From positions 216,867 through 280,866 of the forward strand of contig CAZSUC010000001.1 of NCBI GenBank assembly GCA_964610055.1: a stretch of DNA of 64,000 nucleotides, read 5' to 3'. The position numbers were made by a program, and so were the translations under genes. Below, piece after piece: positions 1-64,000 of this stretch (within the stretch, counting starts at the first letter, position 1; each line of letters starts with the position of its first letter). The notes beneath the pieces were generated by a model that saw nothing but the letters and a program-made list of their open reading frames with translations, was not told the origin of the DNA and searched no databases. Origin of the DNA: an uncultured Candidatus Saccharibacteria bacterium (GTDB taxonomy: Bacteria > Patescibacteriota > Andersenbacteria > UBA10190).

Positions 1-951
1 GTCCGACAGCCTGGTTGGAATTTGCCCAAGCATCAGACGCATTTCCTGGGCACTGTGGGAAGGACGAAGCTCAATCTGGACTTGCAGACAGGGAAGACCC
101 CCGTCAACCTTAGGTTTTATCCAGCCGCTTAAGTTGTAGATCGTCTCATGGAAGAGACTGATCCTAAACGTTTGATTAGGCGGCTCTTTCTTGCTCTGCC
201 ATCGAATCTGCGTCAAGTCTTGACCATCCATGACCTCGTAACACCAGTTGTTGTGCAGCGGCCATTCCCATAACTGGTTCCCTGCTGCCGTTGGTTGACG
301 TGTCAATGACAGCGTCAATCCGTCTGGTGGTTCTGGGTCACAGTAGCAAAGGACGTGGCTACCCGATTTGCAGCTCACTGTGTTCTGCGCATCCTTGAGC
401 AGACAACTCAGAGGCACATTCTTGATCGATCCTTCCAGCGCTGGATTGTATTCCAACGTGATCTGGGTTGGATTAAACAAGAACCGCAAATCCGGAACAC
501 TGTTAGTCAGATTGTTCTTAATCTGAACTTGCAGGTTATCAACATACTTCCAGAGATCTTGGCGAACATCTTCCGGTTTCCGAACCCTGAGAGTACTCGC
601 CTTCACCTGGTGTTCTTGTGCCTGCTTCGGTTCGGACCATTTCGCCTCGGCAGCTGCTGGCAATACCGTATTCCTTGCTTCTGGCGGACGATCCGACCAA
701 GACCAGATCGCTTTGAGAATCATCCAAAGCACCAACAGGATGATCACACCAACAAGGAATTTGATGGCCGTAACCATCAAACTAACCGGTAACGACACCA
801 TATTTTCTGCCGTGAGCCACGGCAGCCTTGTTGCCGGCGGTGGTGTTGACGCTTGCACGGTATCAGTCAAACTCTTTGGTGGCGTCCTGTCGCGTACTAG
901 CTTGACCACTACTAGTATCACAGTCAAAACTAAACCAGAGAATACAACGAA
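1..951 (-). CDS. hypothetical membrane protein (3' end truncated by window edge)
   Basis: My own translation of the minus strand gives one open frame from the ATG at 951 to position 1 with no stop. It is absent from the ORF track because it is incomplete. It begins MIAYFVVFSGLVLTVILVVV (TM helix), then a Pro-rich linker and a second hydrophobic helix. AGGAG lies 9 nt upstream of the ATG. The + strand ORFs 355..792 and 713..970 have non-protein-like composition and are rejected. Confidence 0.5.
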
Positions 952-984
952 ATACGCAATCATTAAGTGATGCTCCTCAAGAGA

Positions 985-2013
985 TTAGTCGAAAAAGAAG
1001 TACTTAGTACCTGACACCCCCTCAATTGTTCTCAGGGACATGATTACTTCAGATGGTACACCTGTCTTTTCTGACAAAACTTGAATCCCTTCAGCTTCAA
1101 GGCGCGCAATCTCTGGTTGGTTTAAGGCTTTAAATAAAGCCACATCAGAGACCTTGATTCTTAGGTTAAGTCTCAGACTGATAGCACTGAGACCCGGACA
1201 GACTGTCTTTTTTCCAGAATTATCCTCCCTGATTTGCAAAAGCCTAGTAAAATACCAAGAGGAATCGAAGTTTTCAGCCAAAAACAACTTAACCCGAGCT
1301 TTAAATTCATTCACATTGGCCAAAATACCAATAGGACCCAATAACGAAAATTGAGTAGCAATTGCCCCAAAAGCTTCGTGTAAAGATGGCTGTAGTATCG
1401 ACTTGAGAGTTTCCGTCAACGCAAAACACCCGTGCAACGTTAGATCAGAACCTCCACCTAAAAGTCCGATATGTTCTAACAAATGACGTGCACAGGCAGA
1501 TAAACTAACCTCGATTGTAGCTTCGGTAATGAATGGCGTGCCTTCCTTTGTGTGAATCTGAATGTCGTCATGCTTTAAGGTGATCGGAGTAGTTGGTAGT
1601 TCAATGACCTTATAAAGTGGCCACAACGCAAACAACCACAGTAGTGACACCTTTCCGTTATATGGTGGATCTTTCATTTTCAATCCATTATGTGGATTTT
1701 GAGTTTCTGAAAACCCAAAGGACACAAAAGTATCCACATAATCTCGTCCTAACACGTAAACAACGTACTGCTTGCCAGCTTCTTGCTGATAAAAAGACGT
1801 GCATCCAACAAACAAAAGCCAGAGAGAACACAACGCAAATGCCGTCTGCGTCCATGAAAGTGATTGATCAAAAAAATTAATCACCACAGAGGCAAGAAGG
1901 AGAAATCCCAACACTCCCAAAACGCACACCAAGCTCACCAGCTGCACGCTCTTGTGATTTTCACCCGCCAACAGTTCATGCACGGATTGCATCGGATCAC
2001 CTCGTGTTGTCAA
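985..2013 (-). CDS. hypothetical membrane protein, possibly SPFH/band-7-like
   Basis: 342 aa ORF with N-terminal TM segments; co-oriented and tightly spaced with the downstream gene at 951. Weak resemblance to SPFH fold only. Confidence 0.45.
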   Translation of the reverse strand: MTTRGDPMQSVHELLAGENHKSVQLVSLVCVLGVLGFLLLASVVINFFDQSLSWTQTAFALCSLWLLFVGCTSFYQQEAGKQYVVYVLGRDYVDTFVSFGFSETQNPHNGLKMKDPPYNGKVSLLWLFALWPLYKVIELPTTPITLKHDDIQIHTKEGTPFITEATIEVSLSACARHLLEHIGLLGGGSDLTLHGCFALTETLKSILQPSLHEAFGAIATQFSLLGPIGILANVNEFKARVKLFLAENFDSSWYFTRLLQIREDNSGKKTVCPGLSAISLRLNLRIKVSDVALFKALNQPEIARLEAEGIQVLSEKTGVPSEVIMSLRTIEGVSGTKYFFFD

Positions 2014-2083
2014 AGAACATAGTTATTCTCTATTGGTACGATCCAATAGACTAATAATCTATACACCATTATCTCAAAATATC

Positions 2084-2114
2084 AATAGAAAAGCCGCTGT
2101 GGTAACACAGCGGC
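2084..2114 (-). terminator. rho-independent terminator
   Basis: Perfect 9-bp stem GCCGCTGTG / CACAGCGGC with a 4-nt loop (2093..2114), followed on the minus strand by TTTTCTATT. Lies just downstream of the 2146.. gene. Confidence 0.5.
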
Positions 2115-2145
2115 TCAAGAGGGAAATAGAGTTTCCGTTCCTCTC

Positions 2146-3303
2146 TTATTCCCCGACTTTCCAACTCACATAGATAAGCGTCTCACCCAGCTCCTCTGGA
2201 GCGATCAGGATTAAATACGATCGCTGCGTGGAATCCGACACTTCAGCGACGATCCTGTCGTCTACCTGTAAAACCTCAAACTGCCTCAGTAATGCCAAAG
2301 GGTTTGGCTGGCTTAAGTTCTCCAGCGCTTTCTCTGGCATTAAAGCGACCCAAGGCCGTGTCAATGGATTATCTATCAGCTCTTGGCCAAAATACCCGCC
2401 TTGAGCTGGTAGAAACATCACACTGACCTCACAGGTAGTCGAGTGTGTGATGTAGGAGGCCGGATTAACCCCCCACAAAACAACACTTTTATCTGCCACC
2501 TTCTCGGTTGACAAGATAATTGCTTGATCCCCACTGCGCCAGGCCTTTGCTGAAAATATCAGCTCAAGGCCGGTGTGGTCAAAGAAAGGCGCCTGTTCAG
2601 GCGGCTTGTAGACCTCCCAAGCATCCAAAGGATTAGCTCCGACCTTGAAAAATTTATGCGTCGAAGCGGAGAACCAGTCGTTTCCTGATGATGCGCGCCA
2701 TTTCCAACCTGCTGGATTACAACTTGCTGCCAAGGTATGGAATTCTCCATGATCCATGTACAGCATGTTCATGACATGGGCTGGAGCTTCCTTGCTCTTG
2801 CTAACCCGTACGGTTGACTTGTCTAACTGGGATACCTGCCATCCCAGATTAACTGGGTCGGTTAACCCATACGCTCGAATCTTCTGCCTGTCATCTTCAG
2901 ACAGAATGTGTGACTGAGACGGGCTAGATTTTTCCTGGAAAGTAGTCGCAACAGGATTGGTGGCAGTCCCTGACTGACTAGTTGCTGCGCTAGGCGGATT
3001 CTTTGCAGAACCTTGCCACAGGTCTTGTACGACAATAATCGCCATCGACCCCAGCATTAAGATCCAGCCAGTTTTGCGGATCCTTTGACCAATATCAGGA
3101 AAACCAAGAAAAACACGCACCAAGCCGCCGATGAACAACAATGCTCCATCAATCAATGAAAACACCGTAATCCAAAGCACTGCCCAGTCACTCAAGTTCA
3201 GTAAGTAAGCAACGGTTAGCCAAAAGATCAGTGTTAATGGTACGGATGCCCAAATAACAATCCGATCCTTGGCATTCATGGACAACTTGTGTGTTTTGCT
3301 CAT
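2146..3303 (-). CDS. hypothetical membrane protein
   Basis: The ORF track gives 2146..3357. The first 18 codons overlap the upstream SPFH gene, so an internal Met (MSKTHKL...) at 3303 is the more likely start. Multiple N-terminal TM helices, then a soluble domain. Confidence 0.45.
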   Translation of the reverse strand: MSKTHKLSMNAKDRIVIWASVPLTLIFWLTVAYLLNLSDWAVLWITVFSLIDGALLFIGGLVRVFLGFPDIGQRIRKTGWILMLGSMAIIVVQDLWQGSAKNPPSAATSQSGTATNPVATTFQEKSSPSQSHILSEDDRQKIRAYGLTDPVNLGWQVSQLDKSTVRVSKSKEAPAHVMNMLYMDHGEFHTLAASCNPAGWKWRASSGNDWFSASTHKFFKVGANPLDAWEVYKPPEQAPFFDHTGLELIFSAKAWRSGDQAIILSTEKVADKSVVLWGVNPASYITHSTTCEVSVMFLPAQGGYFGQELIDNPLTRPWVALMPEKALENLSQPNPLALLRQFEVLQVDDRIVAEVSDSTQRSYLILIAPEELGETLIYVSWKVGE

Positions 3304-3310
3304 TACATTC

Positions 3311-4207
3311 TCACTTTTTCGGGCCTTTAGAGGCATCTCCAGCAGCATCACTTTCATGCCTCAAGCTTTCAACAGTGTCTTTCGCAGCACCGCGCAATGC
3401 TGCCGCTATAATAGCAGCAACGCTTCGATTTGGATTCGGTTCAGTCAAAGCTACCGCCTCTTGTGTGGTCAGATGGTCACCCCTCTCGTCAGCAATGTCA
3501 GTCAAGACTTTTGCTGCTTCTCCGGCAAGCTTAGCCTTTTCTTTCTGTTCGATGCGGGCTTGCAAATCTGCCGATTTTGGGACTAAATTCGTCACTCGAA
3601 AGCTCAGGCAAGCTAACCCTAAAGGGCCAACGGTAATGTTCAATTGCCGCTCAACTTTGCGAGCAATCAAGACATATAATTTTCTCGCAGTTGTCCCATA
3701 CTCGCTAGGCCTGAGCAAGTAGTCGCTCTGAAGACCTCCGCACACTCTCTCAACTATCGCCGCTGCATGATCTTGCATGATTTTCAGATAATCTTGAAAA
3801 TCAATAAGAGTTGCAGCTCGAATCACAGCATCGTCAGTGACGCCTCCTTCATGATTAGGATCGCCGATAACCTCTCCTTTGTCATCCACCGCACGTCCCG
3901 CAATCGCATCAAAGCGATAGTCAATTAGCAGTACGACTCCGTTAGAGGCACGAATCTCCTGCTTCTCGACTCTAATGGGTTTGCGGTTCAGATCAATTCT
4001 GGTCAAGACCTTAAAGAGAAACATGAAATGCAGGCCTGGACTCAAGACTTTCAGATTGCCCCTCAGGCCTTGTAAAACCAACCTCTCCCTCTTACCCGGT
4101 TCCACTACGAAAGAGAAATGCTCCCGAATCTCCATCAAAATCACAGCAGTGCCAGCGATTACATGTACCAACAGCAAAAAAACCATCAGCTTGTCTGCGT
4201 TGTCCAT
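3311..4207 (-). CDS. SPFH/band-7 (stomatin/HflK-like) family protein
   Basis: N-terminal TM helix, then a conserved SPFH core (…VVLLIDYRF…AVIRAATLIDFQDY…) and a C-terminal coiled-coil/Ala-rich tail. Confidence 0.7.
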   Translation of the reverse strand: MDNADKLMVFLLLVHVIAGTAVILMEIREHFSFVVEPGKRERLVLQGLRGNLKVLSPGLHFMFLFKVLTRIDLNRKPIRVEKQEIRASNGVVLLIDYRFDAIAGRAVDDKGEVIGDPNHEGGVTDDAVIRAATLIDFQDYLKIMQDHAAAIVERVCGGLQSDYLLRPSEYGTTARKLYVLIARKVERQLNITVGPLGLACLSFRVTNLVPKSADLQARIEQKEKAKLAGEAAKVLTDIADERGDHLTTQEAVALTEPNPNRSVAAIIAAALRGAAKDTVESLRHESDAAGDASKGPKK

Positions 4208-4294
4208 CTCTTCACTCCTTCATGTAAGTTGTCAAAAGAGCACTACTAAATTAGTAGTCATCAAAAATATACATAAAATTTACGAAAAGTCAAG

Positions 4295-4376
4295 TGCCGG
4301 GGACAGGAATCGAACCTGCATACCTTACGGTACATGGTCCTAAACCATGCGCGTCTACCAATTTCGCCACCCCGGC
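4295..4376 (-). tRNA. tRNA-Leu (anticodon TAG), type II with long variable arm
   Basis: Reverse complement reads GCCGGGGTGGCGAAATTGGTAGACGC...TTTAGGA...GGTTCGATTCCTGTCCCCGGC(A). Cloverleaf with a 7-bp acceptor stem, GTTCGATTCC T-loop, anticodon loop TT-TAG-GA. CCA not encoded. Confidence 0.85.
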
Positions 4377-4532
4377 TACTACTACCCTTATATCCTAGCT
4401 GAATTTTGCAAAAATGCACGCTATTACACCCTAAAAAACAATTATTGACAATAAAATCACATAATGTATACATTAAAACAGCCCAATAAAGGGCGTTTCT
4501 TTCTCAACTCAACCCAAGCCAAGGAGATTGCG

Positions 4533-5492
4533 ATGTTTCGGTATCGTTTGTTCGGCGTTGTCGCTCTTTGCAGTGCACTTTTCGGATGTGGCGGCGATCA
4601 GTCGCCTGATTCCAAGGAGGCCGTCACGGCCTCTGCCTCTTCGCCAGACTCATCCTCTTCTCAATCCACATCTTCGGAGATTCCTCAGCTGAAAACCGCG
4701 CTTGCCGGGGTTCAGTCTCAGCTTGCCGATCATGACCAGCAAATCGCAGAACTGAATGCTGATCAAACTCGAGTACTTACATGGCAGCGTGATGCCGATG
4801 TTAGACTCTGTGCATTAGATCGACGTGTGGCTGACAATGCTACTGATATCGCATTCTGCACTAACAAAACTCGTGGACTGGAAGATCTTATTGAAGCTGC
4901 TAATCAGCAGCTGGCACAACAAGCTCACATGCGGCAGCAATCTCTTCTGTGCCGGTCCTCAGACCCTCTACTCGAGATCGATCAAGGAGCTTCGCCTGAA
5001 GATCTTGAACAAGCTACTGCAACGCTTGATGCCTGTCGTCGCTTTCGAGAAGCACGGAATGCTTACTATGACGAGCAGCTAGACGAAACAGCTGAACAAC
5101 GAGCTCAAGATCAAGCAGTGTCAGCAGCAATAAGGGCAATGAATGAGCGGGCACGACAGAATGGATTCCAGCTCCAGATGATTGCCCCTCGTTGTGGCCA
5201 ACCTGAGGATAGCAGAAAATTTATTCTGTCTATTCAGGGCGTGTCAAACGGTAAAATCATTGTTTACAGGCATAACGAGGATAAGGATTGCTTCTGGCAC
5301 TTGCAAGGATGTAGGCTACCTAAAGAGTTTCGAGTAGCCGAGGCAGATGATCCGTTTAGTCAGGCATCATCCGTTCCTACCCCAGCCTTAGTGCCCGCTG
5401 CCATTACTTCTCCGCCTGTCGCCACTCCTGCTCCTTCTTCTGCTCCTCCGCTAAAAAAAGTCCTGTCGCCACCACCAGCGACTCCTCAGTAG
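4533..5492 (+). CDS. secreted lipoprotein with coiled-coil and Pro-rich C-terminus
   Basis: The ORF track starts at 4464. The internal Met at 4533 (MFRYRLFGVVALCSALFGCGGD) carries a classic lipobox LFGC and has AGGAG 7 nt upstream, so 4533 is the preferred start. Confidence 0.6.
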   Translation: MFRYRLFGVVALCSALFGCGGDQSPDSKEAVTASASSPDSSSSQSTSSEIPQLKTALAGVQSQLADHDQQIAELNADQTRVLTWQRDADVRLCALDRRVADNATDIAFCTNKTRGLEDLIEAANQQLAQQAHMRQQSLLCRSSDPLLEIDQGASPEDLEQATATLDACRRFREARNAYYDEQLDETAEQRAQDQAVSAAIRAMNERARQNGFQLQMIAPRCGQPEDSRKFILSIQGVSNGKIIVYRHNEDKDCFWHLQGCRLPKEFRVAEADDPFSQASSVPTPALVPAAITSPPVATPAPSSAPPLKKVLSPPPATPQ

Positions 5493-5571
5493 TCGAAGTG
5501 GTGGCGCCTCCTCGAGCTTCAGCGTGTGGGCCTAGTCGTTTCCGACTATTCCGCCGCTCCCCTTAGTTCTC

Positions 5572-5610
5572 TCCGCGCCCGACGCTTTGTGTCCGGGCGC
5601 TTTTTTATTA
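5572..5610 (+). terminator. rho-independent terminator (copy 1 of a repeated element)
   Basis: GCGCCCGGACGCTTTGTGTCCGGGCGC perfect hairpin followed by TTTTTTATT. Confidence 0.6.
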
Positions 5611-5698
5611 TTGACATTAAAGCCATTTAATTTCACTATCTTCTTAACTTGTCTCTTTCGATAAGTCGTTCTCTTTCACATTCACAAAGGGTTATACC

Positions 5699-6193
5699 AT
5701 GTCCAAGCGCACTGAATTGGTTATCGCGATTTATCTCGCCTGTTTCTTGCTCGTGCTGAACTGGATCGGTTTATTCAATCTTATTGGCCAGCGTCTTATG
5801 CAGACCTATGGCCAACAATCCCCGCCTATTCCAGCAAAGGAGTGCCAGTCGACGCCTCCAGCTCATCACGTCGTCGATTCGTACGTTCAGCCCGCTTTGT
5901 TCACGGAACCTGTCAAAACCACTAGATTGATCACCTCGCGCAGTGATGACATTCTTATTTCCAAGGCCTGGCAGAAATTTCTTGAAAATCATATGAGCTT
6001 CATTGTGAGCTGTACTTCTCAGTACCAACCTTTGCGGGCAGGGGAGAAGCTAGTGGTTTTCCCTGTCTCCGGGTTGCCTCATGTCAGTATCGAAGCGCAT
6101 ATTGATTTCGAAAAAGGCGAAATCTGGGCCTGCATTAACGGCGGAGTCCTTCCTGATGACTGGGCTGACCTTGCTGACGGGCCTGACCCATGA
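5699..6193 (+). CDS. hypothetical membrane-anchored protein
   Basis: 164 aa ORF with an N-terminal TM helix, bracketed by the two repeated terminators. Confidence 0.45.
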   Translation: MSKRTELVIAIYLACFLLVLNWIGLFNLIGQRLMQTYGQQSPPIPAKECQSTPPAHHVVDSYVQPALFTEPVKTTRLITSRSDDILISKAWQKFLENHMSFIVSCTSQYQPLRAGEKLVVFPVSGLPHVSIEAHIDFEKGEIWACINGGVLPDDWADLADGPDP

Positions 6194-6205
6194 AAGACCT
6201 CATCC

Positions 6206-6245
6206 TTTTCGCGCCCGACGCTTTGCGTCCGGGCGCTCTTTTTAT
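6206..6245 (+). terminator. rho-independent terminator (copy 2 of repeated element)
   Basis: CGCGCCCGACGCTTTGCGTCCGGGCGC + TCTTTTTATTT. Differs from copy 1 by one base in the stem/loop. Confidence 0.6.
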
Positions 6246-6299
6246 TTCATTTCTCTGCGTTATTATTAAACATATTCCTTATTCTTAATTTTCTTTTCT

Positions 6300-8975
6300 A
6301 TGTTGTGTGAACGTTGCTCTTCTCGCCCCGCTGCCTTGCAAGTAACTCGCACAGTCAACGGGCGGACCGAACATCATAATCTATGTCACGCTTGCGCAGA
6401 AGAATTGGGGCTTACTACCCCGCAAGCATCATCTCAAAATTCGCCTTTTGGCCTTTTCCCTGGGTTTGGCGGCTTTTTAGACGAGCCATTTTTTGGTCTT
6501 GGCCAACACTCGCATACTGGCATTCCTAATACTCGTCCTCAGGCTGAGCAAATTAATATCCTGGATTCATTTTCTGACCGAGCTAAAGCTGTTATTCAGT
6601 TCGGAGCCAAAGCCGCCGTTCAAGCCAAAGCACCTTTTTTAGATACTGAACATCTTTTAATTGGCGTGGCTCAAGAGCCGGAAGTTGGACAAGTCGTTTT
6701 AAAAAATCTTGATATCAATCCCGATGAGTTGGTGGGATATTTGTCCGAAAACATGCTTAAAAATCAAAAGAATTACAGTGAAGGAGTTGCCCCCGATCTT
6801 TCTCCGCGCGCCAAAAAAGCCCTTGAGCTAGCTTGGCATACCGCTCGCAATCTTGAACATGGCTATGTTGGGAGTGAACACATTTTGTTAGGACTATTAG
6901 CTGAAGGAGAAGGATTAGCTGCTCAGACTTTACAAAAATACGGCATTTCCGAAACCAAATTACGCCAAGCCGTTTTATCGGCTGTCGGTGAAAAAGGCAA
7001 AAAGACTGGCACAGCAGCTGCTAAAAGTAAAACGCCAACTCTTGATCAATATAGTCGCGATTTATCTCAATTAGCTCAAGAAAATAAATTAGATCCAGTA
7101 ATTGGTCGGGCTGATGAGGTTCAAAGAATTGTTCAAATTCTCTCACGACGAACAAAAAATAATCCTGTCTTAATTGGAGAGCCGGGGACAGGTAAAACTG
7201 CTATTGCTGAAGGTTTAGCAATCCGCATTCTTTCCGGGCAAGTCCCGGAAACATTAAAGGATAAGCGTATTGTTGCCCTTGATATTGCTGGTATGGTTGC
7301 CGGTACTAAATTTCGCGGCGAATTTGAAGAGCGTCTTACTAAAGTCATTCAGGAACTGCAGGCCACTAAAGGAACAATAATTTTGTTCATTGATGAATTA
7401 CATACAGTGATGGGTGCTGGCAACTCCGGCGAAGGCGGTACGTTAGACGCGGCTAATATTTTAAAGCCCGCTCTCGCTCGCGGTGATCTTCAAGCCATTG
7501 GCGCCACCACTTTAAATGAATATCGCAAGCATATTGAAAAAGATCCGGCCTTAGAGCGTCGTTTTCAACCCGTTATGGTCGATGAACCTTCCGTTTCTGA
7601 CGCCATTGAAATTTTGCGTGGGCTTAAAGATCGTTACGAAACTCATCACAAAGTCACTATTAACGACGATGCTATCGTAGCCGCTGTTACTTTATCTGAT
7701 AAGTATATTCGCGATCGCTTTTTGCCTGACAAAGCCATTGACTTAATGGATGAAGCCGCTGCCAAAGTGCGTCTTAGCTCTTTGGAACCACCTTCTTCTC
7801 TTGTGCGCCTTCAGGACCAACTTAAGGCCTTGCAACGTGATTTAGCTGCGGCTCAACGAGCCAAACAGTCAGAAAAAATCACTCCATTAAAAGATCAAAT
7901 TTCAACTACTGAAAAAGATATTGCTGAGCAACAATCAGTCTGGAAAAAGCAATCAGGCACCACTCAGGCTGAAGTTCGTTCTCAGGATATCGAGTCTATT
8001 ATTGCTGCTTGGACCGGTATTCCTGTTGAAAAATTAACTGAAGCTGAATTAGATCGGCTCCTTCATTTAGAAGATGAGTTGCATAAGCGGGTTATCGCCC
8101 AAGAAGAGGCCGTTAAATCAGTTAGTGAAGCCATTCGTCGTAATCGAGCCGGATTAAAAGACCCGAATCGGCCTCAAGGATCATTTCTTTTTCTGGGTCC
8201 GACTGGAGTTGGCAAAACAGAGCTAACCAAAGCTTTAGCCAATGTTCTTTTCGGCACCGATGACGCTCTAATTCGTTTAGATATGTCTGAATACATGGAA
8301 AAACACTCAGTCTCTCGCATGGTTGGTGCGCCTCCGGGTTATGTTGGCTACGATGAAGGCGGACAGCTCACTGAAGCTGTGCGTCGTAAGCCATATGCCG
8401 TTATTTTGTTGGATGAAATTGAAAAAGCCCATCCTGATGTATTCAATATTCTACTACAAGTCCTCGAAGATGGTCGTTTAACCGATAGTAAGGGGAGAGT
8501 CATCGATTTTAAAAACACCCTGATTATTATGACTAGTAATGTCGGCAGTGCCATGATTCAGGAAGCGGCTAAACGAGCTAACAAATCTGACTGGGACAAT
8601 CTCAAACGTCTTTTAAACGATCAGCTCAAAACCACTTTTCGCCCTGAATTTCTGAATAGAATCGACGATATCATTGTTTTTCACGCTTTAACTAAGGAGC
8701 ATGTCCAAAAAATTACCGATTTATTATTAGCTGATGTTAAACGGCTTGTTCGTGCTCAAGGGCTTAACCTGGAAATCAATGAAGAAGTACGTAATCGTCT
8801 TGCTCAAGATGGGTTTGATCCTGAATTTGGCGCTCGTCCGCTTAGACGCGAAATCAGACAGCGTTTAGAAAATAAACTTTCCACTGTTCTGCTCACCGGA
8901 CAATTCCCTCAAGGATCAACTATCGAAGCTTCTCTGAAGCAAGATGACATTATTTTCACTGCTAAGAAAGCCTAA
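6300..8975 (+). CDS. clpC: ATP-dependent Clp protease ATP-binding subunit (ClpC-type double AAA+ chaperone) with N-terminal Cys4 zinc-ribbon extension
   Basis: Two Clp_N repeats. Walker A GEPGTGKT in D1 and GPTGVGKT in D2. A short ~80 aa middle domain (ClpC-like rather than the long ClpB coiled coil). Sensor motifs. The N-terminal CxxC...CxxC (MLCERCSS...CHAC) ~80 aa extension is unusual. Confidence 0.9.
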
Positions 8976-9029
8976 AAATGTTTATTAGCTTGGCAGTTGT
9001 AGTCAATATGGTAATGTACGAGTAGGAAT

Positions 9030-10088
9030 ATGGATAGACATTCACATTCTTTCAATCATTCAGAGGATCGGCTTCGTGCTTTGTGTGCTTTAAGTGATGT
9101 TGTTGCTCCGATCGATATCAGTCACTTCATTAACCACATTCAAGAAACACCCGATCCTGAAACTGCTGTTCAGCTTATTCTTATGAGTATGCCGTCTGCT
9201 TCTGCTGCCCTGACTCGTCAATGGCGTAATTTTATTGTTGATACTTGGGCAAAATACCACCCAGGAATCCCTATTATGCCTAATTGGCCGATCTCTTCTG
9301 CTACGGTTGATCACTCTCCGTTGTTAAGTGATGCTCGCGCTTTTCTCGACATTATTAAGCGTCAGCCAATTCGCATGAGCAAAATGAATCATGAATGGCT
9401 GATTGATTCAGATGAAATCTTGCGTATCATTCGTCTGCTTCCCTCTTTTTCTTCTTTTTCTATTGAAGCTGTTGAAAGCGAATGGAACATTCTGCCTTTG
9501 CGTCGTCTTCGCTCTCTGCTGCAGTCTGTCCGTTTAGCTCGAGTCGTGAAAGGGGAGTTAGTTCCAATCATGTCTCGTCTTAAGCGTTTCGAAGCTTTAC
9601 CAAGTTCATTGCAGTTTTATATTCTTTGGCATGCCGACGTCTATCATGTTAGTTGGGCCGAATTTTCTGGTTTATGGCACAAATATATGCGCCTTATGCA
9701 AGAATATATTCCATTACTCTGGGAAACTGTTATTGATGCTGAACCTGGACAGTTAGAAGATCGCGCTCTTTGGGCTGTTTCGCTCCTAGAATCGTTTACC
9801 CCGTTATGGGATGAAGAAGGATTATTAGATTTGCAAAAAGGACAAGGAGCTGCTTTGCAAATCGTACAACAACACGCCTTACCAACTGTAGTTGATCGTT
9901 TTATCTTGCGCGATTTGCTTGAACGCCATGGCTTAGTGACGATCACGGAAGAATTCGGCAGCCTTTCTAAATTCTCTTGGACTCAAACCGGGCTGCAAGT
10001 CATATCGGCTGAAGATAATCAGATTATGCCATGCGGCAATCATCTCCTAGACGCTCATCCGCAATTAACTGCTGATCTCTCCCGTTGA
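9030..10088 (+). CDS. hypothetical protein
   Basis: 352 aa ORF. Its 3' end overlaps the convergent xerC by 24 bp. No recognisable motifs. Confidence 0.45.
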   Translation: MDRHSHSFNHSEDRLRALCALSDVVAPIDISHFINHIQETPDPETAVQLILMSMPSASAALTRQWRNFIVDTWAKYHPGIPIMPNWPISSATVDHSPLLSDARAFLDIIKRQPIRMSKMNHEWLIDSDEILRIIRLLPSFSSFSIEAVESEWNILPLRRLRSLLQSVRLARVVKGELVPIMSRLKRFEALPSSLQFYILWHADVYHVSWAEFSGLWHKYMRLMQEYIPLLWETVIDAEPGQLEDRALWAVSLLESFTPLWDEEGLLDLQKGQGAALQIVQQHALPTVVDRFILRDLLERHGLVTITEEFGSLSKFSWTQTGLQVISAEDNQIMPCGNHLLDAHPQLTADLSR

Positions 10089-10985
10089 TTCCGGCTTTTT
10101 ATGGTGAAAACGCTCATGCACATCGCGTAAATGAGCGTCTGTTAGGTGAGTATATATCTGTGTCGTCATAATCGACGCATGACCTAAAAGTTGTTGGACT
10201 TGGCGTACATCCGCTCCGTTACTTAATAAGTCAGTTGCAAAAGAGTGTCTTAAAGTATGCGGTGTGATAGTTTTCGTTAAACCCGCTTTAGCTGCATATT
10301 TCTTGATTAAACGCTGAATACTACGCGCCGATAATCGTAAATCATCCTGATTGCCAGCTCCTTGTTTATGGCGAATAAATAAAGCCGGATCCATGTCTAC
10401 CCGGGCGGCTACATAGCTTTTAATCGCGTTATGCGCTTCTTCTGACAAAAACACCACTCTTACTTTGTTACCTTTACCGCGTACTGGTAGCTCGTGTGTA
10501 TTTTCTCGAATATCATCACGATCTAGATGAACTAATTCCGAGATTCTTAATCCCGTTGCAAATAATGTTTGTAAAATCGCCTGATCCCTTTTTTCCTCAA
10601 TATCTTTGTTTTGTGGCGCGCTTAATAACGCATCTACTTCTTCTGGATACAAAAAATCTATTTCTCTTTCCCCTAATTTAGCTAAACCAATTTTTTCTGA
10701 TGCTAAAGCCGCTATGTCTCGGCGTGCTAAGTATTTCAAAAATTGACGCAAGGCTATCAAGTGGTAATTTTGCGTAATTAAGGCAATCTGGCTCATATCA
10801 TTCAAATATCGACGAAATTCCCGAACAGCGTCAGCTGTTATGTCATCAATTGAATTGATTTTCTGTATTTCATAAAAACGTCGCAGGTAATGGTCGTAAT
10901 TCTCAATCGTTTTTTGGGATCTTCCTTGAGCTATTTCTAAGTCCTCCAAAAAATCCGTATGTAATTGCTTTAGTTGGGTGTTCAT
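10065..10985 (-). CDS. xerC: site-specific tyrosine recombinase XerC/XerD family
   Basis: C-terminal catalytic region RHSFATDLLSNGADVRQVQQLLGHASIMTTQIYTH (R..H..R..Y tetrad), plus an N-terminal SAM-like core-binding domain. Confidence 0.9.
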   Translation of the reverse strand: MNTQLKQLHTDFLEDLEIAQGRSQKTIENYDHYLRRFYEIQKINSIDDITADAVREFRRYLNDMSQIALITQNYHLIALRQFLKYLARRDIAALASEKIGLAKLGEREIDFLYPEEVDALLSAPQNKDIEEKRDQAILQTLFATGLRISELVHLDRDDIRENTHELPVRGKGNKVRVVFLSEEAHNAIKSYVAARVDMDPALFIRHKQGAGNQDDLRLSARSIQRLIKKYAAKAGLTKTITPHTLRHSFATDLLSNGADVRQVQQLLGHASIMTTQIYTHLTDAHLRDVHERFHHKKPESTGEISS

Positions 10986-11017
10986 AACCCATAGTTTACA
11001 CTATTTTTGTTTACTGC

Positions 11018-11046
11018 TTGCCAAAATTACCCAATTCAGCTATTGT
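11018..11046 (+). promoter_or_regulatory. candidate sigma70-like promoter for rpsO (TTGCCA-17-TATTGT)
   Basis: TTGCCA at 11018..11023, a 17-nt spacer, TATTGT at 11041..11046, about 80 nt upstream of the rpsO start. Confidence 0.3.
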
Positions 11047-11124
11047 AGACCATATTGGTCTAAGGTATTATTAGAGCAGGTGTAAGCCTGTTATTTCATT
11101 TAGATTAAGATTAAATAAGCTGGT

Positions 11125-11397
11125 ATGTCCAAAGTTGATGCCCGCAAGGCAGATATCATAAAAAAGCATAAAATCCATCAAGGCGACACAGGGTCTCCTG
11201 AGGTTCAAATTGCTATTTTTACTGAAAAAATTGCCGAATTAGCCAAACATCTTCAGTCTAATAAAAAAGACAATCATAGCCGTCGTGGTCTTTTGAGCAT
11301 GGTAAGCAAACGTAAGCGTCTTTTGACTTATCTAAAGCGCCAGGACGAAAAACGATACAAGAGCATTACTAAGAAACTAGGTCTTAAAAGCCAATAA
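11125..11397 (+). CDS. rpsO: 30S ribosomal protein S15
   Basis: 90 aa with the [11 protein letters not shown]...HSRRGLL...RKRLLTYL signature of uS15. Confidence 0.95.
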
Positions 11398-11407
11398 TTT
11401 CCCAATT

Positions 11408-11968
11408 TTGCCTAACGATATGATATCCTCCGGACAATTCCCCCAACAGAGAGTCGGGGTATTTGTTGATATCCAGAACATGTATTACTCAGCTCGGGCT
11501 TTATACAATAAAAAAGTTAATTTTAAAGCCATTCTTGAAGCCGCTGTTAATAATCGCCAACTCGTGCGAGCAATTGCCTATGGCATTACCACCGAAGAAG
11601 CGCACGAAGAAGAATTTCACGAAGCTTTAGCCAAACAAGGCTTTGAATTAAAAAATAAGCCCTTACAGACATTTCTTGGTGGCCAGAAAAAAGGCGACTG
11701 GGATGTTGGCATTGCTATTGATATCTTACGGTTAGAACCCAAAATAGACGTTGCTGTCCTTGTGAGCGGTGACGGTGATTTTATTCCACTCGTCTCTTTT
11801 GCTAAAGATCGGGGTCTGCGCATAGAAGTCGTCAGTTTTCGAGAAAGTACCTCTAGTGCGTTAATAGAAGCAGCTGATAGCTTTACTGATTTGTCGGATG
11901 GCCGCCAATTTCTTCTAAGTAATCGCATCGTTAAATCGACTCGACGTTCTCCTAAAATTATCTCCTAA
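11408..11968 (+). CDS. NYN-domain (LabA/DUF88-like) putative ribonuclease
   Basis: VFVDIQNMYYS...VLVSGDGDFIPLV motif arrangement typical of NYN/LabA nucleases. Sits between rpsO and pnp. Confidence 0.7.
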   Translation: MPNDMISSGQFPQQRVGVFVDIQNMYYSARALYNKKVNFKAILEAAVNNRQLVRAIAYGITTEEAHEEEFHEALAKQGFELKNKPLQTFLGGQKKGDWDVGIAIDILRLEPKIDVAVLVSGDGDFIPLVSFAKDRGLRIEVVSFRESTSSALIEAADSFTDLSDGRQFLLSNRIVKSTRRSPKIIS

Positions 11969-11978
11969 TAAAGGCGCT

Positions 11979-12030
11979 TTATATGAAGCGAATATAATTC
12001 CGCTTCATATACATGTTTCTTTATTCATAA
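11979..12030 (+). promoter_or_regulatory. perfect 11-bp stem hairpin in NYN-pnp intergenic region (terminator/processing site candidate)
   Basis: TATATGAAGCG - aatataattc - CGCTTCATATA followed by CATGTTTCTTTATTCAT. Positioned where the rpsO-pnp RNase III/attenuation hairpin lies in model bacteria. Confidence 0.35.
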
Positions 12031-12162
12031 CTAATTAACCGACTTACATTTTTATTGGCACAAGCCCGTCTTTAGACCACTATTTCCCTTACTTAAAGAG
12101 AGATTACGGCCTGAAGATCACGACTTGAGCTGATAAAGATCATATAAAGTCGTAATCAATTT

Positions 12163-14376
12163 ATGGAACCACAAATATCATCTCAGGAGGGAACAGTTAC
12201 AGTGACTGTTCAAGGTAAAAAATTGTCTATATCTACCGGCGAACTAGCTCGTCAAGCCGGTGGGTCAGTGTTAGTCCAGTATGGCGACACCATTGTTCTT
12301 GGTACGGCTACTATGGGGCGACCTCTTTCTCCGGATGGCGATTTTCTCCCTCTACTTGTCGATTACGAAGAAAAATTCTATGCCGCCGGCAAAATTAAAG
12401 GTAGCCGTTTTATCAAAAGAGAAGGGAAGCCTAATGACGAAGCTATCCTGACTGCTCGACTTATTGACCGGGCTATCCGTCCGCTTTTCCCTGATGACAT
12501 GATTAATGATTGTCAGGTAGTATGCACGGTACTCTCTTATGATGGTGAAAATGATCCTGATATCCCTGCGATGATCGCAGCGTTTTCAGCCCTTCATGTT
12601 TCTGATGTTCCTTGGCAAGGCCCATTAGCTGCAGTGAGAATCGCTCATATTGACGGGCAATTCGTCGCTAATCCTAGCAACGAACAGCGCGAACAAAGCG
12701 CCATGGATTTAGTTATTGCTGGTACCAGGGATCGTATCGTTATGCTTGAAGCCGGAGCCAATGAAGTCTCGGAAGAAGTTATTTTAGATGCGTTTGAAGT
12801 CGCACAGCAATTAATGGGTGACATTGCTGAGGCTATGAACCAATTACAAAAACAAATTGGTAAAACCAAACGTGAACCGAGCTTAATGAAAGTCAATGAA
12901 ACCGCATCTCAACGGGTTTTTGCTCCAGCCAAAGAGCTTTTAATCAAAAAGTTAGCCAATGCTCACACTAAAGATGAGATCGGGACGGCTGAAAACGAAA
13001 CCGCTCTTGAAATATCAGCGCAATTATCTGACGAAGATAAAGAATCTATTAGCGATCAAGACGTTCGTAAACAAGTCCATTCCGCTTTCGCTGCCTATTT
13101 TCGTGAACGTGTTTTAGGGGAAGGGTGGCGTTCTGACGGACGCGGGCTTGAAGATATTCGTCCTTTAAAAATTAAAGCTGGCCTTTTGCCTCGTACTCAT
13201 GGTACCGGTCTGTTTCAGCGTGGAGATACCCAAGTCTTAACCGTTCTAACGCTCGGTGGCCCTTCTGATGTTCTGTTCCTTGACACTATGGAAGTTGAAG
13301 AAAAGAAACGTTATATCCATTATTATAATTTTCCTGGATTTTCAGTGGGTGAAGTACGTCCCAGCCGCGGTCCTGGTCGACGCGAAATTGGTCACGGTGC
13401 TTTAGCTGAACGCGCTTTAATCCCTGTACTACCCGAAAAAGATTCTTGGCCTTATACGATGTTGTTAGTCTCAGAAGTACTCGAAAGTCACGGCTCTTCT
13501 TCGATGGCTTCAGTTTGTGGTTCTACTCTCGCCTTAATGGATGCCGGCGTTCCTATCAAAAAACCAGTTGCCGGTATTGCTATGGGTCTTGTAACTGACG
13601 GGGAAGGTAACTTTAAAGTCTTAACTGACATTGCTGGAATTGAAGACGAGAAAGGGGATATGGACTTCAAAGTCGCTGGCACTACTGATGGCATTACTGC
13701 TATTCAAATGGATATAAAAGTTACTGGGCTTAATCGGGATATCCTATCTCAAGCTCTCGCTCAAGCTCGTCGCGCACGTGAATTTATCCTTGATAAAATG
13801 AGTCAAGTTATAGCTCAACCCAGAGCCGAATTGTCTCCATACGCTCCTCGTATTGAGCTAGTCAAAATTGATCCATCCAAAATCGGTGAACTCATTGGAC
13901 CTAAAGGAAAAAATATCAATGAGATTATTGAAAAAACGGGTGTCGAGATTGATATTGATGATGATGGACTTGTATCAATTACCTCAACTGATCAAAAAGG
14001 AATGTCTGAGGCATTAGATTGGGTTAAGAATATGACTCGCGAGATTAAAGTAGGCGAAAAGTTCGACGGTCGTGTCACTAGAATTATGGATTTTGGCGCT
14101 TTTGTTGAGCTTATTCCTGGAGCAGAAGGTATGGTGCATATCTCTCAATTTCGTGATGAACGTGTTAATAATATTCACGATGTTGTTAAAGTTGGAGACA
14201 TTATACCTGTGGTTGTCATCGAAATTGACGCTATGAAACGCATCAACCTGTCGCACAAGGCCGCTTTGCCCGGAGCTAAATTACCATCTAAGACAGATCA
14301 TAAAAATAGTAACGGATCTCGCTATCAATCAGGCAAAAGACCAACTCCTCCTCGACCCCCTCACATCGCTGGATAG
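12163..14376 (+). CDS. pnp: polyribonucleotide nucleotidyltransferase (PNPase)
   Basis: 737 aa with two RNase PH domains, KH (…IGPKGKNINEI…) and S1 (…GRVTRIMDFGAFVEL…) domains, and a Pro-rich C-terminus. Confidence 0.95.
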   Translation: MEPQISSQEGTVTVTVQGKKLSISTGELARQAGGSVLVQYGDTIVLGTATMGRPLSPDGDFLPLLVDYEEKFYAAGKIKGSRFIKREGKPNDEAILTARLIDRAIRPLFPDDMINDCQVVCTVLSYDGENDPDIPAMIAAFSALHVSDVPWQGPLAAVRIAHIDGQFVANPSNEQREQSAMDLVIAGTRDRIVMLEAGANEVSEEVILDAFEVAQQLMGDIAEAMNQLQKQIGKTKREPSLMKVNETASQRVFAPAKELLIKKLANAHTKDEIGTAENETALEISAQLSDEDKESISDQDVRKQVHSAFAAYFRERVLGEGWRSDGRGLEDIRPLKIKAGLLPRTHGTGLFQRGDTQVLTVLTLGGPSDVLFLDTMEVEEKKRYIHYYNFPGFSVGEVRPSRGPGRREIGHGALAERALIPVLPEKDSWPYTMLLVSEVLESHGSSSMASVCGSTLALMDAGVPIKKPVAGIAMGLVTDGEGNFKVLTDIAGIEDEKGDMDFKVAGTTDGITAIQMDIKVTGLNRDILSQALAQARRAREFILDKMSQVIAQPRAELSPYAPRIELVKIDPSKIGELIGPKGKNINEIIEKTGVEIDIDDDGLVSITSTDQKGMSEALDWVKNMTREIKVGEKFDGRVTRIMDFGAFVELIPGAEGMVHISQFRDERVNNIHDVVKVGDIIPVVVIEIDAMKRINLSHKAALPGAKLPSKTDHKNSNGSRYQSGKRPTPPRPPHIAG

Positions 14377-14400
14377 TGTAGTATTTTGTCACTATAGTCA

Positions 14401-14435
14401 CTACGCGCCTCTAATAAGGCGCGTAGTTTGTATAC
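14401..14435 (+). terminator. rho-independent terminator after pnp
   Basis: CTACGCGCC-tctaataa-GGCGCGTAG followed by TTTGTATAC. Confidence 0.55.
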
Positions 14436-14462
14436 ATGGTATAATAACGCGAGTTAGCCCTT

Positions 14463-16472
14463 ATGGCCTCAAACGATTCGCAATCTCCTTCTCAATCAAC
14501 GCAGCCGCCGCAATTTAAAGCGCCGGTCTCTCCTCCTCGTTTGCAAGCTCAGCCAATAGTTAAAGGTTTATTACCGTCAAAAGATCATGTTTCTAACCCT
14601 GTCATTCCTCAGCCGCAATCTGATATTAAAACGCAAATTAGTGCTCCGTCATCACGAGAGCAATTACCTAAGCCAAATAAACCTTCTCAAAAAACATCGT
14701 CAATACCATCGTCTCCTTCTAATAAGCCATTATCTTCAGCTCCCAAAAAACTAGAAATTCACACAATGAAAGATGACATGGAGGCTTTGCGTGCTTCTAC
14801 CCTTAGTACGCCACAAATTTTACCGTCTAAGGATCAAAAGCCAGTACCTGTCGTTAAAACTATTTCCAAAACATCGTCTCCTTCTGCTCAGCAAACACAG
14901 GTATCAGTATCAGGCACACCTTCTGCTGTGCCTAAGCGTATTGTTTCTCAACCGTCCGTTCCTTCAAAAAAAGCACCTAGACATCGCAAAACTAACCGGA
15001 AAACTATCCGATCTCTATTTTTAACTATCTTATTGCTAGTAATTACTTTGGGGGGAGCGGGGGCATTTTGGTGGTACTTTGGCGACATGATTCTTCCGTC
15101 ATCAGAAACAGACACTATTTTAGCTACTGCGTCGCAAGTATTACCGTCTAATTACTCAATGATTATCGGATATCATTTTGATACTTTATCTGATCGAACC
15201 TCTGTTTCTTCTGTCTGGCAAAAACAAAGAGGTGATAAAACAGAAGATATCTCCGATTTGCTTAGTGGCGACCCGCGGCTGCTAATTGACGATCCTGAAA
15301 TAACTCAGATTTATTACGCTATTTTATCAGATAGCCCTCGCCCTTATTTAATTGTTCCTCAGGTTGAAAGTACAACGGCTCTTTTTGACGCTGCTGCTAG
15401 TCATATTCAAGCTACTACTTACAAGGGATGGTATGTCGTGCACCCTGTTGCAACTGAAAAATTTATTCAAGCCGTCTCAGATAGTCAGTTAGCTAACGAC
15501 AGTACTGATTATTCTGTGTTAGTGTCTACCCAAGCCAATGCACCAATTCGTGTGCTTCTTAATGCCAGTGTGATTGCTGCCATTAGTCAAGACGCTTTAG
15601 GCGAAGGACTAGGTAGCGCACAACTAAGCCAATTAAATTTAATCGGATATCCAGCTAACGATAATTCCACAATTGAATTTACGGGTGAAGCCGTTCAGAT
15701 TTCTTCCACTATTACCAATGGACTTATGTTGCAGAATAGTCGTGATTTATTAAATAAGATTCCAGATTCGGCCACATTTATTCGCTTAGGAGGTAGCTTT
15801 GCTGACGACCTTAGGGAATGGAGCGCTAATGCCACTGAAATTGATCAAGACGCTATCAATTTACCTAATGTACGTCAAACCATTGATCAACTCGAATCTC
15901 CTTATGCTTTTTACATCATCGAAAAGTCTGCCGGAGAACGTGATTTTGGTCTGATTATCGATTTACCTAGTGATTATCAAAATTTTATAACTGAGCCAGA
16001 TTCAGTGATTGAGGCTGGTTTGGCCGCTTTGATTCCAATTCTTACCGGAAGACAATCTGTTGCTTCGGTGGCCTTTTCAGATGGAGCTTATTCGGGGGTT
16101 AATCTAAGGTATGTAAATTTTTCTGGCTCAAACAGTGCTCTTGATTACGCCATTTCTGATCAATATTTGCTTATTGGCACTTCAAAAGACGCTATGTTTG
16201 ATCTCATTGATACGGTTCTAGGAAATAATTCATCTGTACCGTCATCTTCCTTATTCACTGAACTCTTGAATTCCTGGGGAGTTTTACCGGAAAGTCAAAA
16301 CTTAGTTATTAGTCAGGTTGGGTATGAGTATTTAAGCCAAATTCTGCCCATATCGTCTCCATCTGGTGAATTTAATTTTGGATATACTTCTACAATTGAT
16401 TCAAATTCTCCTTCAAAACGCTCTTTATCTGGAATTATTCAGCTCAATAATAGCTCCGAATCTTCTGACTAA
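14463..16472 (+). CDS. hypothetical membrane-anchored protein with Pro/Ser-rich N-terminal region
   Basis: 669 aa. A low-complexity S/P/Q-rich ~190 aa N-terminus, one TM helix (LFLTILLLVITLGGAGAFWWYF), then a large probably extracytoplasmic domain. Confidence 0.5.
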   Translation: MASNDSQSPSQSTQPPQFKAPVSPPRLQAQPIVKGLLPSKDHVSNPVIPQPQSDIKTQISAPSSREQLPKPNKPSQKTSSIPSSPSNKPLSSAPKKLEIHTMKDDMEALRASTLSTPQILPSKDQKPVPVVKTISKTSSPSAQQTQVSVSGTPSAVPKRIVSQPSVPSKKAPRHRKTNRKTIRSLFLTILLLVITLGGAGAFWWYFGDMILPSSETDTILATASQVLPSNYSMIIGYHFDTLSDRTSVSSVWQKQRGDKTEDISDLLSGDPRLLIDDPEITQIYYAILSDSPRPYLIVPQVESTTALFDAAASHIQATTYKGWYVVHPVATEKFIQAVSDSQLANDSTDYSVLVSTQANAPIRVLLNASVIAAISQDALGEGLGSAQLSQLNLIGYPANDNSTIEFTGEAVQISSTITNGLMLQNSRDLLNKIPDSATFIRLGGSFADDLREWSANATEIDQDAINLPNVRQTIDQLESPYAFYIIEKSAGERDFGLIIDLPSDYQNFITEPDSVIEAGLAALIPILTGRQSVASVAFSDGAYSGVNLRYVNFSGSNSALDYAISDQYLLIGTSKDAMFDLIDTVLGNNSSVPSSSLFTELLNSWGVLPESQNLVISQVGYEYLSQILPISSPSGEFNFGYTSTIDSNSPSKRSLSGIIQLNNSSESSD

Positions 16473-16520
16473 ATAATTTTGCTACTTAATTTTTAAGAGT
16501 AGCTAAGGTAATCTTTTTAC

Positions 16521-17771
16521 ATGCGTCTTAAAATTCGTGTTTTATTGCTCGTGATTATTCCAATAGTACTTCTTGGTGGTTCTTTAAGTATTGTCTTTCT
16601 TCCTTGGGCAACTTGGTATGTATTAGATCCAAACGCCACATATCGCATATTTTTTACGCCAAAAAGTATTCCTGAGGTTATGAAAAATCACAGCGCTCAA
16701 TTATTGCCAGGTATCAACGAAACAATTATTCAATATAGCCAGTTTGTAGCTATATACAGCGAAGGACAGTCGTTAATTTATATTATAAATCCAACTTTAA
16801 CAGGCCAGATTTTATTGCCTAAAATAACGAGACAGCAAGGATTAAATGTTCAAAGGTTAGGGCCGCTTTTACAAATCTCTTCTTCTGACAATAACCCTGT
16901 ACTATTAACTTCAAGCTTGCTAATCAAATCTTATGCTAAAGCAATATATCATGTTCCTCTTGATCACTTATCTTTTTACCCTGATTTAGTCGCAAATATT
17001 CCAGGAAATGAGCTTAATTATTCTTCAAATGTTAATTTAACTGGTGATTTTCAAGAACATGCTCTTAATTTTTATATTTCATCTGAAAAATTATCATTTA
17101 CAAAGACTCTTAATAATACAGAAAATAATAATGAAGACCTACGTATAGCTATACAAAGCGAATTATTAGAGTATATCCCAAAAGAATTACAAGACAATCT
17201 CAACCAAATAATTAAAGAAGATCTTAATTTTTCTTACACTCAACCCAATTTCATTAATAGTTTATCTGACGCCGAAGCTTTCGGAGTTTTATATTCGCCA
17301 GATAAAGGTTTCAGTCTTATTTATGACGGTGACCAGCCAGAAGAATTTGTTCAAATTGCAGAAACCTGGATTCAAGATGAAGAGCGTTATTCTCGTCCAA
17401 CAAAACGTGGTTTTAAAACCCCCGATGGAATTCTTGGTTATGAAATTGTCCCTGGTGAAGCCGAACCTGTTTTTCATGGCTGGCTATCAAATTGTCGCGA
17501 ACCCATTGATGGTAAAACTAATGTTTGGTTGTGTCGGCAGGGGAACAAAGTCTCCCTGGGGAGTAACGAATCCGCGACTCGCTCAGCTCTAGATTTACCA
17601 GTCTCAGATGAAAGCTGGTTGATTGATATTCCGCAATCAATTCTCACACAATTACATCAAAGTCAGGCCTGTCAAGGCAGTGCTGATCTTATCACTGATG
17701 CTTTATGTCAAACCAATGACTTGTTAATTAAATACGATAATGGAAGTCTGCAAATCTCTACAAAATTCTAA
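16521..17771 (+). CDS. hypothetical secreted/membrane-anchored protein
   Basis: 416 aa ORF with an N-terminal TM/signal-anchor (LLLVIIPIVLLGGSLSIVFL). Confidence 0.45.
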   Translation: MRLKIRVLLLVIIPIVLLGGSLSIVFLPWATWYVLDPNATYRIFFTPKSIPEVMKNHSAQLLPGINETIIQYSQFVAIYSEGQSLIYIINPTLTGQILLPKITRQQGLNVQRLGPLLQISSSDNNPVLLTSSLLIKSYAKAIYHVPLDHLSFYPDLVANIPGNELNYSSNVNLTGDFQEHALNFYISSEKLSFTKTLNNTENNNEDLRIAIQSELLEYIPKELQDNLNQIIKEDLNFSYTQPNFINSLSDAEAFGVLYSPDKGFSLIYDGDQPEEFVQIAETWIQDEERYSRPTKRGFKTPDGILGYEIVPGEAEPVFHGWLSNCREPIDGKTNVWLCRQGNKVSLGSNESATRSALDLPVSDESWLIDIPQSILTQLHQSQACQGSADLITDALCQTNDLLIKYDNGSLQISTKF

Positions 17772-18094
17772 TTATTTTTCATCCACAGCCCCTGGGGAAA
17801 AGGTGTCAAAAACATGAATACAAAATGTGTGCAAAAATCGATCCCACAGGATTGATTGTTAGTCAAAAAGATGCTATACTGTGATCAATACCAGTGAATT
17901 AGGCGCTGGGATGCACACAAACAAACGAAATTAAAATAACGATTCTAGCGAGAAAAGCCCGTGAACGGCTGCTAGAATCGCCCAAGGAGTTCTTTGCAAA
18001 ATAAATATTCGATAAAAACATCCAAGACTCTTCTCACTTTTTGACGGCTCTTTCTTTCTGAATTTTTAACTTGATTTACCTCATGATTTTAGCC

Positions 18095-18515
18095 GCTTCT
18101 GGGAGAGCGCGGTTAGGGAGTATTTCCCCCTATACTCCCTAACTGTGCTCTCTCAATATATGAGACGAAGAGCACACCTTGGCTGCGAGGATGAGGTCCC
18201 TCTGCGGACCCCACAATAAAAAAACAAACAATCAAAAACACGGACGTACCCTTGTACATTATCAGCGGTGCCCTCTCTAGCCTCTCGGGCTTTGGGGAGG
18301 AAGATCCGCAATCGCAGTTAAGGATTCTGTGCAAGCAGTAGGGCACAGAAACTCATTCCTTCCAGTAGGTACCCATTGTTATGGCCGTCCATGTCTGGCT
18401 TTACAGTTTTTCTGTAATGCCAGATACGGATGGCTATAACGGACTTGCTGGGAGCTCTCAAAAGCCCTCCGGTCCTTTAAATCTCTTAATCGGCCGTCGA
18501 GGGCTTTTTCTATTC
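18095..18515 (+). ncRNA. candidate structured ncRNA (possibly RNase P RNA / rnpB-like)
   Basis: ~750 bp region without a credible ORF. Densely nested perfect hairpins (GGTTAGGGAGTAT...ATACTCCCTAAC; GTGCTCT...AGAGCAC; GGTCC...GGACC). A 5'/3' complementary pair GGGAGAGC / GCTCTC could form a P1-like helix. Elements weakly resemble P4 (GAGGATGAGGTCC, GGCTATAACGGAC). Terminal hairpin AGCCCTCCGG...GAGGGCT + TTTTTCT. Confidence 0.3.
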
Positions 18516-18523
18516 TTAATTTT

Positions 18524-18892
18524 TTGTATACTGTCATTATGACTCCTAATCACTCTCATTATTCCGTTGAGTTTATTCAAGAAATGCAGGCACGGCTTGA
18601 AGATGAACGCCAAAAAATTAAATCTGAATTAAATCAGGATGCTCACCAGGAACATAGTGATTATGTCGCTAACTTCCCGGAATATGGTCGTACGGACGAA
18701 GAGAATGTCAGTGAAATCGCTGATTACACTACTCTAAATGCCACCACCGAAGCCTTAGAAAGCCGCCTCGATGATGTTAACTCCGCCTTAAATCGCATCT
18801 CTAACGGCACTTATGGCGTTACTGATTCCGGTGACATTATTCCTGAGGAACGATTACGCGCCAATCCTGCCGCCAATACACTTGTTCAATAA
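18524..18892 (+). CDS. DksA/TraR-family-like protein lacking the zinc-finger cysteines
   Basis: C-terminal ALNRISNGTYGVTDSGDIIPEERLRANPAA matches the DksA/TraR C4 finger region (AL.RI..GTYG.C..CG..I...RL.A.P.A), but all four Cys are replaced. N-terminal coiled-coil. Confidence 0.45.
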   Translation: MYTVIMTPNHSHYSVEFIQEMQARLEDERQKIKSELNQDAHQEHSDYVANFPEYGRTDEENVSEIADYTTLNATTEALESRLDDVNSALNRISNGTYGVTDSGDIIPEERLRANPAANTLVQ

Positions 18893-19304
18893 AAGATCAG
18901 ATCAATTAATCTACCTATTTATCCTGCTTGGCGTTTTTTTATTTGATCAGTTTTTAAAAACTGTCTGTGCTGATTTAGGGTTTATTTATCTAAATCATTA
19001 CGGTTCATTTTCTCTGGCTTTCTCTCAGACTGCTATTGTTTTTTCTGCCTTAATTACGCTCTTAATCTTATTTGGATTTTTTACCGTCGAACGTAATCAA
19101 CTCAGGCTTTTTAGTTTGAGCCTTATTCTTGGCGGTGGTTTAAGTAATTTTATCGATCGCATTATTTATTCAGGTGTTAGAGATATTCCTTTAGCTTCGT
19201 CTTTTTCTTTTAATTTTGCGGATTTATTTGTCATTAGTGGGATTATTCTGCTTTTATCGCAATCAATCGTGCATATGTTAAACTTAAACACAAATCAACC
19301 CTAA
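18882..19304 (+). CDS. lspA: lipoprotein signal peptidase II
   Basis: Motifs GGGLSNFIDRIIYSGVRD and FNFADLFVISG match LspA conserved blocks; four TM helices. The ORF track start (18813) overlaps the upstream gene. An in-frame TTG at 18882 is the more likely start; no ATG is available. Confidence 0.7.
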   Translation: MFNKRSDQLIYLFILLGVFLFDQFLKTVCADLGFIYLNHYGSFSLAFSQTAIVFSALITLLILFGFFTVERNQLRLFSLSLILGGGLSNFIDRIIYSGVRDIPLASSFSFNFADLFVISGIILLLSQSIVHMLNLNTNQP

Positions 19305-19313
19305 TTAATCAGC

Positions 19314-20873
19314 ATGCCTGCTTTAATTCATTCGGCTGCGTTACGGGGGATTGAAGCCGACCAAATTGATGTCGAAGTTTCCGTTATGTCTGGCTTACCT
19401 AGCTATACTGTTGTTGGCTTAGGTGATACTGCTATCAAAGAGTCTCGTGAACGTCTTACTGCTGCTTTAAGTCATCTTGGATTTACCCCGCCTCGTCGTA
19501 AAACAATTGTTTCTTTAGCCCCAGCTAGCCTGCGCAAGGTCGGTTCTTTGTATGACGTTCCTATTACGCTTGGTTTCTTGCTTGCTAGTAATCAAGTTAA
19601 GATTTCAAGCCAAATATTAGACCAAGCTTGGTTCTGCGGAGAACTAGGCCTAGATGGTCAGGTGAGACCGATTAATGGTGTTTTACCTATGGCCTTAGCT
19701 GCTATTAATAACAATGTTAAAACTCTATACATACCCGCCAGCAACGCTGCTGAAGTTGAAGCTATAGCTGATAAAATTGTTATTTTCCCTGTTACATCGT
19801 TATCGGAGCTTGTTGACCATCTCCAAACTTCATGTCGCGGAATCGCGCCTTTAATTCCTCGTCAGTCTGCTCACAGCGCTTTTGTGCCAGAATTAGATTT
19901 TAGCGATATTCAAGGACAGAACCATGCCAAGCGCGCTCTTTTGATTGCTGCTGCCGCTTCGCATAATATTTTGCTCGTTGGTAGTCCTGGTACCGGTAAA
20001 ACTCTGATGGCACGTGCTTTAGCCGGAATTATGCCTCCTCTGACAGAATCTGAATCATATGTTGTTACCTCAATCTATTCTGTCGCCGGACTCCTACGCG
20101 CTGGAGAAGGTTTAATCAAACATCGTCCTTTTCGTAATCCTCATCACGGCGCCTCTAGCGCCGCTTTAGTTGGAGGTGGTAACAATGCTCGCCCTGGAGA
20201 AGTCAGCCTTGCTCATTCCGGCGTGCTGTTTTTGGACGAATTACCCGAATTTACCCCGCATGTTCTTGATCAGTTACGTCAACCACTTGAGGACGGAGTT
20301 ATTACTATTGCTCGTGCTAATCACACCCAATCTTTTCCCGCTCGTTCGGTTTTGGTTGCCGCCATGAATCCATGTAAATGCGGCTACCTTGGCAGTCAAA
20401 GACAAGAATGTCGTTGCTTACCAGCCGATGTTCTGAGGTACCAACGTCGTATCTCTGGTCCATTTCTAGATCGAATTGATCTCCATATTATGGTAAATGA
20501 CGTTCCAGTAGCAGACTTATTAACCGATAAAGCTTCCCCTGTTGCTTCTTCTAATTTACCCAATACATCGGCTGATTATGCCCAGCTTGCCTTTAATGCT
20601 CAAACAAGACAGTTGAAACGGCAGGGGAAAGCAAACTCTGCTCTTTCTGTGCCAGAAATCAAAACTTATTGTGATATTGATAATTCTAGTAAAAAATTGC
20701 TATACCAAGCAGAGAGCAGGTTTCATCTAACCGCTCGAGGAGTGCATCGTCTACTTAAAGTTGCGCGTACTATTGCTGATTTATCAGAATCAGATCATAT
20801 TCACTCTAGTCATTTGGCTGAGGCTCTACAGTATCGTGAGCAGCTTCGCACTGCTTTGCCTGACTTCATCTAA
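19314..20873 (+). CDS. comM: YifB/ComM family Mg-chelatase-like AAA+ ATPase
   Basis: N-terminal Lon-like subdomain, Walker A GSPGTGKT, an Mg_chelatase core and a C-terminal ComM domain; 519 aa. Confidence 0.9.
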   Translation: MPALIHSAALRGIEADQIDVEVSVMSGLPSYTVVGLGDTAIKESRERLTAALSHLGFTPPRRKTIVSLAPASLRKVGSLYDVPITLGFLLASNQVKISSQILDQAWFCGELGLDGQVRPINGVLPMALAAINNNVKTLYIPASNAAEVEAIADKIVIFPVTSLSELVDHLQTSCRGIAPLIPRQSAHSAFVPELDFSDIQGQNHAKRALLIAAAASHNILLVGSPGTGKTLMARALAGIMPPLTESESYVVTSIYSVAGLLRAGEGLIKHRPFRNPHHGASSAALVGGGNNARPGEVSLAHSGVLFLDELPEFTPHVLDQLRQPLEDGVITIARANHTQSFPARSVLVAAMNPCKCGYLGSQRQECRCLPADVLRYQRRISGPFLDRIDLHIMVNDVPVADLLTDKASPVASSNLPNTSADYAQLAFNAQTRQLKRQGKANSALSVPEIKTYCDIDNSSKKLLYQAESRFHLTARGVHRLLKVARTIADLSESDHIHSSHLAEALQYREQLRTALPDFI

Positions 20874-20924
20874 AATGGTCCTAGTTACTCGTGGTATAAT
20901 TAATCGCAATCTAATCTTATTGCT

Positions 20925-21833
20925 ATGAAATCAGACTCGGCTTCGCAAATGCGAACTTTTCTCTATGGCGGTGGCGCTACCTTACTTCTTTTCGACGTCT
21001 TCTTCCTATTCAAAGCTGTATTTACTGATAATTTTGTTCCTATTATTCCTATTATCGCCGGTATCTTCACCGCTTTTGGGCTTTTAATAGTTGTCTATTA
21101 CGAACAGCAGACTCGGCTTTTAGATAAAAAAGAACATCGTCGTATATCTCGAGTTGCCCATCAATTAACAGCGCCTTTGCAAGCCTTAGAAACGAACATG
21201 GAAGAATTAAGCGCTCAGGCGCAGTCTTTGCCTGCAGAATTACGACTTAAGCTCCGTCATATGGATACTAAAACTAAAGTTTTGCTAGATAACATTCGCG
21301 ATGTCTTCCTTATGCTTCAAGCTCAAGAACATCCAGTTTCACAAGAAATTCGTACTTATGATCTCTGCTCTTTGCTCAAAGACGTGATTTCCGATTGCCA
21401 GCCTTTAGCCAAAGCTCGCAATGTTAACCTCGTTTATCAAACCCATTGTGAATATGCTCCCGTCAAAGTTGATCGTCGTCATTTCTTTTTAGCCATGACA
21501 CACTTAATCGACAACGCAACGATCTATACCATGAATCCTGGAATTGTGAATGTTGCCGTTTTAAAAAACCATAAGCATATTCGAATTGTCGTTCAAGATC
21601 GTGGTATCGGTATTTCTCCTGAAGACGCCAGTCAGGTTTTTCTGCCCTTTGCTCGCGGGCAAAATGCTGCTAAATATGATCCTGATGGCATAGGTGTGGG
21701 GTTAACGATTAGTCGCCTTCTCTTACGTGAATTTAACGGCAAATTGATTTGGCGTAATCGCCATCCTGGCATGGGCACTGAATTTCAAATTACGCTTCCT
21801 CTCGTCCGTTCCTCGTCTAAATCAAAAGCTTAA
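20925..21833 (+). CDS. sensor histidine kinase (orphan, 2 TM)
   Basis: HisKA H-box region (RVAHQLTAPLQAL), HATPase_c N/G1/G2 boxes (LIDNATIYT; DRGIGI; GVGLTISR). No adjacent response regulator. Confidence 0.8.
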   Translation: MKSDSASQMRTFLYGGGATLLLFDVFFLFKAVFTDNFVPIIPIIAGIFTAFGLLIVVYYEQQTRLLDKKEHRRISRVAHQLTAPLQALETNMEELSAQAQSLPAELRLKLRHMDTKTKVLLDNIRDVFLMLQAQEHPVSQEIRTYDLCSLLKDVISDCQPLAKARNVNLVYQTHCEYAPVKVDRRHFFLAMTHLIDNATIYTMNPGIVNVAVLKNHKHIRIVVQDRGIGISPEDASQVFLPFARGQNAAKYDPDGIGVGLTISRLLLREFNGKLIWRNRHPGMGTEFQITLPLVRSSSKSKA

Positions 21834-21843
21834 TCTCCTTGTA

Positions 21844-21917
21844 GTACCCCCGGCAGGAATCGAACCTGCGGCCAAAGGTTTAGAAAACCTCTGCTCTATC
21901 CTCTGAGCTACGGGGGC
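21844..21917 (-). tRNA. tRNA-Arg (anticodon TCT)
   Basis: Reverse complement GCCCCCGTAGCTCAGAGGATAGAGCAGAGGTTTTCTAAACCTTTGGCCGCAGGTTCGATTCCTGCCGGGGGTA. Anticodon loop TT-TCT-AA; G1-U72 wobble; CCA not encoded. Confidence 0.85.
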
Positions 21918-21992
21918 ATAGACCCTTTCACTTGTTTTTAGCAGAAAATATGGTACATTGCTAGCACTCCACCTCTATAGAGCGGGGCATAT

Positions 21993-22067
21993 GGCGGTCG
22001 TAGCTTAATGGTAAAGCACCGGGTTGTGGTCCCGGCGACGTGGGTTCGATTCCCATCGATCGCCCCA
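21993..22067 (+). tRNA. tRNA-His (anticodon GTG) with G-1 and encoded CCA
   Basis: GGCGGTCGTAGCTTAATGGTAAAGCACCGGGTTGTGGTCCCGGCGACGTGGGTTCGATTCCCATCGATCGCCCCA. The extra 5' G pairs with C73, which is the His identity element. Confidence 0.9.
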
Positions 22068-22085
22068 ATTATATTAGTTACTTTT

Positions 22086-22667
22086 ATGGTTCATAAAAAA
22101 ACTACTGCCGAATTAGTTCAAGAACGCCCTCAGCCGGAACAAATGCAAAATTTACCTCGTCTTGAGCTTAATGTCGTAGTTGATAATGTTCGAAGTCTCG
22201 ATAATGTCGGGCTCATTTTTCGACTCTGCGAATTAGCTCGAGTGAATAAGCTTTATTTAACCGGCTATACTGGCCATCCTCGTCTGCCAGAAGGGGATAA
22301 TCGCGAAGAGGGTCTTATTTCTCGACATGAAAGCCGTATTTTTAAAACCGCTGTCTATGCTGTTCCTTTTCAGCCGTGGGCATACGTTCCTGATCCCGTT
22401 CCTTTGGTTCGCAAGCTCAAAAAATCAGGTCATCAGATTGTCGCGTTAGAGCAAACTGACCACAGTGTTTCTTATTGTGAGGCTTTATATCAACTTCCCA
22501 CCACTCTTATTGTCGGTCACGAACGCCTTGGCGTCCGAGCAGAATTGCTTGAATTAGCCGATTTACAGGTGGAAATTCCTATTCTTGGCCTAGGCAATTC
22601 GCATAATGTTGCTACCGCCACCGGGATCACTTTGTACCATATACTGGAAAAAACTCATCAAATCTGA
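22086..22667 (+). CDS. TrmH/SpoU family RNA 2'-O-methyltransferase
   Basis: SPOUT motifs (LDNVGLIFR; ALEQTDHS; LIVGHERLGV; GLGNSHNVATATGI). The ORF track start at 22008 runs through tRNA-His, so the internal Met at 22086 (MVHKK) is used. Confidence 0.7.
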   Translation: MVHKKTTAELVQERPQPEQMQNLPRLELNVVVDNVRSLDNVGLIFRLCELARVNKLYLTGYTGHPRLPEGDNREEGLISRHESRIFKTAVYAVPFQPWAYVPDPVPLVRKLKKSGHQIVALEQTDHSVSYCEALYQLPTTLIVGHERLGVRAELLELADLQVEIPILGLGNSHNVATATGITLYHILEKTHQI

Positions 22668-22687
22668 TAATAATTGGATTACTACGC

Positions 22688-22764
22688 GCGCCCGTAGCTC
22701 AGTGGATCAGAGCGCCTGGCTTCGGACCAGGAGGCCGTGGGTTCAAATCCTACCGGGCGTACCA
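22688..22764 (+). tRNA. tRNA-Arg (anticodon TCG) with encoded CCA
   Basis: GCGCCCGTAGCTCAGTGGATCAGAGCGCCTGGCTTCGGACCAGGAGGCCGTGGGTTCAAATCCTACCGGGCGTACCA. Anticodon loop CT-TCG-GA. Confidence 0.85.
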
Positions 22765-22774
22765 TTTCATCATC

Positions 22775-24883
22775 ATGCCTTTTTCCTTGTCCCAAATACG
22801 TCTTTCTTCTCCTGTAACTGTTTTACCTGGGATTGGGCCGGCCAAGGCTCAAATTCTTGCTCGATTGAATATCTTTTATCTTCGCGACCTGCTTTTTCAT
22901 TTTCCTCGTCGGTACGATGATTTTTCTACTATTACTCCCATTGGCCAGTTATCTCCTGGAAAACCACTCACTGTGCGAGGACGCATCAAATCCGTCACAG
23001 TTAAGCCTGGTTTTCAGGGAAAACGTCGACTTACTCGTATTTTTGTCACCATTGTCGATGATAGTGGAGAATTAGACGTTATTTGGTACAATCTAAAATT
23101 TTTAATTCCACAACTACACCATAACCGTGAATTATATGTTGCTGGTATGGTTGAGCCCAATGTGACCCAAAATCCTCGTAGCTCAAGCCCGTCAGCTGCT
23201 CCTTTTCGGATGCGCTCTCCTGTTATGGAGTTTATCAATCAAAATGACCCTACCCACACCGCCCGTATTACTCCGATCTATGCGGAAACACATGGCATCT
23301 CTTCGCGTTTTTTGCGTTATCAAGTCAAACAGATCTTGCCACTGATTCAGACTATCCCTGAATATCTTCCGGAAGAAATTCGCACGAAACATCATCTTAT
23401 AGGTATTCACGAAGCTCTGCGTAGTGTTCATTTTCCTGATTCGACCCAAAATCTCGCTATTGCTCAGGCTCGCCTTCGTTTTGATGAACTTTTCTTTCTT
23501 CAATTAGCCGCTTTAGTGAGACGAGCTGCTCGATCTCATCGTGCCGCTTATCAAATTCCAATTGATCCTCATGTTATTTCTCAAATTACTCACCAGGCTG
23601 GATTTTCTCTAACTAATGCTCAAACCCAAGCTTTAAGCGAAATATTTGCTGATTTATCCCAAAAACAGCCCATGAACCGTCTTCTACAAGGGGACGTTGG
23701 TTCCGGAAAAAGTATTGTCGCCGCCGCCGCCGCCCTGCAAGCTCTCACGGCTAATTTAAAAGTACTTTATTTAGCTCCAACTGAAGTGCTTGCTCGTCAG
23801 CAACACCAAGCATTCTCTGAGCTGTTGAACTCATATCCTGTTCATCTACTAGTTGGTGCGACGCCTAGTCACAAAAAACAAAAAATTAATCAGGAGCTCA
23901 GCGAAAAGGCCCCAGTCTGCGTCATTGGTACTCATGCTTTATTACAAGATCATATTGTGACCAATAAATGTGGTCTAGTTATTATTGATGAACAACATCG
24001 TTTTGGAGTCGCTCAACGTCAGTCTTTGCAAAACGTTAACCTCTCTGATGAAATGCCTCATTTACTCTCAATGACAGCTACCCCGATTCCACGCACCCTT
24101 AATCTAACAGTTTACGGGGATTTAGATGTTTCTACCCTGAACGAACTTCCGCCTGGTCGCCAGCCTATCCAAACTAGTGTTGTCAGTAGCCACGATTATG
24201 ATCGTGTCATTATTCATGTTTTGTCTGAATTACACGCTGGTCGCCAAGGATACGTTATCGCGCCCTTAGTGGAAGACTCCGTTAAGCTCCAGGCAAAATC
24301 CGCTAAAGCTGTTTTCCGGGATATGCAGCATTTATTTCCTGATATTGCCGTTGGGCTTTTACATGGCCAAATGAGTTCTGCGGACAAAGAAGCGACTTTA
24401 CGTAGTTTTTCAGCCGGCGCTATTCAATTATTAGTTGCCACTGCTGTTGTTGAAGTTGGTGTTAATGTCCCTAACGCTACTATCATGTTAATTGAAGGCG
24501 CTGAAAGATTTGGCCTCGCTCAGCTGCATCAATTCCGCGGCCGCATTGGTCGGGGAGAGCACCAATCGTTCTGTTATCTTTTTCCGACTCATAATGATAG
24601 TAATGACAACTTAGATAATCCGCGTTTAAATATCTTGGCTCAAACTAACGATGGCTTTGTCATCGCTGAAAAAGATTTAGAATTACGCGGACCCGGTGAA
24701 ATTTACGGCCTCGCTCAATCTGGGTTTGGTCATCTTCAAGTTGCCTCTCTCCTTGACTACGCCGCTATCAAAAAAGCGCGTGCTTCTGCTCAGGCTTTAC
24801 TTAAACAAGATCCTTCTCTGGATGAGTATCCTATTCTCAAAGCAAAAGTTGCTCAGAAAAATACTATTACTCATTTTGAGTAA
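22775..24883 (+). CDS. recG: ATP-dependent DNA helicase RecG
   Basis: Wedge/OB N-terminal domain, helicase motifs (GDVGSGKS, DEQHRFGV, SMTATPIPRT, QLHQFRGRIGRG) and a C-terminal TRG motif region. Confidence 0.9.
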   Translation: MPFSLSQIRLSSPVTVLPGIGPAKAQILARLNIFYLRDLLFHFPRRYDDFSTITPIGQLSPGKPLTVRGRIKSVTVKPGFQGKRRLTRIFVTIVDDSGELDVIWYNLKFLIPQLHHNRELYVAGMVEPNVTQNPRSSSPSAAPFRMRSPVMEFINQNDPTHTARITPIYAETHGISSRFLRYQVKQILPLIQTIPEYLPEEIRTKHHLIGIHEALRSVHFPDSTQNLAIAQARLRFDELFFLQLAALVRRAARSHRAAYQIPIDPHVISQITHQAGFSLTNAQTQALSEIFADLSQKQPMNRLLQGDVGSGKSIVAAAAALQALTANLKVLYLAPTEVLARQQHQAFSELLNSYPVHLLVGATPSHKKQKINQELSEKAPVCVIGTHALLQDHIVTNKCGLVIIDEQHRFGVAQRQSLQNVNLSDEMPHLLSMTATPIPRTLNLTVYGDLDVSTLNELPPGRQPIQTSVVSSHDYDRVIIHVLSELHAGRQGYVIAPLVEDSVKLQAKSAKAVFRDMQHLFPDIAVGLLHGQMSSADKEATLRSFSAGAIQLLVATAVVEVGVNVPNATIMLIEGAERFGLAQLHQFRGRIGRGEHQSFCYLFPTHNDSNDNLDNPRLNILAQTNDGFVIAEKDLELRGPGEIYGLAQSGFGHLQVASLLDYAAIKKARASAQALLKQDPSLDEYPILKAKVAQKNTITHFE

Positions 24884-24885
24884 CC

Positions 24886-25521
24886 CTAAAATTTACGTGA
24901 CAAAAAATTACTATTCTTAATTCCAAATCGCCAAGGGAGTTGAGCGTCTTTACCAGCATAATCAACTCCGATACGCGGGCCACTTACAACCTGAATAGGT
25001 CGATAATCGTCATCCCAAATCATAATTTCACGACTGCACGTCACATCATCGCCATTTAAATCGCGTGTAATTTGTAAAGCCTGGGTTAATTTACCCGGAC
25101 CTGTCGTCAGCTTATATTCACAGCTCGGATCCAAATCTAAGTTCCGATTTTTTCGCATCTCCTTTACACCAATCATTGGCTCTAACGCTCTAATTAAAAC
25201 TGCTGCTGGAAAACCTTTCTTTTCTGTTACCACATTTAAGCACGCATGCATTCCATAAATTAAATACACATATGCCAAGCCTGCTTCTCGAAACATTATT
25301 TCATTACGTTTTGTTTTTCCGCGGGACGCATGACATGCCGCATCATCTTTACCGACATAACCTTCTGTTTCTGTGATACGTCCGGCTAATATTTTCTTGT
25401 TATCAACACGCACCAAGACTTTGCCTAATAATTCTTGCGCCACCTTGATTGTATCTCTTGCAAAAAAATCACGTTCACATCTTTGACCGTGTAAAGTTTT
25501 TTCTATTTCCAATGACCGCAT
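24886..25521 (-). CDS. mpg: DNA-3-methyladenine (methylpurine) glycosylase, Mpg/AAG family
   Basis: ARDTIKVAQELLGK...TEGYVGKDDAACHASRGKTKRNEIMF...LIYGMHACLNVV conserved AAG blocks. Confidence 0.85.
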   Translation of the reverse strand: MRSLEIEKTLHGQRCERDFFARDTIKVAQELLGKVLVRVDNKKILAGRITETEGYVGKDDAACHASRGKTKRNEIMFREAGLAYVYLIYGMHACLNVVTEKKGFPAAVLIRALEPMIGVKEMRKNRNLDLDPSCEYKLTTGPGKLTQALQITRDLNGDDVTCSREIMIWDDDYRPIQVVSGPRIGVDYAGKDAQLPWRFGIKNSNFLSRKF

Positions 25522-25547
25522 TGCAAATTAGTTTAATAAAATGAATT

Positions 25548-26141
25548 ATGAAGATATCCCATTACTCCTTCGCTATCGTTATGTTTAATGTATCGTTATT
25601 TGTTTTGGAAGTCCTTTGGTTTTTTCTGCCGGCTTTTGCTGGTAACATTGCCCCTGTCTTAGCCGCACATTATCATTGGTTGCCTCGTTTAAATTTGCCA
25701 TTGGATGGGGGAGCATATCTCGGTTCTAATCGCTTATTGGGGCAAAATAAAACTATTCGCGGTGTCGTTGTCGGTCTTTTAGCCGGTGCCTTAGTGGGCG
25801 GTTTTCAATTTATAATCGTTGCGCTCATTCCTGCCGAAGTTGTTGTAATTAATGCCTATCATAATTTAATTGGCGCTGTTAGCCTTGGTATGTTAATTAG
25901 TTGCGGTGCTTTACTTGGTGACGCTATCAAAAGTTTTTACAAACGACGCTTGCATATTCCCGCTGGTATTTCATGGAAGCCATGGGATCAAATTGATATT
26001 GTCATCGGTGTGCTGTTAGTAACCTTCCCTTTCTTTCCATTTTCATTATCACAATTTTTTCTCAGTTTAATTGTGATCGGTCTTGGCATGTTTATTATTA
26101 GTTACTTTGGTTTTCGTCTTGGCATCAAAGAGTCAATCTAA
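25548..26141 (+). CDS. CDP-archaeol synthase-like (CarS/DUF46 family) integral membrane protein
   Basis: 5-6 TM helices with PLDGG...GSNRLLGQNKTIRG, resembling the CarS cytoplasmic-loop motif. Assignment is from memory of family motifs. Confidence 0.4.
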   Translation: MKISHYSFAIVMFNVSLFVLEVLWFFLPAFAGNIAPVLAAHYHWLPRLNLPLDGGAYLGSNRLLGQNKTIRGVVVGLLAGALVGGFQFIIVALIPAEVVVINAYHNLIGAVSLGMLISCGALLGDAIKSFYKRRLHIPAGISWKPWDQIDIVIGVLLVTFPFFPFSLSQFFLSLIVIGLGMFIISYFGFRLGIKESI

Positions 26142-26312
26142 TTATTTTTCTACTTGTCCACTTATTCACAAAGTAATATTGAATTACATGCAAAAATTTG
26201 TTCTAATTACTAACAGTAATTATCTTCCTTCATGTTAACTCCAGCACTCGCTAACTTTTTTTCCGCATTTATGGATTTGTTATTAAATTCATCTATGAGA
26301 GGAGGTGGTAAA

Positions 26313-26483
26313 CATGCCAGCTAAAAAGAAGCGCACCGTAAAGAAGCGCACCGTTCGCAAGACCGCCAAGCGCAAAACGACTGCGCGTCGCAAGACCGCT
26401 GCTCGCAAGCCTGCGACTAAGCGCAAGACGACCCGCCGCAAAACGACGGCTCGCCGAAAGACCACCTCGCGCAAAAAGAAGTA
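26313..26483 (+). CDS. small lysine/arginine-rich histone H1-like DNA-binding protein (56 aa)
   Basis: Not in the ORF track (<60 aa). ATG preceded by GAGGAGGTGG with a 6-nt spacer. Encodes MPAKKKRTVKKRTVRKTAKRKTTARRKTAARKPATKRKTTRRKTTARRKTTSRKKK, followed by a strong terminator. The listed antisense ORFs 26289..26582 / 26293..26490 are rejected. Confidence 0.6.
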
Positions 26484-26504
26484 AGCGCAAGGACTTTCGA
26501 TCCT

Positions 26505-26540
26505 AAAAACAGGCTCTTTTAACAAGAGCCTGTTTTCTTT
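26505..26540. terminator. bidirectional rho-independent terminator
   Basis: AAACAGGCTCTT-ttaac-AAGAGCCTGTTT with a T-run on the + strand and an A-run upstream. Sits between the convergent genes 26313..26483 (+) and 26552..27169 (-). Confidence 0.6.
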
Positions 26541-26551
26541 TACCTCGGTAT

Positions 26552-27169
26552 TTAACTTAACGTATCTTCCAAATCCACCCAAAAACCTTCTAATAATTGC
26601 TGTGCCGCGGGCAAGTCTCTCAATTTCCGCACATAAGACACTGTTTCTTTTGCCATCGCTTTTGTTAATCCTTTATCATGCAACATTTTTTCTCGCACCT
26701 CATCATCCGGATGATTCTTGATGTAATTTTGAATTACTTTGTGCCAATTAGATAACACTGTTGAAACACTTATAAAATTTAACTCGTCATTATCAATTTT
26801 ATTTAACAACCGATACACTAAATCCCAGTCATCAAAATAGTCATACAATAAGTCATCTTCTAAAAGTCGCAACGCTTCTGATACTACCGGATTCCAAGGC
26901 AGTCTCTCCTTCCAAAAATGATTTCGTAAATAATTTTCACGTGTTATATCCACCCATGCGTGTACTCGTAAGCCTGTCATAAAATCATTTTCCGCTACCA
27001 AAGAATACAACGATACTTTATCCGGATGTAACCGATGACGTGCTTTTATTCCTAATTGATAAATATTCGGAAATAAAGTGCCAACCCAATAATCAGGCTC
27101 TCTAACTTGGTTTCCCAAATTAGTTAACACTCGTGCTGCATATACAACGTGACTAATCTCACTGGCCAT
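26552..27169 (-). CDS. hypothetical protein
   Basis: 205 aa ORF, mostly alpha-helical composition, no recognisable motif. Confidence 0.45.
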   Translation of the reverse strand: MASEISHVVYAARVLTNLGNQVREPDYWVGTLFPNIYQLGIKARHRLHPDKVSLYSLVAENDFMTGLRVHAWVDITRENYLRNHFWKERLPWNPVVSEALRLLEDDLLYDYFDDWDLVYRLLNKIDNDELNFISVSTVLSNWHKVIQNYIKNHPDDEVREKMLHDKGLTKAMAKETVSYVRKLRDLPAAQQLLEGFWVDLEDTLS

Positions 27170-27219
27170 AAAATATCTTGCTCTCCATTATACCATGGCA
27201 ACAATGATATAATTAACTC

Positions 27220-28494
27220 ATGTCTGTACCCGCCAACTCTTCTCGCCGCTTTCTTATTTTAAGTCTCATTATCCTTATTCTTATCATCACAGCGCTCACC
27301 GCTTTTTTAGTGATTCAACGCTTGCGCGCTGATTCCTCCTCGTCTTCATCGTCTCTTTCGCTCACCGCAACTTCTCCGACTGTTAATCCTGTTATGACTA
27401 CCACTCCTTCTCCTTCTATAAATTTACTTTCTGCTGCCGTTCCTCCTTCTGAGACTTGGACCAATCTATTAGTAACAGTAAGTTACACTTCTTCGCCAAA
27501 CTTTATTGTTACGCTTGATGATCTTTTTCGTACTCCTGATACTAATTTTGACCAAGTTAGTCCCCTTGATACTAACCAGTACTCAGTTTTACGGGTCAAA
27601 GATAGTTCTGGCGCCGTATTGTCGGAACAAAAATTTACTTTAGCTACTCAAGCCTTAATGGAAGGGGATGGTTTAGACCCTTATCTATTTTCTTTTACTG
27701 ATGGCACTCAATCCGTCATTGTCACTCTGCCTGATTATTCCCAGCCCACTAGTATTGAGCTGCAGAAAAGCGATGGCACTGTGATTGCGCAACGTTCTTT
27801 TGCTTATTCCAGTCTGTCTTTAGATCCCGCTTACACTAATGTTAGTAATCTCACCACTAGCCCTTCCGCTTCCGCATCTTTTGATCAGCCGCTTACCATT
27901 GCTATTACTCATTCTTCCAATGATGCTAGTTTTGTCACTGCTGTAGCCGCCGCCACTATGGAAATGCTCCAAACAATTGCTCCTTGGCCCGATTATATCG
28001 ACAATATTAATCTTATGACCGTTCCTCTTACCCAAACTGATATTATTTTTGATTGCGAGCATGTCACAACTTCATCTGGTCAATATCCGGTTTGTCGTAA
28101 TCAACCATCTCAAATCCTCCAGCTCATGCGTAGTCAAACCGGCATCGTACCTGATTTTGTCATTGTTACTACGTCTGGTCAAAATCGCGGCTCTGTTCAA
28201 TTAACTAATGCGGGATATTCGAATATCATTACTGTAGGCAGCCAAAGCACTGCCAGCATGATCGCTCATGAATTCCTCCGTTCCCTTGGTCAATTTTCCG
28301 ATGATTCTCAAGTTGCTTCTGCTTACACTGCTACTGAAAAAATAGTCATCGATACCGCTTTAGCTGATCTAACTGGTAAATCCGATTGTGTTAGTTGCCA
28401 TTCATCCCCAACACCGACTCCAACTCCTACTGTCACACCTGTTTCTTCGTCTCAATCATCTTCCAGTCCTGGCTATTGGGGCTGGTCACGTTAA
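27220..28494 (+). CDS. hypothetical secreted protein with Ser/Thr-rich regions and C-terminal PT-repeat linker
   Basis: N-terminal signal anchor (LILSLIILILIITALTAFLVI), S-rich stretch, and C-terminal PTPTPTPTVTPV. Confidence 0.45.
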   Translation: MSVPANSSRRFLILSLIILILIITALTAFLVIQRLRADSSSSSSSLSLTATSPTVNPVMTTTPSPSINLLSAAVPPSETWTNLLVTVSYTSSPNFIVTLDDLFRTPDTNFDQVSPLDTNQYSVLRVKDSSGAVLSEQKFTLATQALMEGDGLDPYLFSFTDGTQSVIVTLPDYSQPTSIELQKSDGTVIAQRSFAYSSLSLDPAYTNVSNLTTSPSASASFDQPLTIAITHSSNDASFVTAVAAATMEMLQTIAPWPDYIDNINLMTVPLTQTDIIFDCEHVTTSSGQYPVCRNQPSQILQLMRSQTGIVPDFVIVTTSGQNRGSVQLTNAGYSNIITVGSQSTASMIAHEFLRSLGQFSDDSQVASAYTATEKIVIDTALADLTGKSDCVSCHSSPTPTPTPTVTPVSSSQSSSSPGYWGWSR

Positions 28495-28503
28495 CTAAAC
28501 CAT

Positions 28504-29178
28504 ATGTCACATTATTCTCATTATTACTCCTCTCTCTTCGTCGCAGTTATTCTCGTTCTTTATCCTGTCACAACTTATGCTGGTACAGTTTGGCGCATTT
28601 CTATGCCTGCTGCCGAAACCGTAACTACTACACCGACTGGCTTTTGGGGGAGCTTGACCCAATGGATTCAAGGCCGAGTTCAAATTGTCCGCCTCGAGAT
28701 AGGGACTCAATTCACTATTGAAAGTACCGCTTACACTCCTTCTCCTTACGAAACTGACAGCACGCCCTGCATTACTGCTGCTGGCACGCGAGTGCGCTCT
28801 GGTGTTGTTGCCAGTAATTTCTTGCCACTCGGTACAATTCTTGAGATTACTCCCGAATCTGCTCCTAAAAACTTGCCTCAAAACCTCTTTATAGTCGAAG
28901 ATCGCATGAGTTCTCGTTTTGAGCAACGCTTAATTGATATTTGGTTTCCTGACAAAGAATCCGCTTTAGAATTTGGCCGTCGCAAATTAACTCTTGAAGT
29001 CGTTGGTTATGGTACCCCCGGCCAATCTCTCGAAACCGATGAACAAGAAGAGGTTGTTGAAACTAGTATTATTAAACGGGCTAATTTACGTTTTATTGCG
29101 AGTGCCCGCTCACTCTCGCGTCTTTTAACGGCTGCGGTTGGCCAATCGCAGACCGTTGATTGTTTTGCTACTGAATAA
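28504..29178 (+). CDS. 3D-domain (MltA C-terminal-like) cell-wall-binding protein
   Basis: Signal peptide. STAYTPSPYETDSTPCITAAGTRVRSGVVASNFLPLGTILEI...DIWFPDKESALEFG matches the 3D domain pattern (three conserved Asp). Confidence 0.6.
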   Translation: MSHYSHYYSSLFVAVILVLYPVTTYAGTVWRISMPAAETVTTTPTGFWGSLTQWIQGRVQIVRLEIGTQFTIESTAYTPSPYETDSTPCITAAGTRVRSGVVASNFLPLGTILEITPESAPKNLPQNLFIVEDRMSSRFEQRLIDIWFPDKESALEFGRRKLTLEVVGYGTPGQSLETDEQEEVVETSIIKRANLRFIASARSLSRLLTAAVGQSQTVDCFATE

Positions 29179-29184
29179 ATAACT

Positions 29185-30306
29185 ATGTCTCATTACTTAC
29201 GTTTCACTCTTTTTACCCTTTTAATTACGCTCCTTATTCATCCTGGAGTAGTTTCCGCTGCTAATTTAACCGGTTCCGTCTCTATTTCCACTGAAGCCCA
29301 AGCCGCCATTCAAAATCACGCTTTCACTTTGGTATATAACCAGAAAAATTTTACCGCCAACGCTGCCGAAGCCAAGACTTGGTATCAAATTAAAAACGAT
29401 ACTTTAACTCTTAAACCCGGCGCGATCTATAACTTCCTTAACGTTAAAATTTCTCCGACCGTTAATTCTCCCGGTGTTTCCAGTCGATTTGCCTATGTCG
29501 ACGGTAATTTGCACTTAATTGCTGGCGGAACCAAAGGACAAATTGTCGACGGTGAAAAAACATCGCTCGCTATCCGGGCTGCGCTCGCTCAAGGCCAATC
29601 CCAAGCCAAAGTGTATCTCAAAACTGATCGGCCATCCGTTTTTTCCGCCGCCGATTTTCAAAAATTATCTTTTCCTGATTTACTCGCCAGCGGTGAAAGC
29701 AATTTTGCTGGTTCTCCCGCTAATCGCATCCATAATATTGTTACTGCCACCGCACGCTTTCATGGCTTAGTTGTTATGCCTAACGAAGAATTTTCCTTTA
29801 ACCGTTATTTAGGTTCTGTCGACGCCGCAAACGGCTATTTACCCGAATTAGTCATTAAAGACAATGTCACTACTCCGGAATATGGCGGGGGAATCTGCCA
29901 AGTTTCAACGACTGCTTTTCGTGCTGCCATGCAAGCCGGACTTAAAATTACTGAACGTCACAGCCATTCTTATCCTGTTAGTTATTACGGCACTCCTGGC
30001 TACGATGCGACCGTTTACCAACCGTCACCCGATTTACGTTTCGTAAATGACACCGGCAATCCTGTCTATTTAACCACTCAAGTTGTCGGCACTCGAGTGA
30101 TCTTTAACGTGTGGGGGACTGATGATGGCCGCCAAGTCACGATTAACGGTCCTTTCGTCACCAAAAGTTTGCCTGATGGCAGTATCGAAGCCGCGGTCGC
30201 TCAAATTATCACCAAGGCCGGCCAAACCATTCGTGAGCAAAATTTTGTCTCTAAATATCAACCTGCCGAAAACTTTCCTACGGTAGTAGCCGCTAATCAA
30301 GGCTAA
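29185..30306 (+). CDS. VanW family protein
   Basis: Signal peptide. Core PEYGGGICQVSTTAFRAAMQAGLKITERHSHSY...GYDATVYQPSPDLRFVNDTGNPVYL is a close match to VanW-domain conserved blocks. Confidence 0.8.
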   Translation: MSHYLRFTLFTLLITLLIHPGVVSAANLTGSVSISTEAQAAIQNHAFTLVYNQKNFTANAAEAKTWYQIKNDTLTLKPGAIYNFLNVKISPTVNSPGVSSRFAYVDGNLHLIAGGTKGQIVDGEKTSLAIRAALAQGQSQAKVYLKTDRPSVFSAADFQKLSFPDLLASGESNFAGSPANRIHNIVTATARFHGLVVMPNEEFSFNRYLGSVDAANGYLPELVIKDNVTTPEYGGGICQVSTTAFRAAMQAGLKITERHSHSYPVSYYGTPGYDATVYQPSPDLRFVNDTGNPVYLTTQVVGTRVIFNVWGTDDGRQVTINGPFVTKSLPDGSIEAAVAQIITKAGQTIREQNFVSKYQPAENFPTVVAANQG

Positions 30307-30340
30307 TAGAATTAATTTAAACTATAAACCGCATTACATT

Positions 30341-30865
30341 ATGACCACAATTCTTGAAAATAAACATATAAAAATCACTCAAGAAGAAGTATCTTTCCCT
30401 AATGGAGATCAAATCAATGACTATTATTTAGTAGAAAAAAGAGATTATGTAGCCATTGTTCCTTTGATTAATGATATCGAAAAAAGTTCAAATATTATAT
30501 TAGTTGAACAATACCGTCCTGCTTTAAAACAAAGTATATGGAATATTCCTATGGGATTTATTGATAATGGAGAAACTCCTAAAGAGTCTGCTAAACGTGA
30601 ATTAGCCGAAGAAACCGGATATGAAGGAAAATTAAAGTTATTAGATATATTAGCACCCGCGCCTGGGTTTTATAAATCAATATGTTATTTATACGTGGCT
30701 TATAATTGCCAACAAATTAATACTAACAAAAAACTTGATACAGAAATTCAAAATGTAAAAATCTTAGAATGGTACTGTGCTTTCAATCGTCTTAAAAATA
30801 GCAAAGGCGCAGATATGACATCAGTAGCGGGATTATTACTAATAAAAGAAAAACACGCTTGGTAA
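30341..30865 (+). CDS. NUDIX hydrolase
   Basis: Nudix box GFIDNGETPKESAKRELAEETGY. Confidence 0.8.
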   Translation: MTTILENKHIKITQEEVSFPNGDQINDYYLVEKRDYVAIVPLINDIEKSSNIILVEQYRPALKQSIWNIPMGFIDNGETPKESAKRELAEETGYEGKLKLLDILAPAPGFYKSICYLYVAYNCQQINTNKKLDTEIQNVKILEWYCAFNRLKNSKGADMTSVAGLLLIKEKHAW

Positions 30866-30892
30866 CTTGTTAGTATACAAAGCGTGTTAGTG

Positions 30893-30908
30893 AAAGTGAT
30901 CACTTTTT
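30893..30908. terminator. palindromic hairpin between convergent genes (weak terminator candidate)
   Basis: AAAGTGATCACTTT perfect palindrome followed by TT. Overlaps the stop codon of the minus-strand gene. Confidence 0.25.
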
Positions 30909-31577
30909 CCACTCGTTTAGAGTATAAGGACAAAGAGGCGCAAAGCGCTGTTCAACCCGTTGTAAATCTTCAATCCTGTCCACGTCAAATATGGGTGAAA
31001 GTGCTTTGCAGGTCAATCCTTGGATTGCAGCTTTCTCTTTCCAGCGATTGATGTAATTCGGTGTCCGTGAATCATTATCTGTCCACATATCACCGAATTT
31101 ACGCAACCCATGAGGGCAACAACCGTCATCTTCATTGGGGTGATATACGGCATCAAAGTTATCCAGTGCATCCCATATCTCTTTCAGTTGATCTTCGGAA
31201 TAATGAGGCAAATCCGCACCTGTCAGCGCAACTTTAGAAAATTCTTGCAAAGCGGTGTAATACGCGTACACAATATCCTGATTCATATCACCAATGCCAC
31301 GCAAGAAGTGTAATCTAGCTACAGGAATATGGTACTGGCGACAAAGTGTGTGGAACGGTTCCGAATGCTCATCTTTTGGGTAAACTATCTCAACCACAAT
31401 GTTCTGAACTCGCAAAAAGCGATCTAAGAGATCAAGCAGCATGCCCCTTTGAACATCAGAGGCTTTCTCTGGACCAATTGAAGCAGCTAAACGACTTTTC
31501 ACGCGCCCAGCAGCCGGGAAACGAGCTAATATCAGCAAGCACTTTTCCATAACATTCTCCTTATTAAGAAAGAGCAA
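30900..31577 (-). CDS. DUF2064/MobA-like nucleotidyltransferase-fold protein (TIGR04282-like)
   Basis: N-terminal LLILARFPAAGRVKSRLAASIG...LLDLLDRF resembles the DUF2064 glycosyltransferase-like family. Assignment is from memory. Confidence 0.45.
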   Translation of the reverse strand: MLFLNKENVMEKCLLILARFPAAGRVKSRLAASIGPEKASDVQRGMLLDLLDRFLRVQNIVVEIVYPKDEHSEPFHTLCRQYHIPVARLHFLRGIGDMNQDIVYAYYTALQEFSKVALTGADLPHYSEDQLKEIWDALDNFDAVYHPNEDDGCCPHGLRKFGDMWTDNDSRTPNYINRWKEKAAIQGLTCKALSPIFDVDRIEDLQRVEQRFAPLCPYTLNEWKK

Positions 31578-31740
31578 ATACCGTTATCTTAAGATAACAC
31601 ACTAGACTACTATAAATAGCTAAAACATCAATGCTCAAATTAATCATTTTAATAACTCAACTGCTGGAACACCATAACGCACTTAATTCAGTGCATAGCG
31701 GCTTACGAGGTTATATTCCATCAGCAAAACAGAAGTTTTG

Positions 31741-31812
31741 TAGCCCCACGGGGAATCGAACCCCGATTGCGAGAGTGAAAATCTCGTGTCCTAGCCGTTA
31801 GACGATAGGGCC
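31741..31812 (-). tRNA. tRNA-Glu (anticodon TTC)
   Basis: Reverse complement GGCCCTATCGTCTAACGGCTAGGACACGAGATTTTCACTCTCGCAATCGGGGTTCGATTCCCCGTGGGGCTA. Anticodon loop TT-TTC-AC. Confidence 0.85.
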
Positions 31813-31866
31813 AAGTAAATCAGTTTTAACTGATTTTTTTTCATTTGTCCACTATACTGCCTTCAT

Positions 31867-32925
31867 ATGGCAACTATCTTAAGCCTAGAAACTTCTTGCG
31901 ACGAAACCGGCGTGGCTATTTTAACCCAATCTGGCCCTGATGCTCCGGCAGTTTTAAGCCAATCTGTTTCTTCCCAAATCAATATTCATGCCTTAACCGG
32001 GGGAGTTGTCCCTGAAACCGCCGCTCGTGAGCACTCAGCCGTCATTGCTCCGATGATTTTGGATAATTTACGGCATAGTGGCTTACAGCCATCCAATTTA
32101 GACGCTATTGCGATAACCGTTGGCCCCGGGCTCATTCCTGCCTTAGTTGTAGGAGTGGCGACTGCTCAAACCTTAAGCTTTGCCTGGGATAAGCCGCTTG
32201 TGCCCGTTCACCATCTTGAAGGCCATATCTATTCCGCTTTATTATCCGCCCCTTCTCCTGATAGCTTATTTCCCGCTTTAGCCTTAATTGTCTCGGGCGG
32301 GCACACCTTATTAGTCCTTATTTCCGCTCATTTAACTTATCAAATCCTCGGCTCCACTCTCGATGATGCTGCCGGTGAAGCTTTTGATAAAGTTGCTCGC
32401 TTACTTGGCCTCCCTTATCCTGGTGGCCCCGCCTTAAGCCGCCTGGCTGAGTCTGGCAATCCGTCCGCATTCGATTTTCCGCGCCCTATGTTGCATGACT
32501 CTAGCCTGAATTTTAGTTTTTCTGGCCTTAAAACCGCAGTTCTATACACTTTCCGTGATTTAACCCAATCCGGAGCAGTCACAGCCGCTCAAAAAGCCGA
32601 TATTGCCGCTAGCTTTCAGCAAGCTGTTGTCGACGTGCTCGTCGCAAAAGCTTTTCGTGCCGCTTCCGAATACCATGCTCGCTCATTGTTATTAACCGGC
32701 GGAGTCGCTGCTAATCAATTGCTCAGACAAACCTTTCAGCTCAAAGCTGACCAAGCTGGGCTACCTTTATTAACCGCTCCTTTAGAGCTTTGCGGCGATA
32801 ACGGTGTTATGATTGGCCAAGCCGGACTTTATGCTTTCGCGGCTGGTCGAGTTAAATCGTGGTCGGAGATCGAAGCAACTGCCCGTCTTAGTATTGAAAC
32901 TTTTAGCCCAAGCACCTTACAGTAA
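31867..32925 (+). CDS. tsaD: tRNA N6-adenosine threonylcarbamoyltransferase TsaD (Kae1/Gcp family)
   Basis: N-terminal SLETSCDETGVAIL, metal-binding HHLEGH, and the GGVAAN block. Confidence 0.9.
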   Translation: MATILSLETSCDETGVAILTQSGPDAPAVLSQSVSSQINIHALTGGVVPETAAREHSAVIAPMILDNLRHSGLQPSNLDAIAITVGPGLIPALVVGVATAQTLSFAWDKPLVPVHHLEGHIYSALLSAPSPDSLFPALALIVSGGHTLLVLISAHLTYQILGSTLDDAAGEAFDKVARLLGLPYPGGPALSRLAESGNPSAFDFPRPMLHDSSLNFSFSGLKTAVLYTFRDLTQSGAVTAAQKADIAASFQQAVVDVLVAKAFRAASEYHARSLLLTGGVAANQLLRQTFQLKADQAGLPLLTAPLELCGDNGVMIGQAGLYAFAAGRVKSWSEIEATARLSIETFSPSTLQ

Positions 32926-32930
32926 TAACC

Positions 32931-35501
32931 ATGGCTCTTCCTAAACAATACGACCCCCAAGCTCACGAAACCGCTGTTTATGACACCTGGGAAAAAAGCG
33001 GAGCTTTTTGCCCTAATCAAGCCGCTTTAGATGATGGTCGTCCTCCGTATGTCATTATGCTTCCGCCGCCCAATATTACCGGCAGTTTACATATGGGGCA
33101 TGCTCTTCAAGACACCTTAATTGATGCCCTTATTCGTTATCATCGCATGCAAGGCGAGCCAACCCTTTGGCTGCCCGGAACTGACCACGCTGCCATTGCA
33201 ACTAATAAAGTGTTAGAGACTCAGCTCCAAGCTGAAGGCAAAACTCGCTGGGATCTTACTCGAGCAGAATTTTTACAACGAGCTGAAGCTTGGTATCAGA
33301 CCACCGGTACTACCATTATCAGTCAAATGAAGCGTTTAGGTTGTTCTTGTGACTGGAGTAGGGAACGCTTCACTATGGACAACAAATATGTTCAAGCAGT
33401 CAACGCCGCTTTTATTGCATATTTTAACCAAGGTTATTTATACCGCGGCTTGCGAATCGTTAATTGGGACCCCAAAGCTCAAACCACCGTTTCTGATTTA
33501 GAGATTGAATACAAGACCGAAAAAACTCCCTATTATTACCTTCAGTACGGATCAATTGAAATTAGTACCGCTCGTCCCGAAACAAAGTTTGGCGATAAAT
33601 ACGTTGTTGTCCATCCTGATGATCCTCGTTATGCGCATCTGAAACACGGTGATCAGTTTGAAGCTGAATGGATCAATGGCCCTATTACAGCAACTGTCAT
33701 CAAAGACACTGCTTCTGATCCCGCTATCGGTTCCGGTGCTATGACTATTACCCCTTGGCATTCTGTCGTGGATTTTGAAATCGCTCAACGCCATCATCTC
33801 GATATGGAGCCGATCATTGATTTAAATGGTCGTTTACTGCCTATTGCCGGTGAATTTGCTGGCATGACTATTGCCGAAGCCAGACCTAAAATTGTCGCCA
33901 AACTGGAACAAAAAGGCTTACTAAACCGCATAGATGAAAAGTATGAGCATAACCTTGCCTTAAACTCACGTGGCAACGGCGTTATTGAACCGCAAGTTAT
34001 GCGTCAGTGGTTTATTAACATGGAAAAAATCAAAGCCAATACTATCAAGGTCGCAACTGACGATACTATTCAATTCGTTCCTCCGCACTGGAAAGCCAAA
34101 TTTATTAATTGGATGGAAAATGTGCGTGATTGGAATATTAGCCGCCAAATCTGGCTCGGTCATCGTTTACCGGTCTGGTGGAAACCAGGCACCAGAGATA
34201 CCGATCACGAAGAAGGCAATTATGTAATTTCCGTAGATAAGCCCGCTGACGGGGAATGGGAGCAAGATCCTGATGTTTTAGACACTTGGTTTTCTTCCGC
34301 TTTATGGCCTTTCGCTACTTTAGGATGGCCTGAAGCAACCACCGATCTCAAAACATTTTATCCCACTTCTTTATTAGTTACTGCCCGCGACATTTTATAT
34401 TTATGGGTTGCTCGCATGATTTTTTCCGGACTCGATTTGCTAAAAGATCCTCAGTTTCAACGTCCTGAAATATCAGATCGCATTCCTTTCCGCCAAGTTT
34501 TAATTCATCCCACTATTTTAGCCAAAAACGGTCAGCGGATGAGTAAAAGCCTTGGTACTGGCATTGATCCTTTAGAATTGATTGATAAATACGGAGCTGA
34601 CGCCACCCGTTTCGGTTTACTTTTTCAAATTTCATACGATACCCAAGCCCTAAAATTTGATGAAGAAGCGATCAAATCTGCTCGTAATTTTGCGAATAAG
34701 ATCTGGAATATTGGTCGTTATTTAGATTCTTTAGATTCCAATGGACACACAACTATTGCTGATACCTGGATTCAGTCCCGGTTAAACGAAGTTATTCAGC
34801 AAGTCTCGCAATTAATTAATGATCACAAACTTGGTGAAGCCGCTCGCACTCTATATGATTTTATTTGGAAAGATTATGCCGACTGGTATTTAGAAATTAT
34901 CAAAACCGACGGCTCCCCTGCGGTCGCTAAACAAGTTTTCCGTCAAATTTTAGCTCTCCTGCATCCATTTATGCCGCACCTTACCGAAATTCTTTGGCAG
35001 AACTTCGGCGATACCGATGCTTTAATTACCTCTGCGTGGCCAACCGCTGGTGATATTGAATCTGACTCCCTAACTGCTATCACTCGCTTTCAGCAAACCG
35101 TCACTGCTTTACGCAGCGCTCGTAAACTCTTTAATTTATCGCCGTCAGAAACTATTACTGTTTGGGTCGCTGATCCAGTTATTCCATCTGCCTTTCAGCG
35201 TTTAGTTAAATGCCAACTTGAATCCGAGCATCTCAAATCCGGTATTATGATTCCTGTCTCTGGCGCTGATCCTGCTGAATTATCCGCACCGAGTTTAACT
35301 GCCGACAAGTTAGCCCAAGGAATTACGCAGCTAAAAAGCAATCAAGCTAAACTTACTCAGTTAATTAGTCAGCATCATAATATCCTTGAAAAAATGCAGG
35401 GGAAAGCTCCGGATGCAATTATTGCCGCTAAAACTACCGAAGTTGCTACCTTGCGCCAAGAGCTTGATCAGATTACACGTAGTCTGGAATTACTTGCCTA
35501 A
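32931..35501 (+). CDS. valS: valine--tRNA ligase
   Basis: Class I HIGH (PNITGSLHMGHA) and KMSKS (RMSKSLGTG), editing domain and C-terminal coiled-coil; 856 aa. Confidence 0.95.
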   Translation: MALPKQYDPQAHETAVYDTWEKSGAFCPNQAALDDGRPPYVIMLPPPNITGSLHMGHALQDTLIDALIRYHRMQGEPTLWLPGTDHAAIATNKVLETQLQAEGKTRWDLTRAEFLQRAEAWYQTTGTTIISQMKRLGCSCDWSRERFTMDNKYVQAVNAAFIAYFNQGYLYRGLRIVNWDPKAQTTVSDLEIEYKTEKTPYYYLQYGSIEISTARPETKFGDKYVVVHPDDPRYAHLKHGDQFEAEWINGPITATVIKDTASDPAIGSGAMTITPWHSVVDFEIAQRHHLDMEPIIDLNGRLLPIAGEFAGMTIAEARPKIVAKLEQKGLLNRIDEKYEHNLALNSRGNGVIEPQVMRQWFINMEKIKANTIKVATDDTIQFVPPHWKAKFINWMENVRDWNISRQIWLGHRLPVWWKPGTRDTDHEEGNYVISVDKPADGEWEQDPDVLDTWFSSALWPFATLGWPEATTDLKTFYPTSLLVTARDILYLWVARMIFSGLDLLKDPQFQRPEISDRIPFRQVLIHPTILAKNGQRMSKSLGTGIDPLELIDKYGADATRFGLLFQISYDTQALKFDEEAIKSARNFANKIWNIGRYLDSLDSNGHTTIADTWIQSRLNEVIQQVSQLINDHKLGEAARTLYDFIWKDYADWYLEIIKTDGSPAVAKQVFRQILALLHPFMPHLTEILWQNFGDTDALITSAWPTAGDIESDSLTAITRFQQTVTALRSARKLFNLSPSETITVWVADPVIPSAFQRLVKCQLESEHLKSGIMIPVSGADPAELSAPSLTADKLAQGITQLKSNQAKLTQLISQHHNILEKMQGKAPDAIIAAKTTEVATLRQELDQITRSLELLA

Positions 35502-35584
35502 CGCTAGCGACATCCTGGTCGAAAACTGCTATACTTTTACCAGTAGTTTTTTGATATAATATTCACATCCTTTAACATAACGAC

Positions 35585-36148
35585 ATGCCGCAAGAACCAC
35601 GCAGTTTCTTTGAACGCCTCACCGGAGCCCGCTTAATGGGTGGTCATCAAGATGAAGAGGAGGATGATAATCAAACCGTCTCATACCAAGACGATTATGA
35701 AGAAGTGCCCGTATCGCAAGAAGACGAAGGGCATATTAATGAAATGATTGAAGAAGATGATCCTGATGCTGAAGAAGTTTATTCCGACGAAGATCATGGC
35801 GATAGTGGGGAAGAGCAAGAAGGCCAGCTAACAGTCGATGTTTTTCAAGACGATGAGAATATCGTTATTCAAAGCACTATTGCTGGTGTCTCCCCGGAAG
35901 ATTTAGACGTTTCTATTACCAATGACATGGTTGCTATTCGTGGTGAACGTCGCCAACAATACGACGTTGATCCCGAAGATTATTTTTACCAAGAATGTTA
36001 CTGGGGCACTTTCTCTCGTAGTATTATTTTACCTGTTGAAATTGATGCTGACCGTGCCGACGCTAAAATTAAAAATGGTATCCTGACCATTCGCATTCCT
36101 AAAGCCAACGCCGCCGTTACTCGCAAACTCAAAGTAAAATCAACTTAA
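35585..36148 (+). CDS. Hsp20/alpha-crystallin small heat-shock protein with acidic N-terminal extension
   Basis: Alpha-crystallin domain (VDVFQDDENIVIQSTIAGVSPEDLDVSI...NGILTIRIPK) preceded by a ~80 aa D/E-rich region. Confidence 0.85.
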   Translation: MPQEPRSFFERLTGARLMGGHQDEEEDDNQTVSYQDDYEEVPVSQEDEGHINEMIEEDDPDAEEVYSDEDHGDSGEEQEGQLTVDVFQDDENIVIQSTIAGVSPEDLDVSITNDMVAIRGERRQQYDVDPEDYFYQECYWGTFSRSIILPVEIDADRADAKIKNGILTIRIPKANAAVTRKLKVKST

Positions 36149-36183
36149 TTTGCCAATTTTCTTTTGGCATCTAACCTAATAGT

Positions 36184-36717
36184 ATGGTTATTTTCTTTTG
36201 GATTACGCTATTAGGACTGCTGTTATTAATCCCAACCGCCTACGCTGGCTTAATTGGCGCTCCTTATGCGCCCACGCGTCGGCAAGCTATTATCGACACT
36301 TTTGATCATATTAAACTGTCTTCCTCTGATTATTTAGTTGATTTAGGTGCCGGCGACGGTGTGGTTTTACGTTTTGCCGCTATGCGTGGTGCCAAAGCAC
36401 TTGGTTACGAGCTGTCACCTATTATGTGGTTTATTGCTTTTTTACGTCTTCTTGCGTTTCGTCCTCAAGCGCGAATCAAGTATGGCAATTTTTTTCACGC
36501 CTCTTTACCTGCTGAAACCACTGTTATTTTTGCCTTTTTAATGCCTGAACATATGGCGCACTTGCGCCAATATCTTGCCACTCAAAACTTACCTCATGCC
36601 CGTTATTTACTCTCATATATGTTTCCTTTTCCTCATCTTCAACCTCTCCATATGGTTCGCTCGCCTCGGGCCGGTCACGTTTATATCTATGACCTTGAAC
36701 AGGTTATTGCCAACTAA
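36184..36717 (+). CDS. membrane-anchored class I SAM-dependent methyltransferase
   Basis: N-terminal TM helix, then motif I VDLGAGDGVV and an acidic-loop GYEL. Confidence 0.5.
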   Translation: MVIFFWITLLGLLLLIPTAYAGLIGAPYAPTRRQAIIDTFDHIKLSSSDYLVDLGAGDGVVLRFAAMRGAKALGYELSPIMWFIAFLRLLAFRPQARIKYGNFFHASLPAETTVIFAFLMPEHMAHLRQYLATQNLPHARYLLSYMFPFPHLQPLHMVRSPRAGHVYIYDLEQVIAN

Positions 36718-36747
36718 CTTAACTCAGCCTACACTCACCATAAAACT

Positions 36748-38184
36748 ATGAAATATTACCTTACTACACCTATTTACTACGTTAACGCTAAGCCACATAT
36801 TGGCTCAGCTTACACAACTATTGCCGCTGATGTTTTAGCTCGTTATCACCGTCTGCTTGGTCATGACACCCATTTTTTAACTGGTGTTGCCGAACATGGT
36901 ACCAAAATCGCTACCAGTGCTGAGGCTGCCGGGCAAGATCCACAAGCATTCGTTGATTATAATTCTCAACTATTTAAAGATGCTTGGAGCGCTCTGAACA
37001 TCAATTACGACGACTTTATTCGCACTACCGAACCCCGTCATGGCGCTGCTGTCACTCTATTTTTCGAACAGCTAAAAGCATCGGGCCAACTTTATGAAGC
37101 TGAATACGAGGGGCTGTATTGTGTTGGTCACGAAGCGTTTATCAAAGCCTCTGACCTTGATGAACGTGGTTTTTGTCCTGAGCACGGTAAAGCCCCGGAA
37201 GTCGTTAAAGAAAAAAATTGGTTTTTCCGTCTCTCGGCTTATCAGGATTGGATTAAAGAGCAAATCACTTCGGATCGCATTAAAGTCTCGCCTGCCTCTC
37301 GTAAAAACGAAGTCTTGGCTTTTATTGATCAAGGGTTAGAGGATATTGCAGTTTCTCGTCGTACCGCCAAATTTGCTTTGCCACTGCCCTGGGATGAAGA
37401 ACAAACCATGTATGTCTGGTTAGACGAACTCTTTAATTATTGCTCGGCTATCGGTTATGGCGTTGATAATGATAAATTCAATCATTTTTGGCCAGCTGAC
37501 CTCCATATTGTTGGTAAAGATATTATCAAATTCCACTGTATTATTTGGCCTACGCTGCTTCATGCGATTGGCCTCGAACCTCCCCGACACATCTTCGCGC
37601 ACGGATTTTTCACTGTCGATGGTCAAAAAATGAGCAAAACTCTTGGCAACGTTGCCGATCCTATTGAACTAGTTGCTAACTATGGCGCCGACGTAATCCG
37701 TTATTTTGTTTTGCGTGATATTCCTTTTGGTAACGACGGTGATTTTTCCTATACTCGCCTTCAAGATCGTTACAATTCTGATTTTGCTAACGGTTTAGGT
37801 AATTTTGTTTCCCGCACTCTTAACATGATTGAAAAATTCTATCCTGATTTCAATGGCCAATCTTCTCTGCCGCAGGATCTCAAAGCTGAAGTTGAGCAAA
37901 TTAATCCTTTCATTGAAGAATTAGCTTTTGATAAAGCTTTAAATTCAATTTGGAACCTTATCTCATGGGCGGATAATCGCATTGAAACTACTCGTCCGTG
38001 GGAATTAGCGAAAACAGGGGATACCGCCACCCTACAGCAAATTTTAGCCGAACTTTTTGCCGTTTTAACTGTAGTAAACGATAAACTTGCTCCATTTATG
38101 CCCGATACGCATGCAAAAATTTCCACTCTGTTATCAACTCGCCCTCTCCGAAAACCCGCCGATCCCTTGTTTGCCCGTAAATAA
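36748..38184 (+). CDS. metG: methionine--tRNA ligase (short form)
   Basis: HIGH variant (KPHIGSAYT) and KMSKT (QKMSKTLGN), plus a Zn-knuckle region. Confidence 0.9.
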   Translation: MKYYLTTPIYYVNAKPHIGSAYTTIAADVLARYHRLLGHDTHFLTGVAEHGTKIATSAEAAGQDPQAFVDYNSQLFKDAWSALNINYDDFIRTTEPRHGAAVTLFFEQLKASGQLYEAEYEGLYCVGHEAFIKASDLDERGFCPEHGKAPEVVKEKNWFFRLSAYQDWIKEQITSDRIKVSPASRKNEVLAFIDQGLEDIAVSRRTAKFALPLPWDEEQTMYVWLDELFNYCSAIGYGVDNDKFNHFWPADLHIVGKDIIKFHCIIWPTLLHAIGLEPPRHIFAHGFFTVDGQKMSKTLGNVADPIELVANYGADVIRYFVLRDIPFGNDGDFSYTRLQDRYNSDFANGLGNFVSRTLNMIEKFYPDFNGQSSLPQDLKAEVEQINPFIEELAFDKALNSIWNLISWADNRIETTRPWELAKTGDTATLQQILAELFAVLTVVNDKLAPFMPDTHAKISTLLSTRPLRKPADPLFARK

Positions 38185-38201
38185 AAGGAGATAATTAACC
38201 T

Positions 38202-39206
38202 ATGTCTCATTTACTTGTCACCGGTGGTGCTGGTTTTATTGGATCAAATTTTATTCATTACTGGCTCGAGCATCATCCTGACGATCGTGTCACTAATTTA
38301 GATGCCTTAACTTATGCTGGTAATTTGAATAATTTAACCGATATTGCCGCAAATCCGAACTATAAGTTTATTAAAGGGAACATCTGCGATTCTGAGTTAG
38401 TTAGTCGCCTTGTATCTGATGTTGATGTGATTGTTCATTTTGCTGCAGAAAGTCATGTTGATCGCTCCATCATAGGTCCTGGATCATTCGTGGAAACTAA
38501 TATCAACGGTACTTTTGTTTTGCTCGAGGCTATCCGTCAGCGTCCTCACATCCGTTTTCATCACGTTTCCACCGATGAAGTTTTTGGTGCTTTAGCCTTA
38601 GACTCAAATACTAAGTTTACTGAAAACACCCCATATCGTCCTCATAGCCCATATTCTGCTTCTAAAGCCGCTTCTGATCATCTGGTCTCGTCTTATGCCG
38701 ATACTTACAATTTATCGGTTACTATCACCAATTGCTCTAACAATTTTGGTCCTTACCAACATCCCGAGAAATTCATTCCTCGCATGATCACGAACTTAAT
38801 CACTGGAGAAAACATCAAAATTTATGGTGATGGACTGTATGTTCGCGATTGGCTCTATGTCATTGACCATTGTCGGGCGATTGATCTGGTGCTTCAATCT
38901 GGAAAAATCGGAGAAACCTATCTAGTCGGTGGTATGACCAAAGATGTAAATAACCTTACTTTAGCCCAGCTCTTGTTAAAGCAATTCAATTTAGATGACG
39001 CTAAACTTGAATTTGTGAAAGACCGTCCAGGACATGATCGTCGTTATGCTGTCGATTGGACTAAAATTAATCAAGAATTAGGTTGGGAACCAGAACATTC
39101 TTTCGAAGATTGGCTGCAAGAAACTGTAACTTGGTATAAAAATAACGAAAATTGGTGGCAATCACTTAAACAAGAAGCCGAAAAGATGTACAGTAAAGGC
39201 AATTAA
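38202..39206 (+). CDS. rfbB: dTDP-glucose 4,6-dehydratase
   Basis: TGGAGFIGSNF Rossmann, YSASKAASD catalytic YxxxK, C-terminal RfbB blocks. RBS AAGGAG upstream. Confidence 0.9.
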   Translation: MSHLLVTGGAGFIGSNFIHYWLEHHPDDRVTNLDALTYAGNLNNLTDIAANPNYKFIKGNICDSELVSRLVSDVDVIVHFAAESHVDRSIIGPGSFVETNINGTFVLLEAIRQRPHIRFHHVSTDEVFGALALDSNTKFTENTPYRPHSPYSASKAASDHLVSSYADTYNLSVTITNCSNNFGPYQHPEKFIPRMITNLITGENIKIYGDGLYVRDWLYVIDHCRAIDLVLQSGKIGETYLVGGMTKDVNNLTLAQLLLKQFNLDDAKLEFVKDRPGHDRRYAVDWTKINQELGWEPEHSFEDWLQETVTWYKNNENWWQSLKQEAEKMYSKGN

Positions 39207-39221
39207 TTTATATTACCCCTT

Positions 39222-39668
39222 ATGGACAATACCACTTCCGAGCATAAAAGTAGCAACAAAGTTCTTTCCGCGGTTCATGCGTTTATTCAGTACAACAATA
39301 AATTTCTCGTTATTAAGCAGGTTGTTACTGAGACTCACGTTTTTTGGGATTTACCCGGTGGCAAAATTATGCATTTAGAAACGCCATATGAAGCACTGCG
39401 TCGTGAAGTTAAGGAGGAAGTTGGCTTAGGCGTAGAAGTGTTTGAGCCTTTAGGAATGTGGTGGTTTTTCCGCGTTAAAGACGGTGACCAGATTGTCTCC
39501 ACGGTTTTCCGCTGCACGACTAATAGTTTTGACGTTAATATTCATAACAATCCTAGTACTGAAGCCATTCAAGATTATCGTTGGATTACACCAGCCGAAT
39601 ACGCTACTGATGAATATCAGGCCTCAGACCCGAGTCTCAAACAACTAATTGGCTCTCTCAAGCTTTAA
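39222..39668 (+). CDS. NUDIX hydrolase
   Basis: Nudix box LPGGKIMHLETPYEALRREVKEEVGL. Confidence 0.8.
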   Translation: MDNTTSEHKSSNKVLSAVHAFIQYNNKFLVIKQVVTETHVFWDLPGGKIMHLETPYEALRREVKEEVGLGVEVFEPLGMWWFFRVKDGDQIVSTVFRCTTNSFDVNIHNNPSTEAIQDYRWITPAEYATDEYQASDPSLKQLIGSLKL

Positions 39669-39680
39669 AATCAAATCTCC

Positions 39681-40793
39681 ATGGCTTTTTTTGCGGAGAT
39701 TTCGGCTTTTGTCTATCAAAAGTTTTTAAAACCGATATTTTTTCTTGTTGATCCTACCGTCACACACGAATACGCACTTATTGCTGGTCGGATAATCAAT
39801 CGCTCTGTAATCTTGCAAAAGATTGTACAAATATTTTGTATATATAAAAACAACAAACTTGAACAGAAGATTTTAGGTCTTACTTTCTTAAATCCAGTCG
39901 GATTATCTGCTGGTTTCGATAAAGATGCTGAGCTAATTAATCTTTGGCCTTCAGTTGGGTTTGGCTTTTCTGAAGTCGGATCTATCACCCTTAATCCTTA
40001 TCCCGGTAATCCCGCACCACAAGCCTATCGTTTGATAAAATCAGGTGGTTTAGTCATAAATTATGGACTTAAAAATCAGGGTATCAAAAAAATAATGCCT
40101 CGTTTATCTGCCTCTTACCCGGCTCATATTCCGCTTAATATCTCTATTGCTAAAACTAATTGCCAAGCTACGGCTGATGAGTCCTACGGAATCAATGATT
40201 ACATCGATACTTTAAAACAAATAAATTCTCAAAAAGTCGGCGATATTTACACGCTTAATATTTCCTGTCCCAATACGTTCGGCGGCGAACCTTTTACTAC
40301 ACCGTCCGCTTTAGACCGACTCTTGACTCAAGTTGCCGACCTGCACATTACAAAACCGATCTTCTTAAAAATGCCAATTGACTTGCCCTGGGAAGAATTT
40401 CGTCAACTTTTAGACATTGCCGTGAAGCATCACATTCAGGGTGTTACTATCGGTAATTTAACTAAACAACGCCATAACCTTAAAGATAATCTGCCTGACC
40501 ATATCCCCGGTGGTATTAGCGGTCTGCCTACTCAGTCCTTATCTAACGATCTCATTAGTCGTACTTACCAACAGTATGGCCAGCAGTTAATTATTATCGG
40601 AGTCGGCGGTATTTTCTCTGCCGACGATGCTTATGAAAAGATTAAACGCGGAGCTTCTTTAGTCGAGCTCATCACCGGCATGATTTTTCAGGGCCCGCAA
40701 CTAATCGGCCAAATAAACGCCGGTCTAGCTCGTAAGCTTCAAGCCGATGGTTATTCACGTCTTAGCGAGGCCATCGGTGCTTATCATCGTTAA
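39681..40793 (+). CDS. pyrD: dihydroorotate dehydrogenase (class 2-like, with N-terminal membrane-association extension)
   Basis: LNPVGLSAGFDKDAE, NISCPNT, the catalytic region GGISG and IGVGGI FMN-binding blocks. Confidence 0.85.
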   Translation: MAFFAEISAFVYQKFLKPIFFLVDPTVTHEYALIAGRIINRSVILQKIVQIFCIYKNNKLEQKILGLTFLNPVGLSAGFDKDAELINLWPSVGFGFSEVGSITLNPYPGNPAPQAYRLIKSGGLVINYGLKNQGIKKIMPRLSASYPAHIPLNISIAKTNCQATADESYGINDYIDTLKQINSQKVGDIYTLNISCPNTFGGEPFTTPSALDRLLTQVADLHITKPIFLKMPIDLPWEEFRQLLDIAVKHHIQGVTIGNLTKQRHNLKDNLPDHIPGGISGLPTQSLSNDLISRTYQQYGQQLIIIGVGGIFSADDAYEKIKRGASLVELITGMIFQGPQLIGQINAGLARKLQADGYSRLSEAIGAYHR

Positions 40794-40796
40794 ATT

Positions 40797-41582
40797 ATGA
40801 TTGGCCTTTTTGATTCTGGACTCGGCGGATTAACCATTCTACGCCAATTAGAACAAGATCTTCCTCAATACGAATACCTTTATCTTGGCGACACTGCTCA
40901 TGCTCCTTATGGTTCTAAAGACGCTGCAGAAATTACACATCTAACATGGCAGGGGGTTGAACAGCTCTTTTCTCAAGGGGCCAAACTAGTCTTATTAGCC
41001 TGCAACACTGCTTCAGCAGTTGCTCTGCGGCATATTCAACAAACAGAATTACCTCAAAAATATCCTGACCGTAATGTTTTAGGTATTATCGTCCCAACCA
41101 TTGAACAAATTACCGGCATTGACTGGAAACATCAAACCCCTATCACCACCACAGTTGCTGACGGGGCTGTTACTATTGGTGTTTTAGCCACTACCGCCAC
41201 CGTGTCTTCTGGTACATACGAACATGAAATTCATAAACGCAATCCTTCTCTAAAAATTATTTCTCAAGCTTGTCCGCAATTAGTTCCTTTAATTGAGTCG
41301 CAGGCTCCGCCAGAAAAAATTTCAGCTGCTATTAAAAAATACTTAAACCAACTTTACGCCCAAGCAGAGAACAACCTATACGCCGTTCTTTTGGGCTGCA
41401 CACATTACGAATTAATTGCCGATTTAATCCAAGATCAACTTCTTCCGTCTATCCGTCTCTATCGTCAGCCGCAAGTCATCTCTCAAAGCCTCAAATCTTA
41501 CTTGCATCGTCACCCTGACCTCGCAACTCCACAGTCTAAACCAGCCCCAACTCGCATTATGCTCACAAAAAAAGCACTGTAA
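40797..41582 (+). CDS. murI: glutamate racemase
   Basis: IGLFDSGLGGLTI N-terminal motif, two catalytic Cys contexts (LACNTAS; LGCTHY). Confidence 0.85.
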   Translation: MIGLFDSGLGGLTILRQLEQDLPQYEYLYLGDTAHAPYGSKDAAEITHLTWQGVEQLFSQGAKLVLLACNTASAVALRHIQQTELPQKYPDRNVLGIIVPTIEQITGIDWKHQTPITTTVADGAVTIGVLATTATVSSGTYEHEIHKRNPSLKIISQACPQLVPLIESQAPPEKISAAIKKYLNQLYAQAENNLYAVLLGCTHYELIADLIQDQLLPSIRLYRQPQVISQSLKSYLHRHPDLATPQSKPAPTRIMLTKKAL

Positions 41583-41624
41583 CATTGGATCGAAACCCAA
41601 AGTTACAGTGCTGGTCACCCTTGC

Positions 41625-42206
41625 CTACTTCGCGAAGTGATGAGAAGACGGTTTGTTCCGGTACCCATACCGTGGTACAGGTTGTGCAGGACGGGCTGTA
41701 CGTTGCGGAATCTCGGTTATAGGCGCCATGCCTTGGAAGACACGGCACAACGGCAATTCAGAGACGATGCCCTTGCGCACTGTCAGCAACGAAGGGTGTT
41801 TGCGTCCATCGTTCGGTGACTTCCGCTTCCATTGGCGCTGCCAATTCTTCGTCTCGGGTGTTGGCGGCGTAAAAATGTAATTCCATAAATAGTAATCCGC
41901 CAGAATGTACAAAATGGAACAGCGGGGAAATCCCGGCTTTCCCTCCACCCGCTCCAACCGCACGCCGAAGTATCCCGCCAATTGAGTATTTGAGGTAATC
42001 GAATCCGGTAACTCCGAATTATTAGCTTGCGGTTTGAACTGGTGGTCAATGGCCTTCCAAAGCAGTTTAGCCTGTTCCAGAGCACAGCCGTATCCAACCA
42101 GCTCCTGAACGAACGCCTCCTGTTCATCAGGAGAATGCGCGTAATGACCCAACCGATCAGCCGCTTGAGTCATTTGGTTCACCAAAACCGGCAGATCCGA
42201 ATACAT
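41625..42206 (-). CDS. hypothetical protein encoded on a high-GC islet
   Basis: 193 aa ORF. The local sequence is visibly GC-richer (mid-50s % by eye) than its neighbours. No motif recognised. Confidence 0.35.
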   Translation of the reverse strand: MYSDLPVLVNQMTQAADRLGHYAHSPDEQEAFVQELVGYGCALEQAKLLWKAIDHQFKPQANNSELPDSITSNTQLAGYFGVRLERVEGKPGFPRCSILYILADYYLWNYIFTPPTPETKNWQRQWKRKSPNDGRKHPSLLTVRKGIVSELPLCRVFQGMAPITEIPQRTARPAQPVPRYGYRNKPSSHHFAK

Positions 42207-42762
42207 TGGTCGTCTCCTAACAAGGTGACAAAGAACAACCCAGCTCGTCCTTCTAAAGATCCATATCTTTAGGCGCTGGTGAGAAAAACTTTTCTCTCAT
42301 CATCCGCCCAAAACTAAAATCTCCTGGGATGAGCCAGGAGATGTGTAATCTAGTTAATATCTTTAAATATTCTTACAAACTTCCTGGCTGAATGCAGATG
42401 AGCGGACATGCAATAGGGTAATAAACCAAGCTGCCATTGCCGCACGGTTATACAAACGCTTAGTTGTGCTATTACCTAACATAAATTCATCATAATGTTT
42501 TTAACATTAGTGTCAAATTAAATTTGACTTAAACGCAATAAATATGTTAAACAATAATCACATGCAATTATTTAGTTACCAAAATAATCAGAAAGTTTCT
42601 ATGCACTTTCGTGCCGGACGTCTTTTGTTTGCCCAAGGTAGCTTAAATAGCCCAATACTCAGATAAATTATTTTTTCTCTAATTAACTACCTTGGCCAAA
42701 CAAAGCCAAGGTAGTTTTGTTTTCGGCCTTATGTACCTTTAACTCAAAAAGGAGCCCACTAA

Positions 42763-43949
42763 TGATCCACGTGAACTACAACATTCCTAAATTGTACTTG
42801 CTGTACGCTTTCCAAAGCATGTCTTTTTGCTCTGGCTTGATCATTCCTTTTGTCATTGCTAACCACGTCACTCTCGATGAATTCTTTTTGCTTCAGTCTC
42901 TTTATTCTTTAGCTGTATTTATCTTAGAAGTGCCATCCGGATACGCGTCAGACATTTGGGGTCGCAAACCAACCATCATGATCTCTGGTCTTGCTGGGAC
43001 AGCTGGCAGTTTTTTGTATGCCTTAGGCACCAATTTTTGGCACTTTCTTGTCGCCGAATTGCTTTTAGCTATTCTTTGGAGTTTCCAATCTGGTACTCTT
43101 GACGCTTTGACTTACGAAACGCATCAAGAACTTAAGCTGAGCAATAGTCATTACGACTATGTTACTCATCGGCAAAAGTTTTTGAACTTTCTGTTTCAAG
43201 CCATTGGATCATTCATGGGAGGAATTGTCGCTTACTTTTTTGGCTTGCGCGTGGCGCTGTTATGTACGGCAGTGAGTTACAGTTTTGTTCCTCTGATCAC
43301 TTGGTCTCTTGTTGAGCCAGCTCGTCATACCCAAAAAGAAGCACAAGCCATCAAGGATATCTGGCGGGTTTGTTACCAAACGTTTCGGTTCAACGTTCCG
43401 CTGCGCAGCATTATCATGCTTTCTAGCGCCCTCGGAACCATGACTATGGGATTGGTTTGGTTGGGACAGGCTTACCAAGACGAGATTCACTTGCCTGTGC
43501 ATTGGTATGGATTCAGCAATACTGCAATCTTAAGCGCTACCGCTTTTGCTGTTTGGTGTTTGCCTAAACTCAAGCAACGTTTAGATGATCGTAAGTTGCT
43601 CATGGGCATTTCCGCAGTGATCCTTTTGAGCTACTTTGCCATCGGTCAAACGCTCTCAGTTTTTGGATTACTGTTCTTCTTGTTAGGTCGAGCTATGTGG
43701 GGCGCTCTGAGTGCTTTAAAAGTTACCATGATGCAACCTCTCATTCCATCGCATCGACGCGCTACAGTACTCTCCTTTGAAAGCTTACTTGGTCGCCTTA
43801 TATTTGCTGCTGCATCTCTGTTTATGGGTGCCTTAGCACAATCGGGCGGAGTGAGTATTACAGCTACTGTCATTGCTACCATTGGTACGATTATTGTAGT
43901 CAGCATCTTTCTCGCCATGCGGCCGATCTGGCGCCAGCTGCCCTCCTAA
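42763..43949 (+). CDS. MFS transporter
   Basis: About 12 predicted TM helices with a G..G.SD.WGRKP-like loop (GYASDIWGRKP) after TM2. The start was moved from the track's 42717 to ATG 42763, which has AAAGGAG 7 nt upstream. Confidence 0.7.
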
Positions 43950-44005
43950 CGAGTTTTGCCTCGGATATTCCTTATCCGAGGCTTTTCTTATGGTAATCTA
44001 AACAT

Positions 44006-44767
44006 ATGGAAACTATTGCGTTTAAACCCGTTCCTCGTCAGCTAGAGGTCGAAATGTTTTATCGTTTCCTCGTCTTAAATAACTGGGGTTGGGATAAAAT
44101 GATTACTAAACAACATCCTGCTTTAAAAGTTGTTAAAACACTTAAAACAAAAACTGATCGTCTAAATTTCATCACTCAATATCTCAATCAATACACTGCT
44201 CAACATCAAAATATTATTCAAACACGATCTGAGCAACACGAAAAAAGTTGGCGTCAAATAGAGGAGAAAATTTTCATTTTATTATCACAAGTTATGGAAA
44301 TCGATTGGCCTCAAAAGCATCCTCCTATCCAAGCCTTCTTTTCTACGCTTCCTATCTGCCCGCGTTTTTTACGCAATTGGTGCTTCTTTATTAACTGGAA
44401 CGTACCAATTAAACGCAGTCGTACAATTATCGCTCATGAAATTACTCATTTTTTGTATTTCACTCAATGGAAAAAAGTTTTTCCCGATTCGCGTAGCCGC
44501 ACCTTTGATTCTCCATACCTAGAATGGCATTTAAGCGAACTTTTAGCCCCGGTTATTCTTAATGATCCTCGCCTTCAAAAAATTCTAAAAAGACCGCAAG
44601 AGACGTATCAAGAATACGATTCCATTAAAATAGGTAAGCGCACAGTTTTTCAGCATTTAACCTCTTCATATAATTCCCATCTCAAACACCAAACATCTTT
44701 TGCTGCTTTCCTGCAAGCAGCCTATGAAGATACCAAACCTCTCAAAAAACAATTAGAAAACATCTAA
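44006..44767 (+). CDS. putative zinc metallopeptidase (HExxH motif)
   Basis: IIAHEITHFLYF contains HEITH, with a downstream E (EWHLSEL) at a position compatible with a gluzincin third ligand. Confidence 0.4.
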   Translation: METIAFKPVPRQLEVEMFYRFLVLNNWGWDKMITKQHPALKVVKTLKTKTDRLNFITQYLNQYTAQHQNIIQTRSEQHEKSWRQIEEKIFILLSQVMEIDWPQKHPPIQAFFSTLPICPRFLRNWCFFINWNVPIKRSRTIIAHEITHFLYFTQWKKVFPDSRSRTFDSPYLEWHLSELLAPVILNDPRLQKILKRPQETYQEYDSIKIGKRTVFQHLTSSYNSHLKHQTSFAAFLQAAYEDTKPLKKQLENI

Positions 44768-44776
44768 ACAATTTCT

Positions 44777-45175
44777 ATGTTAACTAATGTTTCCGCTTTT
44801 ATTTTCAAAGACAATCAAGTCTTAATCGCTCAAAGAGCTGATAATGAAGACTTGCTATTAGGCTATTGGGAATTAGTTGGCGGAGGTGTCGAAACAAATG
44901 AAACTCCAAAGCAAGCGTGCCTTAGAGAGACAAAAGAAGAAGCAGGTATAGATATTGCAATTGGTCGACAATATGGTAATTTCCCTTTTACTCATCCAGA
45001 ACTTGGTCAAATTGATAGCCTTGCTTTTGTTTGTGTTCCCAAATCAAATTCCGCAATCACATTGAGTTTCGAACATCAAAACTATCGTTGGATTACAGCC
45101 GCAGAACTAGGGGATATTAACCCAATGACTGATCGCATGCGTTCTATGATTCTTCAGGGTTTTAATGAAGTTTAG
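44777..45175 (+). CDS. NUDIX hydrolase
   Basis: Nudix box GGGVETNETPKQACLRETKEEAGI. Confidence 0.8.
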   Translation: MLTNVSAFIFKDNQVLIAQRADNEDLLLGYWELVGGGVETNETPKQACLRETKEEAGIDIAIGRQYGNFPFTHPELGQIDSLAFVCVPKSNSAITLSFEHQNYRWITAAELGDINPMTDRMRSMILQGFNEV

Positions 45176-45473
45176 CTTGTAAAACTTCCACATTCCGAAT
45201 AAACTCTTTTTCTAAATCAATTCCATACTCATCTGCTAGCACTAACACGCTCCATAAACAATCTGCTAATTCATGTGCTAAAGCCTCATCCACATTATCA
45301 ATTTTCCTAATACCTTGCTTAGCCAGTATTAATTTCATTAAATCACCTACATCTCCTACGAATCCTTCGGCAATATTTTCCCTAGTCCAATTTTTATTGT
45401 ATGTAATTTTCTCATACTTTCTATATATCTCTCTTAGTTCCAACGCTTTTTCCTTTAATTCGTTAAATTGCAT
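45162..45473 (-). CDS. MazG-like nucleotide pyrophosphohydrolase
   Basis: EEVGDLMKL-like and ELADCLWSVLVLADEYGIDL blocks of the all-alpha MazG/NTP-PPase fold. Confidence 0.7.
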   Translation of the reverse strand: MQFNELKEKALELREIYRKYEKITYNKNWTRENIAEGFVGDVGDLMKLILAKQGIRKIDNVDEALAHELADCLWSVLVLADEYGIDLEKEFIRNVEVLQAKLH

Positions 45474-45504
45474 TATTTTATCTTAAGTAGAGTAAAGTAA
45501 TATT

Positions 45505-46008
45505 ATGCTTAACGTTAAACCTTTCCAGGAGACTTTGCACGGTGGCTATTGTGGTCCAGCAAGCCTAAAAATGGTCTTAAACTATTACGGCCGAGATAAA
45601 AGCGAAGAAGAGATAGCTGTGCAATGCAAACGCGACCCCGATCTTGGCACTACCGATATTGCTCTTAAACAAGTCGCCGAAAACTATGGATTTGAAGTAA
45701 TTATCCAAGATAAAGCCTCGTTTGATGACCTAAAGCACTGGTTAGACCGAAAAGTACCTGTAATCGTTAATTGGTTTACTCGCGGTCGTTCGAACTATTC
45801 AGACTCTGAAGTTCCTGACGGTCATTATTCTGTCGTCATCGGTTTAGACGCTAACAACATCTATCTCCAAGACCCGGAAATAGGGAATATACGCACTATC
45901 AGCCGGGATAATTTCCTAAAAGTATGGTTTGATTTCAAATCCAGCCACATCCAATCATGGGAAGATTTAATCCTCCGGCAAATCATCGCCATTTATCCTA
46001 AAGAGTAA
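45505..46008 (+). CDS. stand-alone peptidase C39-like domain protein
   Basis: HGGYCGPASLKMVLNYYG (catalytic Cys context) plus downstream His (DGHYSVVIG) and Asp (QDPE), typical of the C39/C39-like papain fold. Confidence 0.6.
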   Translation: MLNVKPFQETLHGGYCGPASLKMVLNYYGRDKSEEEIAVQCKRDPDLGTTDIALKQVAENYGFEVIIQDKASFDDLKHWLDRKVPVIVNWFTRGRSNYSDSEVPDGHYSVVIGLDANNIYLQDPEIGNIRTISRDNFLKVWFDFKSSHIQSWEDLILRQIIAIYPKE

Positions 46009-46024
46009 TAAAATTGTTCATCAT

Positions 46025-46420
46025 ATGAAAAAAGAAAGCGTTGGTATTCTGATTACAAATAAAGCCGGAGAATACCTTTTACAAATGCGAGATGGAACCC
46101 CTGGTATTTGCAACCCTTTACGCTGGAACTTTTTTGGCGGTCGACGCAATAATCTCGAAGAAATTATTTCCGGAGCTATGCGTGAGTTATCTGAAGAATT
46201 AGATATTATTGCGAATTCAGAAGAATTCAAAATTCTTGGGGACATTATTTTTCCTGACGGTGAGTTTTACACTCTTACTCAATATTTGAAACCAATAACT
46301 TGGCGCGATTTCAGTGTTAATGAAGGCGCTGGAGCAGCTTTTTTTACGAAGCAAGAGCTAGAACAAATTAACATTACCGAAAAAACCAAACTACTAATCC
46401 ATAAATTTATTATTGGATAA
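46025..46420 (+). CDS. NUDIX hydrolase
   Basis: Nudix box FGGRRNNLEEIISGAMRELSEELDI. Confidence 0.7.
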   Translation: MKKESVGILITNKAGEYLLQMRDGTPGICNPLRWNFFGGRRNNLEEIISGAMRELSEELDIIANSEEFKILGDIIFPDGEFYTLTQYLKPITWRDFSVNEGAGAAFFTKQELEQINITEKTKLLIHKFIIG

Positions 46421-46423
46421 ATA

Positions 46424-46876
46424 ATGTTAACATGCGTTTTTGAAAACGGAGACGAAGCATCACTGCGACATGCAGTCGTGCAAGGAATTGTGCTAAATCA
46501 GGATAACCAACTCATGCTTATTAAGCGGGCAGTCAACTTGATTGAAGGAAGTAAATGGGCCTTACCGGGTGGTTATGTTGAGCGCGATGAAACGCTTCCC
46601 GAAGCTCTTACACGGGAAGTTAAAGAAGAAACTGGTTGGGAAATTAAAAATATAAAACTCATTAGTATTTACGATAATCCTAATCGCCCTCGTGAAGATC
46701 GACAAAACATCGCCTTTAACTACATCTGTCTGGCTACTAAGCAAACCGGTCAACATGACCATGAAGTTACCGCAACGCACTGGTTTTCTTTAACGGATCC
46801 AGTCGTTAAGAACCTCGCTTTTGATCATTCTAATGCAGTCAATGATTTTATTAGCCAAAAAAATATTCGTGACTAA
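46424..46876 (+). CDS. NUDIX hydrolase
   Basis: Nudix box LPGGYVERDETLPEALTREVKEETGW. Confidence 0.8.
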   Translation: MLTCVFENGDEASLRHAVVQGIVLNQDNQLMLIKRAVNLIEGSKWALPGGYVERDETLPEALTREVKEETGWEIKNIKLISIYDNPNRPREDRQNIAFNYICLATKQTGQHDHEVTATHWFSLTDPVVKNLAFDHSNAVNDFISQKNIRD

Positions 46877-46981
46877 AATATGGCAATTGCACCGTTTGGC
46901 CTAATTCAGCAAGCATACCAATTAAAATTTTTAATAAGCACTCCAATAACATTGATCATTTAGTAAACGATATTATTAACT

Positions 46982-47563
46982 ATGCCAAAATCTAAAGAAA
47001 TCAAACCTTGGAAACTAATTAACTCCGAAATGGTTTTAGATGAAAAATGGTACCGTGTTCGTAAAGATACTGTCGAAGTCCGCCCAGATCGAATTATTGA
47101 CGATTACTACATCGGTCTTTTCAATGACATTGTTTTAATCCTTGCTCTTACTCCGGACAATAACGTTCCTCTGGTGCGTCAATATAAACATAGAGCCGGG
47201 GAAATCCTCTTAGAACTCCCGGCTGGTTACATGGATCCAGGCGAAGAACCGCTGCATGCCGCTCAAAGAGAATTGCAAGAAGAAACTGGGTTTACTGCTA
47301 AAGATTGGCAATATTTTGGTTGTTTCATCTCAAACTCCGCTAAATCAAAAGGGAATAATGTTCATATTTTTCTTGCGCGCAACGCTGTTCAAACTCACTC
47401 GCAAAACCTAGATCCTAACGAAGACATCGAAATTGTTACTATTCCTTTTCAAGATGCCATTAAAAAAGCTCTTAATCATGAAATCAAAGGCAGTGATAGT
47501 GTTTTGGCTCTCCTTCTAACTGAAAAACAGAAAAAATCAATTTACCGCCACGCGCAAAAATGA
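46982..47563 (+). CDS. NUDIX hydrolase (ADP-ribose pyrophosphatase-like)
   Basis: Nudix box LPAGYMDPGEEPLHAAQRELQEETGF with an N-terminal NudF-like extension. Confidence 0.8.
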   Translation: MPKSKEIKPWKLINSEMVLDEKWYRVRKDTVEVRPDRIIDDYYIGLFNDIVLILALTPDNNVPLVRQYKHRAGEILLELPAGYMDPGEEPLHAAQRELQEETGFTAKDWQYFGCFISNSAKSKGNNVHIFLARNAVQTHSQNLDPNEDIEIVTIPFQDAIKKALNHEIKGSDSVLALLLTEKQKKSIYRHAQK

Positions 47564-47907
47564 AAGGCGACACCAAGCAATTATAGACTCAGCCAGGTGT
47601 CACAACTCAAATAGACTTCTTTTTCTTCGCGCAAAACACCAAGATTAATCCAGGGACTTCCAACAAATTACAACACTATGAAGGTATCACAGAAGCGCGC
47701 TTTTTCTCAAAAGACAAGATATTTACCGTGATTCGCCAAGGAGATATCACTCATGGTCAAACGTTAACAGGTATCTTTTTAGCGCATTTAAAAGGCAAGA
47801 TTTAAAAACGGATATAATCTAATCATTATTTACTTGCCCAATACAAACGCTTCATTCCCAGCTTTCTTAATTGGCGCAAGCTATCCAATTAATGTTATTT
47901 TAATCTT

Positions 47908-49149
47908 ATGAACGACAATTTATCACAAAAATTAACTGCAACCTCAAACAAGACCGGCGAGCCAAAACCGGTTTTTTTTGACCTCAGTTCTAATGCAGAC
48001 CAATCCAAACTCGAGGATCTGTTAGAAAAAAATCCTCATACAAAAATTGTTGATACGTATGATACGCAGTTGCTCGAATCTTTTGTTCTAGATCATCCAG
48101 CTTTACACATTAATCATCCTGAACGTGATCGTCAGTTTAAAGATTACCGCGATCAGCATTATGGTACCCAAGAAGCTTGGCAAGCCGGTAAATGGGTTTA
48201 TCTTCCTTGGAGACACATCTTGCTCCATATTCTAGACGATGCTTCGTATCAAAAAGTTCGCACCGGGCGTAACCGTAACCTTATTACTGCAGCTGAACAG
48301 GACAAGTTTTATAACAGTACTATCGGTATCGGTGGTCTGTCGGTTGGTAACAGTATCGTACTGGCTATTGTTTTAAGCGGTGGGGGAAAGCATATGAAAT
48401 TGGCTGATCCAGATACTTTGGAACTAACAAATCTTAATCGCATTCGCGGTAGCATATCCGAACTCACTGAGCCAAAAGTATATATGACTGCTCGACAAAT
48501 TTACGAGCTTGATCCTTATGCGGATCTGACTCTCTACACCGACGGGATTACTGAAGACAATATTACTGATTTCTTTACCGGTTTAGATTTGGTTATTGAT
48601 GAAATAGATAATCTAGGAATCAAAATTCGTATCCGTCAGCATGCTCAAAAAAATCGTATCCCAGTAGTGATGGCAGCTGACAATGGAGAAGGAGGCATTT
48701 TAGACGTTGAACGACATGACAAAGAAGACAATATCCCATATTTTCATGGTCGAGCTGGCCAAGACATTGAAGATCGCGTTTTAAATCAACATTTACCTCT
48801 ACCTTTAATTGGTAAGGTAATTTGTGAAGAACTTATTGGCTACGATATGACCGATGAACGAATGCAACAGTCTGTCTTGCAGATTGGCCAAGAAATTCCT
48901 ACTTGGCCTCAATTAGGAGCCGCCGCTCTCTTAAATGGAGTTGCTGTTGCTGGTACCGTTAGGCGTATTTTAAATAATCAGCCCGCCGTTAATGATAGAG
49001 CTGATTTGCGTATGAGTGCTTGGCTTGATCCTTATTACAATGATCCTGAGCAAGCCGAACAACGCCGCCGCAATACCGAAAAATTCGGTAAGGCTTACGA
49101 TCAGAATATCGAACAGTTTCTAAAAATGATGCAAAAGAAACTTAACTAG
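47908..49149 (+). CDS. ThiF/MoeB/E1-like adenylyltransferase family protein with long N-terminal extension
   Basis: Rossmann GxGxxG (IGIGGLSVGNSIVLAI), followed by a DPD...L.NLNR arginine-finger region and a DxxD-like block (LVIDEIDN). Confidence 0.6.
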   Translation: MNDNLSQKLTATSNKTGEPKPVFFDLSSNADQSKLEDLLEKNPHTKIVDTYDTQLLESFVLDHPALHINHPERDRQFKDYRDQHYGTQEAWQAGKWVYLPWRHILLHILDDASYQKVRTGRNRNLITAAEQDKFYNSTIGIGGLSVGNSIVLAIVLSGGGKHMKLADPDTLELTNLNRIRGSISELTEPKVYMTARQIYELDPYADLTLYTDGITEDNITDFFTGLDLVIDEIDNLGIKIRIRQHAQKNRIPVVMAADNGEGGILDVERHDKEDNIPYFHGRAGQDIEDRVLNQHLPLPLIGKVICEELIGYDMTDERMQQSVLQIGQEIPTWPQLGAAALLNGVAVAGTVRRILNNQPAVNDRADLRMSAWLDPYYNDPEQAEQRRRNTEKFGKAYDQNIEQFLKMMQKKLN

Positions 49150-50299
49150 CACCTAAAATTACCTCAACTTTCTCTACATCATCCGGACTTAACGCAAAAT
49201 GAGCTCGTAAATAACCCGTATCAGCACTCCCAGGCCTAAAGAAAGGAATACCAGGCGCCACCGCGATGCCTTTATCTAATAGCTCCTGCATCGCTGCCAT
49301 ATCACTGGCGCGATTATGTTTTACCATCATGTAATAAGCCCCCTGCGGCGACACTGGTTCCATGCCATATTTCTCAAAAGCAGCCATAATTCTTATTCGA
49401 TTATTTCGATATTGTCCCACTAAATCTGACACAAACCGATCTAATTGGTTGCTTTCTGTTTGCCATAAGTCTGCTAAAATCAATTGCGCTGGCGCTGGTG
49501 CACCTACGTATAAAGCCTCATGAATATGCGTCATATTAGCCCGTCGTTCAGGAGCAGTTATCGCATATCCTGTTCTCCAGCCAGCTAAGGCTAAATTCTT
49601 GGAAAAACTCCTACAGATTACTAAGTGGTTTAAATCGGAAGCTAAACTTAAAAGGGAAGTATAATCATTTTCCCAAATAAAATCTTGATAAACCTCATCC
49701 ATTACTAGCAGCACATTATTACGAACACATAAATTGTACAATTTTTCTAAATCATCCTTATCAATCACTGTGCCTGTCGGATTAGCTGGATTTCCAATTA
49801 ATAATGCCTTGAGCCCCGGGATTTTTTGGCCAATAGTTTCCCAGTTCAATTTAAATTCAGTATTGTAGGGAATGTATTCCGTAACCGCTTGAATAGCTTG
49901 AATGGCCCAATTATGAGCTGGATAAAAAGGCTCCAACAAGCCTACTTTATCGCCGGGAGCGCATACTGTTCTTAAAGCAGAAACTACTCCACCTGTTACT
50001 CCATTAGTTGCCATTACTTCCTCTAAAGTTAAGTCAGCTCTTTCTCTTTGCAAGCGATTTAATAGTGCTGCTCTATATTCCTTATATCCTGCTGGAGAAG
50101 CATAAGTATGCATTCGGCGCTCTTTAAACCTCTCATTTAATTTATCCAAGAAAATCTTAGGTGGGGCAGTATGAACTACTCCTTGCGCCATATCAATTGC
50201 TCCAGCTTCAACTGCCATGTCGGCCATTTCTCGGCCTGTTGGTAAATGCGTCCCGTTATTTTTAATCATCAAAACCTTGGCATCGATAACATTTTTCAT
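49142..50299 (-). CDS. PLP-dependent aminotransferase (class I/II, AAT fold)
   Basis: SFSKNLALAGWRTGY (PLP-lysine block), NPANPTG, and a C-terminal R for substrate carboxylate. Confidence 0.85.
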   Translation of the reverse strand: MKNVIDAKVLMIKNNGTHLPTGREMADMAVEAGAIDMAQGVVHTAPPKIFLDKLNERFKERRMHTYASPAGYKEYRAALLNRLQRERADLTLEEVMATNGVTGGVVSALRTVCAPGDKVGLLEPFYPAHNWAIQAIQAVTEYIPYNTEFKLNWETIGQKIPGLKALLIGNPANPTGTVIDKDDLEKLYNLCVRNNVLLVMDEVYQDFIWENDYTSLLSLASDLNHLVICRSFSKNLALAGWRTGYAITAPERRANMTHIHEALYVGAPAPAQLILADLWQTESNQLDRFVSDLVGQYRNNRIRIMAAFEKYGMEPVSPQGAYYMMVKHNRASDMAAMQELLDKGIAVAPGIPFFRPGSADTGYLRAHFALSPDDVEKVEVILGAS

Positions 50300-50322
50300 A
50301 AGCTAAGGATAGCTCCATTTTC

Positions 50323-50356
50323 GCCCAATAAAAAGCGGCAGGTGATACCCGCCGCA
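50323..50356 (-). terminator. rho-independent terminator closing the RiPP operon
   Basis: Minus-strand GCGGCGGGTATCACCTGCCGC hairpin followed by TTTTTATTGGG. Lies between the small membrane-protein gene and the aminotransferase start. Confidence 0.5.
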
Positions 50357-50381
50357 TAAACCACCTGGATTTCATGCTGCT

Positions 50382-50657
50382 TTAGCCGAAAAGCCAGGGG
50401 ACCAGAGACCAGAAAGCCCAATGTGCCATGTAACCGATGCCACACATCAGCAGGGTTACAACCGTGACGATCATCCAAAGAGGAGTCTGGAATGGCGCTG
50501 CAAAATCAACGGATTCACTGGGCGCACTTGTCTCTAAGTTCGCATGCGGCAACAGGCCATCCCGAGCGCGGGACTCCCACGCAATCTTGCTAGGAGTCTC
50601 ACTGTCATTCCTGTGATTTTGATCCGCACCAACATCGTAAGAACTCCCGTGCATCAC
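50382..50657 (-). CDS. small membrane protein (2 C-terminal TM helices); candidate immunity/export accessory
   Basis: 91 aa with a hydrophilic N-terminus and a C-terminal WMIVTVVTLLMCGIGYMAHWAFWSLVPWLF. It is the last gene of the operon and has higher GC than the host background. Confidence 0.4.
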   Translation of the reverse strand: MMHGSSYDVGADQNHRNDSETPSKIAWESRARDGLLPHANLETSAPSESVDFAAPFQTPLWMIVTVVTLLMCGIGYMAHWAFWSLVPWLFG

Positions 50658-50796
50658 ATAACCCTCCTAAAAAGGACAAAATCACACAACCTACTACTAA
50701 TCAAAAATTACAGTCAATAACACAAAATTACAACCATGCCGTGTCAATTGTTCTTAACACGCAGATTCAAACTTAATTAACAATAGGTTGGTAATT

Positions 50797-51471
50797 CTAA
50801 AAAATTTCCTCTGCTTTGACCTCCACAATTGCCGCCGGATTCTTAATATTCCGTTTCGCCATATACTGCCGCACCATATCATACCCCAGCGAATACCCAG
50901 TCCACTTTTTTATACCGTTCCCCCCGTAAAACCAATCATCGCGGTTAAAATCTTCAGACTTCAAGATCGGTTTTGCTTTTTTCCAAATCAGACTCAACTC
51001 CTGACTATCAAGATTATGAGCATACGGCACATCAATATCAGAATACATAAATTCCTCAAACATTGACGGCAATCCCTCGTCAACTAACGCCTCACCCAAT
51101 GTTTTTGCTACTGGCCAAGTGGCATATCGTCTAGCATGGCACATCTCATGGGCAATTGCTGATGGCATCCATTGTTTTACATTATGAATTATCCCATTTT
51201 TATGTTTTGGGTCTATAAAAATTAGAATTGTATCTGCTTCGCCGCACCGGCCTCCTACACCCTGCTCCGGAATAGTCGCAAATTTATCCGCATAAACCAA
51301 AATATTACACTCCTTAAGATTAAGCCATTTATTACAGTCAGTCACAGCCTCTCGCGCCACTTCTAAAACATTAGCCGCATCTAGCACTTCCGCATCTTGA
51401 TCATGTATCCGGTACATTAAATGGATATAAATTTTACTGCTAGTTATCTTGTATGAGAATTTTGTGAGCAT
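50797..51471 (-). CDS. putative Zn-dependent metallopeptidase (HExxH; DUF2268-like?)
   Basis: SAIAHEMCHARRY contains HEMCH with a downstream Glu (VDEGLPSMFEEF). Immediately downstream of the precursor gene in the same orientation. Confidence 0.5.
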   Translation of the reverse strand: MLTKFSYKITSSKIYIHLMYRIHDQDAEVLDAANVLEVAREAVTDCNKWLNLKECNILVYADKFATIPEQGVGGRCGEADTILIFIDPKHKNGIIHNVKQWMPSAIAHEMCHARRYATWPVAKTLGEALVDEGLPSMFEEFMYSDIDVPYAHNLDSQELSLIWKKAKPILKSEDFNRDDWFYGGNGIKKWTGYSLGYDMVRQYMAKRNIKNPAAIVEVKAEEIF

Positions 51472-51490
51472 ACCACCGTATGATCATAGG

Positions 51491-51526
51491 ATTAATAAAA
51501 GGGCCGACTGTATAGGAGCCGGCCCA
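51491..51526 (-). terminator. intra-operon partial terminator/attenuator immediately after precursor gene
   Basis: Minus-strand GGGCCGGCTCCTATACAGTCGGCCC hairpin followed by TTTTATTAAT. Sits 17 nt after the precursor stop codon. Confidence 0.45.
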
Positions 51527-51542
51527 ACGCGGAGAGGATTGG

Positions 51543-51725
51543 CTAGCGGCTGCACTTACCGCCGCCGTTTGATCCGCCACCGCTGCACTTACCGCCGCCG
51601 TTTGATCCGCCGGCACATCCGTTTCCGCTTGCTTGCATCTCGCGGGTAGAAATACCGCGAGAATAAGCGAGCCGCGTCACCTTCAGTTGAGGAGACGCTT
51701 TTTTCGCAACCGTCTCTGACGGCAC
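51543..51725 (-). CDS. RiPP precursor peptide, microcin B17-like Gly/Ser/Cys/Asn-rich core (LAP/TOMM substrate)
   Basis: 60 aa: MPSETVAKKASPQLKVTRLAYSRGISTREMQAS | GNGCAGGSNGGGKCSGGGSNGGGKCSR. GTG start with AAGGAGGT 5 nt upstream. Lies 15 nt downstream of the YcaO gene. The core has 3 Cys, 4 Ser, 3 Asn and 14 Gly in 27 residues. Confidence 0.7.
   Translation of the reverse strand: MPSETVAKKASPQLKVTRLAYSRGISTREMQASGNGCAGGSNGGGKCSGGGSNGGGKCSR
51549..51611. repeat. perfect 33-nt direct tandem repeat (x2) inside precursor core
   Basis: GCTGCACTTACCGCCGCCGTTTGATCCGCC occurs at 51549 and again at 51582 (period 33). It encodes the duplicated core module GGSNGGGKCS. Confidence 0.85.
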
Positions 51726-51740
51726 AACGAACCTCCTTTC

Positions 51741-53603
51741 CTAATCCAAAGGGTGGACAGAAAATCTTAGAGGCACATCCTTAACTTCAACGACACGAGT
51801 ATGCGGGAGCTGGTTGAACCCAAACGTCAAAGGAACAAACCAGGGACTCAGGAGCCGCACCACCCTCAATCCCTGTACCTCACCATACGCAACCGAGTAC
51901 AGCGCGTCAACACCTAATTGTCGACACACTTTGACAACGTCGGCGCTTTCAACAACCTCTTCGGAAAAGCAAGGCTTCGTTAACTCTGACTCTGAAAAAG
52001 TTGTTGAAGACCACAAAAAAGAAGCTGAAACCAAGTTTTCAGGATTGTTAAACCAGCACGCATGGTCATCTGGCGTCCTAACGTCCTGTAAGGCAATTCG
52101 CGGCTTTTCTTCCATGTGCATTGCCGGATCCAGTAACCGGCAAAACAATCCTACCTCAGCTTCTTTCCAAGCACTCAGCAGTGCTTCTTGGACAGTGTTG
52201 CGCGCAGCTGCGCCGCAAATCATCGCCGGCCAATTGTTTCTCCGCAAGACTACTAGCATCGTGGGTACGATAGTCTTGGATATATCAAGGAAATCCACCT
52301 GATATCCAAGTGACCGCACCTTATCGCATTCCGCGACGAGGTCTCGGGGAATCATGCACTCAGACAATCGTGACGGAGGCTGGCGAAAAATCCAGGTTTT
52401 CATGAACGCATCGCGTTCAATGAGCTCTAATAGCGCCGAAAACTGCGCTTTCGCAACAGACATTCCAGCAGCCATACCAGAAGAGTTCGCCCAACGGCAT
52501 CTTTGCTTGTAAGAATGCGGTTGGAAAGGGTAGTAACACAAATCAGCAAGAATCCGCACTTCCTGACCAGTTATAACACTAATGGCATTGCGCCAATAGT
52601 ATTTGCAATCTGGTTTAAAAGGGCGCAGCTCCGCATCCTCGCATTGGCTACCAGTCAAGTGATACAGGGAATCGGGGTCAATCCGATTTTTGCTTCCATG
52701 CAATGACCCATATTCAAGTCCATGAGTATTGTATTTTCCAGCCGCATGCCTCTCCAAAGCTTCTGCGGACGAAACCAAATGCGCTGTGAGCCTATCCCTG
52801 TGCGCGCCACTTGCGACTGGATTACGTCTCCCGTCCCATTGTCCTTTTTGGCGATAGCGAGACATAACTATCGCCACAGACGGAGAAAATCCCGTGGACA
52901 AATCTGTGATTACAGATTGCTGAACCACAGAGCCAAATGGACCACAATAATGCCAATTCCCAACATCAATCCAATTAACTGTGCGCTCGCGGACACTAAT
53001 CTCGCATAGGCATTCATCCTCCGCTAACAAAGAGACAATCGTACTAGCAAGCCACTTACACGTGTCATGCTCAATAAAATTTTCTCCAGGAATAACTACC
53101 TCGCCCGTGTTCCAGAAAAGAGGGCGTGCCCTATCTAGCCAAACGCCAGCAAACGCCCACTCAATCAGCCGCTTAGCCAGAAGCTTTTGCTGTCGTGGTT
53201 TAGATAGCTTGGCCAACAGGTAAAGAGGGCCAAACCGGAAGCCTAAACCATAGCATTTCCCAGTTTTATTAAAAACTGGGAAATGCTGAAAAATTGGCAA
53301 ACCCGAGCAATTCTCTGCGATGTGCCAGTCAAGTCGATCAGGAGGTTGGGTATCCAAAACCCAGACTTGCTCTTGAATCAACAATGACCATAGCGACATC
53401 ATTTTTTCTGGGGGAACATTGCTTTGTTCAGCAAAATTCCAGACAATTACTTGATCAAGCAGGCCATTCTTATAACCTGCACACGCACGTAACAAGTGCG
53501 AGACCTGAGCATCAGCAATGGAAACCTCGTTCTGTAGACTTACGAACTCGGCCCGGTCACTCAGAAAAAACAGATCATATGTAGGGTTAAACCTAACAAT
53601 CAT
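51741..53603 (-). CDS. YcaO-domain cyclodehydratase (TOMM SagD/McbD-type) with ~230 aa N-terminal extension
   Basis: YcaO signature RWANSSGMAAGMSVAKAQFSALLELIERDAF (ATP/Mg-binding S...E..ER motif) and downstream conserved blocks. The N-terminal ~230 aa has no Rossmann motif and is a possible leader-binding/E1-like docking domain. Confidence 0.85.
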   Translation of the reverse strand: MIVRFNPTYDLFFLSDRAEFVSLQNEVSIADAQVSHLLRACAGYKNGLLDQVIVWNFAEQSNVPPEKMMSLWSLLIQEQVWVLDTQPPDRLDWHIAENCSGLPIFQHFPVFNKTGKCYGLGFRFGPLYLLAKLSKPRQQKLLAKRLIEWAFAGVWLDRARPLFWNTGEVVIPGENFIEHDTCKWLASTIVSLLAEDECLCEISVRERTVNWIDVGNWHYCGPFGSVVQQSVITDLSTGFSPSVAIVMSRYRQKGQWDGRRNPVASGAHRDRLTAHLVSSAEALERHAAGKYNTHGLEYGSLHGSKNRIDPDSLYHLTGSQCEDAELRPFKPDCKYYWRNAISVITGQEVRILADLCYYPFQPHSYKQRCRWANSSGMAAGMSVAKAQFSALLELIERDAFMKTWIFRQPPSRLSECMIPRDLVAECDKVRSLGYQVDFLDISKTIVPTMLVVLRRNNWPAMICGAAARNTVQEALLSAWKEAEVGLFCRLLDPAMHMEEKPRIALQDVRTPDDHACWFNNPENLVSASFLWSSTTFSESELTKPCFSEEVVESADVVKVCRQLGVDALYSVAYGEVQGLRVVRLLSPWFVPLTFGFNQLPHTRVVEVKDVPLRFSVHPLD

Positions 53604-54630
53604 CCATAGTCTCCTCCAGGCGACCAGCTAAAACGACAGTAAGAGGCACAACGCCATCTAACAGGTTAAGAACAGCGGACAACTCACGATCAAAAAACCC
53701 ACCAACTTCTACACAACCCAAGCCACACTCAGCACAAAAAATTTGCAAATTTTGTGCTGCATGACCGGCTTCAAGAATAGTGTAGCGATAACCGCGATCA
53801 CCATACTTCCTACACACGAATGGCACATCACCACTGATCACAAAACATGCCCCGCAAGTATCTACATAAGTGTCTTTCATAAAGCAACCATGAAAGGCAG
53901 TAGTATCTTGCCATTTAGTCAGCAGATGAATGTCATGGGTGTAAGAATACACTCCGCTGTCAAGTCCAGGCGACGGTGTTGTAACAAGAACATGCAGCAT
54001 AAGCGGATAGAGAGCGCCAGCTGACGGTATCGTACGGCGTAATAAACCGCAAGACTCCCAAGCAAACGATCCTACCACCCCGCATGCAGACCAACACAAA
54101 TCCCTAACCTCCTGGCGCTTGAGAGGCGCCCCAGTAAACTGACGAGACGTGCGTCGACTACATAATAACTTCGCAAAGGGGGTCGTCGGCACCGGCAGAA
54201 AGCCTCCTACAGGCTGCCTTTTCTGCACTTCGTTGTACAAATTGTTCATCTCATCGTCAGACAGCCTCTTAAAAAGAGGCATGGGATTGTTGCCGTATGC
54301 ATGAAATGCACGCCAGCATTCCTGGGCATCTACTAACGCTCCGCTACTTTGTAACAACTCAACCAGTGACAAAATTGACGGAAGTGGGTATGAGCAAGAA
54401 AGAACCTCAATAATCTCATGTAACTCGTAGTAGCCGGAACAATAACGCAACAAATCCCGCTGAAGCTGAACGTCACATTCAACTACTATGACTTCCTCGG
54501 GAAGGTAATACCGCATAGAGGAAATACAGTTATCAACGTAACAAGTAACCCTAGGGCGCCAAGAAAGGCTCATCAGAAGTTTCTCCTTATAATTGTCAAA
54601 GAACTGTCCAAAACGACGACAATCAATCAT
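53593..54630 (-). CDS. SagB-type FMN-dependent dehydrogenase (McbC-like azoline oxidase, nitroreductase fold)
   Basis: N-terminal SagB-specific extension followed by a nitroreductase core (LLCSRRTSRQF; AGALYP; RYTILEAGHAAQNLQIFCAECGLG). Overlaps the YcaO gene by 11 bp. Confidence 0.8.
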   Translation of the reverse strand: MIDCRRFGQFFDNYKEKLLMSLSWRPRVTCYVDNCISSMRYYLPEEVIVVECDVQLQRDLLRYCSGYYELHEIIEVLSCSYPLPSILSLVELLQSSGALVDAQECWRAFHAYGNNPMPLFKRLSDDEMNNLYNEVQKRQPVGGFLPVPTTPFAKLLCSRRTSRQFTGAPLKRQEVRDLCWSACGVVGSFAWESCGLLRRTIPSAGALYPLMLHVLVTTPSPGLDSGVYSYTHDIHLLTKWQDTTAFHGCFMKDTYVDTCGACFVISGDVPFVCRKYGDRGYRYTILEAGHAAQNLQIFCAECGLGCVEVGGFFDRELSAVLNLLDGVVPLTVVLAGRLEETMDDC

Positions 54631-54825
54631 TCACTATTATTGCTCTATAAGCAAATTAAACCTGTCAATCAAAACTGACAAACAAAAAACCAATTTTTTG
54701 CCACAAGGCTATTTACATGTTCAAAACCCAGTATAAACTAATCCCCCAAAACCAGCTAAAATAGGCATGGTTTCCAGCATCGGGTTTATCGTGCGTATCC
54801 TAGCTGTTTTTATTAACCCTCGTGT

Positions 54826-55447
54826 ATGACCTATCAACATTTCACCGTCGAGGAACGAGAAACAATTCAACTCGGACTTTGGCAGAGGGAGTCGATCAGT
54901 TCCATCGCAAAACGTCTGGGACGCTCAGCCTCGTCCGTCAGTCAAGAGATTAAGAGGAATCTGTACCTCAAGCGTCGCTGGTCACCAGAACAGATTGCGG
55001 GTCGCATCAAGCGTGACCTCGGCGAGACTATTTCTCACGAAGCAATTTACTAATTCATCTACTCCTAGGTGTATCGAGAAGGCCATGGGTATGTGAAGCC
55101 AGCTCATTAAGACTTGCGGCCATACCTACGCCGACGCCGTAAGCGACGCCTTGCTCGCGGTAGCCGTTGTTGCCAGCGAGTGCCGCGACCAAAAACACCC
55201 TCACGGAACGGCGGACCGGTAAGCTCTTCATTATGAAATTGCCTGACCGAACAGCGGCGAGTACCGCCACCGCGGTGACGAGCCATCTGGAGCATCTGCC
55301 ACAGAGACTACGACGGACCCTCACCAGATGAGCTGGCGCATGTCGAAGCCGAGCTCAATGACCGGCCGCGCAAACGGCTCGGTTATTTAACCCCTAACGA
55401 AGCTATAGGGTGTTGCACTTCGAGGTTGAATCTACCGGAGACACGTT
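54826..55447 (+). pseudogene. IS30-family transposase remnant (N-terminal HTH plus C-terminal tail, DDE core deleted or scrambled)
   Basis: The 75-aa ORF MTYQHFTVEERETIQLGLWQRESISSIAKRLGRSASSVSQEIKRN...WSPEQIAGRIK...ISHEAIY matches the IS30 Tnp N-terminus. At 55330..55447 another frame reads DELAHVEAELNDRPRKRLGYLTPNEAI, the typical IS30 C-terminus. The middle ~270 bp is GC-rich with no intact frame. Confidence 0.55.
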
Positions 55448-55475
55448 TGTCTAAAAACATGTATTATGACACCAT

Positions 55476-57077
55476 ATGAATATGAAAAATATTCCGTTTC
55501 CAGTACCAACCATTCCTGTAGAAAGTAAAAATCAGGATTCAAAATATTCGTATAAATATGCTCACAAAATTTATAAAGAATATTTTAATTTTCCGATCAA
55601 AAAAGCAAGGCAGACCCTAGAAGATACTTCGCCCGCAGATTGGAATAAGAAGGGCAAGGTGCAAGCATTAAACGTATTTCAAGCCGCTGCCCATCGCGTC
55701 CCAGCATATAAAGACTTCTTAAAGAAACATAAAGTTAATCCAAGCACCATCACCTCTGTATCTGATTTCGAAAAAATTCCAGTCATTGATAAAGAATCCT
55801 ACCTAAAACATTATCCCGTAGAACAGCTATGCTGGGACGGGATTTTTACTAATGGTAATATAATTTCAGTATCCTCTGGGTCTTCTGGAAAACCATTTTT
55901 ATGGCCTCGAGAAATCGGTCTTGAATTAGAAGTAACTTATTTTTTTGAACTTATTTTAGATTCGTTCTTTCATATTTCTAGTCACAAAACTCTATTAGTG
56001 GATTGTTTTGCTATGGGGATGTATGTAGGGGGACCGTTTGTATTAAATACAACCATGCGTATATCGCAAAAAGGCTACCCCATATCAATTGTTACTCCAG
56101 GGAATGTTATGGAGGATATTCTGCGCGTGGTTAAGGAACTCGGACCTCAGTATGAACAAGTTATATTATCCGGATACCCGCCTTTTATTAAGGACATTAT
56201 TGATAAAGGCAGAAAGATTGGAATCGATTTTAATTCTTTTAAAACAATTATATTTCCAGCAGGCGAAGGTTTCTCTGAATCATGGCGCAGTGCAGTTGCA
56301 GAAAATGCCAATATTCAAGATCCTGTTAATAGCCTCTTAGGATATTATGGTACTGCTGATGCTGCGGTTATGGGAGCAGAAACTCCTTGGTCTGTATTGA
56401 TACGTAAAGCTGTATCGCGAAATATAGAAAATATTGAAAAAATATTTGGAGAATGTCGCATGCCATCAGTTCTGCAATATATTCCGACGCTACGTTATTT
56501 TGAATTAATAAACGAGGAACTAGCCTTTACAGCCGCTAACGGATGTATACCTTTAGTGCGTTACAATATAAGAGATAAAGGAGGGCTATGGAAATTTACC
56601 GATGCACATAAAAATCTCAAACAAATAGGAGTGTCATATCAGGACGAGTTAGATCAAAATTCCAAATATGGTAAACCATGGCAATTGCCATTCGTTTATG
56701 TATTTGGGCGCAGTGATCAAACTGCTATTATCTACGGCGCTAATGTTTATCCTGAACACATCAAAATGATTCTTGAAAGTAAGGAATTGGCTGGCTACTG
56801 TTCTGGGCGTTTTGTTCTTGATACAGAAGAAGATCATTCGCATAATCAACATCTTATCTTGCATTTAGAATGTCATGCTCACGTTCAACGCAATAATGAT
56901 TTGCGAGACTACTTAACAAAAACTGTTTTTAAAATGCTCAAAAATATTAACGCAGAATACGCAAATTCCGCTAAAGCTAACGGGTCAAAAGCCATTCCTA
57001 AGATTTTCTTACAAGAATACGAAGATTCTCATTATTTTGCTCGAGACAAAAAGCAGCAGTGGAAGCTTAAAAAGTAA
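55476..57077 (+). CDS. PaaK/CapK-like adenylate-forming enzyme (phenylacetate-CoA ligase / F390 synthetase family)
   Basis: P-loop-like VSSGSSGKPFLWP in the ANL superfamily position, 533 aa, and a YGTADAA-like block. Very low GC, unlike the adjacent island. Confidence 0.55.
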   Translation: MNMKNIPFPVPTIPVESKNQDSKYSYKYAHKIYKEYFNFPIKKARQTLEDTSPADWNKKGKVQALNVFQAAAHRVPAYKDFLKKHKVNPSTITSVSDFEKIPVIDKESYLKHYPVEQLCWDGIFTNGNIISVSSGSSGKPFLWPREIGLELEVTYFFELILDSFFHISSHKTLLVDCFAMGMYVGGPFVLNTTMRISQKGYPISIVTPGNVMEDILRVVKELGPQYEQVILSGYPPFIKDIIDKGRKIGIDFNSFKTIIFPAGEGFSESWRSAVAENANIQDPVNSLLGYYGTADAAVMGAETPWSVLIRKAVSRNIENIEKIFGECRMPSVLQYIPTLRYFELINEELAFTAANGCIPLVRYNIRDKGGLWKFTDAHKNLKQIGVSYQDELDQNSKYGKPWQLPFVYVFGRSDQTAIIYGANVYPEHIKMILESKELAGYCSGRFVLDTEEDHSHNQHLILHLECHAHVQRNNDLRDYLTKTVFKMLKNINAEYANSAKANGSKAIPKIFLQEYEDSHYFARDKKQQWKLKK

Positions 57078-57102
57078 GATGTTTTGTAATACGATGTAGG
57101 TA

Positions 57103-59394
57103 ATGTTTTCCCTCATTGCCTTTCTAAGCACTACGCTTATTAATTTAACTTTAGCAACGCTGGTTATTCGCCGTAACCCACGTAGTGCGACTCATCGTTT
57201 TTTTAGTGCTCTTACTTTTTCTTTTGCCATCTGGGCAACTGCTAACTACATTTCTTTTACAACTTCAAATCCAATTATTTCCTTATGGATGGTAAGACTA
57301 GTAATGGCATCCGCTATTGCCCAGTCTTATTTTTTTATGCTATTGCTGGGAACATTTCCAAAATCATCTTTATCGGTTAACAAGATATTCTTAACTTGTA
57401 TTACTGCTTTGGCTGCATTAGCTTTTGTGGTTTGCCTCTCTCCTTTGCTCATTGATTACGTGCAATTAGGAGTAAAGGCCACTCCTGTAACACACTATAG
57501 TTTTGGCATGGCTCTGTTTTTACCGACTGCCTTTGGTTGTCTTGGTACTGGAGTGATATGGATCATTCGCCGAAATCTCAAAGCTGAATCTATAGAAAAA
57601 GTTCAACAACGATATTTAATTGCTGGATTACTGATTACTTTTTCTTTGTTTGTAGGTTTAGCTTTAATTCCAACTATTGCATTCAACAATACATCGTTTA
57701 TACCCCAAGCCCCGTTATTTACAGTCCCATTTGCTATTTTAACAGCCTACGCAATATACAAGCATCGTCTTATGGATGTTCGTTTAGCTCTCGCCAGAAG
57801 CCTTTCCTTCTCTTTTCTTGTTGGTAGTTTTCTTGTTGTTTACGGTCTCATATTTATTTTTGCTGTTCCTATACTATCTGATATCTTAGGTGTTCAAGAA
57901 GGAATTATTGCTGCTGTCGGTGCTCTGTTTAGCATTCCTATCGCTCGTTGGATTAGGGGTATCTTGCGTCGTGTTACTGACCGCTTTCTTTTTCAGCAGC
58001 AAGCTAATTACAGAATAGCCCTAGTAAGTATTAGTCGTATTTTATCCGGAACTATTAACATTGAAGAAGTTACAGATACTCTTCTTAATGCTGCTTCTCA
58101 GGTTATTCGATCCCAAAAAACAATTATTTTTCTTCGCGATAAAGATGGTCAACATTACCAGCCACGCGCTGCTAGTCGCAGTACACGCTTAAATACTGTT
58201 ATTAATCTTGATCATCCTTTAATTCGTCATCTTCAACATTCAATAAGTCCAGTCGTCAAAGACGAAATATCAGTGATGCACGAACAAACAAATCAGCCTA
58301 GTCGTATTCAAGAGTTAGAATCTGTTCAAAAAGCCATGGAATGGTTAGATGCTTTCGTGCTCGTACCATTATTCGTTGATAAAGAATTAACAGGATTTAT
58401 CCTCTTAGGTGAAAAACTCACCGGAGAACCTTATTCTAACGACGACATCGAATTCTTAGCCGCCCTTGCCCCTCAGGCTGCTACCACTCTTGAAAATGCT
58501 CGCCTCTATAAAGAATCCTTGGAATTCGGCAAGAAACTGCAAGAAGAAGTTGATGCCGCCACCAAAGAACTCAAATTTGCTAATGAACAGCTCAAACAGA
58601 TTGATCAGGCTAAAAGCGAGTTCCTAAGTATCGCCAGTCATCAGCTATACACGCCTCTAACCGCTATCCGTGGCTACCTTTCCATGTTGTTAGAAGGGGA
58701 CTTTGGTAAAATCTCCAAAGAACAACAGCCTATTATCGACATTCTGATGCAAAGTGCAATGCGCCTCATTGAGCTTATTAAAAGCCTGTTGGATGTTTCG
58801 CGCATTGAAAGCGGTCGGTTAGAGCTCAAGTTAACCTCGGTTGATTTTGTGGAAATGGCGCGTAATATGGTTCAAAATCTCATGCCTAATGCGCAGGCCA
58901 AGAAATTAAACCTATCTTTCCATGAGCCGTCCAAAAAAGTTACTCATGTTGTCGCTGATTCCGAGCGCATCCGTCAGGTCGTCTTAAACTTCATCGATAA
59001 TGCCATTAAATACACTGATAAAGGTCAAGTTGATGTCTATGTTAAGCCATCAGGTGACAACATTGTTTTTGAAGTAACTGATACTGGAAAAGGTATTACT
59101 GAAGAAGACATTCGCAAACTGTTCAACAAATTTAGTCGGGTTGGTGGGTCAGATAAATACCATACTGAAGGAACTGGTCTTGGTCTCTACGTCGCTAAAC
59201 AAATCGTTAACGAGCATCACGGCGATATTGAGGTTTCCAGTCCCGGTACAGGCAAGGGGAGCACTTTCACTATTCGTCTTCCTGCCGAAGGGTCACCACA
59301 AAGCCTAAAATTGGATCCTAATGCTGAATTCACCATTAAAAAAGCTGATCCGCATCCAGAACCAGTTGAAAACTCGCCATCCCCTCAAACCTAA
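57103..59394 (+). CDS. sensor histidine kinase with N-terminal 7TM region and GAF domain
   Basis: About 7 TM helices, a GAF-like middle region, HisKA H-box (SIASHQLYTPLTAIRGYLSML) and HATPase_c (DNAIKYT; DTGKGI; GTGLGLYVAKQIV). No adjacent response regulator. Confidence 0.85.
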   Translation: MFSLIAFLSTTLINLTLATLVIRRNPRSATHRFFSALTFSFAIWATANYISFTTSNPIISLWMVRLVMASAIAQSYFFMLLLGTFPKSSLSVNKIFLTCITALAALAFVVCLSPLLIDYVQLGVKATPVTHYSFGMALFLPTAFGCLGTGVIWIIRRNLKAESIEKVQQRYLIAGLLITFSLFVGLALIPTIAFNNTSFIPQAPLFTVPFAILTAYAIYKHRLMDVRLALARSLSFSFLVGSFLVVYGLIFIFAVPILSDILGVQEGIIAAVGALFSIPIARWIRGILRRVTDRFLFQQQANYRIALVSISRILSGTINIEEVTDTLLNAASQVIRSQKTIIFLRDKDGQHYQPRAASRSTRLNTVINLDHPLIRHLQHSISPVVKDEISVMHEQTNQPSRIQELESVQKAMEWLDAFVLVPLFVDKELTGFILLGEKLTGEPYSNDDIEFLAALAPQAATTLENARLYKESLEFGKKLQEEVDAATKELKFANEQLKQIDQAKSEFLSIASHQLYTPLTAIRGYLSMLLEGDFGKISKEQQPIIDILMQSAMRLIELIKSLLDVSRIESGRLELKLTSVDFVEMARNMVQNLMPNAQAKKLNLSFHEPSKKVTHVVADSERIRQVVLNFIDNAIKYTDKGQVDVYVKPSGDNIVFEVTDTGKGITEEDIRKLFNKFSRVGGSDKYHTEGTGLGLYVAKQIVNEHHGDIEVSSPGTGKGSTFTIRLPAEGSPQSLKLDPNAEFTIKKADPHPEPVENSPSPQT

Positions 59395-59421
59395 CGACAT
59401 CAGCGATCTCGGCGAACCTAT

Positions 59422-60477
59422 TTGCCAAGCTTTATGTTCTTAAAAAAAATCCCATTTCAAAATATCCAAATTGAGCCCGGAGGAGTGCTCTTAACAGCTG
59501 ATTCTACAAGCCAACTAGAGCAAGAGGGAATTTTTAATCCTGCTGTAGCGGGCGACATTCTGCTGTACCGCGCCGCTGGGCCAAATAATTTTTCTCGTAT
59601 TTTAGCCGCTCAACTCTCATATAATTCTTTACGAAACGATTGTAATGCCACGCGTCTTAATCAAGTCATTTTAAAACCAGAAACATCCTATGAGCTCATG
59701 TCAGATGGATCAGGTGGTGTAGAAGATCCTCGTATTACTCAGTTAGCAGACGGAAACAAAGTCATGTTTTATACTGCCTTTGGACTACAACCTCACACAC
59801 ATATTCAAGCTCCTAGTATCGCTGTTGCTGTCTCAAACAACGGTCTTAGTTGGCAACGCCTTGGTCCTGTCACTTTTAGTCTTCTCAAGTGGCATGGTCA
59901 ATCATTTGATTTTAACAAAGTTCCCAATAAAGACGCTGTTCTTTTTAGTCGCAAAATTAACGGACGCTATGCCATGTATCATCGTCCTATGTTTAGTCAA
60001 GCTGAAGCCGATAAATTACAAGTTCCATGTCGTGGTATCTGGTATGCCGAAGCTGACTCTCTGACTGGACCATGGGGAAATCATGCTTTGGTAACTGGTC
60101 CAAACAATAGCTGGGAAACTAACGGTGTCGGTGCTGGTGTACCGCCGATTTTGATTAAAAACTCATGGCTTCACATATATCATGGTTTTATTTATGACGG
60201 TCATCACAAGCATTACAATGCCGGAGTCTTCATGACTCCAAAAAATCATCCCCAAAAAATCAGTTGGCGAAAAGCCGAGCCAATTTTAGAACCAATTGTA
60301 TTTAATGAAAATTACAACGTTGATAAACATATTGTTTTTTCTACTGCTGCTTGGCGGTCTCCTGAGGGTCATATTCTAATTTTTTGGGGCAGAGAAGATC
60401 GTATGATTATGTGGGGATACCTAAAGATAGCTACTAAACAACCAAACTTTCTTGCCAAACTCGAGCTGCCTGCTTAA
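59422..60477 (+). CDS. GH130/DUF377-like glycosidase or glycoside phosphorylase (5-bladed beta-propeller)
   Basis: IFNPAV...LLYRA, EDPRITQLADGNKVMFYTAF and later Asp/Glu-containing blocks resemble the GH130 family. Assignment is from memory of family motifs. Confidence 0.5.
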   Translation: MPSFMFLKKIPFQNIQIEPGGVLLTADSTSQLEQEGIFNPAVAGDILLYRAAGPNNFSRILAAQLSYNSLRNDCNATRLNQVILKPETSYELMSDGSGGVEDPRITQLADGNKVMFYTAFGLQPHTHIQAPSIAVAVSNNGLSWQRLGPVTFSLLKWHGQSFDFNKVPNKDAVLFSRKINGRYAMYHRPMFSQAEADKLQVPCRGIWYAEADSLTGPWGNHALVTGPNNSWETNGVGAGVPPILIKNSWLHIYHGFIYDGHHKHYNAGVFMTPKNHPQKISWRKAEPILEPIVFNENYNVDKHIVFSTAAWRSPEGHILIFWGREDRMIMWGYLKIATKQPNFLAKLELPA

Positions 60478-61549
60478 CCGATGCCGGTGCTAATTGAAAA
60501 AATATTTCAGTTAATAAATACGCTAAAGTAGATTCTGCGCCACAATTCAAATTCACACCGTCCGCATTTAAACCATCGTGACAAGCACCGTTATTTTCTC
60601 TTAATGCCAAGCCTAAAGAATTACGTCCCCAAAACCACAAATAAGGAGCACTAATAATTTCAGGAGATAAAACATTGGCTACAATTTCATCGTATGCTAA
60701 TAACAATTCAAACATTAAAGCTGCGTCCAGAGGCTGTTGGTCGTACATAGATAATTTTTGCCCTCTCGCATACCACCCTTTATTTCCAACAGGCTGAAAA
60801 AATCGTGGCTTTATGGTCGTTTTAATTAAAAAAGGTAATGTTGCTAGTAAGATTTCTTGGCTTTCCTGATCGTTTGGAAAAGCCTGATTGTAGGCCAACA
60901 CAGCGTGAGGAAATAAAGCGTTTGCATATGTCATTCTTTGCTCAAACCATGGCCAGTCCTTTTGCTTATTTTTCTTAAAATGACCCAGTAAAATTTTGTA
61001 TAAAGACTGCATTACTTCTTGGCCATCTTGATGATTCCATTCATGTAAAGCTAAAATTGTTTCCGCAGCACTTCTTGGATGTTCCAATTTTCCCAACCGA
61101 GGTAATAGCTTCCTCATCATCATCTGCGCCTCATTTTTTATCTCCAAATTATCTTCATATTTAATTACTGTGCCCAAAGCTCGTGCTGCGTGTGAATGTG
61201 TTTCTTCTGTTCCGATATCATCAAGCCATTTTCCTTTTACATCTCGAAAATTTTTAAATGATCCATCCTGATTCTGTGCTTCTTTTAAAAATTGCCAGTA
61301 CAATTTTTTATTTTGTTTAAACTCCTCGTCTTCTTTATTCCATTGCCTTAATGCACATAATCTGATTGCACGACTATTGTCATCCGTGCAATATCCTTCT
61401 GATAAATTTGGTTCAAATCCATGCGCGTGCTGATACAACCCATATGGGCCGGTCAATTTCTTCATATAACTCCATGAAACAGCTTGCATAAATGTTGACT
61501 TAATAGTATTATTTCTCCCGTCTGTCAAGGTAAGTAATTCCGTATACAT
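60434..61549 (-). CDS. hypothetical protein, possibly (alpha/alpha)6-toroid glycoside hydrolase-like
   Basis: 371 aa ORF with Trp-rich, helix-rich composition, convergent with the GH130-like gene (44 bp 3' overlap). The function guess is weak. Confidence 0.35.
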   Translation of the reverse strand: MYTELLTLTDGRNNTIKSTFMQAVSWSYMKKLTGPYGLYQHAHGFEPNLSEGYCTDDNSRAIRLCALRQWNKEDEEFKQNKKLYWQFLKEAQNQDGSFKNFRDVKGKWLDDIGTEETHSHAARALGTVIKYEDNLEIKNEAQMMMRKLLPRLGKLEHPRSAAETILALHEWNHQDGQEVMQSLYKILLGHFKKNKQKDWPWFEQRMTYANALFPHAVLAYNQAFPNDQESQEILLATLPFLIKTTIKPRFFQPVGNKGWYARGQKLSMYDQQPLDAALMFELLLAYDEIVANVLSPEIISAPYLWFWGRNSLGLALRENNGACHDGLNADGVNLNCGAESTLAYLLTEIFFQLAPASVKQAARVWQESLVV

Positions 61550-61595
61550 ATTATATTCTCGAGTTCATTGATTCGTATACCGCAACAGGCACTAT

Positions 61596-62693
61596 ATGAA
61601 GATTCTCCTGCTAACCGCAGAACATGGTTTTGGATTTATAAATCAAGCCGATGCACTCGCAAAAGGGTTGAATCGTATTGGTGTCGTTTGTCACATTGAA
61701 AAAATTCATCAAAATAAACTTGATCAAGCAAAATTAGTTAAATATCATCCCGATTTTATTATCAGCATTGGTGATTGGCATGATGTTAATCTTTTATTGC
61801 AAACGCCTTTGCAAGCTGGTTTTCCCGTGATCCCTTGGCTTGTCGCTGACGATAAAGCCGATGAGTGGGTTTCTGCATACAATCAAATTCCATTAGTTCT
61901 ATCAACCAGTGAACACGTTAAACAGACACTCATCGCCGGTGGTATCAAATCAAGTCTTATAGATGTTTTGCCGGAAGCGGTTGATGATTCAATTTGGAAA
62001 TCATGGCCCGACCAAAAACGCCAAGACTTCCTGCAATTAATTTCAGTTTCACGTCCTGATTTAGACCTTTTGCCTCGTTTAGATTTAGAACGAGCTATCC
62101 AAGAACATATTCCAATTATTTTTACGACTGGTGGCTATGCAACCGCCAAAGGCGCTCAAGAAGTTATGCGCGCCTTAGCTGAAATTGATCAACTTCCCTG
62201 GATTTACATTATTAAAACTTGGCCTTCTACCGAAGGATTCCGTCACTGTGCCGAGGAAATGGCTTTAGCTGACGAATTAGGTATTAGTAATCAAGTTAGG
62301 TACATAGTAGGAGAGTTTGCTCATGACTTTATTGTCGGTTTAATTAGCATTTGTGATATTTATGCCGCTCCTTCTCGTCATGAAGGCTTTGGGTTACCTC
62401 TAGTTGAAGCTCAAATGTGCGGTAAACCAGTTGTTAGCGTAGCCGCCACGGCTGTTCAAGAAACAGTCATTCATGGTCAAACCGGATGGTTAGCAAAAGT
62501 AGATCCAGATGCACACGATACTCGTGCTCATGTTGGCGATTTATCAGATTATCTAAAACGCTTGATTTCAAATAAAGCAGAGCGTGAATCAATGGGTAAA
62601 AAAGCTGCTCAACATGCTTACGCTAATTATCGTCCCGAAGTTATCGCAAAACGTTTGTTAGAAATTATTGCAACAAAGTATCCTCGTTTATGA
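61596..62693 (+). CDS. glycosyltransferase family 4 (GT-B fold)
   Basis: C-terminal EGFGLPLVEAQMCGKPVV (E-x7-E motif region) typical of GT4/GT1. Confidence 0.8.
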   Translation: MKILLLTAEHGFGFINQADALAKGLNRIGVVCHIEKIHQNKLDQAKLVKYHPDFIISIGDWHDVNLLLQTPLQAGFPVIPWLVADDKADEWVSAYNQIPLVLSTSEHVKQTLIAGGIKSSLIDVLPEAVDDSIWKSWPDQKRQDFLQLISVSRPDLDLLPRLDLERAIQEHIPIIFTTGGYATAKGAQEVMRALAEIDQLPWIYIIKTWPSTEGFRHCAEEMALADELGISNQVRYIVGEFAHDFIVGLISICDIYAAPSRHEGFGLPLVEAQMCGKPVVSVAATAVQETVIHGQTGWLAKVDPDAHDTRAHVGDLSDYLKRLISNKAERESMGKKAAQHAYANYRPEVIAKRLLEIIATKYPRL

Positions 62694-63928
62694 ATCGAAC
62701 ATACGCTCAAATTCTCGAAAAACAACAAGAACCCATTAACGCTATTTATATTTCGTCATATATACCTCGCAAATGTGGTATAGCCACTTATACAAAAGAT
62801 CTAACCAATGCTATTAATTTATTAAATTCACGTTCATTATCAGAAATTCTTGTTATTCATCATTCAGGACAAGAAGCAGATTATCCTTGGGAGGCAAAAT
62901 TTAAGATAGATGATGATAATTTAGCTTCTTATTTAGATGCCGCAAGTTATATTAACAAATCTCATGCCGATATTGTTTCGTTGCAATTAGAATTTGGATT
63001 ATTTGGTGGTGATGGTGGTGAGTATATCGTGCCTTTAGTCGAAGCACTTGATCTTCCTTTGGTTACAACTTTACATACTGTTATTAAAGATCCTGATAGC
63101 AATTATGGGCGAGTGCTCGCTAGGGTCGCAGCACATTCTGAAGCTATCATTGTTATGATGGAAAAAGTCGCTGATCATCTTATTAATACTTTCCATGTTT
63201 CACCAAATAAAATAGTTGTTATACCTCACGGTGTTCCTGATCTACCTTTTAACGCAACCAATATCCACAAACGCAAACGCCATCTTGAAAACCGTTTCGT
63301 AATTGGCAACATAAATCTATTATCTCCTAATAAAGGCATTGAATATGCCCTTGAAGCTACTGCTTTATTGACTCAGGAAATTCCGGAAATACTTTATTGC
63401 GTTATTGGTCAAACTCACCCCTTATTACTCAAACATGAAGGCGAAAAATATCGTAATTTTTTAAAAAAACGTGTTCGCGAATTAGGTATTCAAAACAATG
63501 TAAAATTTGTTAATGAGTATTTGTCATTATCAGCTCTAACCGATTGGCTCAAAACTTTTGATGTTTATGTCACACCGTATCTTGATCCACAACAAGTTAC
63601 TTCTGGGGCGCTAGCTTATGCTATTGGTGCTGGCAAAGCTTGTGTTTCCACCCCCTATATTTATGCTCAAGAAGTTTTAGCTGACAATCGGGGAGTGATC
63701 GTGCCATTTCGCGATCCTAAAGCTATCGCAAATGCAATCACACGGTTATATCATGACCAAAACAAAAAAATATCTTTGGAGAAAAAAGCTTATGAATACG
63801 GTCGTCTTATGACTTGGCCTAATGTTGCTCAAAGCTATCTTCAGCTTTTCCGTAGTGTTTTGCAGCATCGTCAGATACAATCTGTTGATATGCCTGTAAA
63901 TAATCCTGAGCCATCCGTGCCGCTGTAA
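62690..63928 (+). CDS. glycosyltransferase family 4 (GT-B fold)
   Basis: GT4-like N-terminal and C-terminal domains (…YVTPYLDPQQVTSGALAYAIGAGKACVST…). Overlaps the previous GT4 gene by 4 bp (translational coupling). The 3' ~100 bp is also open on the opposite strand (see rejected list). Confidence 0.7.
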   Translation: MNRTYAQILEKQQEPINAIYISSYIPRKCGIATYTKDLTNAINLLNSRSLSEILVIHHSGQEADYPWEAKFKIDDDNLASYLDAASYINKSHADIVSLQLEFGLFGGDGGEYIVPLVEALDLPLVTTLHTVIKDPDSNYGRVLARVAAHSEAIIVMMEKVADHLINTFHVSPNKIVVIPHGVPDLPFNATNIHKRKRHLENRFVIGNINLLSPNKGIEYALEATALLTQEIPEILYCVIGQTHPLLLKHEGEKYRNFLKKRVRELGIQNNVKFVNEYLSLSALTDWLKTFDVYVTPYLDPQQVTSGALAYAIGAGKACVSTPYIYAQEVLADNRGVIVPFRDPKAIANAITRLYHDQNKKISLEKKAYEYGRLMTWPNVAQSYLQLFRSVLQHRQIQSVDMPVNNPEPSVPL

Positions 63929-64000
63929 ATCTTTCTTCTACTTCGCGTCTACAAGCATAACGGTCAATCTGCTCTATCTGCTTCACAGCTTGAATCACTT

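What the first reader, a model, noticed from the sequence alone, without database searches (positions are those of the whole stretch)
18095..18515. ~400-nt highly structured non-coding region, candidate RNase P RNA or other housekeeping ncRNA
The region has no plausible ORF (the only listed one is antisense and low-complexity). It has multiple perfect nested hairpins and a putative terminal helix formed by GGGAGAGC (5') and GCTCTC (3'). A 13-bp hairpin sits at the P3 position, and elements loosely resemble P4 strands. A terminator-like hairpin with a T-run ends it at about 18513. No rnpB, ssrA or ffs is otherwise visible in the window.
Basis: seen in the sequence. Interest (0 to 1): 0.5.

Follow-up and report, generated by a model that had tools for sequence, protein, structure and literature searches.

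The report
Unclassified large structured RNA gene
The flagged region is the 3' two-thirds of a roughly 625-nt structured RNA gene with its own promoter and terminator; its base pairs are conserved across candidate-phylum Andersenbacteria, yet it matches no known RNA family, RNase P included.

Summary
The structure is real. Window 18095-18515 folds far better than shuffles (z = -13) and has no conserved ORF. It is only part of a larger unit: an RNA of about 625 nt (about 17887-18512, + strand). A near-consensus promoter (TTGATT-17-TGCTATACT, 17852-17880) drives it and a long-stem terminator ends it.

Homologous copies of 590-956 nt lie upstream of a Cys-less DksA-like gene in about 45 distinct loci. 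These include all 28 Andersenbacteria-like species genomes retrieved. A reduced relative of about 400 nt occurs in an outgroup contig.

Covariation is strong. Of 75 consensus pairs, 53 show compensatory changes, and 94.6% of cells pair versus 37-47% in slid controls.

It is not RNase P, tmRNA, 6S or SRP RNA. No Rfam family hits the window or 20 homologous loci, even at permissive E-values, ARAGORN finds nothing, and P4 motifs occur only at chance level.

My best reading is an independent, strongly expressed, trans-acting structured RNA of a new family. A ribonucleoprotein scaffold role is inferred and the function is unknown. A cis-leader role for dksA is unlikely.

The parts
17815..17837 (+). 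Conserved palindrome-like DNA box (family consensus TGwACA-N7-TGTwCA; here TGAATACAAAATGTGTGCA) plus an A-tract, about 15-20 bp upstream of the -35 box. Candidate operator or UP-like element.
   Evidence: Columns 50-75 of alignment A2. TGT.C is invariant in 32 copies.
17852..17880 (+). Sigma-70-type promoter of the RNA: -35 TTGATT, 17-nt spacer, extended -10 TGCTATACT. Predicted start near A17887.
   Evidence: Promoter scan. The same TTGACC-17-TGnTAnAnT is present in all 43 full-length loci examined. It is the only promoter in the window with a good -35, a 17-nt spacer and an extended -10 in front of non-coding DNA.
17887..18512 (+). The whole RNA gene, about 625 nt.
   Evidence: nhmmer profile hits cover this span in about 45 loci. 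MFE is -239 kcal/mol with z = -11.8, and the single-sequence fold reproduces the comparative helices.
17891..17909 (+). H1, a small 5' hairpin (CCAG...CTGG).
   Evidence: Visible compensatory changes in A2: CUCAG/CUGAG, CUAAGC/GCUUAG, CUUAAGG/CCUUAAG. Present in the MFE fold.
17910..17939 (+). A/C-rich single-stranded linker 1 (family consensus ACAAACAAGCAAAACAAAC).
   Evidence: Conserved and unpaired in A2.
17940..17980 (+). H2 hairpin (CGATTCTAGC / GCTAGAATCG) with a conserved asymmetric internal loop (GAGA...).
   Evidence: All 8 pairs show changes on both sides, and 97-99% of cells pair.
17981..18079 (+). Hypervariable spacer. It is AU-rich here, about 10-30 nt in most relatives, and carries insertions of up to about 330 nt in L007 and L080.
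   Evidence: A2 columns 262-490. Split nhmmer hits.
18080..18165 (+). Extended H3 stem-loop. Lower stem about 18080-18087 with 18158-18165, conserved 24-bp hairpin 18100-18155, apical loop UUCCCCCU at 18124-18131.
   Evidence: 19 consensus pairs, 12 with changes on both sides. 90-95% DNA identity to relatives whose DksA-like protein is about 50-60% identical. The flanks pair in most copies. The loop is kept in L102 on a different stem.
18177..18323 (+). Central multi-helix domain, closed by a 12-bp long-range helix (18177-18188 with 18312-18323). Contents: GAGGAUG (18187-18193; family consensus GAGGACG); hairpin Ha (18194-18212; tolerates inserts of up to about 170 nt); A/C-rich linker 2 (18213-18242); UUGUAC-type repeat motif (18243-18262); helix GCGG/CCGC (18265-18268 with 18306-18309); variable hairpin Hb (18270-18303); invariant CCGCAAU (18306-18312).
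   Evidence: 8 of the 12 long-range pairs change on both sides. Covariance model R1 of this domain scores 101.5 bits here and 66-157 bits on the other full-length copies (two contig-truncated copies score 40-58).
18326..18349 (+). Hairpin TCTGTGC / GCACAGA with a conserved AGCAG-containing loop.
   Evidence: Domain alignment and RNAalifold. Present in the MFE fold.
18359..18454 (+). 3' domain: 12-bp outer helix (18359-18370 with 18443-18454) enclosing a long irregular hairpin (about 18376-18440).
   Evidence: Helices 7-9: 19 of 23 pairs change on both sides. The window's register was worked out. MFE fold.
18460..18512 (+). Intrinsic terminator: outer stem AAAAGCCCTC / GAGGGCTTTT, an inner stem, a U-rich loop, then a T-run. 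It follows the conserved GAGCTC (18452-18457).
   Evidence: Helix 10: 5 of 7 pairs change on both sides. Conserved in all copies. The simple terminator scan missed it because the loop is longer than 8 nt.
18526..18892 (+). Neighbouring separate unit: -10 box TGTATACT (18526-18533), 5 nt further (GTCAT), then the ATG at 18539 (the same spacing as for the gene at 27220), followed by a 117-aa Cys-less DksA/TraR-family gene.
   Evidence: Same geometry as the leaderless gene at 27205-27220 and as the dksA promoters in L073, L076, L062, L065 and L064. Family assignment: PDB profile hit 6ptg E = 3e-11, and NCBIfam YteA/DksA matches below cut-off.

Best explanation
Window 17887-18512 (+) is a stand-alone gene for a structured RNA of about 625 nt. 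It belongs to an RNA family that has not been catalogued.

Transcription starts from a near-consensus sigma-70 promoter with an extended -10 box and stops at the gene's own intrinsic terminator.

The RNA has these parts:
- a 5' domain: hairpin H1, an A/C-only linker and hairpin H2;
- a hypervariable spacer;
- a long hairpin (H3) with a C-rich apical loop;
- a central multi-helix junction closed by a 12-bp long-range helix, holding near-invariant unpaired motifs (GAGGACG, CCGCAAU, a second A/C-only linker);
- a 3' domain and the terminator.

This part is inferred, not shown. The RNA most likely acts in trans as an abundant, stable RNA with a defined tertiary fold, either as a ribonucleoprotein scaffold or, less likely, as a ribozyme. 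On this reading the invariant single-stranded elements are contact sites for a partner. The conserved neighbour, a DksA-like protein that binds RNA polymerase, is the obvious partner to test.

Sub-probabilities:
- real structured RNA gene of a new family: about 0.9;
- an independent, trans-acting transcript rather than a leader: about 0.7;
- a scaffold role specifically: about 0.4.
For: Shown:
(1) Structure far beyond chance: z = -13.0 for the flagged region and -11.8 for the whole RNA.
(2) DNA-level conservation in about 45 distinct loci, always on the + strand, including all 28 species genomes L003-L030.
(3) Covariation. 53 of 75 pairs have compensatory changes. 94.6% of cells pair against 37-47% when partners are slid. 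370 double-change cells against 39-83. No shuffle out of 500 reaches the observed values. An unbiased column scan recovers the same helices.
(4) The strand is fixed by promoter and terminator orientation and by many G-U pairs. The + strand is the more stable one in 29 of 37 copies.
(5) The promoter is conserved in all 43 loci and the terminator in all copies.
(6) No ORF is conserved.
(7) The element is single-copy in the window and has no viral or phage match.
(8) dksA is a separate unit. It has its own -10 box set for a leaderless start in the window and in many loci. Repeat-filled insertions of 250-740 nt are tolerated between the RNA and dksA. L064 has dksA with its own promoter and no RNA upstream.
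(9) In the reduced relative L102 the promoter, the H3 loop (on a different stem), the long-range helix, UGAGG, the A/C linker, GAGCU and the terminator are all kept.

Inferred from established knowledge: a 0.7-Mb genome that keeps a 625-nt non-coding gene under a consensus promoter suggests an important cellular role. Conserved junction nucleotides together with variable peripheral stems are typical of RNAs with a tertiary fold.
Against: - There is no expression data, so the 5' and 3' ends are predictions.
- The function is not established by any test here.
- In one subclade (L009, L012-L014, L019-L030) the dksA ATG lies only about 22-25 nt after the terminator stem. The U-tract there is interrupted and I could find no clear dksA promoter, so read-through co-transcription is possible in those genomes.
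- All loci were retrieved through dksA, so how tightly the RNA is linked to dksA is partly an ascertainment effect. Whether the RNA occurs elsewhere could not be tested.
- The C-rich H3 loop is not universal; it is lost in that same subclade.
Confidence: 0.6

Rival explanations
1. A cis-acting 5' leader or attenuator. The RNA would be the long 5' untranslated region of the dksA-like operon. Its terminator would be a regulated attenuator that sets dksA (and lspA/comM) expression in response to a signal sensed by the structured domains.
For: The RNA sits immediately upstream of dksA, on the same strand, in about 45 loci, even where other neighbours change. In subclade B the ATG follows the terminator by about 22-25 nt, with a weak U-tract and no obvious promoter. 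The organism does not use Shine-Dalgarno sequences, so internal initiation would not need one.
Against: In the window and many other loci dksA has its own -10 box placed for a leaderless start. Repeat-filled insertions of 250-740 nt separate the RNA from dksA in L004, L007, L008, L017, L024 and L080. L064 has dksA (54% identical) with its own promoter directly after a protein-coding gene and no RNA. About 600 nt with a multi-domain fold is far larger than any known leader. The adjacency is also partly an artefact of how the loci were retrieved.
Confidence: 0.15
2. A regulator linked to RNA polymerase or DksA (6S-like in function), or a protein-titrating sponge. The RNA would bind and sequester RNA polymerase, the DksA-like protein, or a single-strand RNA-binding protein through its two A/C-only linkers. 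This would be analogous to 6S RNA or to CrcZ/CsrB-type sponges.
For: Conserved linkage to a gene of the DksA family of RNA-polymerase-binding proteins. Two conserved, unpaired, G-poor A/C linkers resemble this organism's translation-initiation regions. The promoter is strong.
Against: There is no 6S-like rod with a central bubble and no Rfam 6S hit. There are only two linkers rather than an array of repeated binding motifs. No binding data exist. This is a sub-case of the trans-acting reading rather than a contradiction of it.
Confidence: 0.15
3. A highly divergent member of a known housekeeping RNA family: RNase P RNA, tmRNA, 6S RNA or SRP RNA.
For: It has housekeeping-like expression signals and conservation. 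No rnpB, ssrA or ffs is found in this 64-kb window. A loose GAGGAAGATCCGC string lies at 18297-18309.
Against: No Rfam hit in the element at E <= 10 in the window, or at E <= 5 in 11 diverse copies. None at gathering score in 20 loci. ARAGORN is negative. The P4 5' motif is at chance level and sits in a non-conserved arm, and the P4 3' motif is absent. The 5' and 3' ends do not form a terminal helix. The size, about 625 nt, does not fit any of these families.
Confidence: 0.03
4. Not a functional RNA: a pile-up of palindromic or MITE-like repeats, a decayed gene, or a missed protein-coding gene.
For: It has long, near-perfect hairpins. MITE-like repeats do occur next to the element in some relatives.
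Against: The hairpins have no other copies in the window. The element is at the same position in about 45 loci, with compensatory substitutions. The promoter and terminator are conserved. No ORF is conserved and indels are frequent.
Confidence: 0.02

Closest known systems
OLE RNA (ornate, large, extremophilic; about 610 nt; Rfam RF01071)
   Same: Similar size. A many-helix architecture with many conserved unpaired nucleotides. A chromosomal, vertically inherited, single-copy gene restricted to one bacterial lineage. A conserved neighbouring gene that may encode a partner (OLE has oapA).
   Different: No sequence or structure match by Rfam. Different lineage (CPR, not Firmicutes). The neighbour here is a DksA-like protein, not the membrane protein OapA. 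OLE is embedded in an operon, whereas this RNA has its own promoter and terminator.
ROOL and GOLLD RNAs (about 580 and 800 nt; large RNAs of unknown function that form RNA-only multimeric assemblies)
   Same: Large, ornate, function unknown. Variable peripheral insertions around a conserved core.
   Different: No Rfam match. ROOL and GOLLD are often associated with phages or tRNA genes, while this RNA is chromosomal with no viral or phage match. Multimerisation was not tested.
Bacterial RNase P RNA (types A and B)
   Same: A strongly expressed, structured, lineage-wide RNA with a conserved core and variable periphery.
   Different: No covariance-model match, no P4 pseudoknot motifs and no terminal P1 helix, and it is about 1.6 times larger.
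6S RNA
   Same: A possible functional link to RNA polymerase, but only through the neighbouring DksA-family gene. It also has a strong promoter.
   Different: The structure is multi-domain, not a rod with a central bubble. It is about 3.5 times larger. No Rfam hit.
CrcZ / CsrB-type protein-sponge RNAs
   Same: It contains conserved unpaired A-rich or A/C-rich stretches that could bind a single-strand RNA-binding protein.
   Different: There are only two such stretches. Most of the conservation lies in helices and junctions, not in repeated binding motifs.

Membership tests
RNase P RNA (bacterial type A/B) | Match to the family covariance models (Rfam RNaseP_bact_a and RNaseP_bact_b) | tested here: not met
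   No hit in the window at gathering score. None at E <= 10 on 17700-18620. None in 20 homologous loci at gathering score, or in 11 at E <= 5.
RNase P RNA (bacterial type A/B) | P4 helix formed by the universally conserved strands GAGGAAAGUCC... and ACAGAAnnCGGCUUA | tested here: not met
   The 5' motif has only a 3-mismatch match at 18297-18309, at chance level (14 found, 11.4 expected), and it sits in a non-conserved hairpin arm. The 3' motif has no match in the element.
RNase P RNA (bacterial type A/B) | Terminal P1 helix pairing the 5' and 3' ends | tested here: not met
   The proposed 5' strand GGGAGAGC pairs locally (18101-18111 with 18144-18154) with covariation. The true 5' end lies about 210 nt upstream.
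RNase P RNA (bacterial type A/B) | Pre-tRNA 5'-leader cleavage activity | not testable with these tools
   Needs a biochemical assay.
tmRNA | tRNA-like domain plus a tag-peptide reading frame | tested here: not met
   ARAGORN finds no tmRNA in 17600-18700. No Rfam tmRNA hit.
6S RNA | A rod-like fold of about 180 nt with a large central bubble; Rfam 6S models | tested here: not met
   The consensus structure is multi-domain with a long-range closing helix. No Rfam hit.
SRP RNA | Match to the SRP models (domain IV motif) | tested here: not met
   No Rfam hit.
OLE / ROOL / GOLLD / raiA large RNAs | Match to the respective Rfam covariance models | tested here: not met
   No hit at E <= 10 in the window or E <= 5 in 11 relatives.
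Cis-regulatory leader (riboswitch or attenuator) of the downstream gene | The downstream gene has no promoter of its own and depends on read-through of the element's terminator | tested here: not met
   In the window and in clade A, dksA has its own -10 box set for a leaderless start. Insertions of 250-740 nt are tolerated between the RNA and dksA. L064 has dksA without the RNA. The test is inconclusive for subclade B, where no dksA promoter is evident.
MITE / REP-type repeated palindromes | Multiple dispersed copies in the genome | tested here: not met
   No second copy of any hairpin in the 64-kb window. The element sits at one conserved position in relatives.
Hammerhead ribozyme (H2 of some relatives reads CUGAUGAG...GAA) | Unpaired CUGAUGA/GAAA catalytic core flanked by three stems; Rfam hammerhead models | tested here: not met
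   The CUGAU is base-paired with AUCAG in a covarying stem, and the window has CUAGC instead. No Rfam hit.

The most novel reading that the evidence does not exclude
This may be a new class of large housekeeping RNA specific to one CPR lineage. It could be a ribozyme, or the RNA core of a ribonucleoprotein that works with the adjacent Cys-less DksA-like protein and RNA polymerase. On that reading its invariant junction motifs and C-rich loop form an active or binding site. It would join the very short list of bacterial RNAs over 600 nt with a complex fold (RNase P, OLE, ROOL, GOLLD), and it would point to unrecognised RNA-based biology in ultra-small bacteria.
Probability: 0.3. Interest if true: 0.9.

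Novelty: categorically new. Interest (0 to 1): 0.72.

Why it matters
Only a handful of large bacterial RNAs (over 500 nt) with a conserved, covarying multi-domain fold are known. Those that have been studied turned out to be ribozymes, ribonucleoprotein cores or striking RNA-only assemblies.

This one comes from the Candidate Phyla Radiation, whose members have genomes of about 0.7 Mb and are mostly uncultured. It sits under a near-perfect promoter and is kept in every Andersenbacteria-like genome retrieved. That argues for an important function that no protein annotation would reveal.

Its persistent pairing with a DksA-family gene gives a concrete hypothesis to test. The alignment, consensus structure and covariance model made here can be used directly for database-wide searches, metatranscriptome mapping, in-vitro probing and cryo-EM.

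Tried and rejected
- **Rfam.** Searched at gathering score and at permissive E-values, on the window and on 20 and 11 homologous loci. Only tRNAs and chance hits to miRNA-hairpin or lncRNA models appeared.
- **tmRNA.** ARAGORN found none.
- **RNase P P4 motifs.** Matches were at chance level or absent.
- **Repeats or MITE.** No other copies in the window.
- **Viral or phage origin.** No match.
- **Upstream 416-aa protein as a route to relatives.** It is an orphan whose only hit is itself, so I switched to the DksA-like gene.
- **Q-INS-i structural alignment.** Not installed. I used anchored L-INS-i sub-alignments and a covariance model instead.
- **Bistable switch.** The 3' strand of H3 can also pair with a downstream segment. 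The better explanation is that this segment pairs with sequence 5' of H3 and extends the stem. The switch idea was dropped as unsupported.
- **Anti-Shine-Dalgarno role for the C-rich loop.** Rejected because this genome has almost no Shine-Dalgarno sites.
- **Hammerhead-like letters in H2.** They are base-paired and give no model hit.
- **Small ORFs.** None is conserved.
- **Literature.** Four searches found no description.
- **Pseudoknots.** The unbiased covariation scan found none that was convincing.

Full report
**Observation.** The flagged stretch 18095-18515 lies in a 767-nt spacer (17772-18538). The spacer separates an orphan 416-aa membrane-anchored ORF from a 117-aa DksA-like gene.
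- The + strand folds to -196.3 kcal/mol, against -122 for shuffles (z = -13.0). The - strand reaches only z = -7.1.
- G+C rises to about 0.50, against about 0.38 in the flanks.
- The hairpins are not repeated anywhere else in the window.
- The structure and the lack of coding potential are therefore real and far beyond chance.

**Known families.** No known RNA family fits.
- Rfam 15 at gathering score finds only five tRNAs in the window.
- A permissive scan (E <= 10) of 17700-18620 gives only chance hits to miRNA-hairpin and lncRNA models.
- ARAGORN finds no tmRNA.
- The universal RNase P P4 strand motifs are at chance level or absent.
- The same negative result holds for 20 homologous loci at gathering score and 11 at E <= 5. 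No sub-threshold hit falls inside the element in any copy.

**Relatives.**
- The upstream protein has no homologs apart from itself. The DksA-like protein has 41.
- Using their alignment I fetched 137 loci from species-representative genomes and from metagenomes. The closest are labelled Candidatus Andersenbacteria (Patescibacteria/CPR).
- blastn and iterated nhmmer show that almost the whole spacer is conserved, not just the flagged part. About 45 distinct loci match (E about 1e-60 to 1e-112 for the full-length copies), always on the + strand and just upstream of the dksA-like gene.
- All 28 genome loci whose DksA-like protein is at least about 40% identical (L003-L030) carry the element.
- Copy length ranges from 590 to 956 nt.
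- The 24-bp hairpin at 18100-18149 is 90-95% identical in genomes whose DksA-like protein is only about 50-60% identical.

**Anatomy** (alignment A2; sub-alignments).
- A conserved palindrome-like box and A-tract (17815-17837) precede the promoter.
- The promoter is near-consensus: TTGACC-17-TGnTAnAnT in the family, TTGATT-17-TGCTATACT at 17852-17880 here. It is present in all 43 full-length loci and puts the start near 17887.
- The RNA then has, in order:
  - H1 (17891-17909);
  - an A/C-only linker (17910-17939);
  - H2 (17940-17980);
  - a hypervariable spacer (17981-18079);
  - an extended H3 stem-loop (18080-18165) whose apex is the conserved hairpin with loop UUCCCCCU;
  - a central domain (18177-18323) closed by a 12-bp long-range helix;
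  - a hairpin (18326-18349);
  - a 3' domain (18359-18454);
  - a long-stem terminator with a T-run (18460-18512).
- The central domain holds GAGGACG, an insertion-tolerant hairpin, a second A/C-only linker, a UUGUAC-type repeat, a GCGG/CCGC helix and the invariant CCGCAAU.
- The window's own minimum-free-energy fold of 17887-18515 (z = -11.8) reproduces these helices independently.

**Covariation.**
- RNAalifold on 32 copies predicts 75 pairs, and 53 of them have compensatory double changes.
- In the control analysis 94.6% of cells form standard pairs, against 37-47% when partners are slid by 1-3 columns.
- There are 370 double-change cells against 39-83 in the slid controls. None of 500 shuffles reaches any observed measure.
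- An unbiased scan of all column pairs recovers the same helices and finds no convincing pseudoknot.
- Abundant G-U pairs, the promoter and terminator orientation, and greater + strand stability in 29 of 37 copies fix the strand.
- No ORF is conserved in position or strand.

- Right: the region is a structured non-coding RNA that ends in a terminator near 18513.
- Wrong: the proposed terminal helix, since GGGAGAGC pairs locally within H3.
- Wrong: the P3/P4 analogies, and hence the RNase P assignment.
- Wrong: the 5' boundary, which misses about 210 nt of RNA and the promoter.

**Independent gene or leader of dksA?** Most evidence favours an independent gene.
- Extended -10 promoters are this genome's standard. 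A -10 box followed by five more bases and then the ATG marks leaderless genes, as at 27205-27220.
- dksA in the window has exactly this geometry (TGTATACT-GTCATT-ATG). So do L073, L076, L062 and L065.
- In L004, L007, L008, L017, L024 and L080, 250-740 nt of repeated palindromic elements lie between the RNA's terminator and dksA.
- L064 has a 54%-identical dksA with its own leaderless promoter directly after a protein-coding gene, and no RNA.
- These points argue for separate transcription units.
- One caveat remains. In subclade B the ATG lies about 22-25 nt after a terminator with a weak U-tract, and I see no clear promoter there. Read-through is possible in those genomes.
- The genome almost entirely lacks Shine-Dalgarno sites. 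Their absence before dksA is therefore uninformative, and an anti-SD role for the C-rich loop is unlikely.

**Breadth of the family.**
- A covariance model of the central domain (R1, from A3) scores 66-157 bits on the full-length copies (101.5 on the window) and 40-58 on two contig-truncated ones. It gives one weak hit, in outgroup contig L102 (18.3 bits).
- L102 has the same pnp-p669-gap-dksA-comM synteny and a reduced relative of about 400 nt.
- That relative keeps a perfect promoter, an H3 whose stem sequence is entirely different but whose loop is the same UUUCCCCCU, and a perfect 9-bp long-range helix. It also keeps UGAGG, the A/C linker, GAGCU and a terminator.
- A loop conserved on a covarying stem marks a functional single-stranded contact site.
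- More distant Patescibacteria have a protein-coding gene in the equivalent position.

**The neighbour.** The protein is a true DksA/TraR-family member. The profile hits PDB 6ptg at E = 3e-11, and also 2kq9 and E. coli DksA 1tjl, and NCBIfam gives YteA and DksA matches below cut-off. It has no zinc-finger cysteines.

**Interpretation.**
- Shown: this is a bona fide structured RNA gene with its own expression signals. It is conserved by selection on base pairing across a class-level CPR lineage, and it is unrelated to any catalogued RNA family or mobile element.
- Inferred: it acts in trans as a stable, abundant RNA with a defined tertiary fold, most plausibly a ribonucleoprotein scaffold and less likely a ribozyme. 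The DksA-like protein and RNA polymerase are the first partners to test.
- Literature searches found no prior description.
- I could not test expression, the presence of canonical rnpB or ssrA elsewhere in the genome, or whether the RNA occurs away from dksA.

**Verdict.** The RNase P interpretation is rejected. The element is best described as the first recognised member, in this window, of a new family of large structured bacterial RNAs of unknown function.

Noticed in passing
window, 45 gene starts (e.g. 27205-27222, 18526-18541, 31850-31869): Almost no gene in the window has a Shine-Dalgarno sequence. Promoters are of the extended -10 type (TGnTAnAAT), and several are followed by about five more bases and then the ATG, which implies leaderless mRNAs.
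   Followed up: partly
window 17815-17837 (and A2 columns 50-75 in all relatives): A conserved palindrome-like box (TGwACA-N7-TGTwCA) plus an A-tract lies just upstream of the RNA's -35 box. It may be a transcription-factor operator or a UP-like element. A similar UUGUAC-type repeat occurs inside the RNA at 18243-18262.
   Followed up: no
L004:2740-2990, L017:2264-2990, L024:2566-2990, L008:1317-1630, L080:2465-2990, L073:560-830: In these loci the spacer between the RNA's terminator and dksA is filled with repeated units, such as ATTTTGAGAGAAAAATAACCC followed by G+C-rich hairpins. They look like small MITE/REP-like insertions.
   Followed up: partly
L102:2335-2775: An outgroup contig carries a reduced relative of the RNA, about 400 nt long, that lacks most of the 5' domain. 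It keeps the C-rich H3 loop on a completely different stem.
   Followed up: partly
L064:560-610: A close dksA homolog (54% identical) sits directly after a G+C-rich protein-coding gene, with its own leaderless promoter and no RNA upstream. It is the only in-clade exception to the RNA-dksA adjacency. The contig is only 1.3 kb long.
   Followed up: partly
window 14463-17771 and relatives: Two lineage-specific proteins with predicted membrane anchors and no Pfam domain (669 aa and 416 aa) lie upstream of the RNA in many loci, but not all. They evolve fast (20-40% identity).
   Followed up: partly
window 5569-5606 and 6205-6242: Two 89%-identical terminator-like hairpins (CGCGCCCGACGCTTTG.GTCCGGGCGC followed by a T-run) flank the 164-aa ORF at 5699-6193.
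   Followed up: no
window 26356-26474: Three tandem copies of a 33-nt unit (53-nt overlapping alignments; CGCAAGACCGC...), with no ORF of 150 aa or more listed over them.
   Followed up: no
window 21994-22064 and 22008-22667: The listed start of the 219-aa ORF overlaps a tRNA gene on the same strand, so the true start codon is probably further downstream.
   Followed up: no
window 11408-11968: A 186-aa NYN-domain protein (PF01936, E = 2e-38) is encoded just upstream of pnp.
   Followed up: no

Follow-up and report, generated by a model that had tools for sequence, protein, structure and literature searches.

A small hyperbasic protein, and candidate nucleic acid-coating polycation, encoded in the Andersenbacteria branch of Parcubacteria

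The small gene and its transcription unit

Direct reading of the sequence places an ATG-initiated open reading frame (ORF) at positions 26314-26484 of the forward strand, with a TAA stop codon at 26482-26484. Positions refer to the window, by which we mean the whole 64,000-nucleotide (64-kb) stretch of DNA that was analysed. The 56-residue product, MPAKKKRTVKKRTVRKTAKRKTTARRKTAARKPATKRKTTRRKTTARRKTTSRKKK, has a mass of 6.65 kDa. It contains 17 lysines and 13 arginines (30 K/R residues), as well as 13 threonines and 7 alanines, and has no acidic, aromatic or large hydrophobic residues. No other ORF of 30 or more residues in the 64-kb window has a K+R fraction of 0.38 or above. The first-pass annotation had located the gene at 26313-26483. 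While the 56-residue translation given there was identical to ours, the coordinates were one base too low, the ATG being at 26314. The same annotation described the gene as unannotated. This is true of the track of ORFs with at least 60 residues, but the gene has already been called on public Logan assemblies, where the exact 56-residue peptide is a called gene on three contigs. Assignment as a coding sequence is supported by the ORF itself, by synteny and by the pattern of differences between codon positions.

A strong Shine-Dalgarno (SD) sequence had also been claimed and can be read directly from the DNA: GAGGAGGTGG, at 26299-26308 (+). Its core, AGGAGGTG at 26300-26307, is an 8-nucleotide perfect complement of the canonical 16S rRNA 3' end (the anti-SD). 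The spacer between SD and ATG is 5 nucleotides long (TAAAC), not 6 as first stated. An SD of this strength is unique in the window. With starts set mechanically and counts accordingly rough, GGAGG occurs within 20 nucleotides upstream of just 1 of 51 large ORFs, and AGGAGG upstream of 0 of 51 other large ORFs. Note that a GTG codon at 26305 is in frame and would open a 59-residue ORF. However, this codon lies inside the SD, and relatives of the gene all start at ATG (M[PA][AT]KK). We therefore rejected GTG as the start.

The gene stands out in base composition. Locally, GC content rises to 0.62, compared with about 0.3-0.4 in the flanking DNA, and this spike results from use of AAG, CGC, ACC and GCN codons. 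AAG accounts for 13 of the 17 lysine codons, against 23% in the large ORFs of the window, and CGC for 11 of the 13 arginine codons, against a window average of 27%. Similarly, GC content at third codon positions (GC3) is 0.71, while the large ORFs average 0.36 and reach 0.58 at most; high GC3 is not a family-wide property. We considered horizontal transfer as a cause of the GC spike and ruled it out, because the gene is syntenic across its clade. The coding sequence also holds a perfect 15-nucleotide tandem duplication (two copies of AAAGAAGCGCACCGT, 26325-26354, +), encoding KKRTV-KKRTV, and repeat detection found no other DNA tandem repeat in the window. This duplication illustrates the in-frame repeat gain and loss behind the family lengths of 35-78 residues.

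Upstream, and on the same strand, is a gene for a CarS-like membrane protein of the CDP-archaeol synthase family (25548-26141, +; Pfam PF01864, E = 2e-25). This archaeol-type family member is found here in a bacterial genome, and it sits beside the small gene across the clade, preceding it in the same orientation at nearly every locus that has the small gene. Downstream is a convergent gene, at 26552-27169 on the reverse strand, for a 205-residue protein (P0001) that is conserved across loci, with 31-70% identity. AF2 models P0001 as all-helical (pLDDT 93), and no convincing structural match was obtained.

No terminator was detected between the CarS-like gene and the small gene in the window, so read-through from one into the other is possible. 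The small gene probably has its own promoter, although the evidence for this is suggestive only. TTGAAT (26179-26184) and TCTAAT (26202-26207), separated by a 17-nucleotide spacer, form the best sigma-70-like match (9/12; 26179-26207, +) in the 200 nucleotides upstream of the SD; a stricter promoter scan did not report this element. Both hexamers recur, at an identical distance, in the closest relative (locus L005). Promoter-like elements are found 110-140 nucleotides 5' of the SD in many relatives, and 6 loci share TGCACA-17-TAYAMT, placed at -137 to -140. A transcript from the putative promoter would have a 5' untranslated region (UTR) of about 100 nucleotides. The predicted fold of this region is unremarkable compared with shuffled sequences (z = -0.25), and Rfam gave no family at the gathering or E <= 1 level except terminator-like noise. 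On these two grounds, we ruled out the possibility that the region is an RNA element. A minor feature of the predicted 5' UTR is CTTCCTTC, at 26224-26231. The minimum-free-energy fold pairs it with the SD (GAGAGGAGG). In L005, TTCCTTCATGTT likewise precedes the SD, and the alignment puts this copy a few columns more 5'. Pairing of 26224-26231 with the SD might sequester the latter, but the predicted fold does not surpass those of shuffled sequences (z = -0.25).

The perfect bidirectional terminator described in the first-pass annotation was confirmed. A hairpin at 26506-26536, with a 13-bp perfect stem and a 5-nucleotide loop, is flanked by A- and T-runs and followed by CTTTT on the forward strand; the A-run on its other side reads as a T-run on the reverse strand. 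The whole element covers 26506-26545. The hairpin has a folding energy of -21.7 kcal/mol, far better than that of shuffled sequences (z = -4.4). Since it is positioned 16 nucleotides past the stop codon of the convergent 205-residue protein gene, it is able to terminate both genes.

Relatives, distribution and reading frame

Protein searches did not recover relatives. A word-seeded HMMER search of 5.8 billion proteins returned 209 candidates, none of them significant, and a full phmmer search of 1.84 billion representatives found no match. An exact look-up in a clustered protein collection found neither the window peptide, nor ten relatives, nor the 59-residue GTG variant. PHROGs contained nothing significant for the window protein or for 23 relatives. 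A scan of GTDB genomes with peptide patterns for the single 205-residue neighbour was too strict and found no match. Homology searches fail here because the protein is of low complexity. The family was recovered solely via synteny and a DNA pattern covering the SD and start region. Hence, the gene exposes a blind spot, being present across a candidate phylum and invisible to HMMER searches of billions of proteins.

The synteny route used the neighbouring protein P0001 as a query. This identified 12 homologues, with 45-70% identity, and we examined the contigs encoding them. The gene order was RecG, methylpurine glycosylase (MPG), CarS-like, the slot for the small gene, the 205-residue protein, a 224-residue protein and VanW. 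A short hyperbasic ORF, on the same strand as the CarS-like gene, occupied the slot in L005 (54 residues), L002 (35), L003 (40), L004 (37) and L006 (38). At L008, only the 3' end (…KKRKTTSRRRKKK*) and the terminator are present, and the contig ends there. At a further locus, L007, where the 205-residue protein is 47% identical to that of the window, the small gene is missing; here the CarS-like gene runs into the end of the 205-residue protein gene (L007 3560-3700). The small gene has been either lost or moved in this relative. All six syntenic loci reached via the 205-residue neighbour have an unchanged SD sequence, GGAGGTGG, and DNA further upstream could not be aligned. The most conserved block of the DNA alignment is A-AGGAGGTGG-A-NNN-ATG-SCA-RCY-AAR-AAR.

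The second route relied on a DNA pattern for the SD and start region, GGAGGTGGYANNNATGSCNRCNAARAAR, which carries about 41 bits of information. Note that so strict a pattern biases the recovered family towards members with the same SD and N-terminus. In GTDB, sampled with one genome per species, there were 26 matches, and 23 of these preceded a K/R-rich ORF of 19-78 residues. Seventeen were of a long type (40-78 residues) that runs from MPAKK[KR] to [KR][KR]xTS[KR]KK. JGI and ENA metagenomes provided 43 matches, 16 of the long type. According to tblastn, nearly all long-type loci carry the gene for the 205-residue protein (31-53% identity to that of the window), the CarS-like gene (32-50%), or both. 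Pfam searches with neighbouring genes of relatives confirmed CarS-like, MPG and RecG. Together, once duplicates were removed, the two routes gave at least 31 distinct orthologues of 35-78 residues, in a slot defined by the CarS-like gene, the small gene and the convergent 205-residue protein gene. Since the flanking proteins are merely 31-70% identical to those of the window, the small gene has been kept through deep divergence. A strong hairpin was present directly 3' of the stop codon in all 23 long-type relatives that we folded, and its sequence differs between lineages. Retention of the hairpin, while the sequence changes, is a signature of conserved terminator function.

Genomes from GTDB with the long type were mostly titled Candidatus Andersenbacteria or Anderseniibacteriota, with some titled Saccharibacteria or just 'bacterium'. 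NCBI places Candidatus Anderseniibacteriota in the Parcubacteria group of the Patescibacteria group. The organism of the window is thus a CPR bacterium of the Andersenbacteria type. As far as seen in these sequence collections, the family appears to be confined to the Andersenbacteria branch of Parcubacteria, within the Candidate Phyla Radiation (CPR/Patescibacteria).

Antisense frames are also open at this locus, with ORFs of 97 and 65 residues in the window. The first-pass annotation regarded these as artefacts, and proposed asking which frame is conserved across relatives. It is the sense frame, in which SD and ATG are invariant and differences accumulate at third codon positions. In a protein-guided codon alignment of the window gene with L005, differences at positions 1, 2 and 3 numbered 7, 6 and 17. 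The equivalent counts were 5, 3 and 15 for L004 against L006, and 9, 6 and 23 for L003 against L004, with synonymous codon changes outnumbering non-synonymous ones. Frame-agnostic nucleotide alignments of all pairs with at least 75% identity, leaving out the first 18 nucleotides (fixed by the search pattern), gave position sums of 520, 409 and 988; here, as for the individual pairs, the comparisons are short, repetitive and non-independent, so the direction is informative and a p-value is not. The antisense frames are free of stop codons in 19 of 23 and 18 of 23 relatives, and have no conserved start or SD. They are open because AAR, CGN, ACN and GCN codons, when reversed, contain no stops. 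Hence, with substitutions sitting at sense third positions, the description of the antisense ORFs as artefacts stands. The comparative sequence data indicate that the small ORF is a real gene under purifying selection in the sense frame.

A codon bias also runs through the family. The share of lysine codons that are AAG exceeds that of neighbouring genes in 22 of 22 long-type loci tabulated, or 23 of 23 with the window. With short types included, 26 of 28 loci have a higher AAG share than their flanking genes. Runs of A in family genes mostly do not exceed 6 nucleotides. In E. coli, iterated AAA codons cut protein output by ribosome sliding (PMC4363877). A bias towards AAG is thus expected of a lysine-rich protein that needs to be made efficiently. 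Judged by its SD and AAG preference, the small gene is built for efficient translation.

Composition of the protein and likeness to known families

Over 31 peptides, the composition is 40% K, 18% R, 15% T, 14% A, 4% S, 4% P and 2% V. Just 9 residue types are used by the 31 members, and those beyond K, R, T, A, S, P and V are the initiator methionine and a few glycines. None of D, E, F, W, Y, L, I, H, C, N or Q occurs in any of the 31. Members begin M-P-A-K-K-[KR], with MPAKK in 27 of 31 and MA[AT]KK in the other 4, and all 31 have a C-terminal motif, [KR][KR][TSA]-T-S-[KRS]. Between these termini is an expandable array of units, each 5-6 residues long, in which 2-3 K/R residues are followed by 2-3 of T, A, P, V or S (for example RKTAK, RKPAK and KKTTK). 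Autocorrelation of basic residues is highest at lag 5 for the family as a whole, and at lag 5-6 for the window protein. The first-pass annotation described a string of K/R-T/A repeats; the protein has only basic and small or hydroxyl residues, the basic ones being spaced about 5-6 apart. AF2, run with the single 56-residue sequence, predicted no secondary structure (pTM 0.14). This is consistent with a protein that we infer to be disordered and without a fold.

The first-pass annotation called the product a histone H1- or Hc1-like basic protein, and suggested looking for similarity to such families. In chemistry, the product resembles Hc2 and the H1 tail, but membership of Hc1, Hc2 or H1 was not supported, because scores are below cut-offs and domains are absent. 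Pfam and NCBIfam gave no significant match for the window protein. Hc2 (HctB), the only known family to give any score, was far from its thresholds: 12.8 bits against a gathering cut-off of 40 in Pfam (PF07382, E = 0.13), and 11.2 bits against a cut-off of 135 in NCBIfam (NF038052). Among 23 relatives, HC2 reached E <= 1 for 2 in Pfam (best 0.0029) and for 1 in NCBIfam. For the window protein and the same 23 relatives, Pfam had no match at E <= 1 to the N-terminal dimerisation domain of Hc1/HctA (PF07432). There was also no Pfam match to the winged helix of linker histone H1/H5 (PF00538), and hydrophobic core residues are lacking. No ribosomal protein family in Pfam or NCBIfam matched the window protein or the 23 relatives; bL34, bL36, bL32, bL33, bL35, bS21, bS22 and bTHX were without a match to any profile or PDB chain. 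Searching the PDB with phmmer, ribosome structures included, yielded only a designed repeat protein (E = 1.3). We conclude that sequence comparison does not demonstrate kinship of the small family with known histone-like proteins, and that the profile searches place it in none of these families.

Hc2 consists of consecutive pentamers, with two basic residues and three that are A, V, T or P; like Bordetella BpH1, it is polymorphic in length through in-frame repeat gain and loss (PMC2848022). The small family shares with Hc2 and BpH1 a Lys/Arg-rich repeat region free of acidic residues, and variation in length by in-frame repeats. Its units, at 5-6 residues with about 2 basic residues plus A, V, T or P, approximate the Hc2 plan, but are irregular, having 2-3 basic positions. 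In contrast, Hc2 has 165-237 residues and the small family 35-78, the window protein being 3-6 times shorter. The 36-residue higher-order repeats and separate C-terminal domain of Hc2 are missing, and the MPAKK and xTS[KR] termini belong to the small family, with no Hc2 counterpart. Compared with Hc2, the small family is denser in charge (54-63% K+R) and the window protein is Thr-rich. Finally, the small family comes from a different phylum, where no developmental cycle is known.

Similar considerations apply to other basic proteins. The C-terminal tail of H1, like the C-terminus of Hc1, is a disordered polycation, rich in K, A, P, T and S, with a presumed role in neutralising the charge of DNA. 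H1-like tails are also carried by mycobacterial HupB/MDP1 and by AlgP of Pseudomonas. Unlike H1, Hc1 or HupB, the small protein is a free-standing tail, in which Pfam finds no globular winged helix, dimerisation domain or HU fold. Protamines are in the same size class but are dominated by arginine, whereas the small family is dominated by lysine (40% K, 18% R). The Coxiella burnetii proteins ScvA and Hq1 are small, basic and DNA-binding, and are enriched in the small cell variant (PMC4766238). Compared by description only, these two proteins, which are associated with condensed chromatin, resemble the small family in being very small and highly basic; the small family is not known to be tied to any developmental stage. 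The ribosomal proteins bL34, bL36, bS21, bS22 and bTHX are alike in length, pI, strong translation signals and monocistronic or short transcription units. However, these have a fixed length and informative sequence, while the small family is of low complexity and variable length.

Candidate functions of the polycation

To our knowledge, nothing is known of how CPR/Patescibacteria organise their chromosomes in cells of near-minimal size. Our literature search found no paper tying H1-like or nucleoid-associated proteins to CPR lineages. We think the odds somewhat favour the following account: the small gene is monocistronic and encodes a disordered polycation that binds nucleic acid and compacts the chromosome, likened to Hc2, the H1 tail and protamine by chemistry only. 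The protein would be made in large amounts and would bind the phosphate backbone of nucleic acid electrostatically, without sequence specificity. Neutralisation of charge would then compact the chromosome of these very small cells, with the protein acting in the manner of the H1 C-terminal tail, a protamine or the Hc2 of chlamydiae. Close to the C-terminus, the invariant Thr-Ser may serve in regulation, for example as a site of phosphorylation. Abundance, disorder in vivo, nucleic acid binding and a preference for DNA over RNA as the main target are all suggested by sequence features, and a nucleoid-associated role by composition and predicted disorder. DNA compaction is favoured by the more than two-fold change in length through repeat gain and loss, which is like Hc2 and BpH1 and unlike ribosomal proteins, and by the lack of linkage to ribosomal operons. 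Variation between 35 and 78 residues by this means, together with absence of the gene at L007, suits a protein that binds non-specifically better than one with a fitted structural place. Against a DNA-binding role, similarity to any DNA-binding family is nowhere significant. The neighbours (CarS-like, the helical 205-residue protein, MPG and RecG) give no functional pointer, and the synteny may simply be inherited.

Polycations also bind RNA, Hc2 strongly so (PMC2848022), and this, with the uS19 tail described next, makes the ribosome a credible alternative target. Proteins and rRNA segments have been lost from CPR ribosomes, whose uS19 in Parcubacteria has acquired a C-terminal extension rich in Ala and Lys (PMC9297842). 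In such a reduced ribosome, a lineage-specific, ribosome-associated or RNA-binding protein could neutralise rRNA phosphates, instead of organising DNA. Small size, extreme basicity, a very strong SD, a dedicated terminator and optimised lysine codons are all traits of small ribosomal proteins, and specific docking could be mediated by the conserved motifs at the two termini. We nevertheless regard this reading as rather unlikely. There is no match to a ribosomal protein in Pfam, NCBIfam or PDB chains, no ribosomal protein operon occurs at or near any of the loci, and the gene is missing from its slot in one relative. Furthermore, such a length range would be unusual for a protein occupying a fixed rRNA pocket. 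A general role for the positive charge, as a substitute for polyamines or Mg2+, or as a binder of anionic lipid or polyphosphate, with no dedicated place in nucleoid or ribosome, seems improbable to us. The middle of the protein is pure charge with little positional information, and the lipid option would fit conserved same-strand synteny with a CarS-like CDP-alcohol/lipid synthase, from which no detected terminator separates the small gene in the window. However, the gap to CarS is 110-290 nucleotides and contains promoter-like elements, so the two genes need not be co-regulated. Synteny is just as strong for RecG and MPG as for the CarS-like gene, which points to inherited gene order, and the invariant termini argue for more than bulk charge.

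We give very little credence to the suggestion that no functional protein is made, the ORF being a by-product of a GC-rich repetitive DNA or RNA element, an antisense gene or a leader peptide. The sequence is indeed repetitive and of low complexity, HMMER-based searches found no homologue, and the antisense frames are likewise open in most relatives. Conversely, the invariant strong SD and ATG serve the sense frame only, and it is in this frame that changes are concentrated at third positions and are mainly synonymous. The peptide termini are conserved, and neither Rfam nor the UTR fold points to a structured RNA. From the sequence comparisons, this explanation looks largely refuted already. 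A leader peptide or attenuator was considered separately and rejected. The gene past the terminator is convergent in the window, as it is in those syntenic loci whose neighbours were examined. Hence, there is nothing to regulate, and the attenuator model fails.

A bolder proposal, which we hold as doubtful, is that the family supplies the principal DNA counter-ion of Andersenbacteria, in effect a bacterial 'protamine', 35-78 residues long and regulated through its Thr-Ser, that packs the chromosome into ultra-small CPR cells, or else a ribosomal protein specific to the CPR. If either were true, a major and abundant cell component would have been missed so far. Note that trypsin would reduce the protein to peptides of 1-4 residues, so it is hidden from standard proteomics. 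The small family offers a concrete candidate, a 6.6-kDa peptide that is cheap to synthesise, for a role in CPR chromosome organisation or in the reduced ribosomes.

Some further small ORFs were noted. A second family of tiny basic ORFs (21-29 residues, for example MAAKKKAKKTTKKKATKKKKK) shares the GGAGGTGG SD and the start context, and has its own terminator hairpin. Its loci are L018 (1523-1588), L025 (2532-2621), L026 (5827-5895), L043, L057, L060 and L065. Both neighbours are on the opposite strand in L018, L025, L026, L060 and L065. In L018, Pfam identifies the neighbours as CysS and PrmC; across the loci searched, three neighbours each matched these families. GTDB titles are Moraniibacteriota (L018 and L026) and Bdellovibrionales (L025). 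The second family may be a shortened relative of the family in the window. A third tiny ORF (19-22 residues, for example MATKKSKKTTKKTPKAASKKGR) occurs on GC-rich contigs (0.55-0.63), at L010, L017, L038, L044-L046, L048, L054, L056, L062-L064, L069-L072 and L076. In the loci scanned, this ORF follows an HVO_2753-like zinc-finger gene (L017, L044 and L063) and precedes Hsp20 (L017 and L063). A conserved hairpin, GGGGAGCGGGC…GCCCGCTCCCC, comes after it and lacks a T-run. In GTDB the title is 'Thermotogae', yet the neighbouring genes look haloarchaeal-like, and some contig names, such as LV_Brine, suggest brines.

Elsewhere in the window, a YcaO cyclodehydratase-family gene (51741-53603, -) lies a few kb from a peptidase C39-like gene (45505-46008, +). 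From these assignments, the pair may mark a RiPP/bacteriocin-type locus in a CPR genome.

Follow-up and report, generated by a model that had tools for sequence, protein, structure and literature searches.

The 64-kb stretch of DNA analysed here (64,000 nucleotides, referred to as the window) is a chromosomal locus of an uncultured Candidatus Saccharibacteria bacterium, a Ca. Andersenbacteria-like member of the Patescibacteria (CPR). Among named matches of its PNPase, the best are from Ca. Andersenbacteria, and the contig also occurs in the sequencing runs SRR8925805 and SRR8925775. The first-pass annotation had assumed a small genome, which is now plausible for a CPR host with at least 698,565 bp on record. 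Four NUDIX genes (N1 to N4), one MazG-like gene and two peptidase genes form a compact cluster (Table 1); one peptidase is C39-like and the other, unk253, is predicted to be gluzincin-like. The 5' boundary of the cluster is likely the terminator-like hairpin, downstream of which the same-strand intergenic gaps across the cluster are 9, 16, 3 and 105 bp. The MazG gene converges on N1, which it overlaps by 14 bp, and stands head-to-head with the C39 gene (31-bp spacer). The GC content of the cluster is 0.37-0.38, compared with 0.41-0.45 in the flanks. No RNA families beyond tRNAs were found in an Rfam scan of the 64-kb window. Sigma-70-like sites were fewer than in shuffled controls, so that the promoter scan was uninformative. 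A 72-codon stop-free stretch in the gap between N4 and ThiF (47587-47805) was considered as a C-terminal NUDIX remnant and rejected; it had no Pfam match, and tblastn against all six NUDIX proteins of the window gave no similarity.

Table 1. Features of the gene cluster and its surroundings (positions in the window)
Feature	Position	Strand	Length	Description
Terminator-like hairpin	43958..43982	+		10-bp stem, 6 GC pairs, T-tail; 3' of MFS gene
Gene cluster	44006-47563		3.6 kb	Seven genes, unk253 to N4
unk253	44006..44767	+	253 aa	Uncharacterised protein; HExxH...E motifs; predicted gluzincin-like fold; ends 9 bp 5' of N1
N1	44777-45175	+	132 aa	MutT/NudG/NudI-like; PF00293 69.6 bits; canonical box at residue 36
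MazG-like	45162..45473	-	103 aa	Single-domain, all-alpha NTP pyrophosphatase; DCTPP1/YpjD-type
C39-like	45505..46008	+	167 aa	Stand-alone cysteine peptidase; no transporter domain or obvious signal peptide
N2	46025-46420	+	131 aa	Small MTH1-like subfamily; PF00293 34.0 bits
N3	46424-46876	+	150 aa	Generic MutT-type; PF00293 74.1 bits; starts 3 bp past N2
N4	46982-47563	+	193 aa	Putative NudF-type ADP-ribose/NDP-sugar pyrophosphatase with N-terminal extension; PF00293 62.5 bits
N5	30341-30865	+	174 aa	Dispersed; NudE/ADPRase-like; PF00293 53.1 bits
N6	39222-39668	+	148 aa	Dispersed; MutT-like; PF00293 62.9 bits
TOMM-type RiPP locus				Adjacent to cluster; MFS exporter, ThiF/E1-like, aminotransferase, DUF2268 protease, Gly/Cys/Ser-rich small ORF, YcaO, nitroreductase

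NUDIX genes were called with Pfam PF00293 (gathering cut-off 21.1 bits). Exactly six ORFs of the window exceeded this cut-off, with scores of 34.0-74.1 bits, and a Nudix-box regular expression and a custom HMM each picked out the same six and no others; all six lie where the first-pass annotation had placed them. The canonical box GX5EX7REUXEEXGU is present in N1, N3, N4, N5 and N6 (5/6). The box of N2 reads GX5EX7REx2EExD, in which the last Gly is replaced by Asp, while REx2EE is intact and conserved across the N2 family; the signature of this family is LLQMRDGxxGICNPLKWNFFGG. Relatives of N2 fell into 3 clusters in a word-index search and amounted to 83 representatives at E<=1e-10 in an exhaustive search. 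The best PDB matches of N1 were MutT (3e-13), CTP pyrophosphohydrolase (6.6e-11) and NudI, and those of N3 were MutT/nudix, an 8-oxo-dGTPase domain, NUDT1 and NUDT18; the matches of N2 to CTP pyrophosphohydrolase and MTH1 were weak. N4 matched the NudF structure 5c7q over residues 11-168 (E = 2.2e-20) and also ADP-ribose pyrophosphatases of several species. The composition of N5 is strongly deviant (GC 0.30, GC3 0.19), and N6 is flanked by an NDP-sugar 4,6-dehydratase gene and pyrD.

No enzyme of the cluster reached an NCBIfam equivalog cut-off, and their substrates are therefore guesses. The MutT model TIGR00586 (cut-off 97.9) gave 49.1 bits for N1, 40.8 for N3, 34.5 for N6 and 19.7 for N2, and the MutT model NF008044 (cut-off 148) gave 47.6, 47.0 and 44.4 bits for N1, N3 and N6. 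With scores below the equivalog cut-offs, N1, N2, N3 and N6 are described as MutT-like and are not filed as MutT orthologues. N4 shares with the NudF/ADP-ribose pyrophosphatases (5c7q, 1v8i, 1mk1) the N-terminal extension typical of dimeric enzymes, and N5 is of the same type. Unlike curated ADP-ribose enzymes, both scored below the cut-offs for NudE (69.4 bits for N4 and 52.7 for N5; cut-off 169) and for YffH/AdpP (TIGR00052; 24.9 and 28.5 bits; cut-off 79.55). By these assignments N1, N2, N3 and MazG would be NTP-pyrophosphatase types, and N4 and N5 would be NudF/NudE-like ADP-ribose types. The label of an NTP-pyrophosphatase array, as given in the first-pass annotation, is imprecise, because N4 is a probable ADP-ribose-type enzyme.

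Pairwise BLAST of the six NUDIX proteins gave at most 34% identity near full length, and often the Nudix box alone was aligned. The best full-length pairs were N1-N6 (34% over 119 aa) and N4-N5 (34% over 94 aa). Within the array the best pair was N1-N3, with 47% identity but over 51 residues; the other array pairs shared the Nudix box only. N1 to N4 are also of different lengths, with different N-terminal domains and PDB relatives. That one NUDIX gene was recently duplicated in tandem, an idea for which only the adjacency of the genes speaks, is virtually excluded by this low identity. Judged from the alignments, the six paralogs are old and divergent members of separate subfamilies.

The single-domain MazG protein scored marginally with Pfam (22.7 bits; cut-off 22), and its orthologue in L003, a locus from a relative, fell just under the cut-off (21.7 bits). 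A family profile of 60 sequences supported the assignment: it matched YpjD, 2q73/2q5z and, at 2.5e-6, RS21-C6/DCTPP1, and the acidic motifs were aligned. The residues D41, E68 and D71 are invariant in the 60 homologues, and D44 is nearly so. Metagenomes supplied more than 373 relatives, and no viral relative was present in IMG/VR. In 80 MazG-anchored metagenome loci (571 kb) no C39 gene and just 6 NUDIX genes occurred nearby. A general MazG-C39-NUDIX module was therefore rejected, and the trio is lineage-specific.

The peptidase of the cluster matched Pfam C39_2 with 64.7 bits and C39 with 55.9 bits, in agreement with the first-pass annotation of a stand-alone C39-like enzyme. Its catalytic triad (Cys16, His107, Asp123) is invariant in 31/31 homologues. 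Homologues from many CPR lineages are 55-70% identical to the protein, and those of two DPANN-labelled MAGs 42-43%; viral relatives were not found in IMG/VR. The best PDB matches were the endoisopeptidase PeiR (3.5e-5) and the ComA peptidase domain (4.7e-5). A papain-like Cys/His/Asp triad and the Pfam C39/C39_2 match are common to this protein, PeiR and the C39 domains of ComA and the PCATs. In contrast to PCAT C39 domains, the 167-aa protein stands alone, lacks an ABC transporter or secretion signal and is highly conserved among CPR lineages; the NCBIfam PCAT models gave only 27-33 bits (cut-offs >500). No peptide-export ABC transporter is encoded in the cluster or fused to the C39 ORF. The neighbours of C39 are NUDIX, Ddl-like ATP-grasp, S66 carboxypeptidase and Ham1 genes, and not bacteriocin genes as in the PCAT comparison. 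NUDIX, tied with the Ddl-like ligase, is the most frequent family within 2 genes of C39, and at distances of up to 500 bp from C39 there are 2.06 NUDIX genes per 10 kb, versus 0.14-0.43 farther away. By gene counts, Pfam NUDIX genes made up 7/111 of the genes within two positions of C39 and 3/116 of those far from it, a difference that was not significant (Fisher one-sided p = 0.15).

In unk253 the HExxH motif and a downstream Glu are invariant, and a confident structural model superposes on the catalytic domains of gluzincins (M1 aminopeptidase/LTA4H and thermolysin). The DUF2268 protein of the window was rejected as a relative, as only the HExxH turn aligned (probability 18%), and a 253-aa ORF in the locus L015 proved to be unrelated. 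Support for a general unk253-NUDIX module is only partial: NUDIX pairs, none of them N2 orthologues, accompany the unk253 homologues of L118 and L120 but not those of L121, L123 and L125.

Comparable CPR-type contigs totalling about 1 Mb have a background NUDIX density of roughly 0.1-0.3 per 10 kb. With these values a 2.8-kb segment would contain at least four NUDIX genes with a Poisson probability of 4e-8 to 2e-6, and a 64-kb segment at least six with one of 1e-4 to 1.4e-2. The share of Pfam NUDIX genes is 6/54 in the window, compared with the above 3/116 in CPR loci far from the anchor C39. The density in the window is above chance, and the first-pass annotation was right to call it unusual. 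CPR genomes seem to be NUDIX-rich in any case, which makes the array less surprising.

Comparison over long flanks was made with one moderately distant relative, L003. Identities to its proteins are 70% for C39, 68% for ThiF, 60% for MazG, 46% for N2, 32% for N4 and 24% for unk253. The head-to-head MazG/C39 pair (36-bp spacer), N2, N4 and unk253 are retained in a different gene order; N1 and N3 are missing, and an AbiEii/AbiEi toxin-antitoxin pair (AbiE) adjoins the cluster. In L035 an N2 gene (64% identical) is followed by a different NUDIX gene of 160 aa. The first-pass annotation had regarded well-separated subfamilies at syntenic positions in all relatives as evidence against specialisation or a variable region; the subfamilies are indeed well separated, but their conservation in relatives is partial and not syntenic. 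Its suggestion of a variable accessory region is partially supported by the lower GC content, the rearranged subset in L003 and the adjacent AbiE genes.

House-cleaning NTP pyrophosphatases belong to four structural superfamilies, namely Nudix, ITPase Maf/HAM1, all-alpha and trimeric dUTPase (PMC10014863, citing Galperin et al. 2006). Three of the four, all except trimeric dUTPase, are represented in L015 (Ca. Staskawiczbacteria), where Ham1, C39, NUDIX, Maf, MazG, GrpB, NUDIX and C39 form one co-directional array. This clustering of house-cleaning genes is independent of that in the window. Ham1 and NUDIX genes also lie close to C39 in L018 and L030. The cluster proteins have the folds of the house-cleaning enzymes, N1-N3 carry the same REx2EE and MazG similar acidic motifs, and the proteins of both groups are small, soluble and single-domain. 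N1-N3 differ from the known house-cleaning enzymes in not reaching the equivalog cut-offs (N1 obtained half of the TIGR00586 threshold). While house-cleaning genes are dispersed in model bacteria, four NUDIX genes and MazG are contiguous here and interleaved with two peptidase genes.

Every component of the cluster is an ordinary member of its family. We lean towards regarding the cluster as a compact, lineage-variable set of house-cleaning and metabolite pyrophosphatases, an explanation that does not account for the two peptidases. N1, N2, N3 and MazG would act independently, each releasing PPi and (d)NMP from a different set of surplus or non-canonical (d)NTPs, and the predicted products of N4 are NMP and sugar phosphate, derived from ADP-ribose or NDP-sugars. 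The predicted subfamilies are consistent with the nucleotide-pool sanitation and ADP-ribose/NDP-sugar salvage proposed in the first-pass annotation. Ancient paralogs may have been gathered and swapped over time beside the conserved MazG/C39 pair and the HExxH protein, and their co-location would probably lead to co-expression.

Small accessory genes might instead have piled up by chance or drift at a lower-GC, recombination-prone spot, without functional coupling or co-regulation. This is unlikely, although several observations agree with it: NUDIX genes are found even far from C39 in CPR loci, the NUDIX partners vary by relative (N1/N3 in the window, neither in L003, the 160-aa gene in L035), the GC content is below that of the flanks and N5 deviates strongly, AbiE genes lie beside the L003 cluster, and the Fisher test on C39 neighbours was not significant. 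Such accretion is difficult to reconcile with four NUDIX genes in 2.8 kb, far above the Poisson expectation, with a MazG/C39 pair, N2 and N4 that outlast rearrangement (46-70% protein identity for MazG, C39 and N2), and with the independent Ham1/Maf/MazG/NUDIX array in L015. It appears improbable that the segment is an anti-phage or conflict island in which NUDIX and MazG enzymes deplete nucleotides or degrade signals (NAD/ADP-ribose, cyclic nucleotides) and the peptidases serve as effectors or regulators. All four array NUDIX proteins matched the PADLOC candidate family PDC-S07 (N1 with 71.6 bits), but this is a generic MutT-like NUDIX family whose scores equal the Pfam NUDIX scores. MazG, C39 and unk253 had no match in PADLOC-DB v2, ThiF matched E1-E2 models weakly, and several components matching one defence system were not found there. 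The low GC content, AbiEii/AbiEi in L003 and the similarity of C39 across distant CPR and DPANN-labelled relatives, which suggests horizontal spread, fit such an island; sensor, nuclease, TIR, SIR2 and cyclase partners are absent, and C39 and MazG are without viral relatives in IMG/VR.

The adjacent RiPP locus could include the peptidases and perhaps the entire segment, with C39 and unk253 as leader peptidases and the pyrophosphatases as bystanders or for self-protection. ThiF (NCBIfam Rv1355c family, N-terminal half), YcaO and nitroreductase are encoded at 47908-54630, a 60-aa candidate precursor ORF (51543-51725, minus strand) has the C-terminal end GNGCAGGSNGGGKCSGGGSNGGGKCSR, upstream there is an MFS_3 'secretion effector' gene, and leader peptide removal is the classic role of C39 peptidases. 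ThiF also lies near C39 in L003 (within 10 kb) and L019 (within 5 kb), but it is absent from the vicinity of C39 in 28/31 C39 loci. The 20 kb of L003 contain no YcaO, and the 626-aa ORF there encodes a lectin/PEP-CTERM protein. NUDIX or MazG is required by no known RiPP pathway, and membership in this locus is quite improbable. We give equally little credence to a coupling of the CPR C39 peptidase, here together with unk253, to NUDIX, MazG, Ham1 and Maf enzymes for processing or detoxifying nucleotide-linked peptides or proteins. The peptidase would free a nucleotide-bearing fragment, which the pyrophosphatases would destroy; targets could be peptidyl-nucleotide 'Trojan-horse' antibiotics or nucleotidylated and ADP-ribosylated substrates. 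GNAT, S66-peptidase and ThiF/E1 genes recur in C39/pyrophosphatase neighbourhoods, and we take these families to echo the gene set of microcin-C biosynthesis and immunity.

CPR bacteria have a minimal metabolism, and many depend on scavenging nucleotides, either from hosts or from their surroundings. Searches of the literature on Nudix proteins in Patescibacteria/CPR and on C39 in Patescibacteria yielded nothing relevant. The N2 NUDIX subfamily, the putative gluzincin-like unk253 family and the CPR MazG-like family are uncharacterised and well-defined families for biochemistry. The recurrence of a conserved cytoplasmic C39-like peptidase among such genes points to an unrecognised activity of this peptidase family. 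If the cluster is a dedicated, evolutionarily fluid sanitising battery, it would show how CPR cells keep imported nucleotide pools safe.

All six ORFs listed as NUDIX genes in the first-pass annotation were recovered at exactly the proposed positions, and all six passed the Pfam NUDIX cut-off of 21.1 bits. N1 to N4 form the array and N5 and N6 are dispersed. A Nudix-box regular expression and a purpose-built HMM agreed on the same six ORFs and on none besides in the 64 kb. The minus-strand ORF named as MazG barely exceeded its Pfam cut-off of 22, and the family profile and acidic motifs agreed with this assignment. The profile of 60 homologues matched RS21-C6/DCTPP1 (2.5e-6), YpjD and chains 2q73 and 2q5z, with the acidic motifs aligned; residues D41, E68 and D71 were invariant in the homologues. 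The C39-like cysteine peptidase was also correctly named, Cys16, His107 and Asp123 being invariant in 31 of 31 homologues. All the enzymes fall recognisably within known superfamilies and keep their catalytic motifs intact, and none is assignable to a specific characterised orthologue group.

Features of the NUDIX cluster and its surroundings (window positions)
Feature	Coordinates	Strand	Assignment or remark
N5	30341-30865		Pfam NUDIX 53.1 bits
N6	39222-39668		Pfam NUDIX 62.9 bits
Hairpin	43958-43982		terminator-like, 3' of upstream MFS gene
unk253	44006-44767		253-aa HExxH protein; 9 bp to N1
N1	44777-45175	+	Pfam NUDIX 69.6 bits
MazG-like	45162-45473	-	Pfam 22.7 bits
C39-like	45505-46008	+	64.7 bits
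N2	46025-46420	+	Pfam NUDIX 34.0 bits
N3	46424-46876	+	Pfam NUDIX 74.1 bits
N4	46982-47563	+	Pfam NUDIX 62.5 bits
ThiF/E1-like protein			NCBIfam Rv1355c family, N-terminal half
Aminotransferase; DUF2268 Zn-protease-like protein	within 47908-54630
Putative ORF	51543-51725	-	60 aa, ends in GNGCAGGSNGGGKCSGGGSNGGGKCSR
YcaO	51741-53603	-
Nitroreductase/SagB-like protein	53593-54630	-

N1 and the convergent MazG gene overlap by 14 bp, MazG and C39 stand head-to-head across a 31-bp spacer, and the plus-strand gaps C39-N2, N2-N3 and N3-N4 measure 16, 3 and 105 bp. GC content was lower in the segment (0.37-0.38) than in its flanks (0.41-0.45); single genes of the segment ranged from 0.32 to 0.42, the window mean being 0.42 (sd 0.045). 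In the spacer between N4 and the ThiF gene, 72 codons (47587-47805) are free of stops and have no start codon. This stretch may be the remnant of a decayed gene; Pfam gave no match, and it resembles none of the six NUDIX proteins. A TOMM-type RiPP-like locus (47908-54630, plus the MFS gene at 42717-43949) starts directly after the array. Its 60-aa ORF, the frame of which is putative, is a candidate RiPP precursor; the DNA is repetitive and further frames are open.

The NUDIX paralogs are not recent copies, as near-full-length identities did not exceed 34% (N1-N6 over 119 aa, N4-N5 over 94 aa) and relatives differ gene by gene. Within the array mostly the Nudix box alone aligned. N1 resembled MutT, CTP pyrophosphohydrolase (NudG) and NudI, N3 was of the generic MutT/NUDT1/NUDT18 type, and N4 was of the NudF ADP-ribose pyrophosphatase type (E = 2e-20, residues 11-168). 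N2 matched CTP pyrophosphohydrolase and MTH1 only weakly. Its subfamily is small and carries LLQMRDGxxGICNPLKWNFFGG as signature; when 1.84 billion representatives were searched exhaustively, 83 members emerged at E<=1e-10. Some of the N2 relatives are two- to threefold tandem NUDIX fusions of 260-430 aa (P0201, P0208, P0212, P0220, P0228 and others), so NUDIX-NUDIX juxtaposition sometimes turns into gene fusion in this subfamily. None of the NUDIX proteins reached an NCBIfam equivalog cut-off, and the substrates therefore stay inferences. N5 was the strongest compositional outlier of 54 genes (GC 0.30, GC3 0.19; window means 0.42, 0.355), which suggests recent acquisition by horizontal transfer.

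The C39-like gene has relatives at 55-70% identity in many different CPR lineages, and two archaeon/DPANN-labelled MAGs carry one at 42-43%. In the closest genome representative, L003, identities were 70% for C39, 60% for MazG, 46% for N2, 32% for N4 and 24% for unk253; gene order differed, N1 and N3 were absent, and a ThiF-like protein (68% identical) lay within 10 kb. MazG and C39 were again head-to-head, with a 36-bp spacer. Both spacers (window 45474-45504, L003 9941-9976) are AT-rich and share TCTTAAGT, including the palindrome CTTAAG, which could be a common operator/promoter element or chance. Insertions beside the L003 cluster comprise an AbiEii/AbiEi type IV toxin-antitoxin pair (5757-7047) and a gene (3774-5654) for a C-type lectin with a PEP-CTERM sorting signal, unexpected in a CPR-like genome. 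In L035, where N2 is 64% identical, the order is GNAT, N2 and a different NUDIX of 160 aa. The most telling comparative case is L015 (Ca. Staskawiczbacteria), with the co-directional array kinase-like, S9 hydrolase, unknown ORF, Ham1, C39, NUDIX, Maf, MazG, GrpB, NUDIX, C39. House-cleaning NTP pyrophosphatases fall into four structural superfamilies (PMC10014863), of which this array, with its two C39 peptidases, covers three, only the trimeric dUTPase being missing. Ham1 and NUDIX also occurred near C39 in L018 and L030.

Within two genes of C39, NUDIX and Ddl-like ATP-grasp were the joint commonest families (7/111 each), and the NUDIX excess over distal genes (3/116, Pfam) was not significant (Fisher, one-sided p = 0.15). 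By distance, only the bin immediately adjoining C39 stood out, with 6 NUDIX genes in its 29 kb compared with 11 across 391 kb. The 80 MazG-anchored loci (571 kb) held six NUDIX genes and no C39, and NUDIX pairs of other subfamilies lay close to unk253 homologues in two of five further contexts. On these results the window arrangement is one case of a recurrent, loose tendency and no fixed module.

Directly upstream of C39, a Ddl-like gene was present in seven CPR loci (L004, L008, L009, L010, L011, L022, L032), five of which also have, at that place, a conserved ORF of about 450 aa that lacks a Pfam match; S66 LD-carboxypeptidase genes occurred in three to four other C39 loci. These neighbours hint that the peptidase family, whose best PDB match was the endoisopeptidase PeiR, has a role connected with peptidoglycan peptides. 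In the unk253 family (P0006-P0041), which has a gluzincin-like fold, P0022 is fused to a GNAT acetyltransferase domain, and a radical-SAM gene lies immediately upstream of a member in two unrelated contigs (L120, L125). In L035, L118 and L019, too, NUDIX pairs have GNAT genes beside them.

The NUDIX density, regarded as unusual in the first-pass annotation, was far over background, and the clustering is real. In about 1 Mb of fetched CPR-type contigs, away from the anchor genes, density was about 0.1-0.3 per 10 kb, while NUDIX genes made up 6 of about 54 genes in the window and 4 of 7 in the array. Four genes in 2.8 kb had an estimated Poisson probability of 4e-8 to 2e-6, and six in 64 kb one of 1e-4 to 1.4e-2. 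CPR genomes look NUDIX-rich generally, which makes this density less surprising; neutral accretion in such a genome is an unlikely explanation.

A conflict or defence island, for which the evidence consisted of matches to the generic MutT-like family PDC-S07 of PADLOC and the AbiE neighbour in L003, is very unlikely, and it is about equally unlikely that the segment belongs to the adjacent TOMM-like locus. Somewhat favoured is a lineage-variable set of sanitising and metabolite pyrophosphatases that act independently and have accreted round a conserved MazG/C39 head-to-head pair. It would comprise three MutT-type NUDIX proteins, a DCTPP1/YpjD-type MazG and a NudF-type ADP-ribose pyrophosphatase, probably co-expressed.

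Ordinary chromosomal genes in the window encode ClpB, PNPase, RecG, two class I aminoacyl-tRNA synthetases, TsaD and five tRNAs; many ORFs had no Pfam match. The best named relatives of PNPase (65-68% identity) were almost all Ca. Andersenbacteria, which places the host in the Patescibacteria group, Parcubacteria group, phylum Ca. Anderseniibacteriota. The window proteins are recorded on an NCBI contig of 698,565 bp, and a small genome is plausible. ORF 25548-26141 matched the CarS-like (CDP-archaeol synthase) family with 90 bits, in a bacterial genome. In full-text literature searches, neither NUDIX or house-cleaning arrays nor this C39-like family turned up in connection with CPR bacteria. 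The cluster consists of known kinds of enzyme and is mechanistically unsurprising; its moderate interest lies in CPR physiology and in the uncharacterised families that it offers.

Follow-up and report, generated by a model that had tools for sequence, protein, structure and literature searches.

The window (the whole 64,000-nt stretch of DNA analysed here) encodes on its minus strand a linear azol(in)e-peptide (LAP)-type cluster with a non-canonical two-enzyme synthetase, which most likely makes a natural product with (azole) rings from a small Gly-rich peptide. We base this assignment on a gene order conserved across loci, a real precursor with a leader and a repeat core, and a hairpin found in nine loci, and we give a probability of about 0.68 to the proposed scheme as a whole, in which the precursor, a YcaO protein, an FMN dehydrogenase, and a DUF2268 peptidase would together yield an azole peptide. 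The sequence-only reading of this DNA had already seen YcaO, SagB-type dehydrogenase, precursor, and peptidase as a LAP/TOMM-type RiPP cluster, and the best-matching YcaO model, a retained Lys-Tyr pair in the dehydrogenase, and purifying selection on the precursor support that view.

An ORF check of the window recovered all five minus-strand ORFs that had been reported here, at the same coordinates and with Pfam/NCBIfam matches that agree with the families named for them. The first four genes (dehydrogenase, YcaO, small ORF, and DUF2268 peptidase) keep this order in eight further metagenomic loci, with the full order seen as far as the contigs reach in six of them (L003, L004, L005, L006, L088, and L008) and a partial one in L086 and L087. 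Of what had been described as a five-gene operon, these four conserved genes stand, but the fifth, a 91-aa ORF, is lineage-specific. The operon range had also included positions 54826 to 55450, which instead hold a decayed IS30-family transposase on the plus strand (PF13936, NF033563, and frame-1 translation) that lies outside the operon.

The SagB/McbC-type FMN dehydrogenase (326 aa; 53593..54573, minus strand) had been given a start at 54630, to which its longest ORF extends, but an AAGGAGA ribosome-binding site (RBS), gene callers, and 23 homologues agree on the ATG at 54573, so that, judged from the sequence, this is most likely the start. The ORF (53593..54630) matches PF00881 at 55 bits and the SagB model TIGR03605 at 75.2 bits, below the curated cutoff of 78.4. 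As expected of a SagB-type enzyme, the catalytic Lys-Tyr pair of McbC is retained (KY, invariant among homologues), and McbC is among the top structural matches of the protein. Its N-terminus (residues ~1–85) is a RiPP recognition element (RRE) whose β3-α3 winged-helix (PqqD-like) fold matches solved RREs. The AT-rich promoter region proposed upstream of 54630 found no backing in a minus-strand scan upstream of 54573/54630, which gave no sigma-70-like site.

The YcaO cyclodehydratase (620 aa; 51741..53603, minus strand) starts 11 nt inside the end of the dehydrogenase gene and matches PF02624 at 126 bits over profile positions 2–322 of 325. Its best NCBIfam YcaO model is TIGR03604 (TOMM SagD) at 123.3 bits, but the curated cutoff of this model is 219.25; the thioamide-type model TIGR03266 (52.9 bits) and the E. 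coli-type model TIGR00702 (40.2 bits) match more weakly. Hidden Markov model comparison, the check suggested for this cluster, thus upholds PF02624 and the identity of the best model, placing the protein with TOMM rather than thioamide or E. coli-type YcaOs (123 versus 53 and 40 bits), but leaves both TIGR scores (TIGR03604 and TIGR03605) below cutoff. The ATP/Mg-binding motifs are intact, with two ExxER motifs (residues 281–285 and 393–397) that are invariant in 8 homologues. An RRE-like N-terminus (residues 1–85) and an orphan conserved middle domain (~95–265) precede the YcaO domain (266–620); the middle domain, 170 aa long and near-invariant (GFRFG ... EWAFSGKWLDRARPLFW), has no Pfam or PDB relative that we could find for residues 95–265. 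At the C-terminus, the sequence ...FSVHPLD compares with FPVHPFD in the family consensus and FPHPF in fused relatives from the candidate phyla radiation (CPR), so the proline-rich PxPxP tail of azoline-forming YcaOs is incomplete, with one to two prolines kept. Next in relatedness come SagB-YcaO fusions, together with proteins named at source "TOMM precursor leader peptide-binding protein".

Most characterised azoline-forming YcaOs require an E1-like C protein. Cox et al. 2015 (PMC4603692) include such a protein, or a C-D fusion, in how they define TOMM/LAP clusters. None of the cluster proteins matches the corresponding NCBIfam models (TIGR03603/TIGR03882), a PDB profile search with YcaO matched its YcaO domain only and no E1-like domain, and neither HMMs, nor the PDB profile search, nor fold comparison reveals an E1-like protein or domain anywhere in the cluster. 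The YcaO may nevertheless hold a cryptic E1-like fold, since its structure model is unreliable (pLDDT 42). The absence of an E1-like C component had been overlooked in the sequence-only reading. Leader recognition is predicted to sit on the dehydrogenase instead of an E1-like protein, and probably also on the YcaO N-terminus. We suggest tentatively, as a possibility rather than an expectation, that the split dehydrogenase and YcaO might form a self-sufficient azole synthetase without an E1 scaffold, in which RREs on both enzymes would capture the leader, the orphan 170-aa domain would replace E1 as YcaO activator, and the product would be a microcin B17-like Gly-rich poly-azole used against host or competitors by a small-genome, possibly host-dependent bacterium.

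The precursor gene (60 aa; 51543..51725, minus strand) begins with GTG 6 nt after an AGGAGG RBS and encodes a leader with an LKVTRLAY motif followed by the core SGNGCAGGSNGGGKCSGGGSNGGGKCSR. An orthologue lies at the same position in each of the eight other loci. The strong RBS and dN/dS values of 0.09–0.26 (with synonymous sites saturated) mark this ORF as a genuine gene, maintained by purifying selection throughout the precursor family, which, together with the conserved position, agrees with the earlier reading of it as a precursor. The sub-family is rare: a set of 5.8 billion proteins yielded only 7 called relatives and about 12 precursors. Its leader is conserved, and the core consists of GGSNGGGK(S/C) repeats that are restricted to a tiny clade; in the window, two GGSNGGGKCS repeats are encoded by a perfect 33-nt tandem duplication (51549..51611, no strand assigned; TRF period 33, 1.9 copies, 100% matches), and in other loci the core repeats differ at the DNA level. 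In L008, a Saccharibacteria relative, an equivalent FKVTRKPY leader precedes an entirely different core that is rich in Cys. Ser and Cys interchange at the core position following Lys, Cys is not conserved (L004 lacks it entirely), and no single Ser/Cys position stays the same in every precursor member. With its conserved leader and variable Ser/Cys core, the ORF has the properties of a RiPP precursor.

A hairpin with a U-run, resembling an intrinsic terminator or attenuator, occupies the gap between precursor and peptidase genes (51501..51525, minus strand; ΔG −17.1 kcal/mol, z −4.1). Such a structure follows the precursor gene in 9/9 loci (ΔG −12.8 to −20.9, z −4.0 to −5.9), including L008, where the stem sequence is unrelated to that of the other loci. 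This second hairpin terminator (51525..51501) had been overlooked previously, and the one reported near 50323..50356 was located at 50355..50335. There, a terminator-like hairpin of 9 pairs (7 G-C) followed by the T-run TTTTTATT closes the transcription unit on the minus strand (50335..50355).

The candidate leader peptidase is a predicted zinc metallopeptidase of 224 aa (50797..51471, minus strand) that matches PF10026 (DUF2268) at 92 bits and carries its HExxH motif as HEMCH at residues 108–112. A DUF2268 gene stands beside YcaO in the close family, and about 20 CPR loci in which SagB and YcaO are fused show the same neighbourhood. The 91-aa ORF (50382..50657, minus strand; RBS AGGAGGG, GC3 0.58) encodes one C-terminal hydrophobic segment on the Kyte-Doolittle scale (~58–80). 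It has no Pfam, NCBIfam, or PADLOC match, and because no homologue was found in the other loci fetched, we do not count it as a conserved part of the cluster; possibly it serves in immunity or export, or is unrelated. As had been noted before, no dedicated exporter or immunity gene accompanies the cluster, neither an ABC transporter nor a pentapeptide-repeat protein being encoded within about 8 kb.

In the scheme that we infer, including its azole chemistry, modified residues, cleavage site, peptidase role, export, and target, the 60-aa precursor would be translated from its strong RBS, and the hairpin right after its gene would probably terminate or attenuate transcription so that precursor message exceeds peptidase message. 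The leader, with its β-strand-like motif (L/F)-x-V-x-R-x-x-Y, would dock on the N-terminal RRE of the dehydrogenase, and the RRE-like N-terminal domain of YcaO would probably offer a second docking site. Using ATP, YcaO would cyclodehydrate core Ser/Cys residues to azolines (candidates C37, S41, C47, S48, S52, C58, and S59), which the Lys-Tyr pair of the FMN dehydrogenase would oxidise to oxazoles and thiazoles. The DUF2268 zinc peptidase would then cut off the leader near the conserved QAS-G junction, and the mature cationic Gly-rich azole peptide would leave the cell.

The closest named relatives of the cluster come from Ca. Saccharibacteria and other CPR metagenome-assembled genomes, and the host is probably a small-genome CPR bacterium. 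The sequence-only reading had expected no such system here, but Sharrar et al. 2020 (PMC7298704) reported 110 LAP clusters (YcaO, nitroreductase, and peptidase) in 93 CPR genomes. Since clusters of this composition are thus widespread, the kind is already known, whereas the sub-family described here, which has no detectable E1-like partner, is rare. The CPR LAP clusters, known from genome mining only (PMC7298704), likewise combine YcaO with an adjacent nitroreductase, a peptidase, and a small Ser/Cys precursor beside the YcaO in small-genome uncultured hosts; in the literature searched, we found neither a characterised product of these clusters nor a report of any characterised natural product from CPR/Patescibacteria. 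The about 20 loci with SagB-YcaO and DUF2268 that we fetched span Saccharibacteria, Paceibacterota, Moraniibacteriota, Kerfeldbacteria, Uhrbacteria, and others, and eight of them have a small Ser/Cys-rich ORF directly after YcaO. Compared to these relatives, in which dehydrogenase and YcaO are mostly fused (~730–750 aa), the two are separate proteins here, and the YcaO brings an RRE-like N-terminus of its own plus the orphan 170-aa domain.

The cluster had further been called microcin B17-like, which holds for the core composition and the McbC-like dehydrogenase only. Microcin B17 biosynthesis uses the E1-like zinc scaffold McbB, which also carries the RRE (PMC6395948), while here no counterpart of McbB exists and the RRE is fused to the dehydrogenase; McbD is absent from PDB sequence matches of YcaO or its profile, and neither McbEFG-type export nor pentapeptide-repeat immunity is present. 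Membership in the microcin B17 family is ruled out on these grounds. RRE domains fused to an azoline oxidase are known from the cyanobactin oxidases ThcOx/CyaGox, but ThcOx has two RRE copies and a separate E1-YcaO heterocyclase (PatD/LynD type) compared to one RRE and no E1 domain here. Bottromycin YcaOs are a precedent for YcaO without recognisable E1-like partner (PMC8442711), though that pathway has no SagB-type dehydrogenase step of the kind present here.

With four genes, clear limits, and an unambiguous 60-aa precursor, the locus makes a complete test case of small size. These features, and the other cores that follow the shared leader in its relatives, make it well suited to heterologous expression or cell-free reconstitution. 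If its two enzymes suffice without an E1-like partner, they would define a minimal azole synthetase and give the orphan domain a function. A Gly-rich poly-azole would be a candidate antibiotic against gyrase or the ribosome. Should the locus work like other LAP systems, it would simply add one more member to a catalogued class.

YcaO might instead install a different backbone change, e.g., an amidine ring as in streptamidine or klebsazolicin, or un-oxidised azolines only, with the flavoprotein serving a structural or leader-binding role. Streptamidine sets a precedent in that an equivalent trio of YcaO, flavoprotein, and hydrolase genes, with a cryptic E1-like AmiB, makes an amidine product without oxidation (PMC8442711), and the sub-cutoff TIGR03604 score, the incomplete PxPxP tail, and a Gly-dominated core with few and variable Cys residues would fit such chemistry. 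However, the dehydrogenase of the streptamidine cluster is about 10% identical to McbC and carries HY instead of KY (PMC8442711), whereas KY is invariant here and McbC a top structural match, and the Ser/Cys interchange after Lys is what cyclisable residues would show; we therefore regard this alternative as unlikely and prefer azole formation. Thioamidation by YcaO is disfavoured because no TfuA is encoded within about 8 kb (none among ORFs of at least 120 aa between 38202 and 63928).

Rather improbable, in our view, is a larger cluster in which the ThiF/E1-like protein encoded next to it (47908-49149) would act as the C-type partner that YcaO lacks, with the neighbouring aminotransferase (49142-50299) and PaaK-like adenylating enzyme (55476-57077) as possible extra tailoring. 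Genes of all three kinds flank both the window cluster and L004, in differing arrangements, L003 has a PaaK-like gene after the peptidase (L008 shows fragments), and L028 has a ThiF, PaaK-like, and nitroreductase operon 7 kb from a fused SagB-YcaO. Yet the ThiF-like protein, which aligns to the Rv1355c family model over that model's N-terminal half (306 bits), matches no TOMM C or F model, and ThiF and aminotransferase genes are missing from the fetched flanks of L003/L007 (for L007 about 9 kb upstream and 3 kb downstream), L005, and L006 (about 8 kb downstream each). Moreover, a terminator separates cluster and aminotransferase, the PaaK-like gene forms its own conserved pair with a histidine kinase, and GC3 of the three neighbours is flank-like (0.29–0.33 versus 0.40–0.58 in the cluster). 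By this measure, the cluster appears compositionally foreign, and the adjoining IS30 remnant (GC 0.50–0.57) retains only the helix-turn-helix N-terminus (75 aa; PF13936 HTH_38 at 54 bits, NF033563 IS30 positions 40–78) and a C-terminal tail (ELNDRPRKRLGYLTPNEA); it has lost its catalytic core, and stop codons separate the two ends in the frame-1 translation. Together with the lack of exporter, immunity gene, and consensus promoter, these features could mean that the cluster was acquired horizontally and survives in this genome as a silent or decaying relic that has ceased to make a product. This seems very improbable, since none of the four core ORFs is disrupted and they keep their catalytic residues, their RBSs, and an overlapping or tight arrangement, purifying selection acts on the precursor family-wide, and the identical cluster was assembled from two independent samples.

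[quoted passage not shown] The SagB-type dehydrogenase (53593..54630) belongs to the Pfam Nitroreductase family (55 bits), and its stop codon overlaps the start of the YcaO gene (51741..53603; PF02624, 126 bits) by 11 nt. After the YcaO stop come GGAAAGGAGG and then the GTG start of a 60-aa ORF (51543..51725), a DUF2268 predicted zinc protease (50797..51471; 92 bits), and a 91-aa membrane ORF (50382..50657). Neither the 60-aa nor the 91-aa ORF matches any family in Pfam or NCBIfam, the latter has no homologue among the other loci, and no solved structure shows sequence similarity to the DUF2268 protein. One boundary moves: the dehydrogenase start, previously set at 54630, is probably the ATG at 54573 (326 aa), which is preceded by an AAGGAGA ribosome-binding site and on which gene callers and all homologues agree. 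A promoter scan detected no sigma-70-like promoter upstream of this gene; the terminator proposed downstream of the 91-aa ORF corresponds to a terminator-like hairpin at 50355..50335. PADLOC matched none of the cluster proteins to a defence system.

Among NCBIfam models, the dehydrogenase scores best with TIGR03605 SagB (75.2 bits, cutoff 78.4) and YcaO reaches 123 bits with TIGR03604 TOMM SagD (thiazole/oxazole-modified microcin; cutoff 219), both under their cutoffs, with 53 bits for TIGR03266 and 40 for TIGR00702. A thioamide-type YcaO was rejected because TfuA is absent (none within about 8 kb) and the TOMM model outscores the thioamide-type one, and an E. coli-type YcaO because its score is the lowest of the YcaO models.

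The dehydrogenase gives a good predicted model (pLDDT 85), and among its best-matching PDB sequences are azoline oxidases, namely BmdC, McbC, and the cyanobactin oxidase. Its K256-Y257 pair is invariant among 24 homologues and aligns with K201-Y202 of McbC, the catalytic pair of that enzyme (PMC6395948). Pfam PqqD weakly matches only 3 of 15 dehydrogenase N-termini. In YcaO, both ExxER motifs (281-285 and 393-397) are invariant, and the YcaO domain is the only part of the protein that aligns with fused SagB-YcaO proteins (probability 100%). The C-terminus VHPLD, corresponding to FPVHPFD in the family consensus and FPHPF in fused relatives, preserves a proline-rich tail only in part. Conservation inside the window family is strong across residues ~95-265 (GFRFG, EWAFSGKWLDRARPLFW, SRYRQ), and profile and single-sequence searches found no relative of this region in Pfam, in the PDB, or outside the family in 1.84 billion representative proteins. 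The AlphaFold model of full YcaO (8 homologues) is poor (pLDDT 42), with usable fold matches from the first ~85 residues only. With hhalign, YcaO 1-166 matched SagB family positions 4-168 colinearly but only weakly (E 9e-4, probability 23%), which does not establish the YcaO N-terminus as a degenerate dehydrogenase copy. Compared to characterised LAP synthetases, the window cluster differs in four respects: it has no E1-like C protein or domain detectable in any part, which is a defining part of canonical TOMM cyclodehydratases (PMC4603692); it carries RRE-type domains (RiPP recognition elements) on the dehydrogenase and probably on YcaO too; its YcaO has an orphan middle domain; and it employs a DUF2268 peptidase.

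The 60-aa ORF is the precursor. Its leader contains a conserved (L/F)-x-V-x-R-x-x-Y-(P/S) motif plus a downstream Arg and is not of the classical double-glycine type, and its core comprises one or two GGS(N/H)GGGK(S/C) repeats with a C-terminal (S/N/H)R, the residue following Lys switching between Ser and Cys among relatives. In a more distant Saccharibacteria MAG (L008), the precursor retains the leader (FKVTRKPY) in front of an unrelated, Cys-rich core (CGNQTCDACRGGCKSTS). Called homologues number only seven among 5.8 billion proteins. Pairwise dN/dS values are 0.09-0.26 with near-saturated synonymous sites, and the ORF is therefore translated and under selection. The two core repeats of the window precursor are a perfect 33-nt tandem duplication (51549-51611, 100% identical) seen in this genome only, suggestive of a recent duplication or gene-conversion event; the relative L006 has a single repeat. 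A stable hairpin with a U-run lies between precursor and peptidase genes in all nine loci compared (the window, at 51525..51501 on the minus strand, and eight relatives), with free energies of -12.8 to -20.9 kcal/mol and z-scores of -4 to -5.9; in L008, the stem sequence is unrelated to that of the other loci. These values come from folding each hairpin separately, which gave a clear result, whereas RNAalifold was uninformative due to MAFFT misalignment.

Full-length relatives of YcaO are very few (seven proteins, 39-50% identity), beyond which identity falls to about 28% over the YcaO domain only, and searching JGI metagenome contigs with the YcaO alignment brought up no relatives. An identical YcaO is present on an NCBI contig of 698,565 bp and, in the same gene order, in two independent Logan assemblies. 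The order dehydrogenase, YcaO, small ORF, and DUF2268 recurs in every relative with sufficient flanking DNA (L003/L007, L004, L005, L006, L088, and L008); L086 and L087 are incomplete loci that are cut short.

The analysis establishes the gene identities, the motifs, the RRE fold, the status of the precursor, and the conservation of the hairpin. What we infer for chemistry, modified sites, cleavage, export, and target is a pathway in which the leader would dock on the RRE(s), YcaO would carry out ATP-dependent cyclodehydration at Ser/Cys of the Gly-rich core, the KY flavoprotein would oxidise azolines to azoles, the DUF2268 peptidase would cut off the leader, and the product would then be exported by some route. 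The main rival is a different YcaO chemistry such as amidine formation as in streptamidine, whose cluster contains the same trio as the window's (PMC8442711), but the invariant KY pair and McbC-like fold of the dehydrogenase argue against it. Intact genes and purifying selection make it unlikely that the cluster is a silent relic. The earlier description as microcin-B17-like holds for core composition and the McbC-like dehydrogenase; since nothing else is common to both, the cluster is not a member of the microcin B17 family. As a LAP-type system, it is compact and a good candidate for reconstitution.

About 20 of the fetched loci encode a fused SagB-YcaO (~730-750 aa) beside a DUF2268 gene, in Saccharibacteria, Paceibacterota, Moraniibacteriota, Kerfeldbacteria, Magasanikiibacteriota, Uhrbacteria, Nomurabacteria, and a few proteobacteria. 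Eight of them have a 40-55 aa Ser/Cys-rich ORF immediately 3' of YcaO with an alternating hydrophobic leader motif resembling that of the window precursor. These fused loci share the architecture of the LAP clusters described by Sharrar et al., who reported YcaO, nitroreductase, and peptidase in a Microgenomates genome and 110 LAP clusters in 93 further CPR genomes, 89 with an adjacent nitroreductase (PMC7298704). We take the window cluster to function as a TOMM/LAP system that belongs among these catalogued CPR LAP clusters. Searches of the literature for links between DUF2268 and YcaO, for azole peptides in Saccharibacteria, and for fusions of RRE, nitroreductase, and YcaO came back empty, and we found no paper characterising such a product or DUF2268 in a RiPP role. 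At one fused Paceibacterota locus (L014, 11202-11631), two tandem precursor genes share one leader sequence (MAQPKEDKPQSQTWQITRTARTL) and differ in their Cys-rich cores. The YcaO scan also recovered Sorangium loci, not related to the window family, in which precursors of ~95-115 aa (L051 8464-8811, L072 8408-8698, L085 8556-8840) with long CGGC/CGGH repeat cores lie upstream of a YcaO gene and a SagB gene that is separate from it.

Elsewhere the window carries housekeeping genes (ClpB-type chaperone, PNPase, RecG, class I aminoacyl-tRNA synthetases, ComM-like, DHODH, tRNAs), and four ORFs of 193-669 aa (14463-16472 and 44006-44767 on the plus strand, 41625-42206 and 60434-61549 on the minus strand) match no Pfam family at E <= 1e-4. 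Cluster genes have a GC of 0.41-0.60 and GC3 of 0.40-0.58, compared to a GC3 of 0.29-0.36 in neighbouring and housekeeping genes. An internally deleted IS30-family transposase remnant (54826-55450, plus strand) adjoins the upstream cluster edge; its HTH_38 N-terminus (75 aa) is in frame with a C-terminal ...ELNDRPRKRLGYLTPNEA tail, stop codons lie between the two, and the DDE core is absent; blastn against plasmids found nothing. The GC3 shift and this remnant are consistent with horizontal acquisition. The GC of SagB/YcaO stays at about 0.44-0.48 in most relatives, including L006 and L008 with flanks near 0.39-0.40, which suggests that these genes may have spread horizontally.

A ThiF/E1-like protein (47908-49149, plus strand; 306 bits with the Rv1355c family model, of which it matches the N-terminal half), a class I/II aminotransferase (49142-50299, minus strand), and a PaaK-like adenylating enzyme (55476-57077, plus strand) flank the cluster in the window and in L004 (2102-6726). 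A role for the ThiF-like neighbour as the missing YcaO partner is possible but poorly supported: all three genes have flank-like composition, the flanking DNA retrieved for L003, L005, and L006 shows neither a ThiF nor an aminotransferase gene, and a terminator separates cluster and aminotransferase on the downstream side. On this basis we regard the three genes as neighbours whose relevance is uncertain. At L028 (10382-13739), ThiF, PaaK-like, and nitroreductase genes form one operon, and the recurring ThiF/PaaK-like genes may be a separate E1 and nitroreductase module. In the window (55476-59394, plus strand) and in L004 (1-3667; annotated HisKA_7TM), the gene after the PaaK-like one encodes a GAF-containing histidine kinase, and histidine kinase genes also lie near SagB-YcaO at the CPR loci L009, L037, and L071.

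As the sequence-only reading had noted, the cluster has no dedicated exporter or pentapeptide-repeat immunity gene, and neither an ABC transporter nor a pentapeptide-repeat protein lies within about 8 kb; the closest transporter is an MFS gene (42717-43949). This gene (MFS_1/MFS_3) opens a plus-strand stretch (42717-47563) that also encodes an unassigned 253-aa ORF, a stand-alone Peptidase_C39-like protein of 167 aa, and four small NUDIX proteins. It is curious to find a stand-alone C39 peptidase of the bacteriocin type 5.5 kb away from a RiPP precursor.
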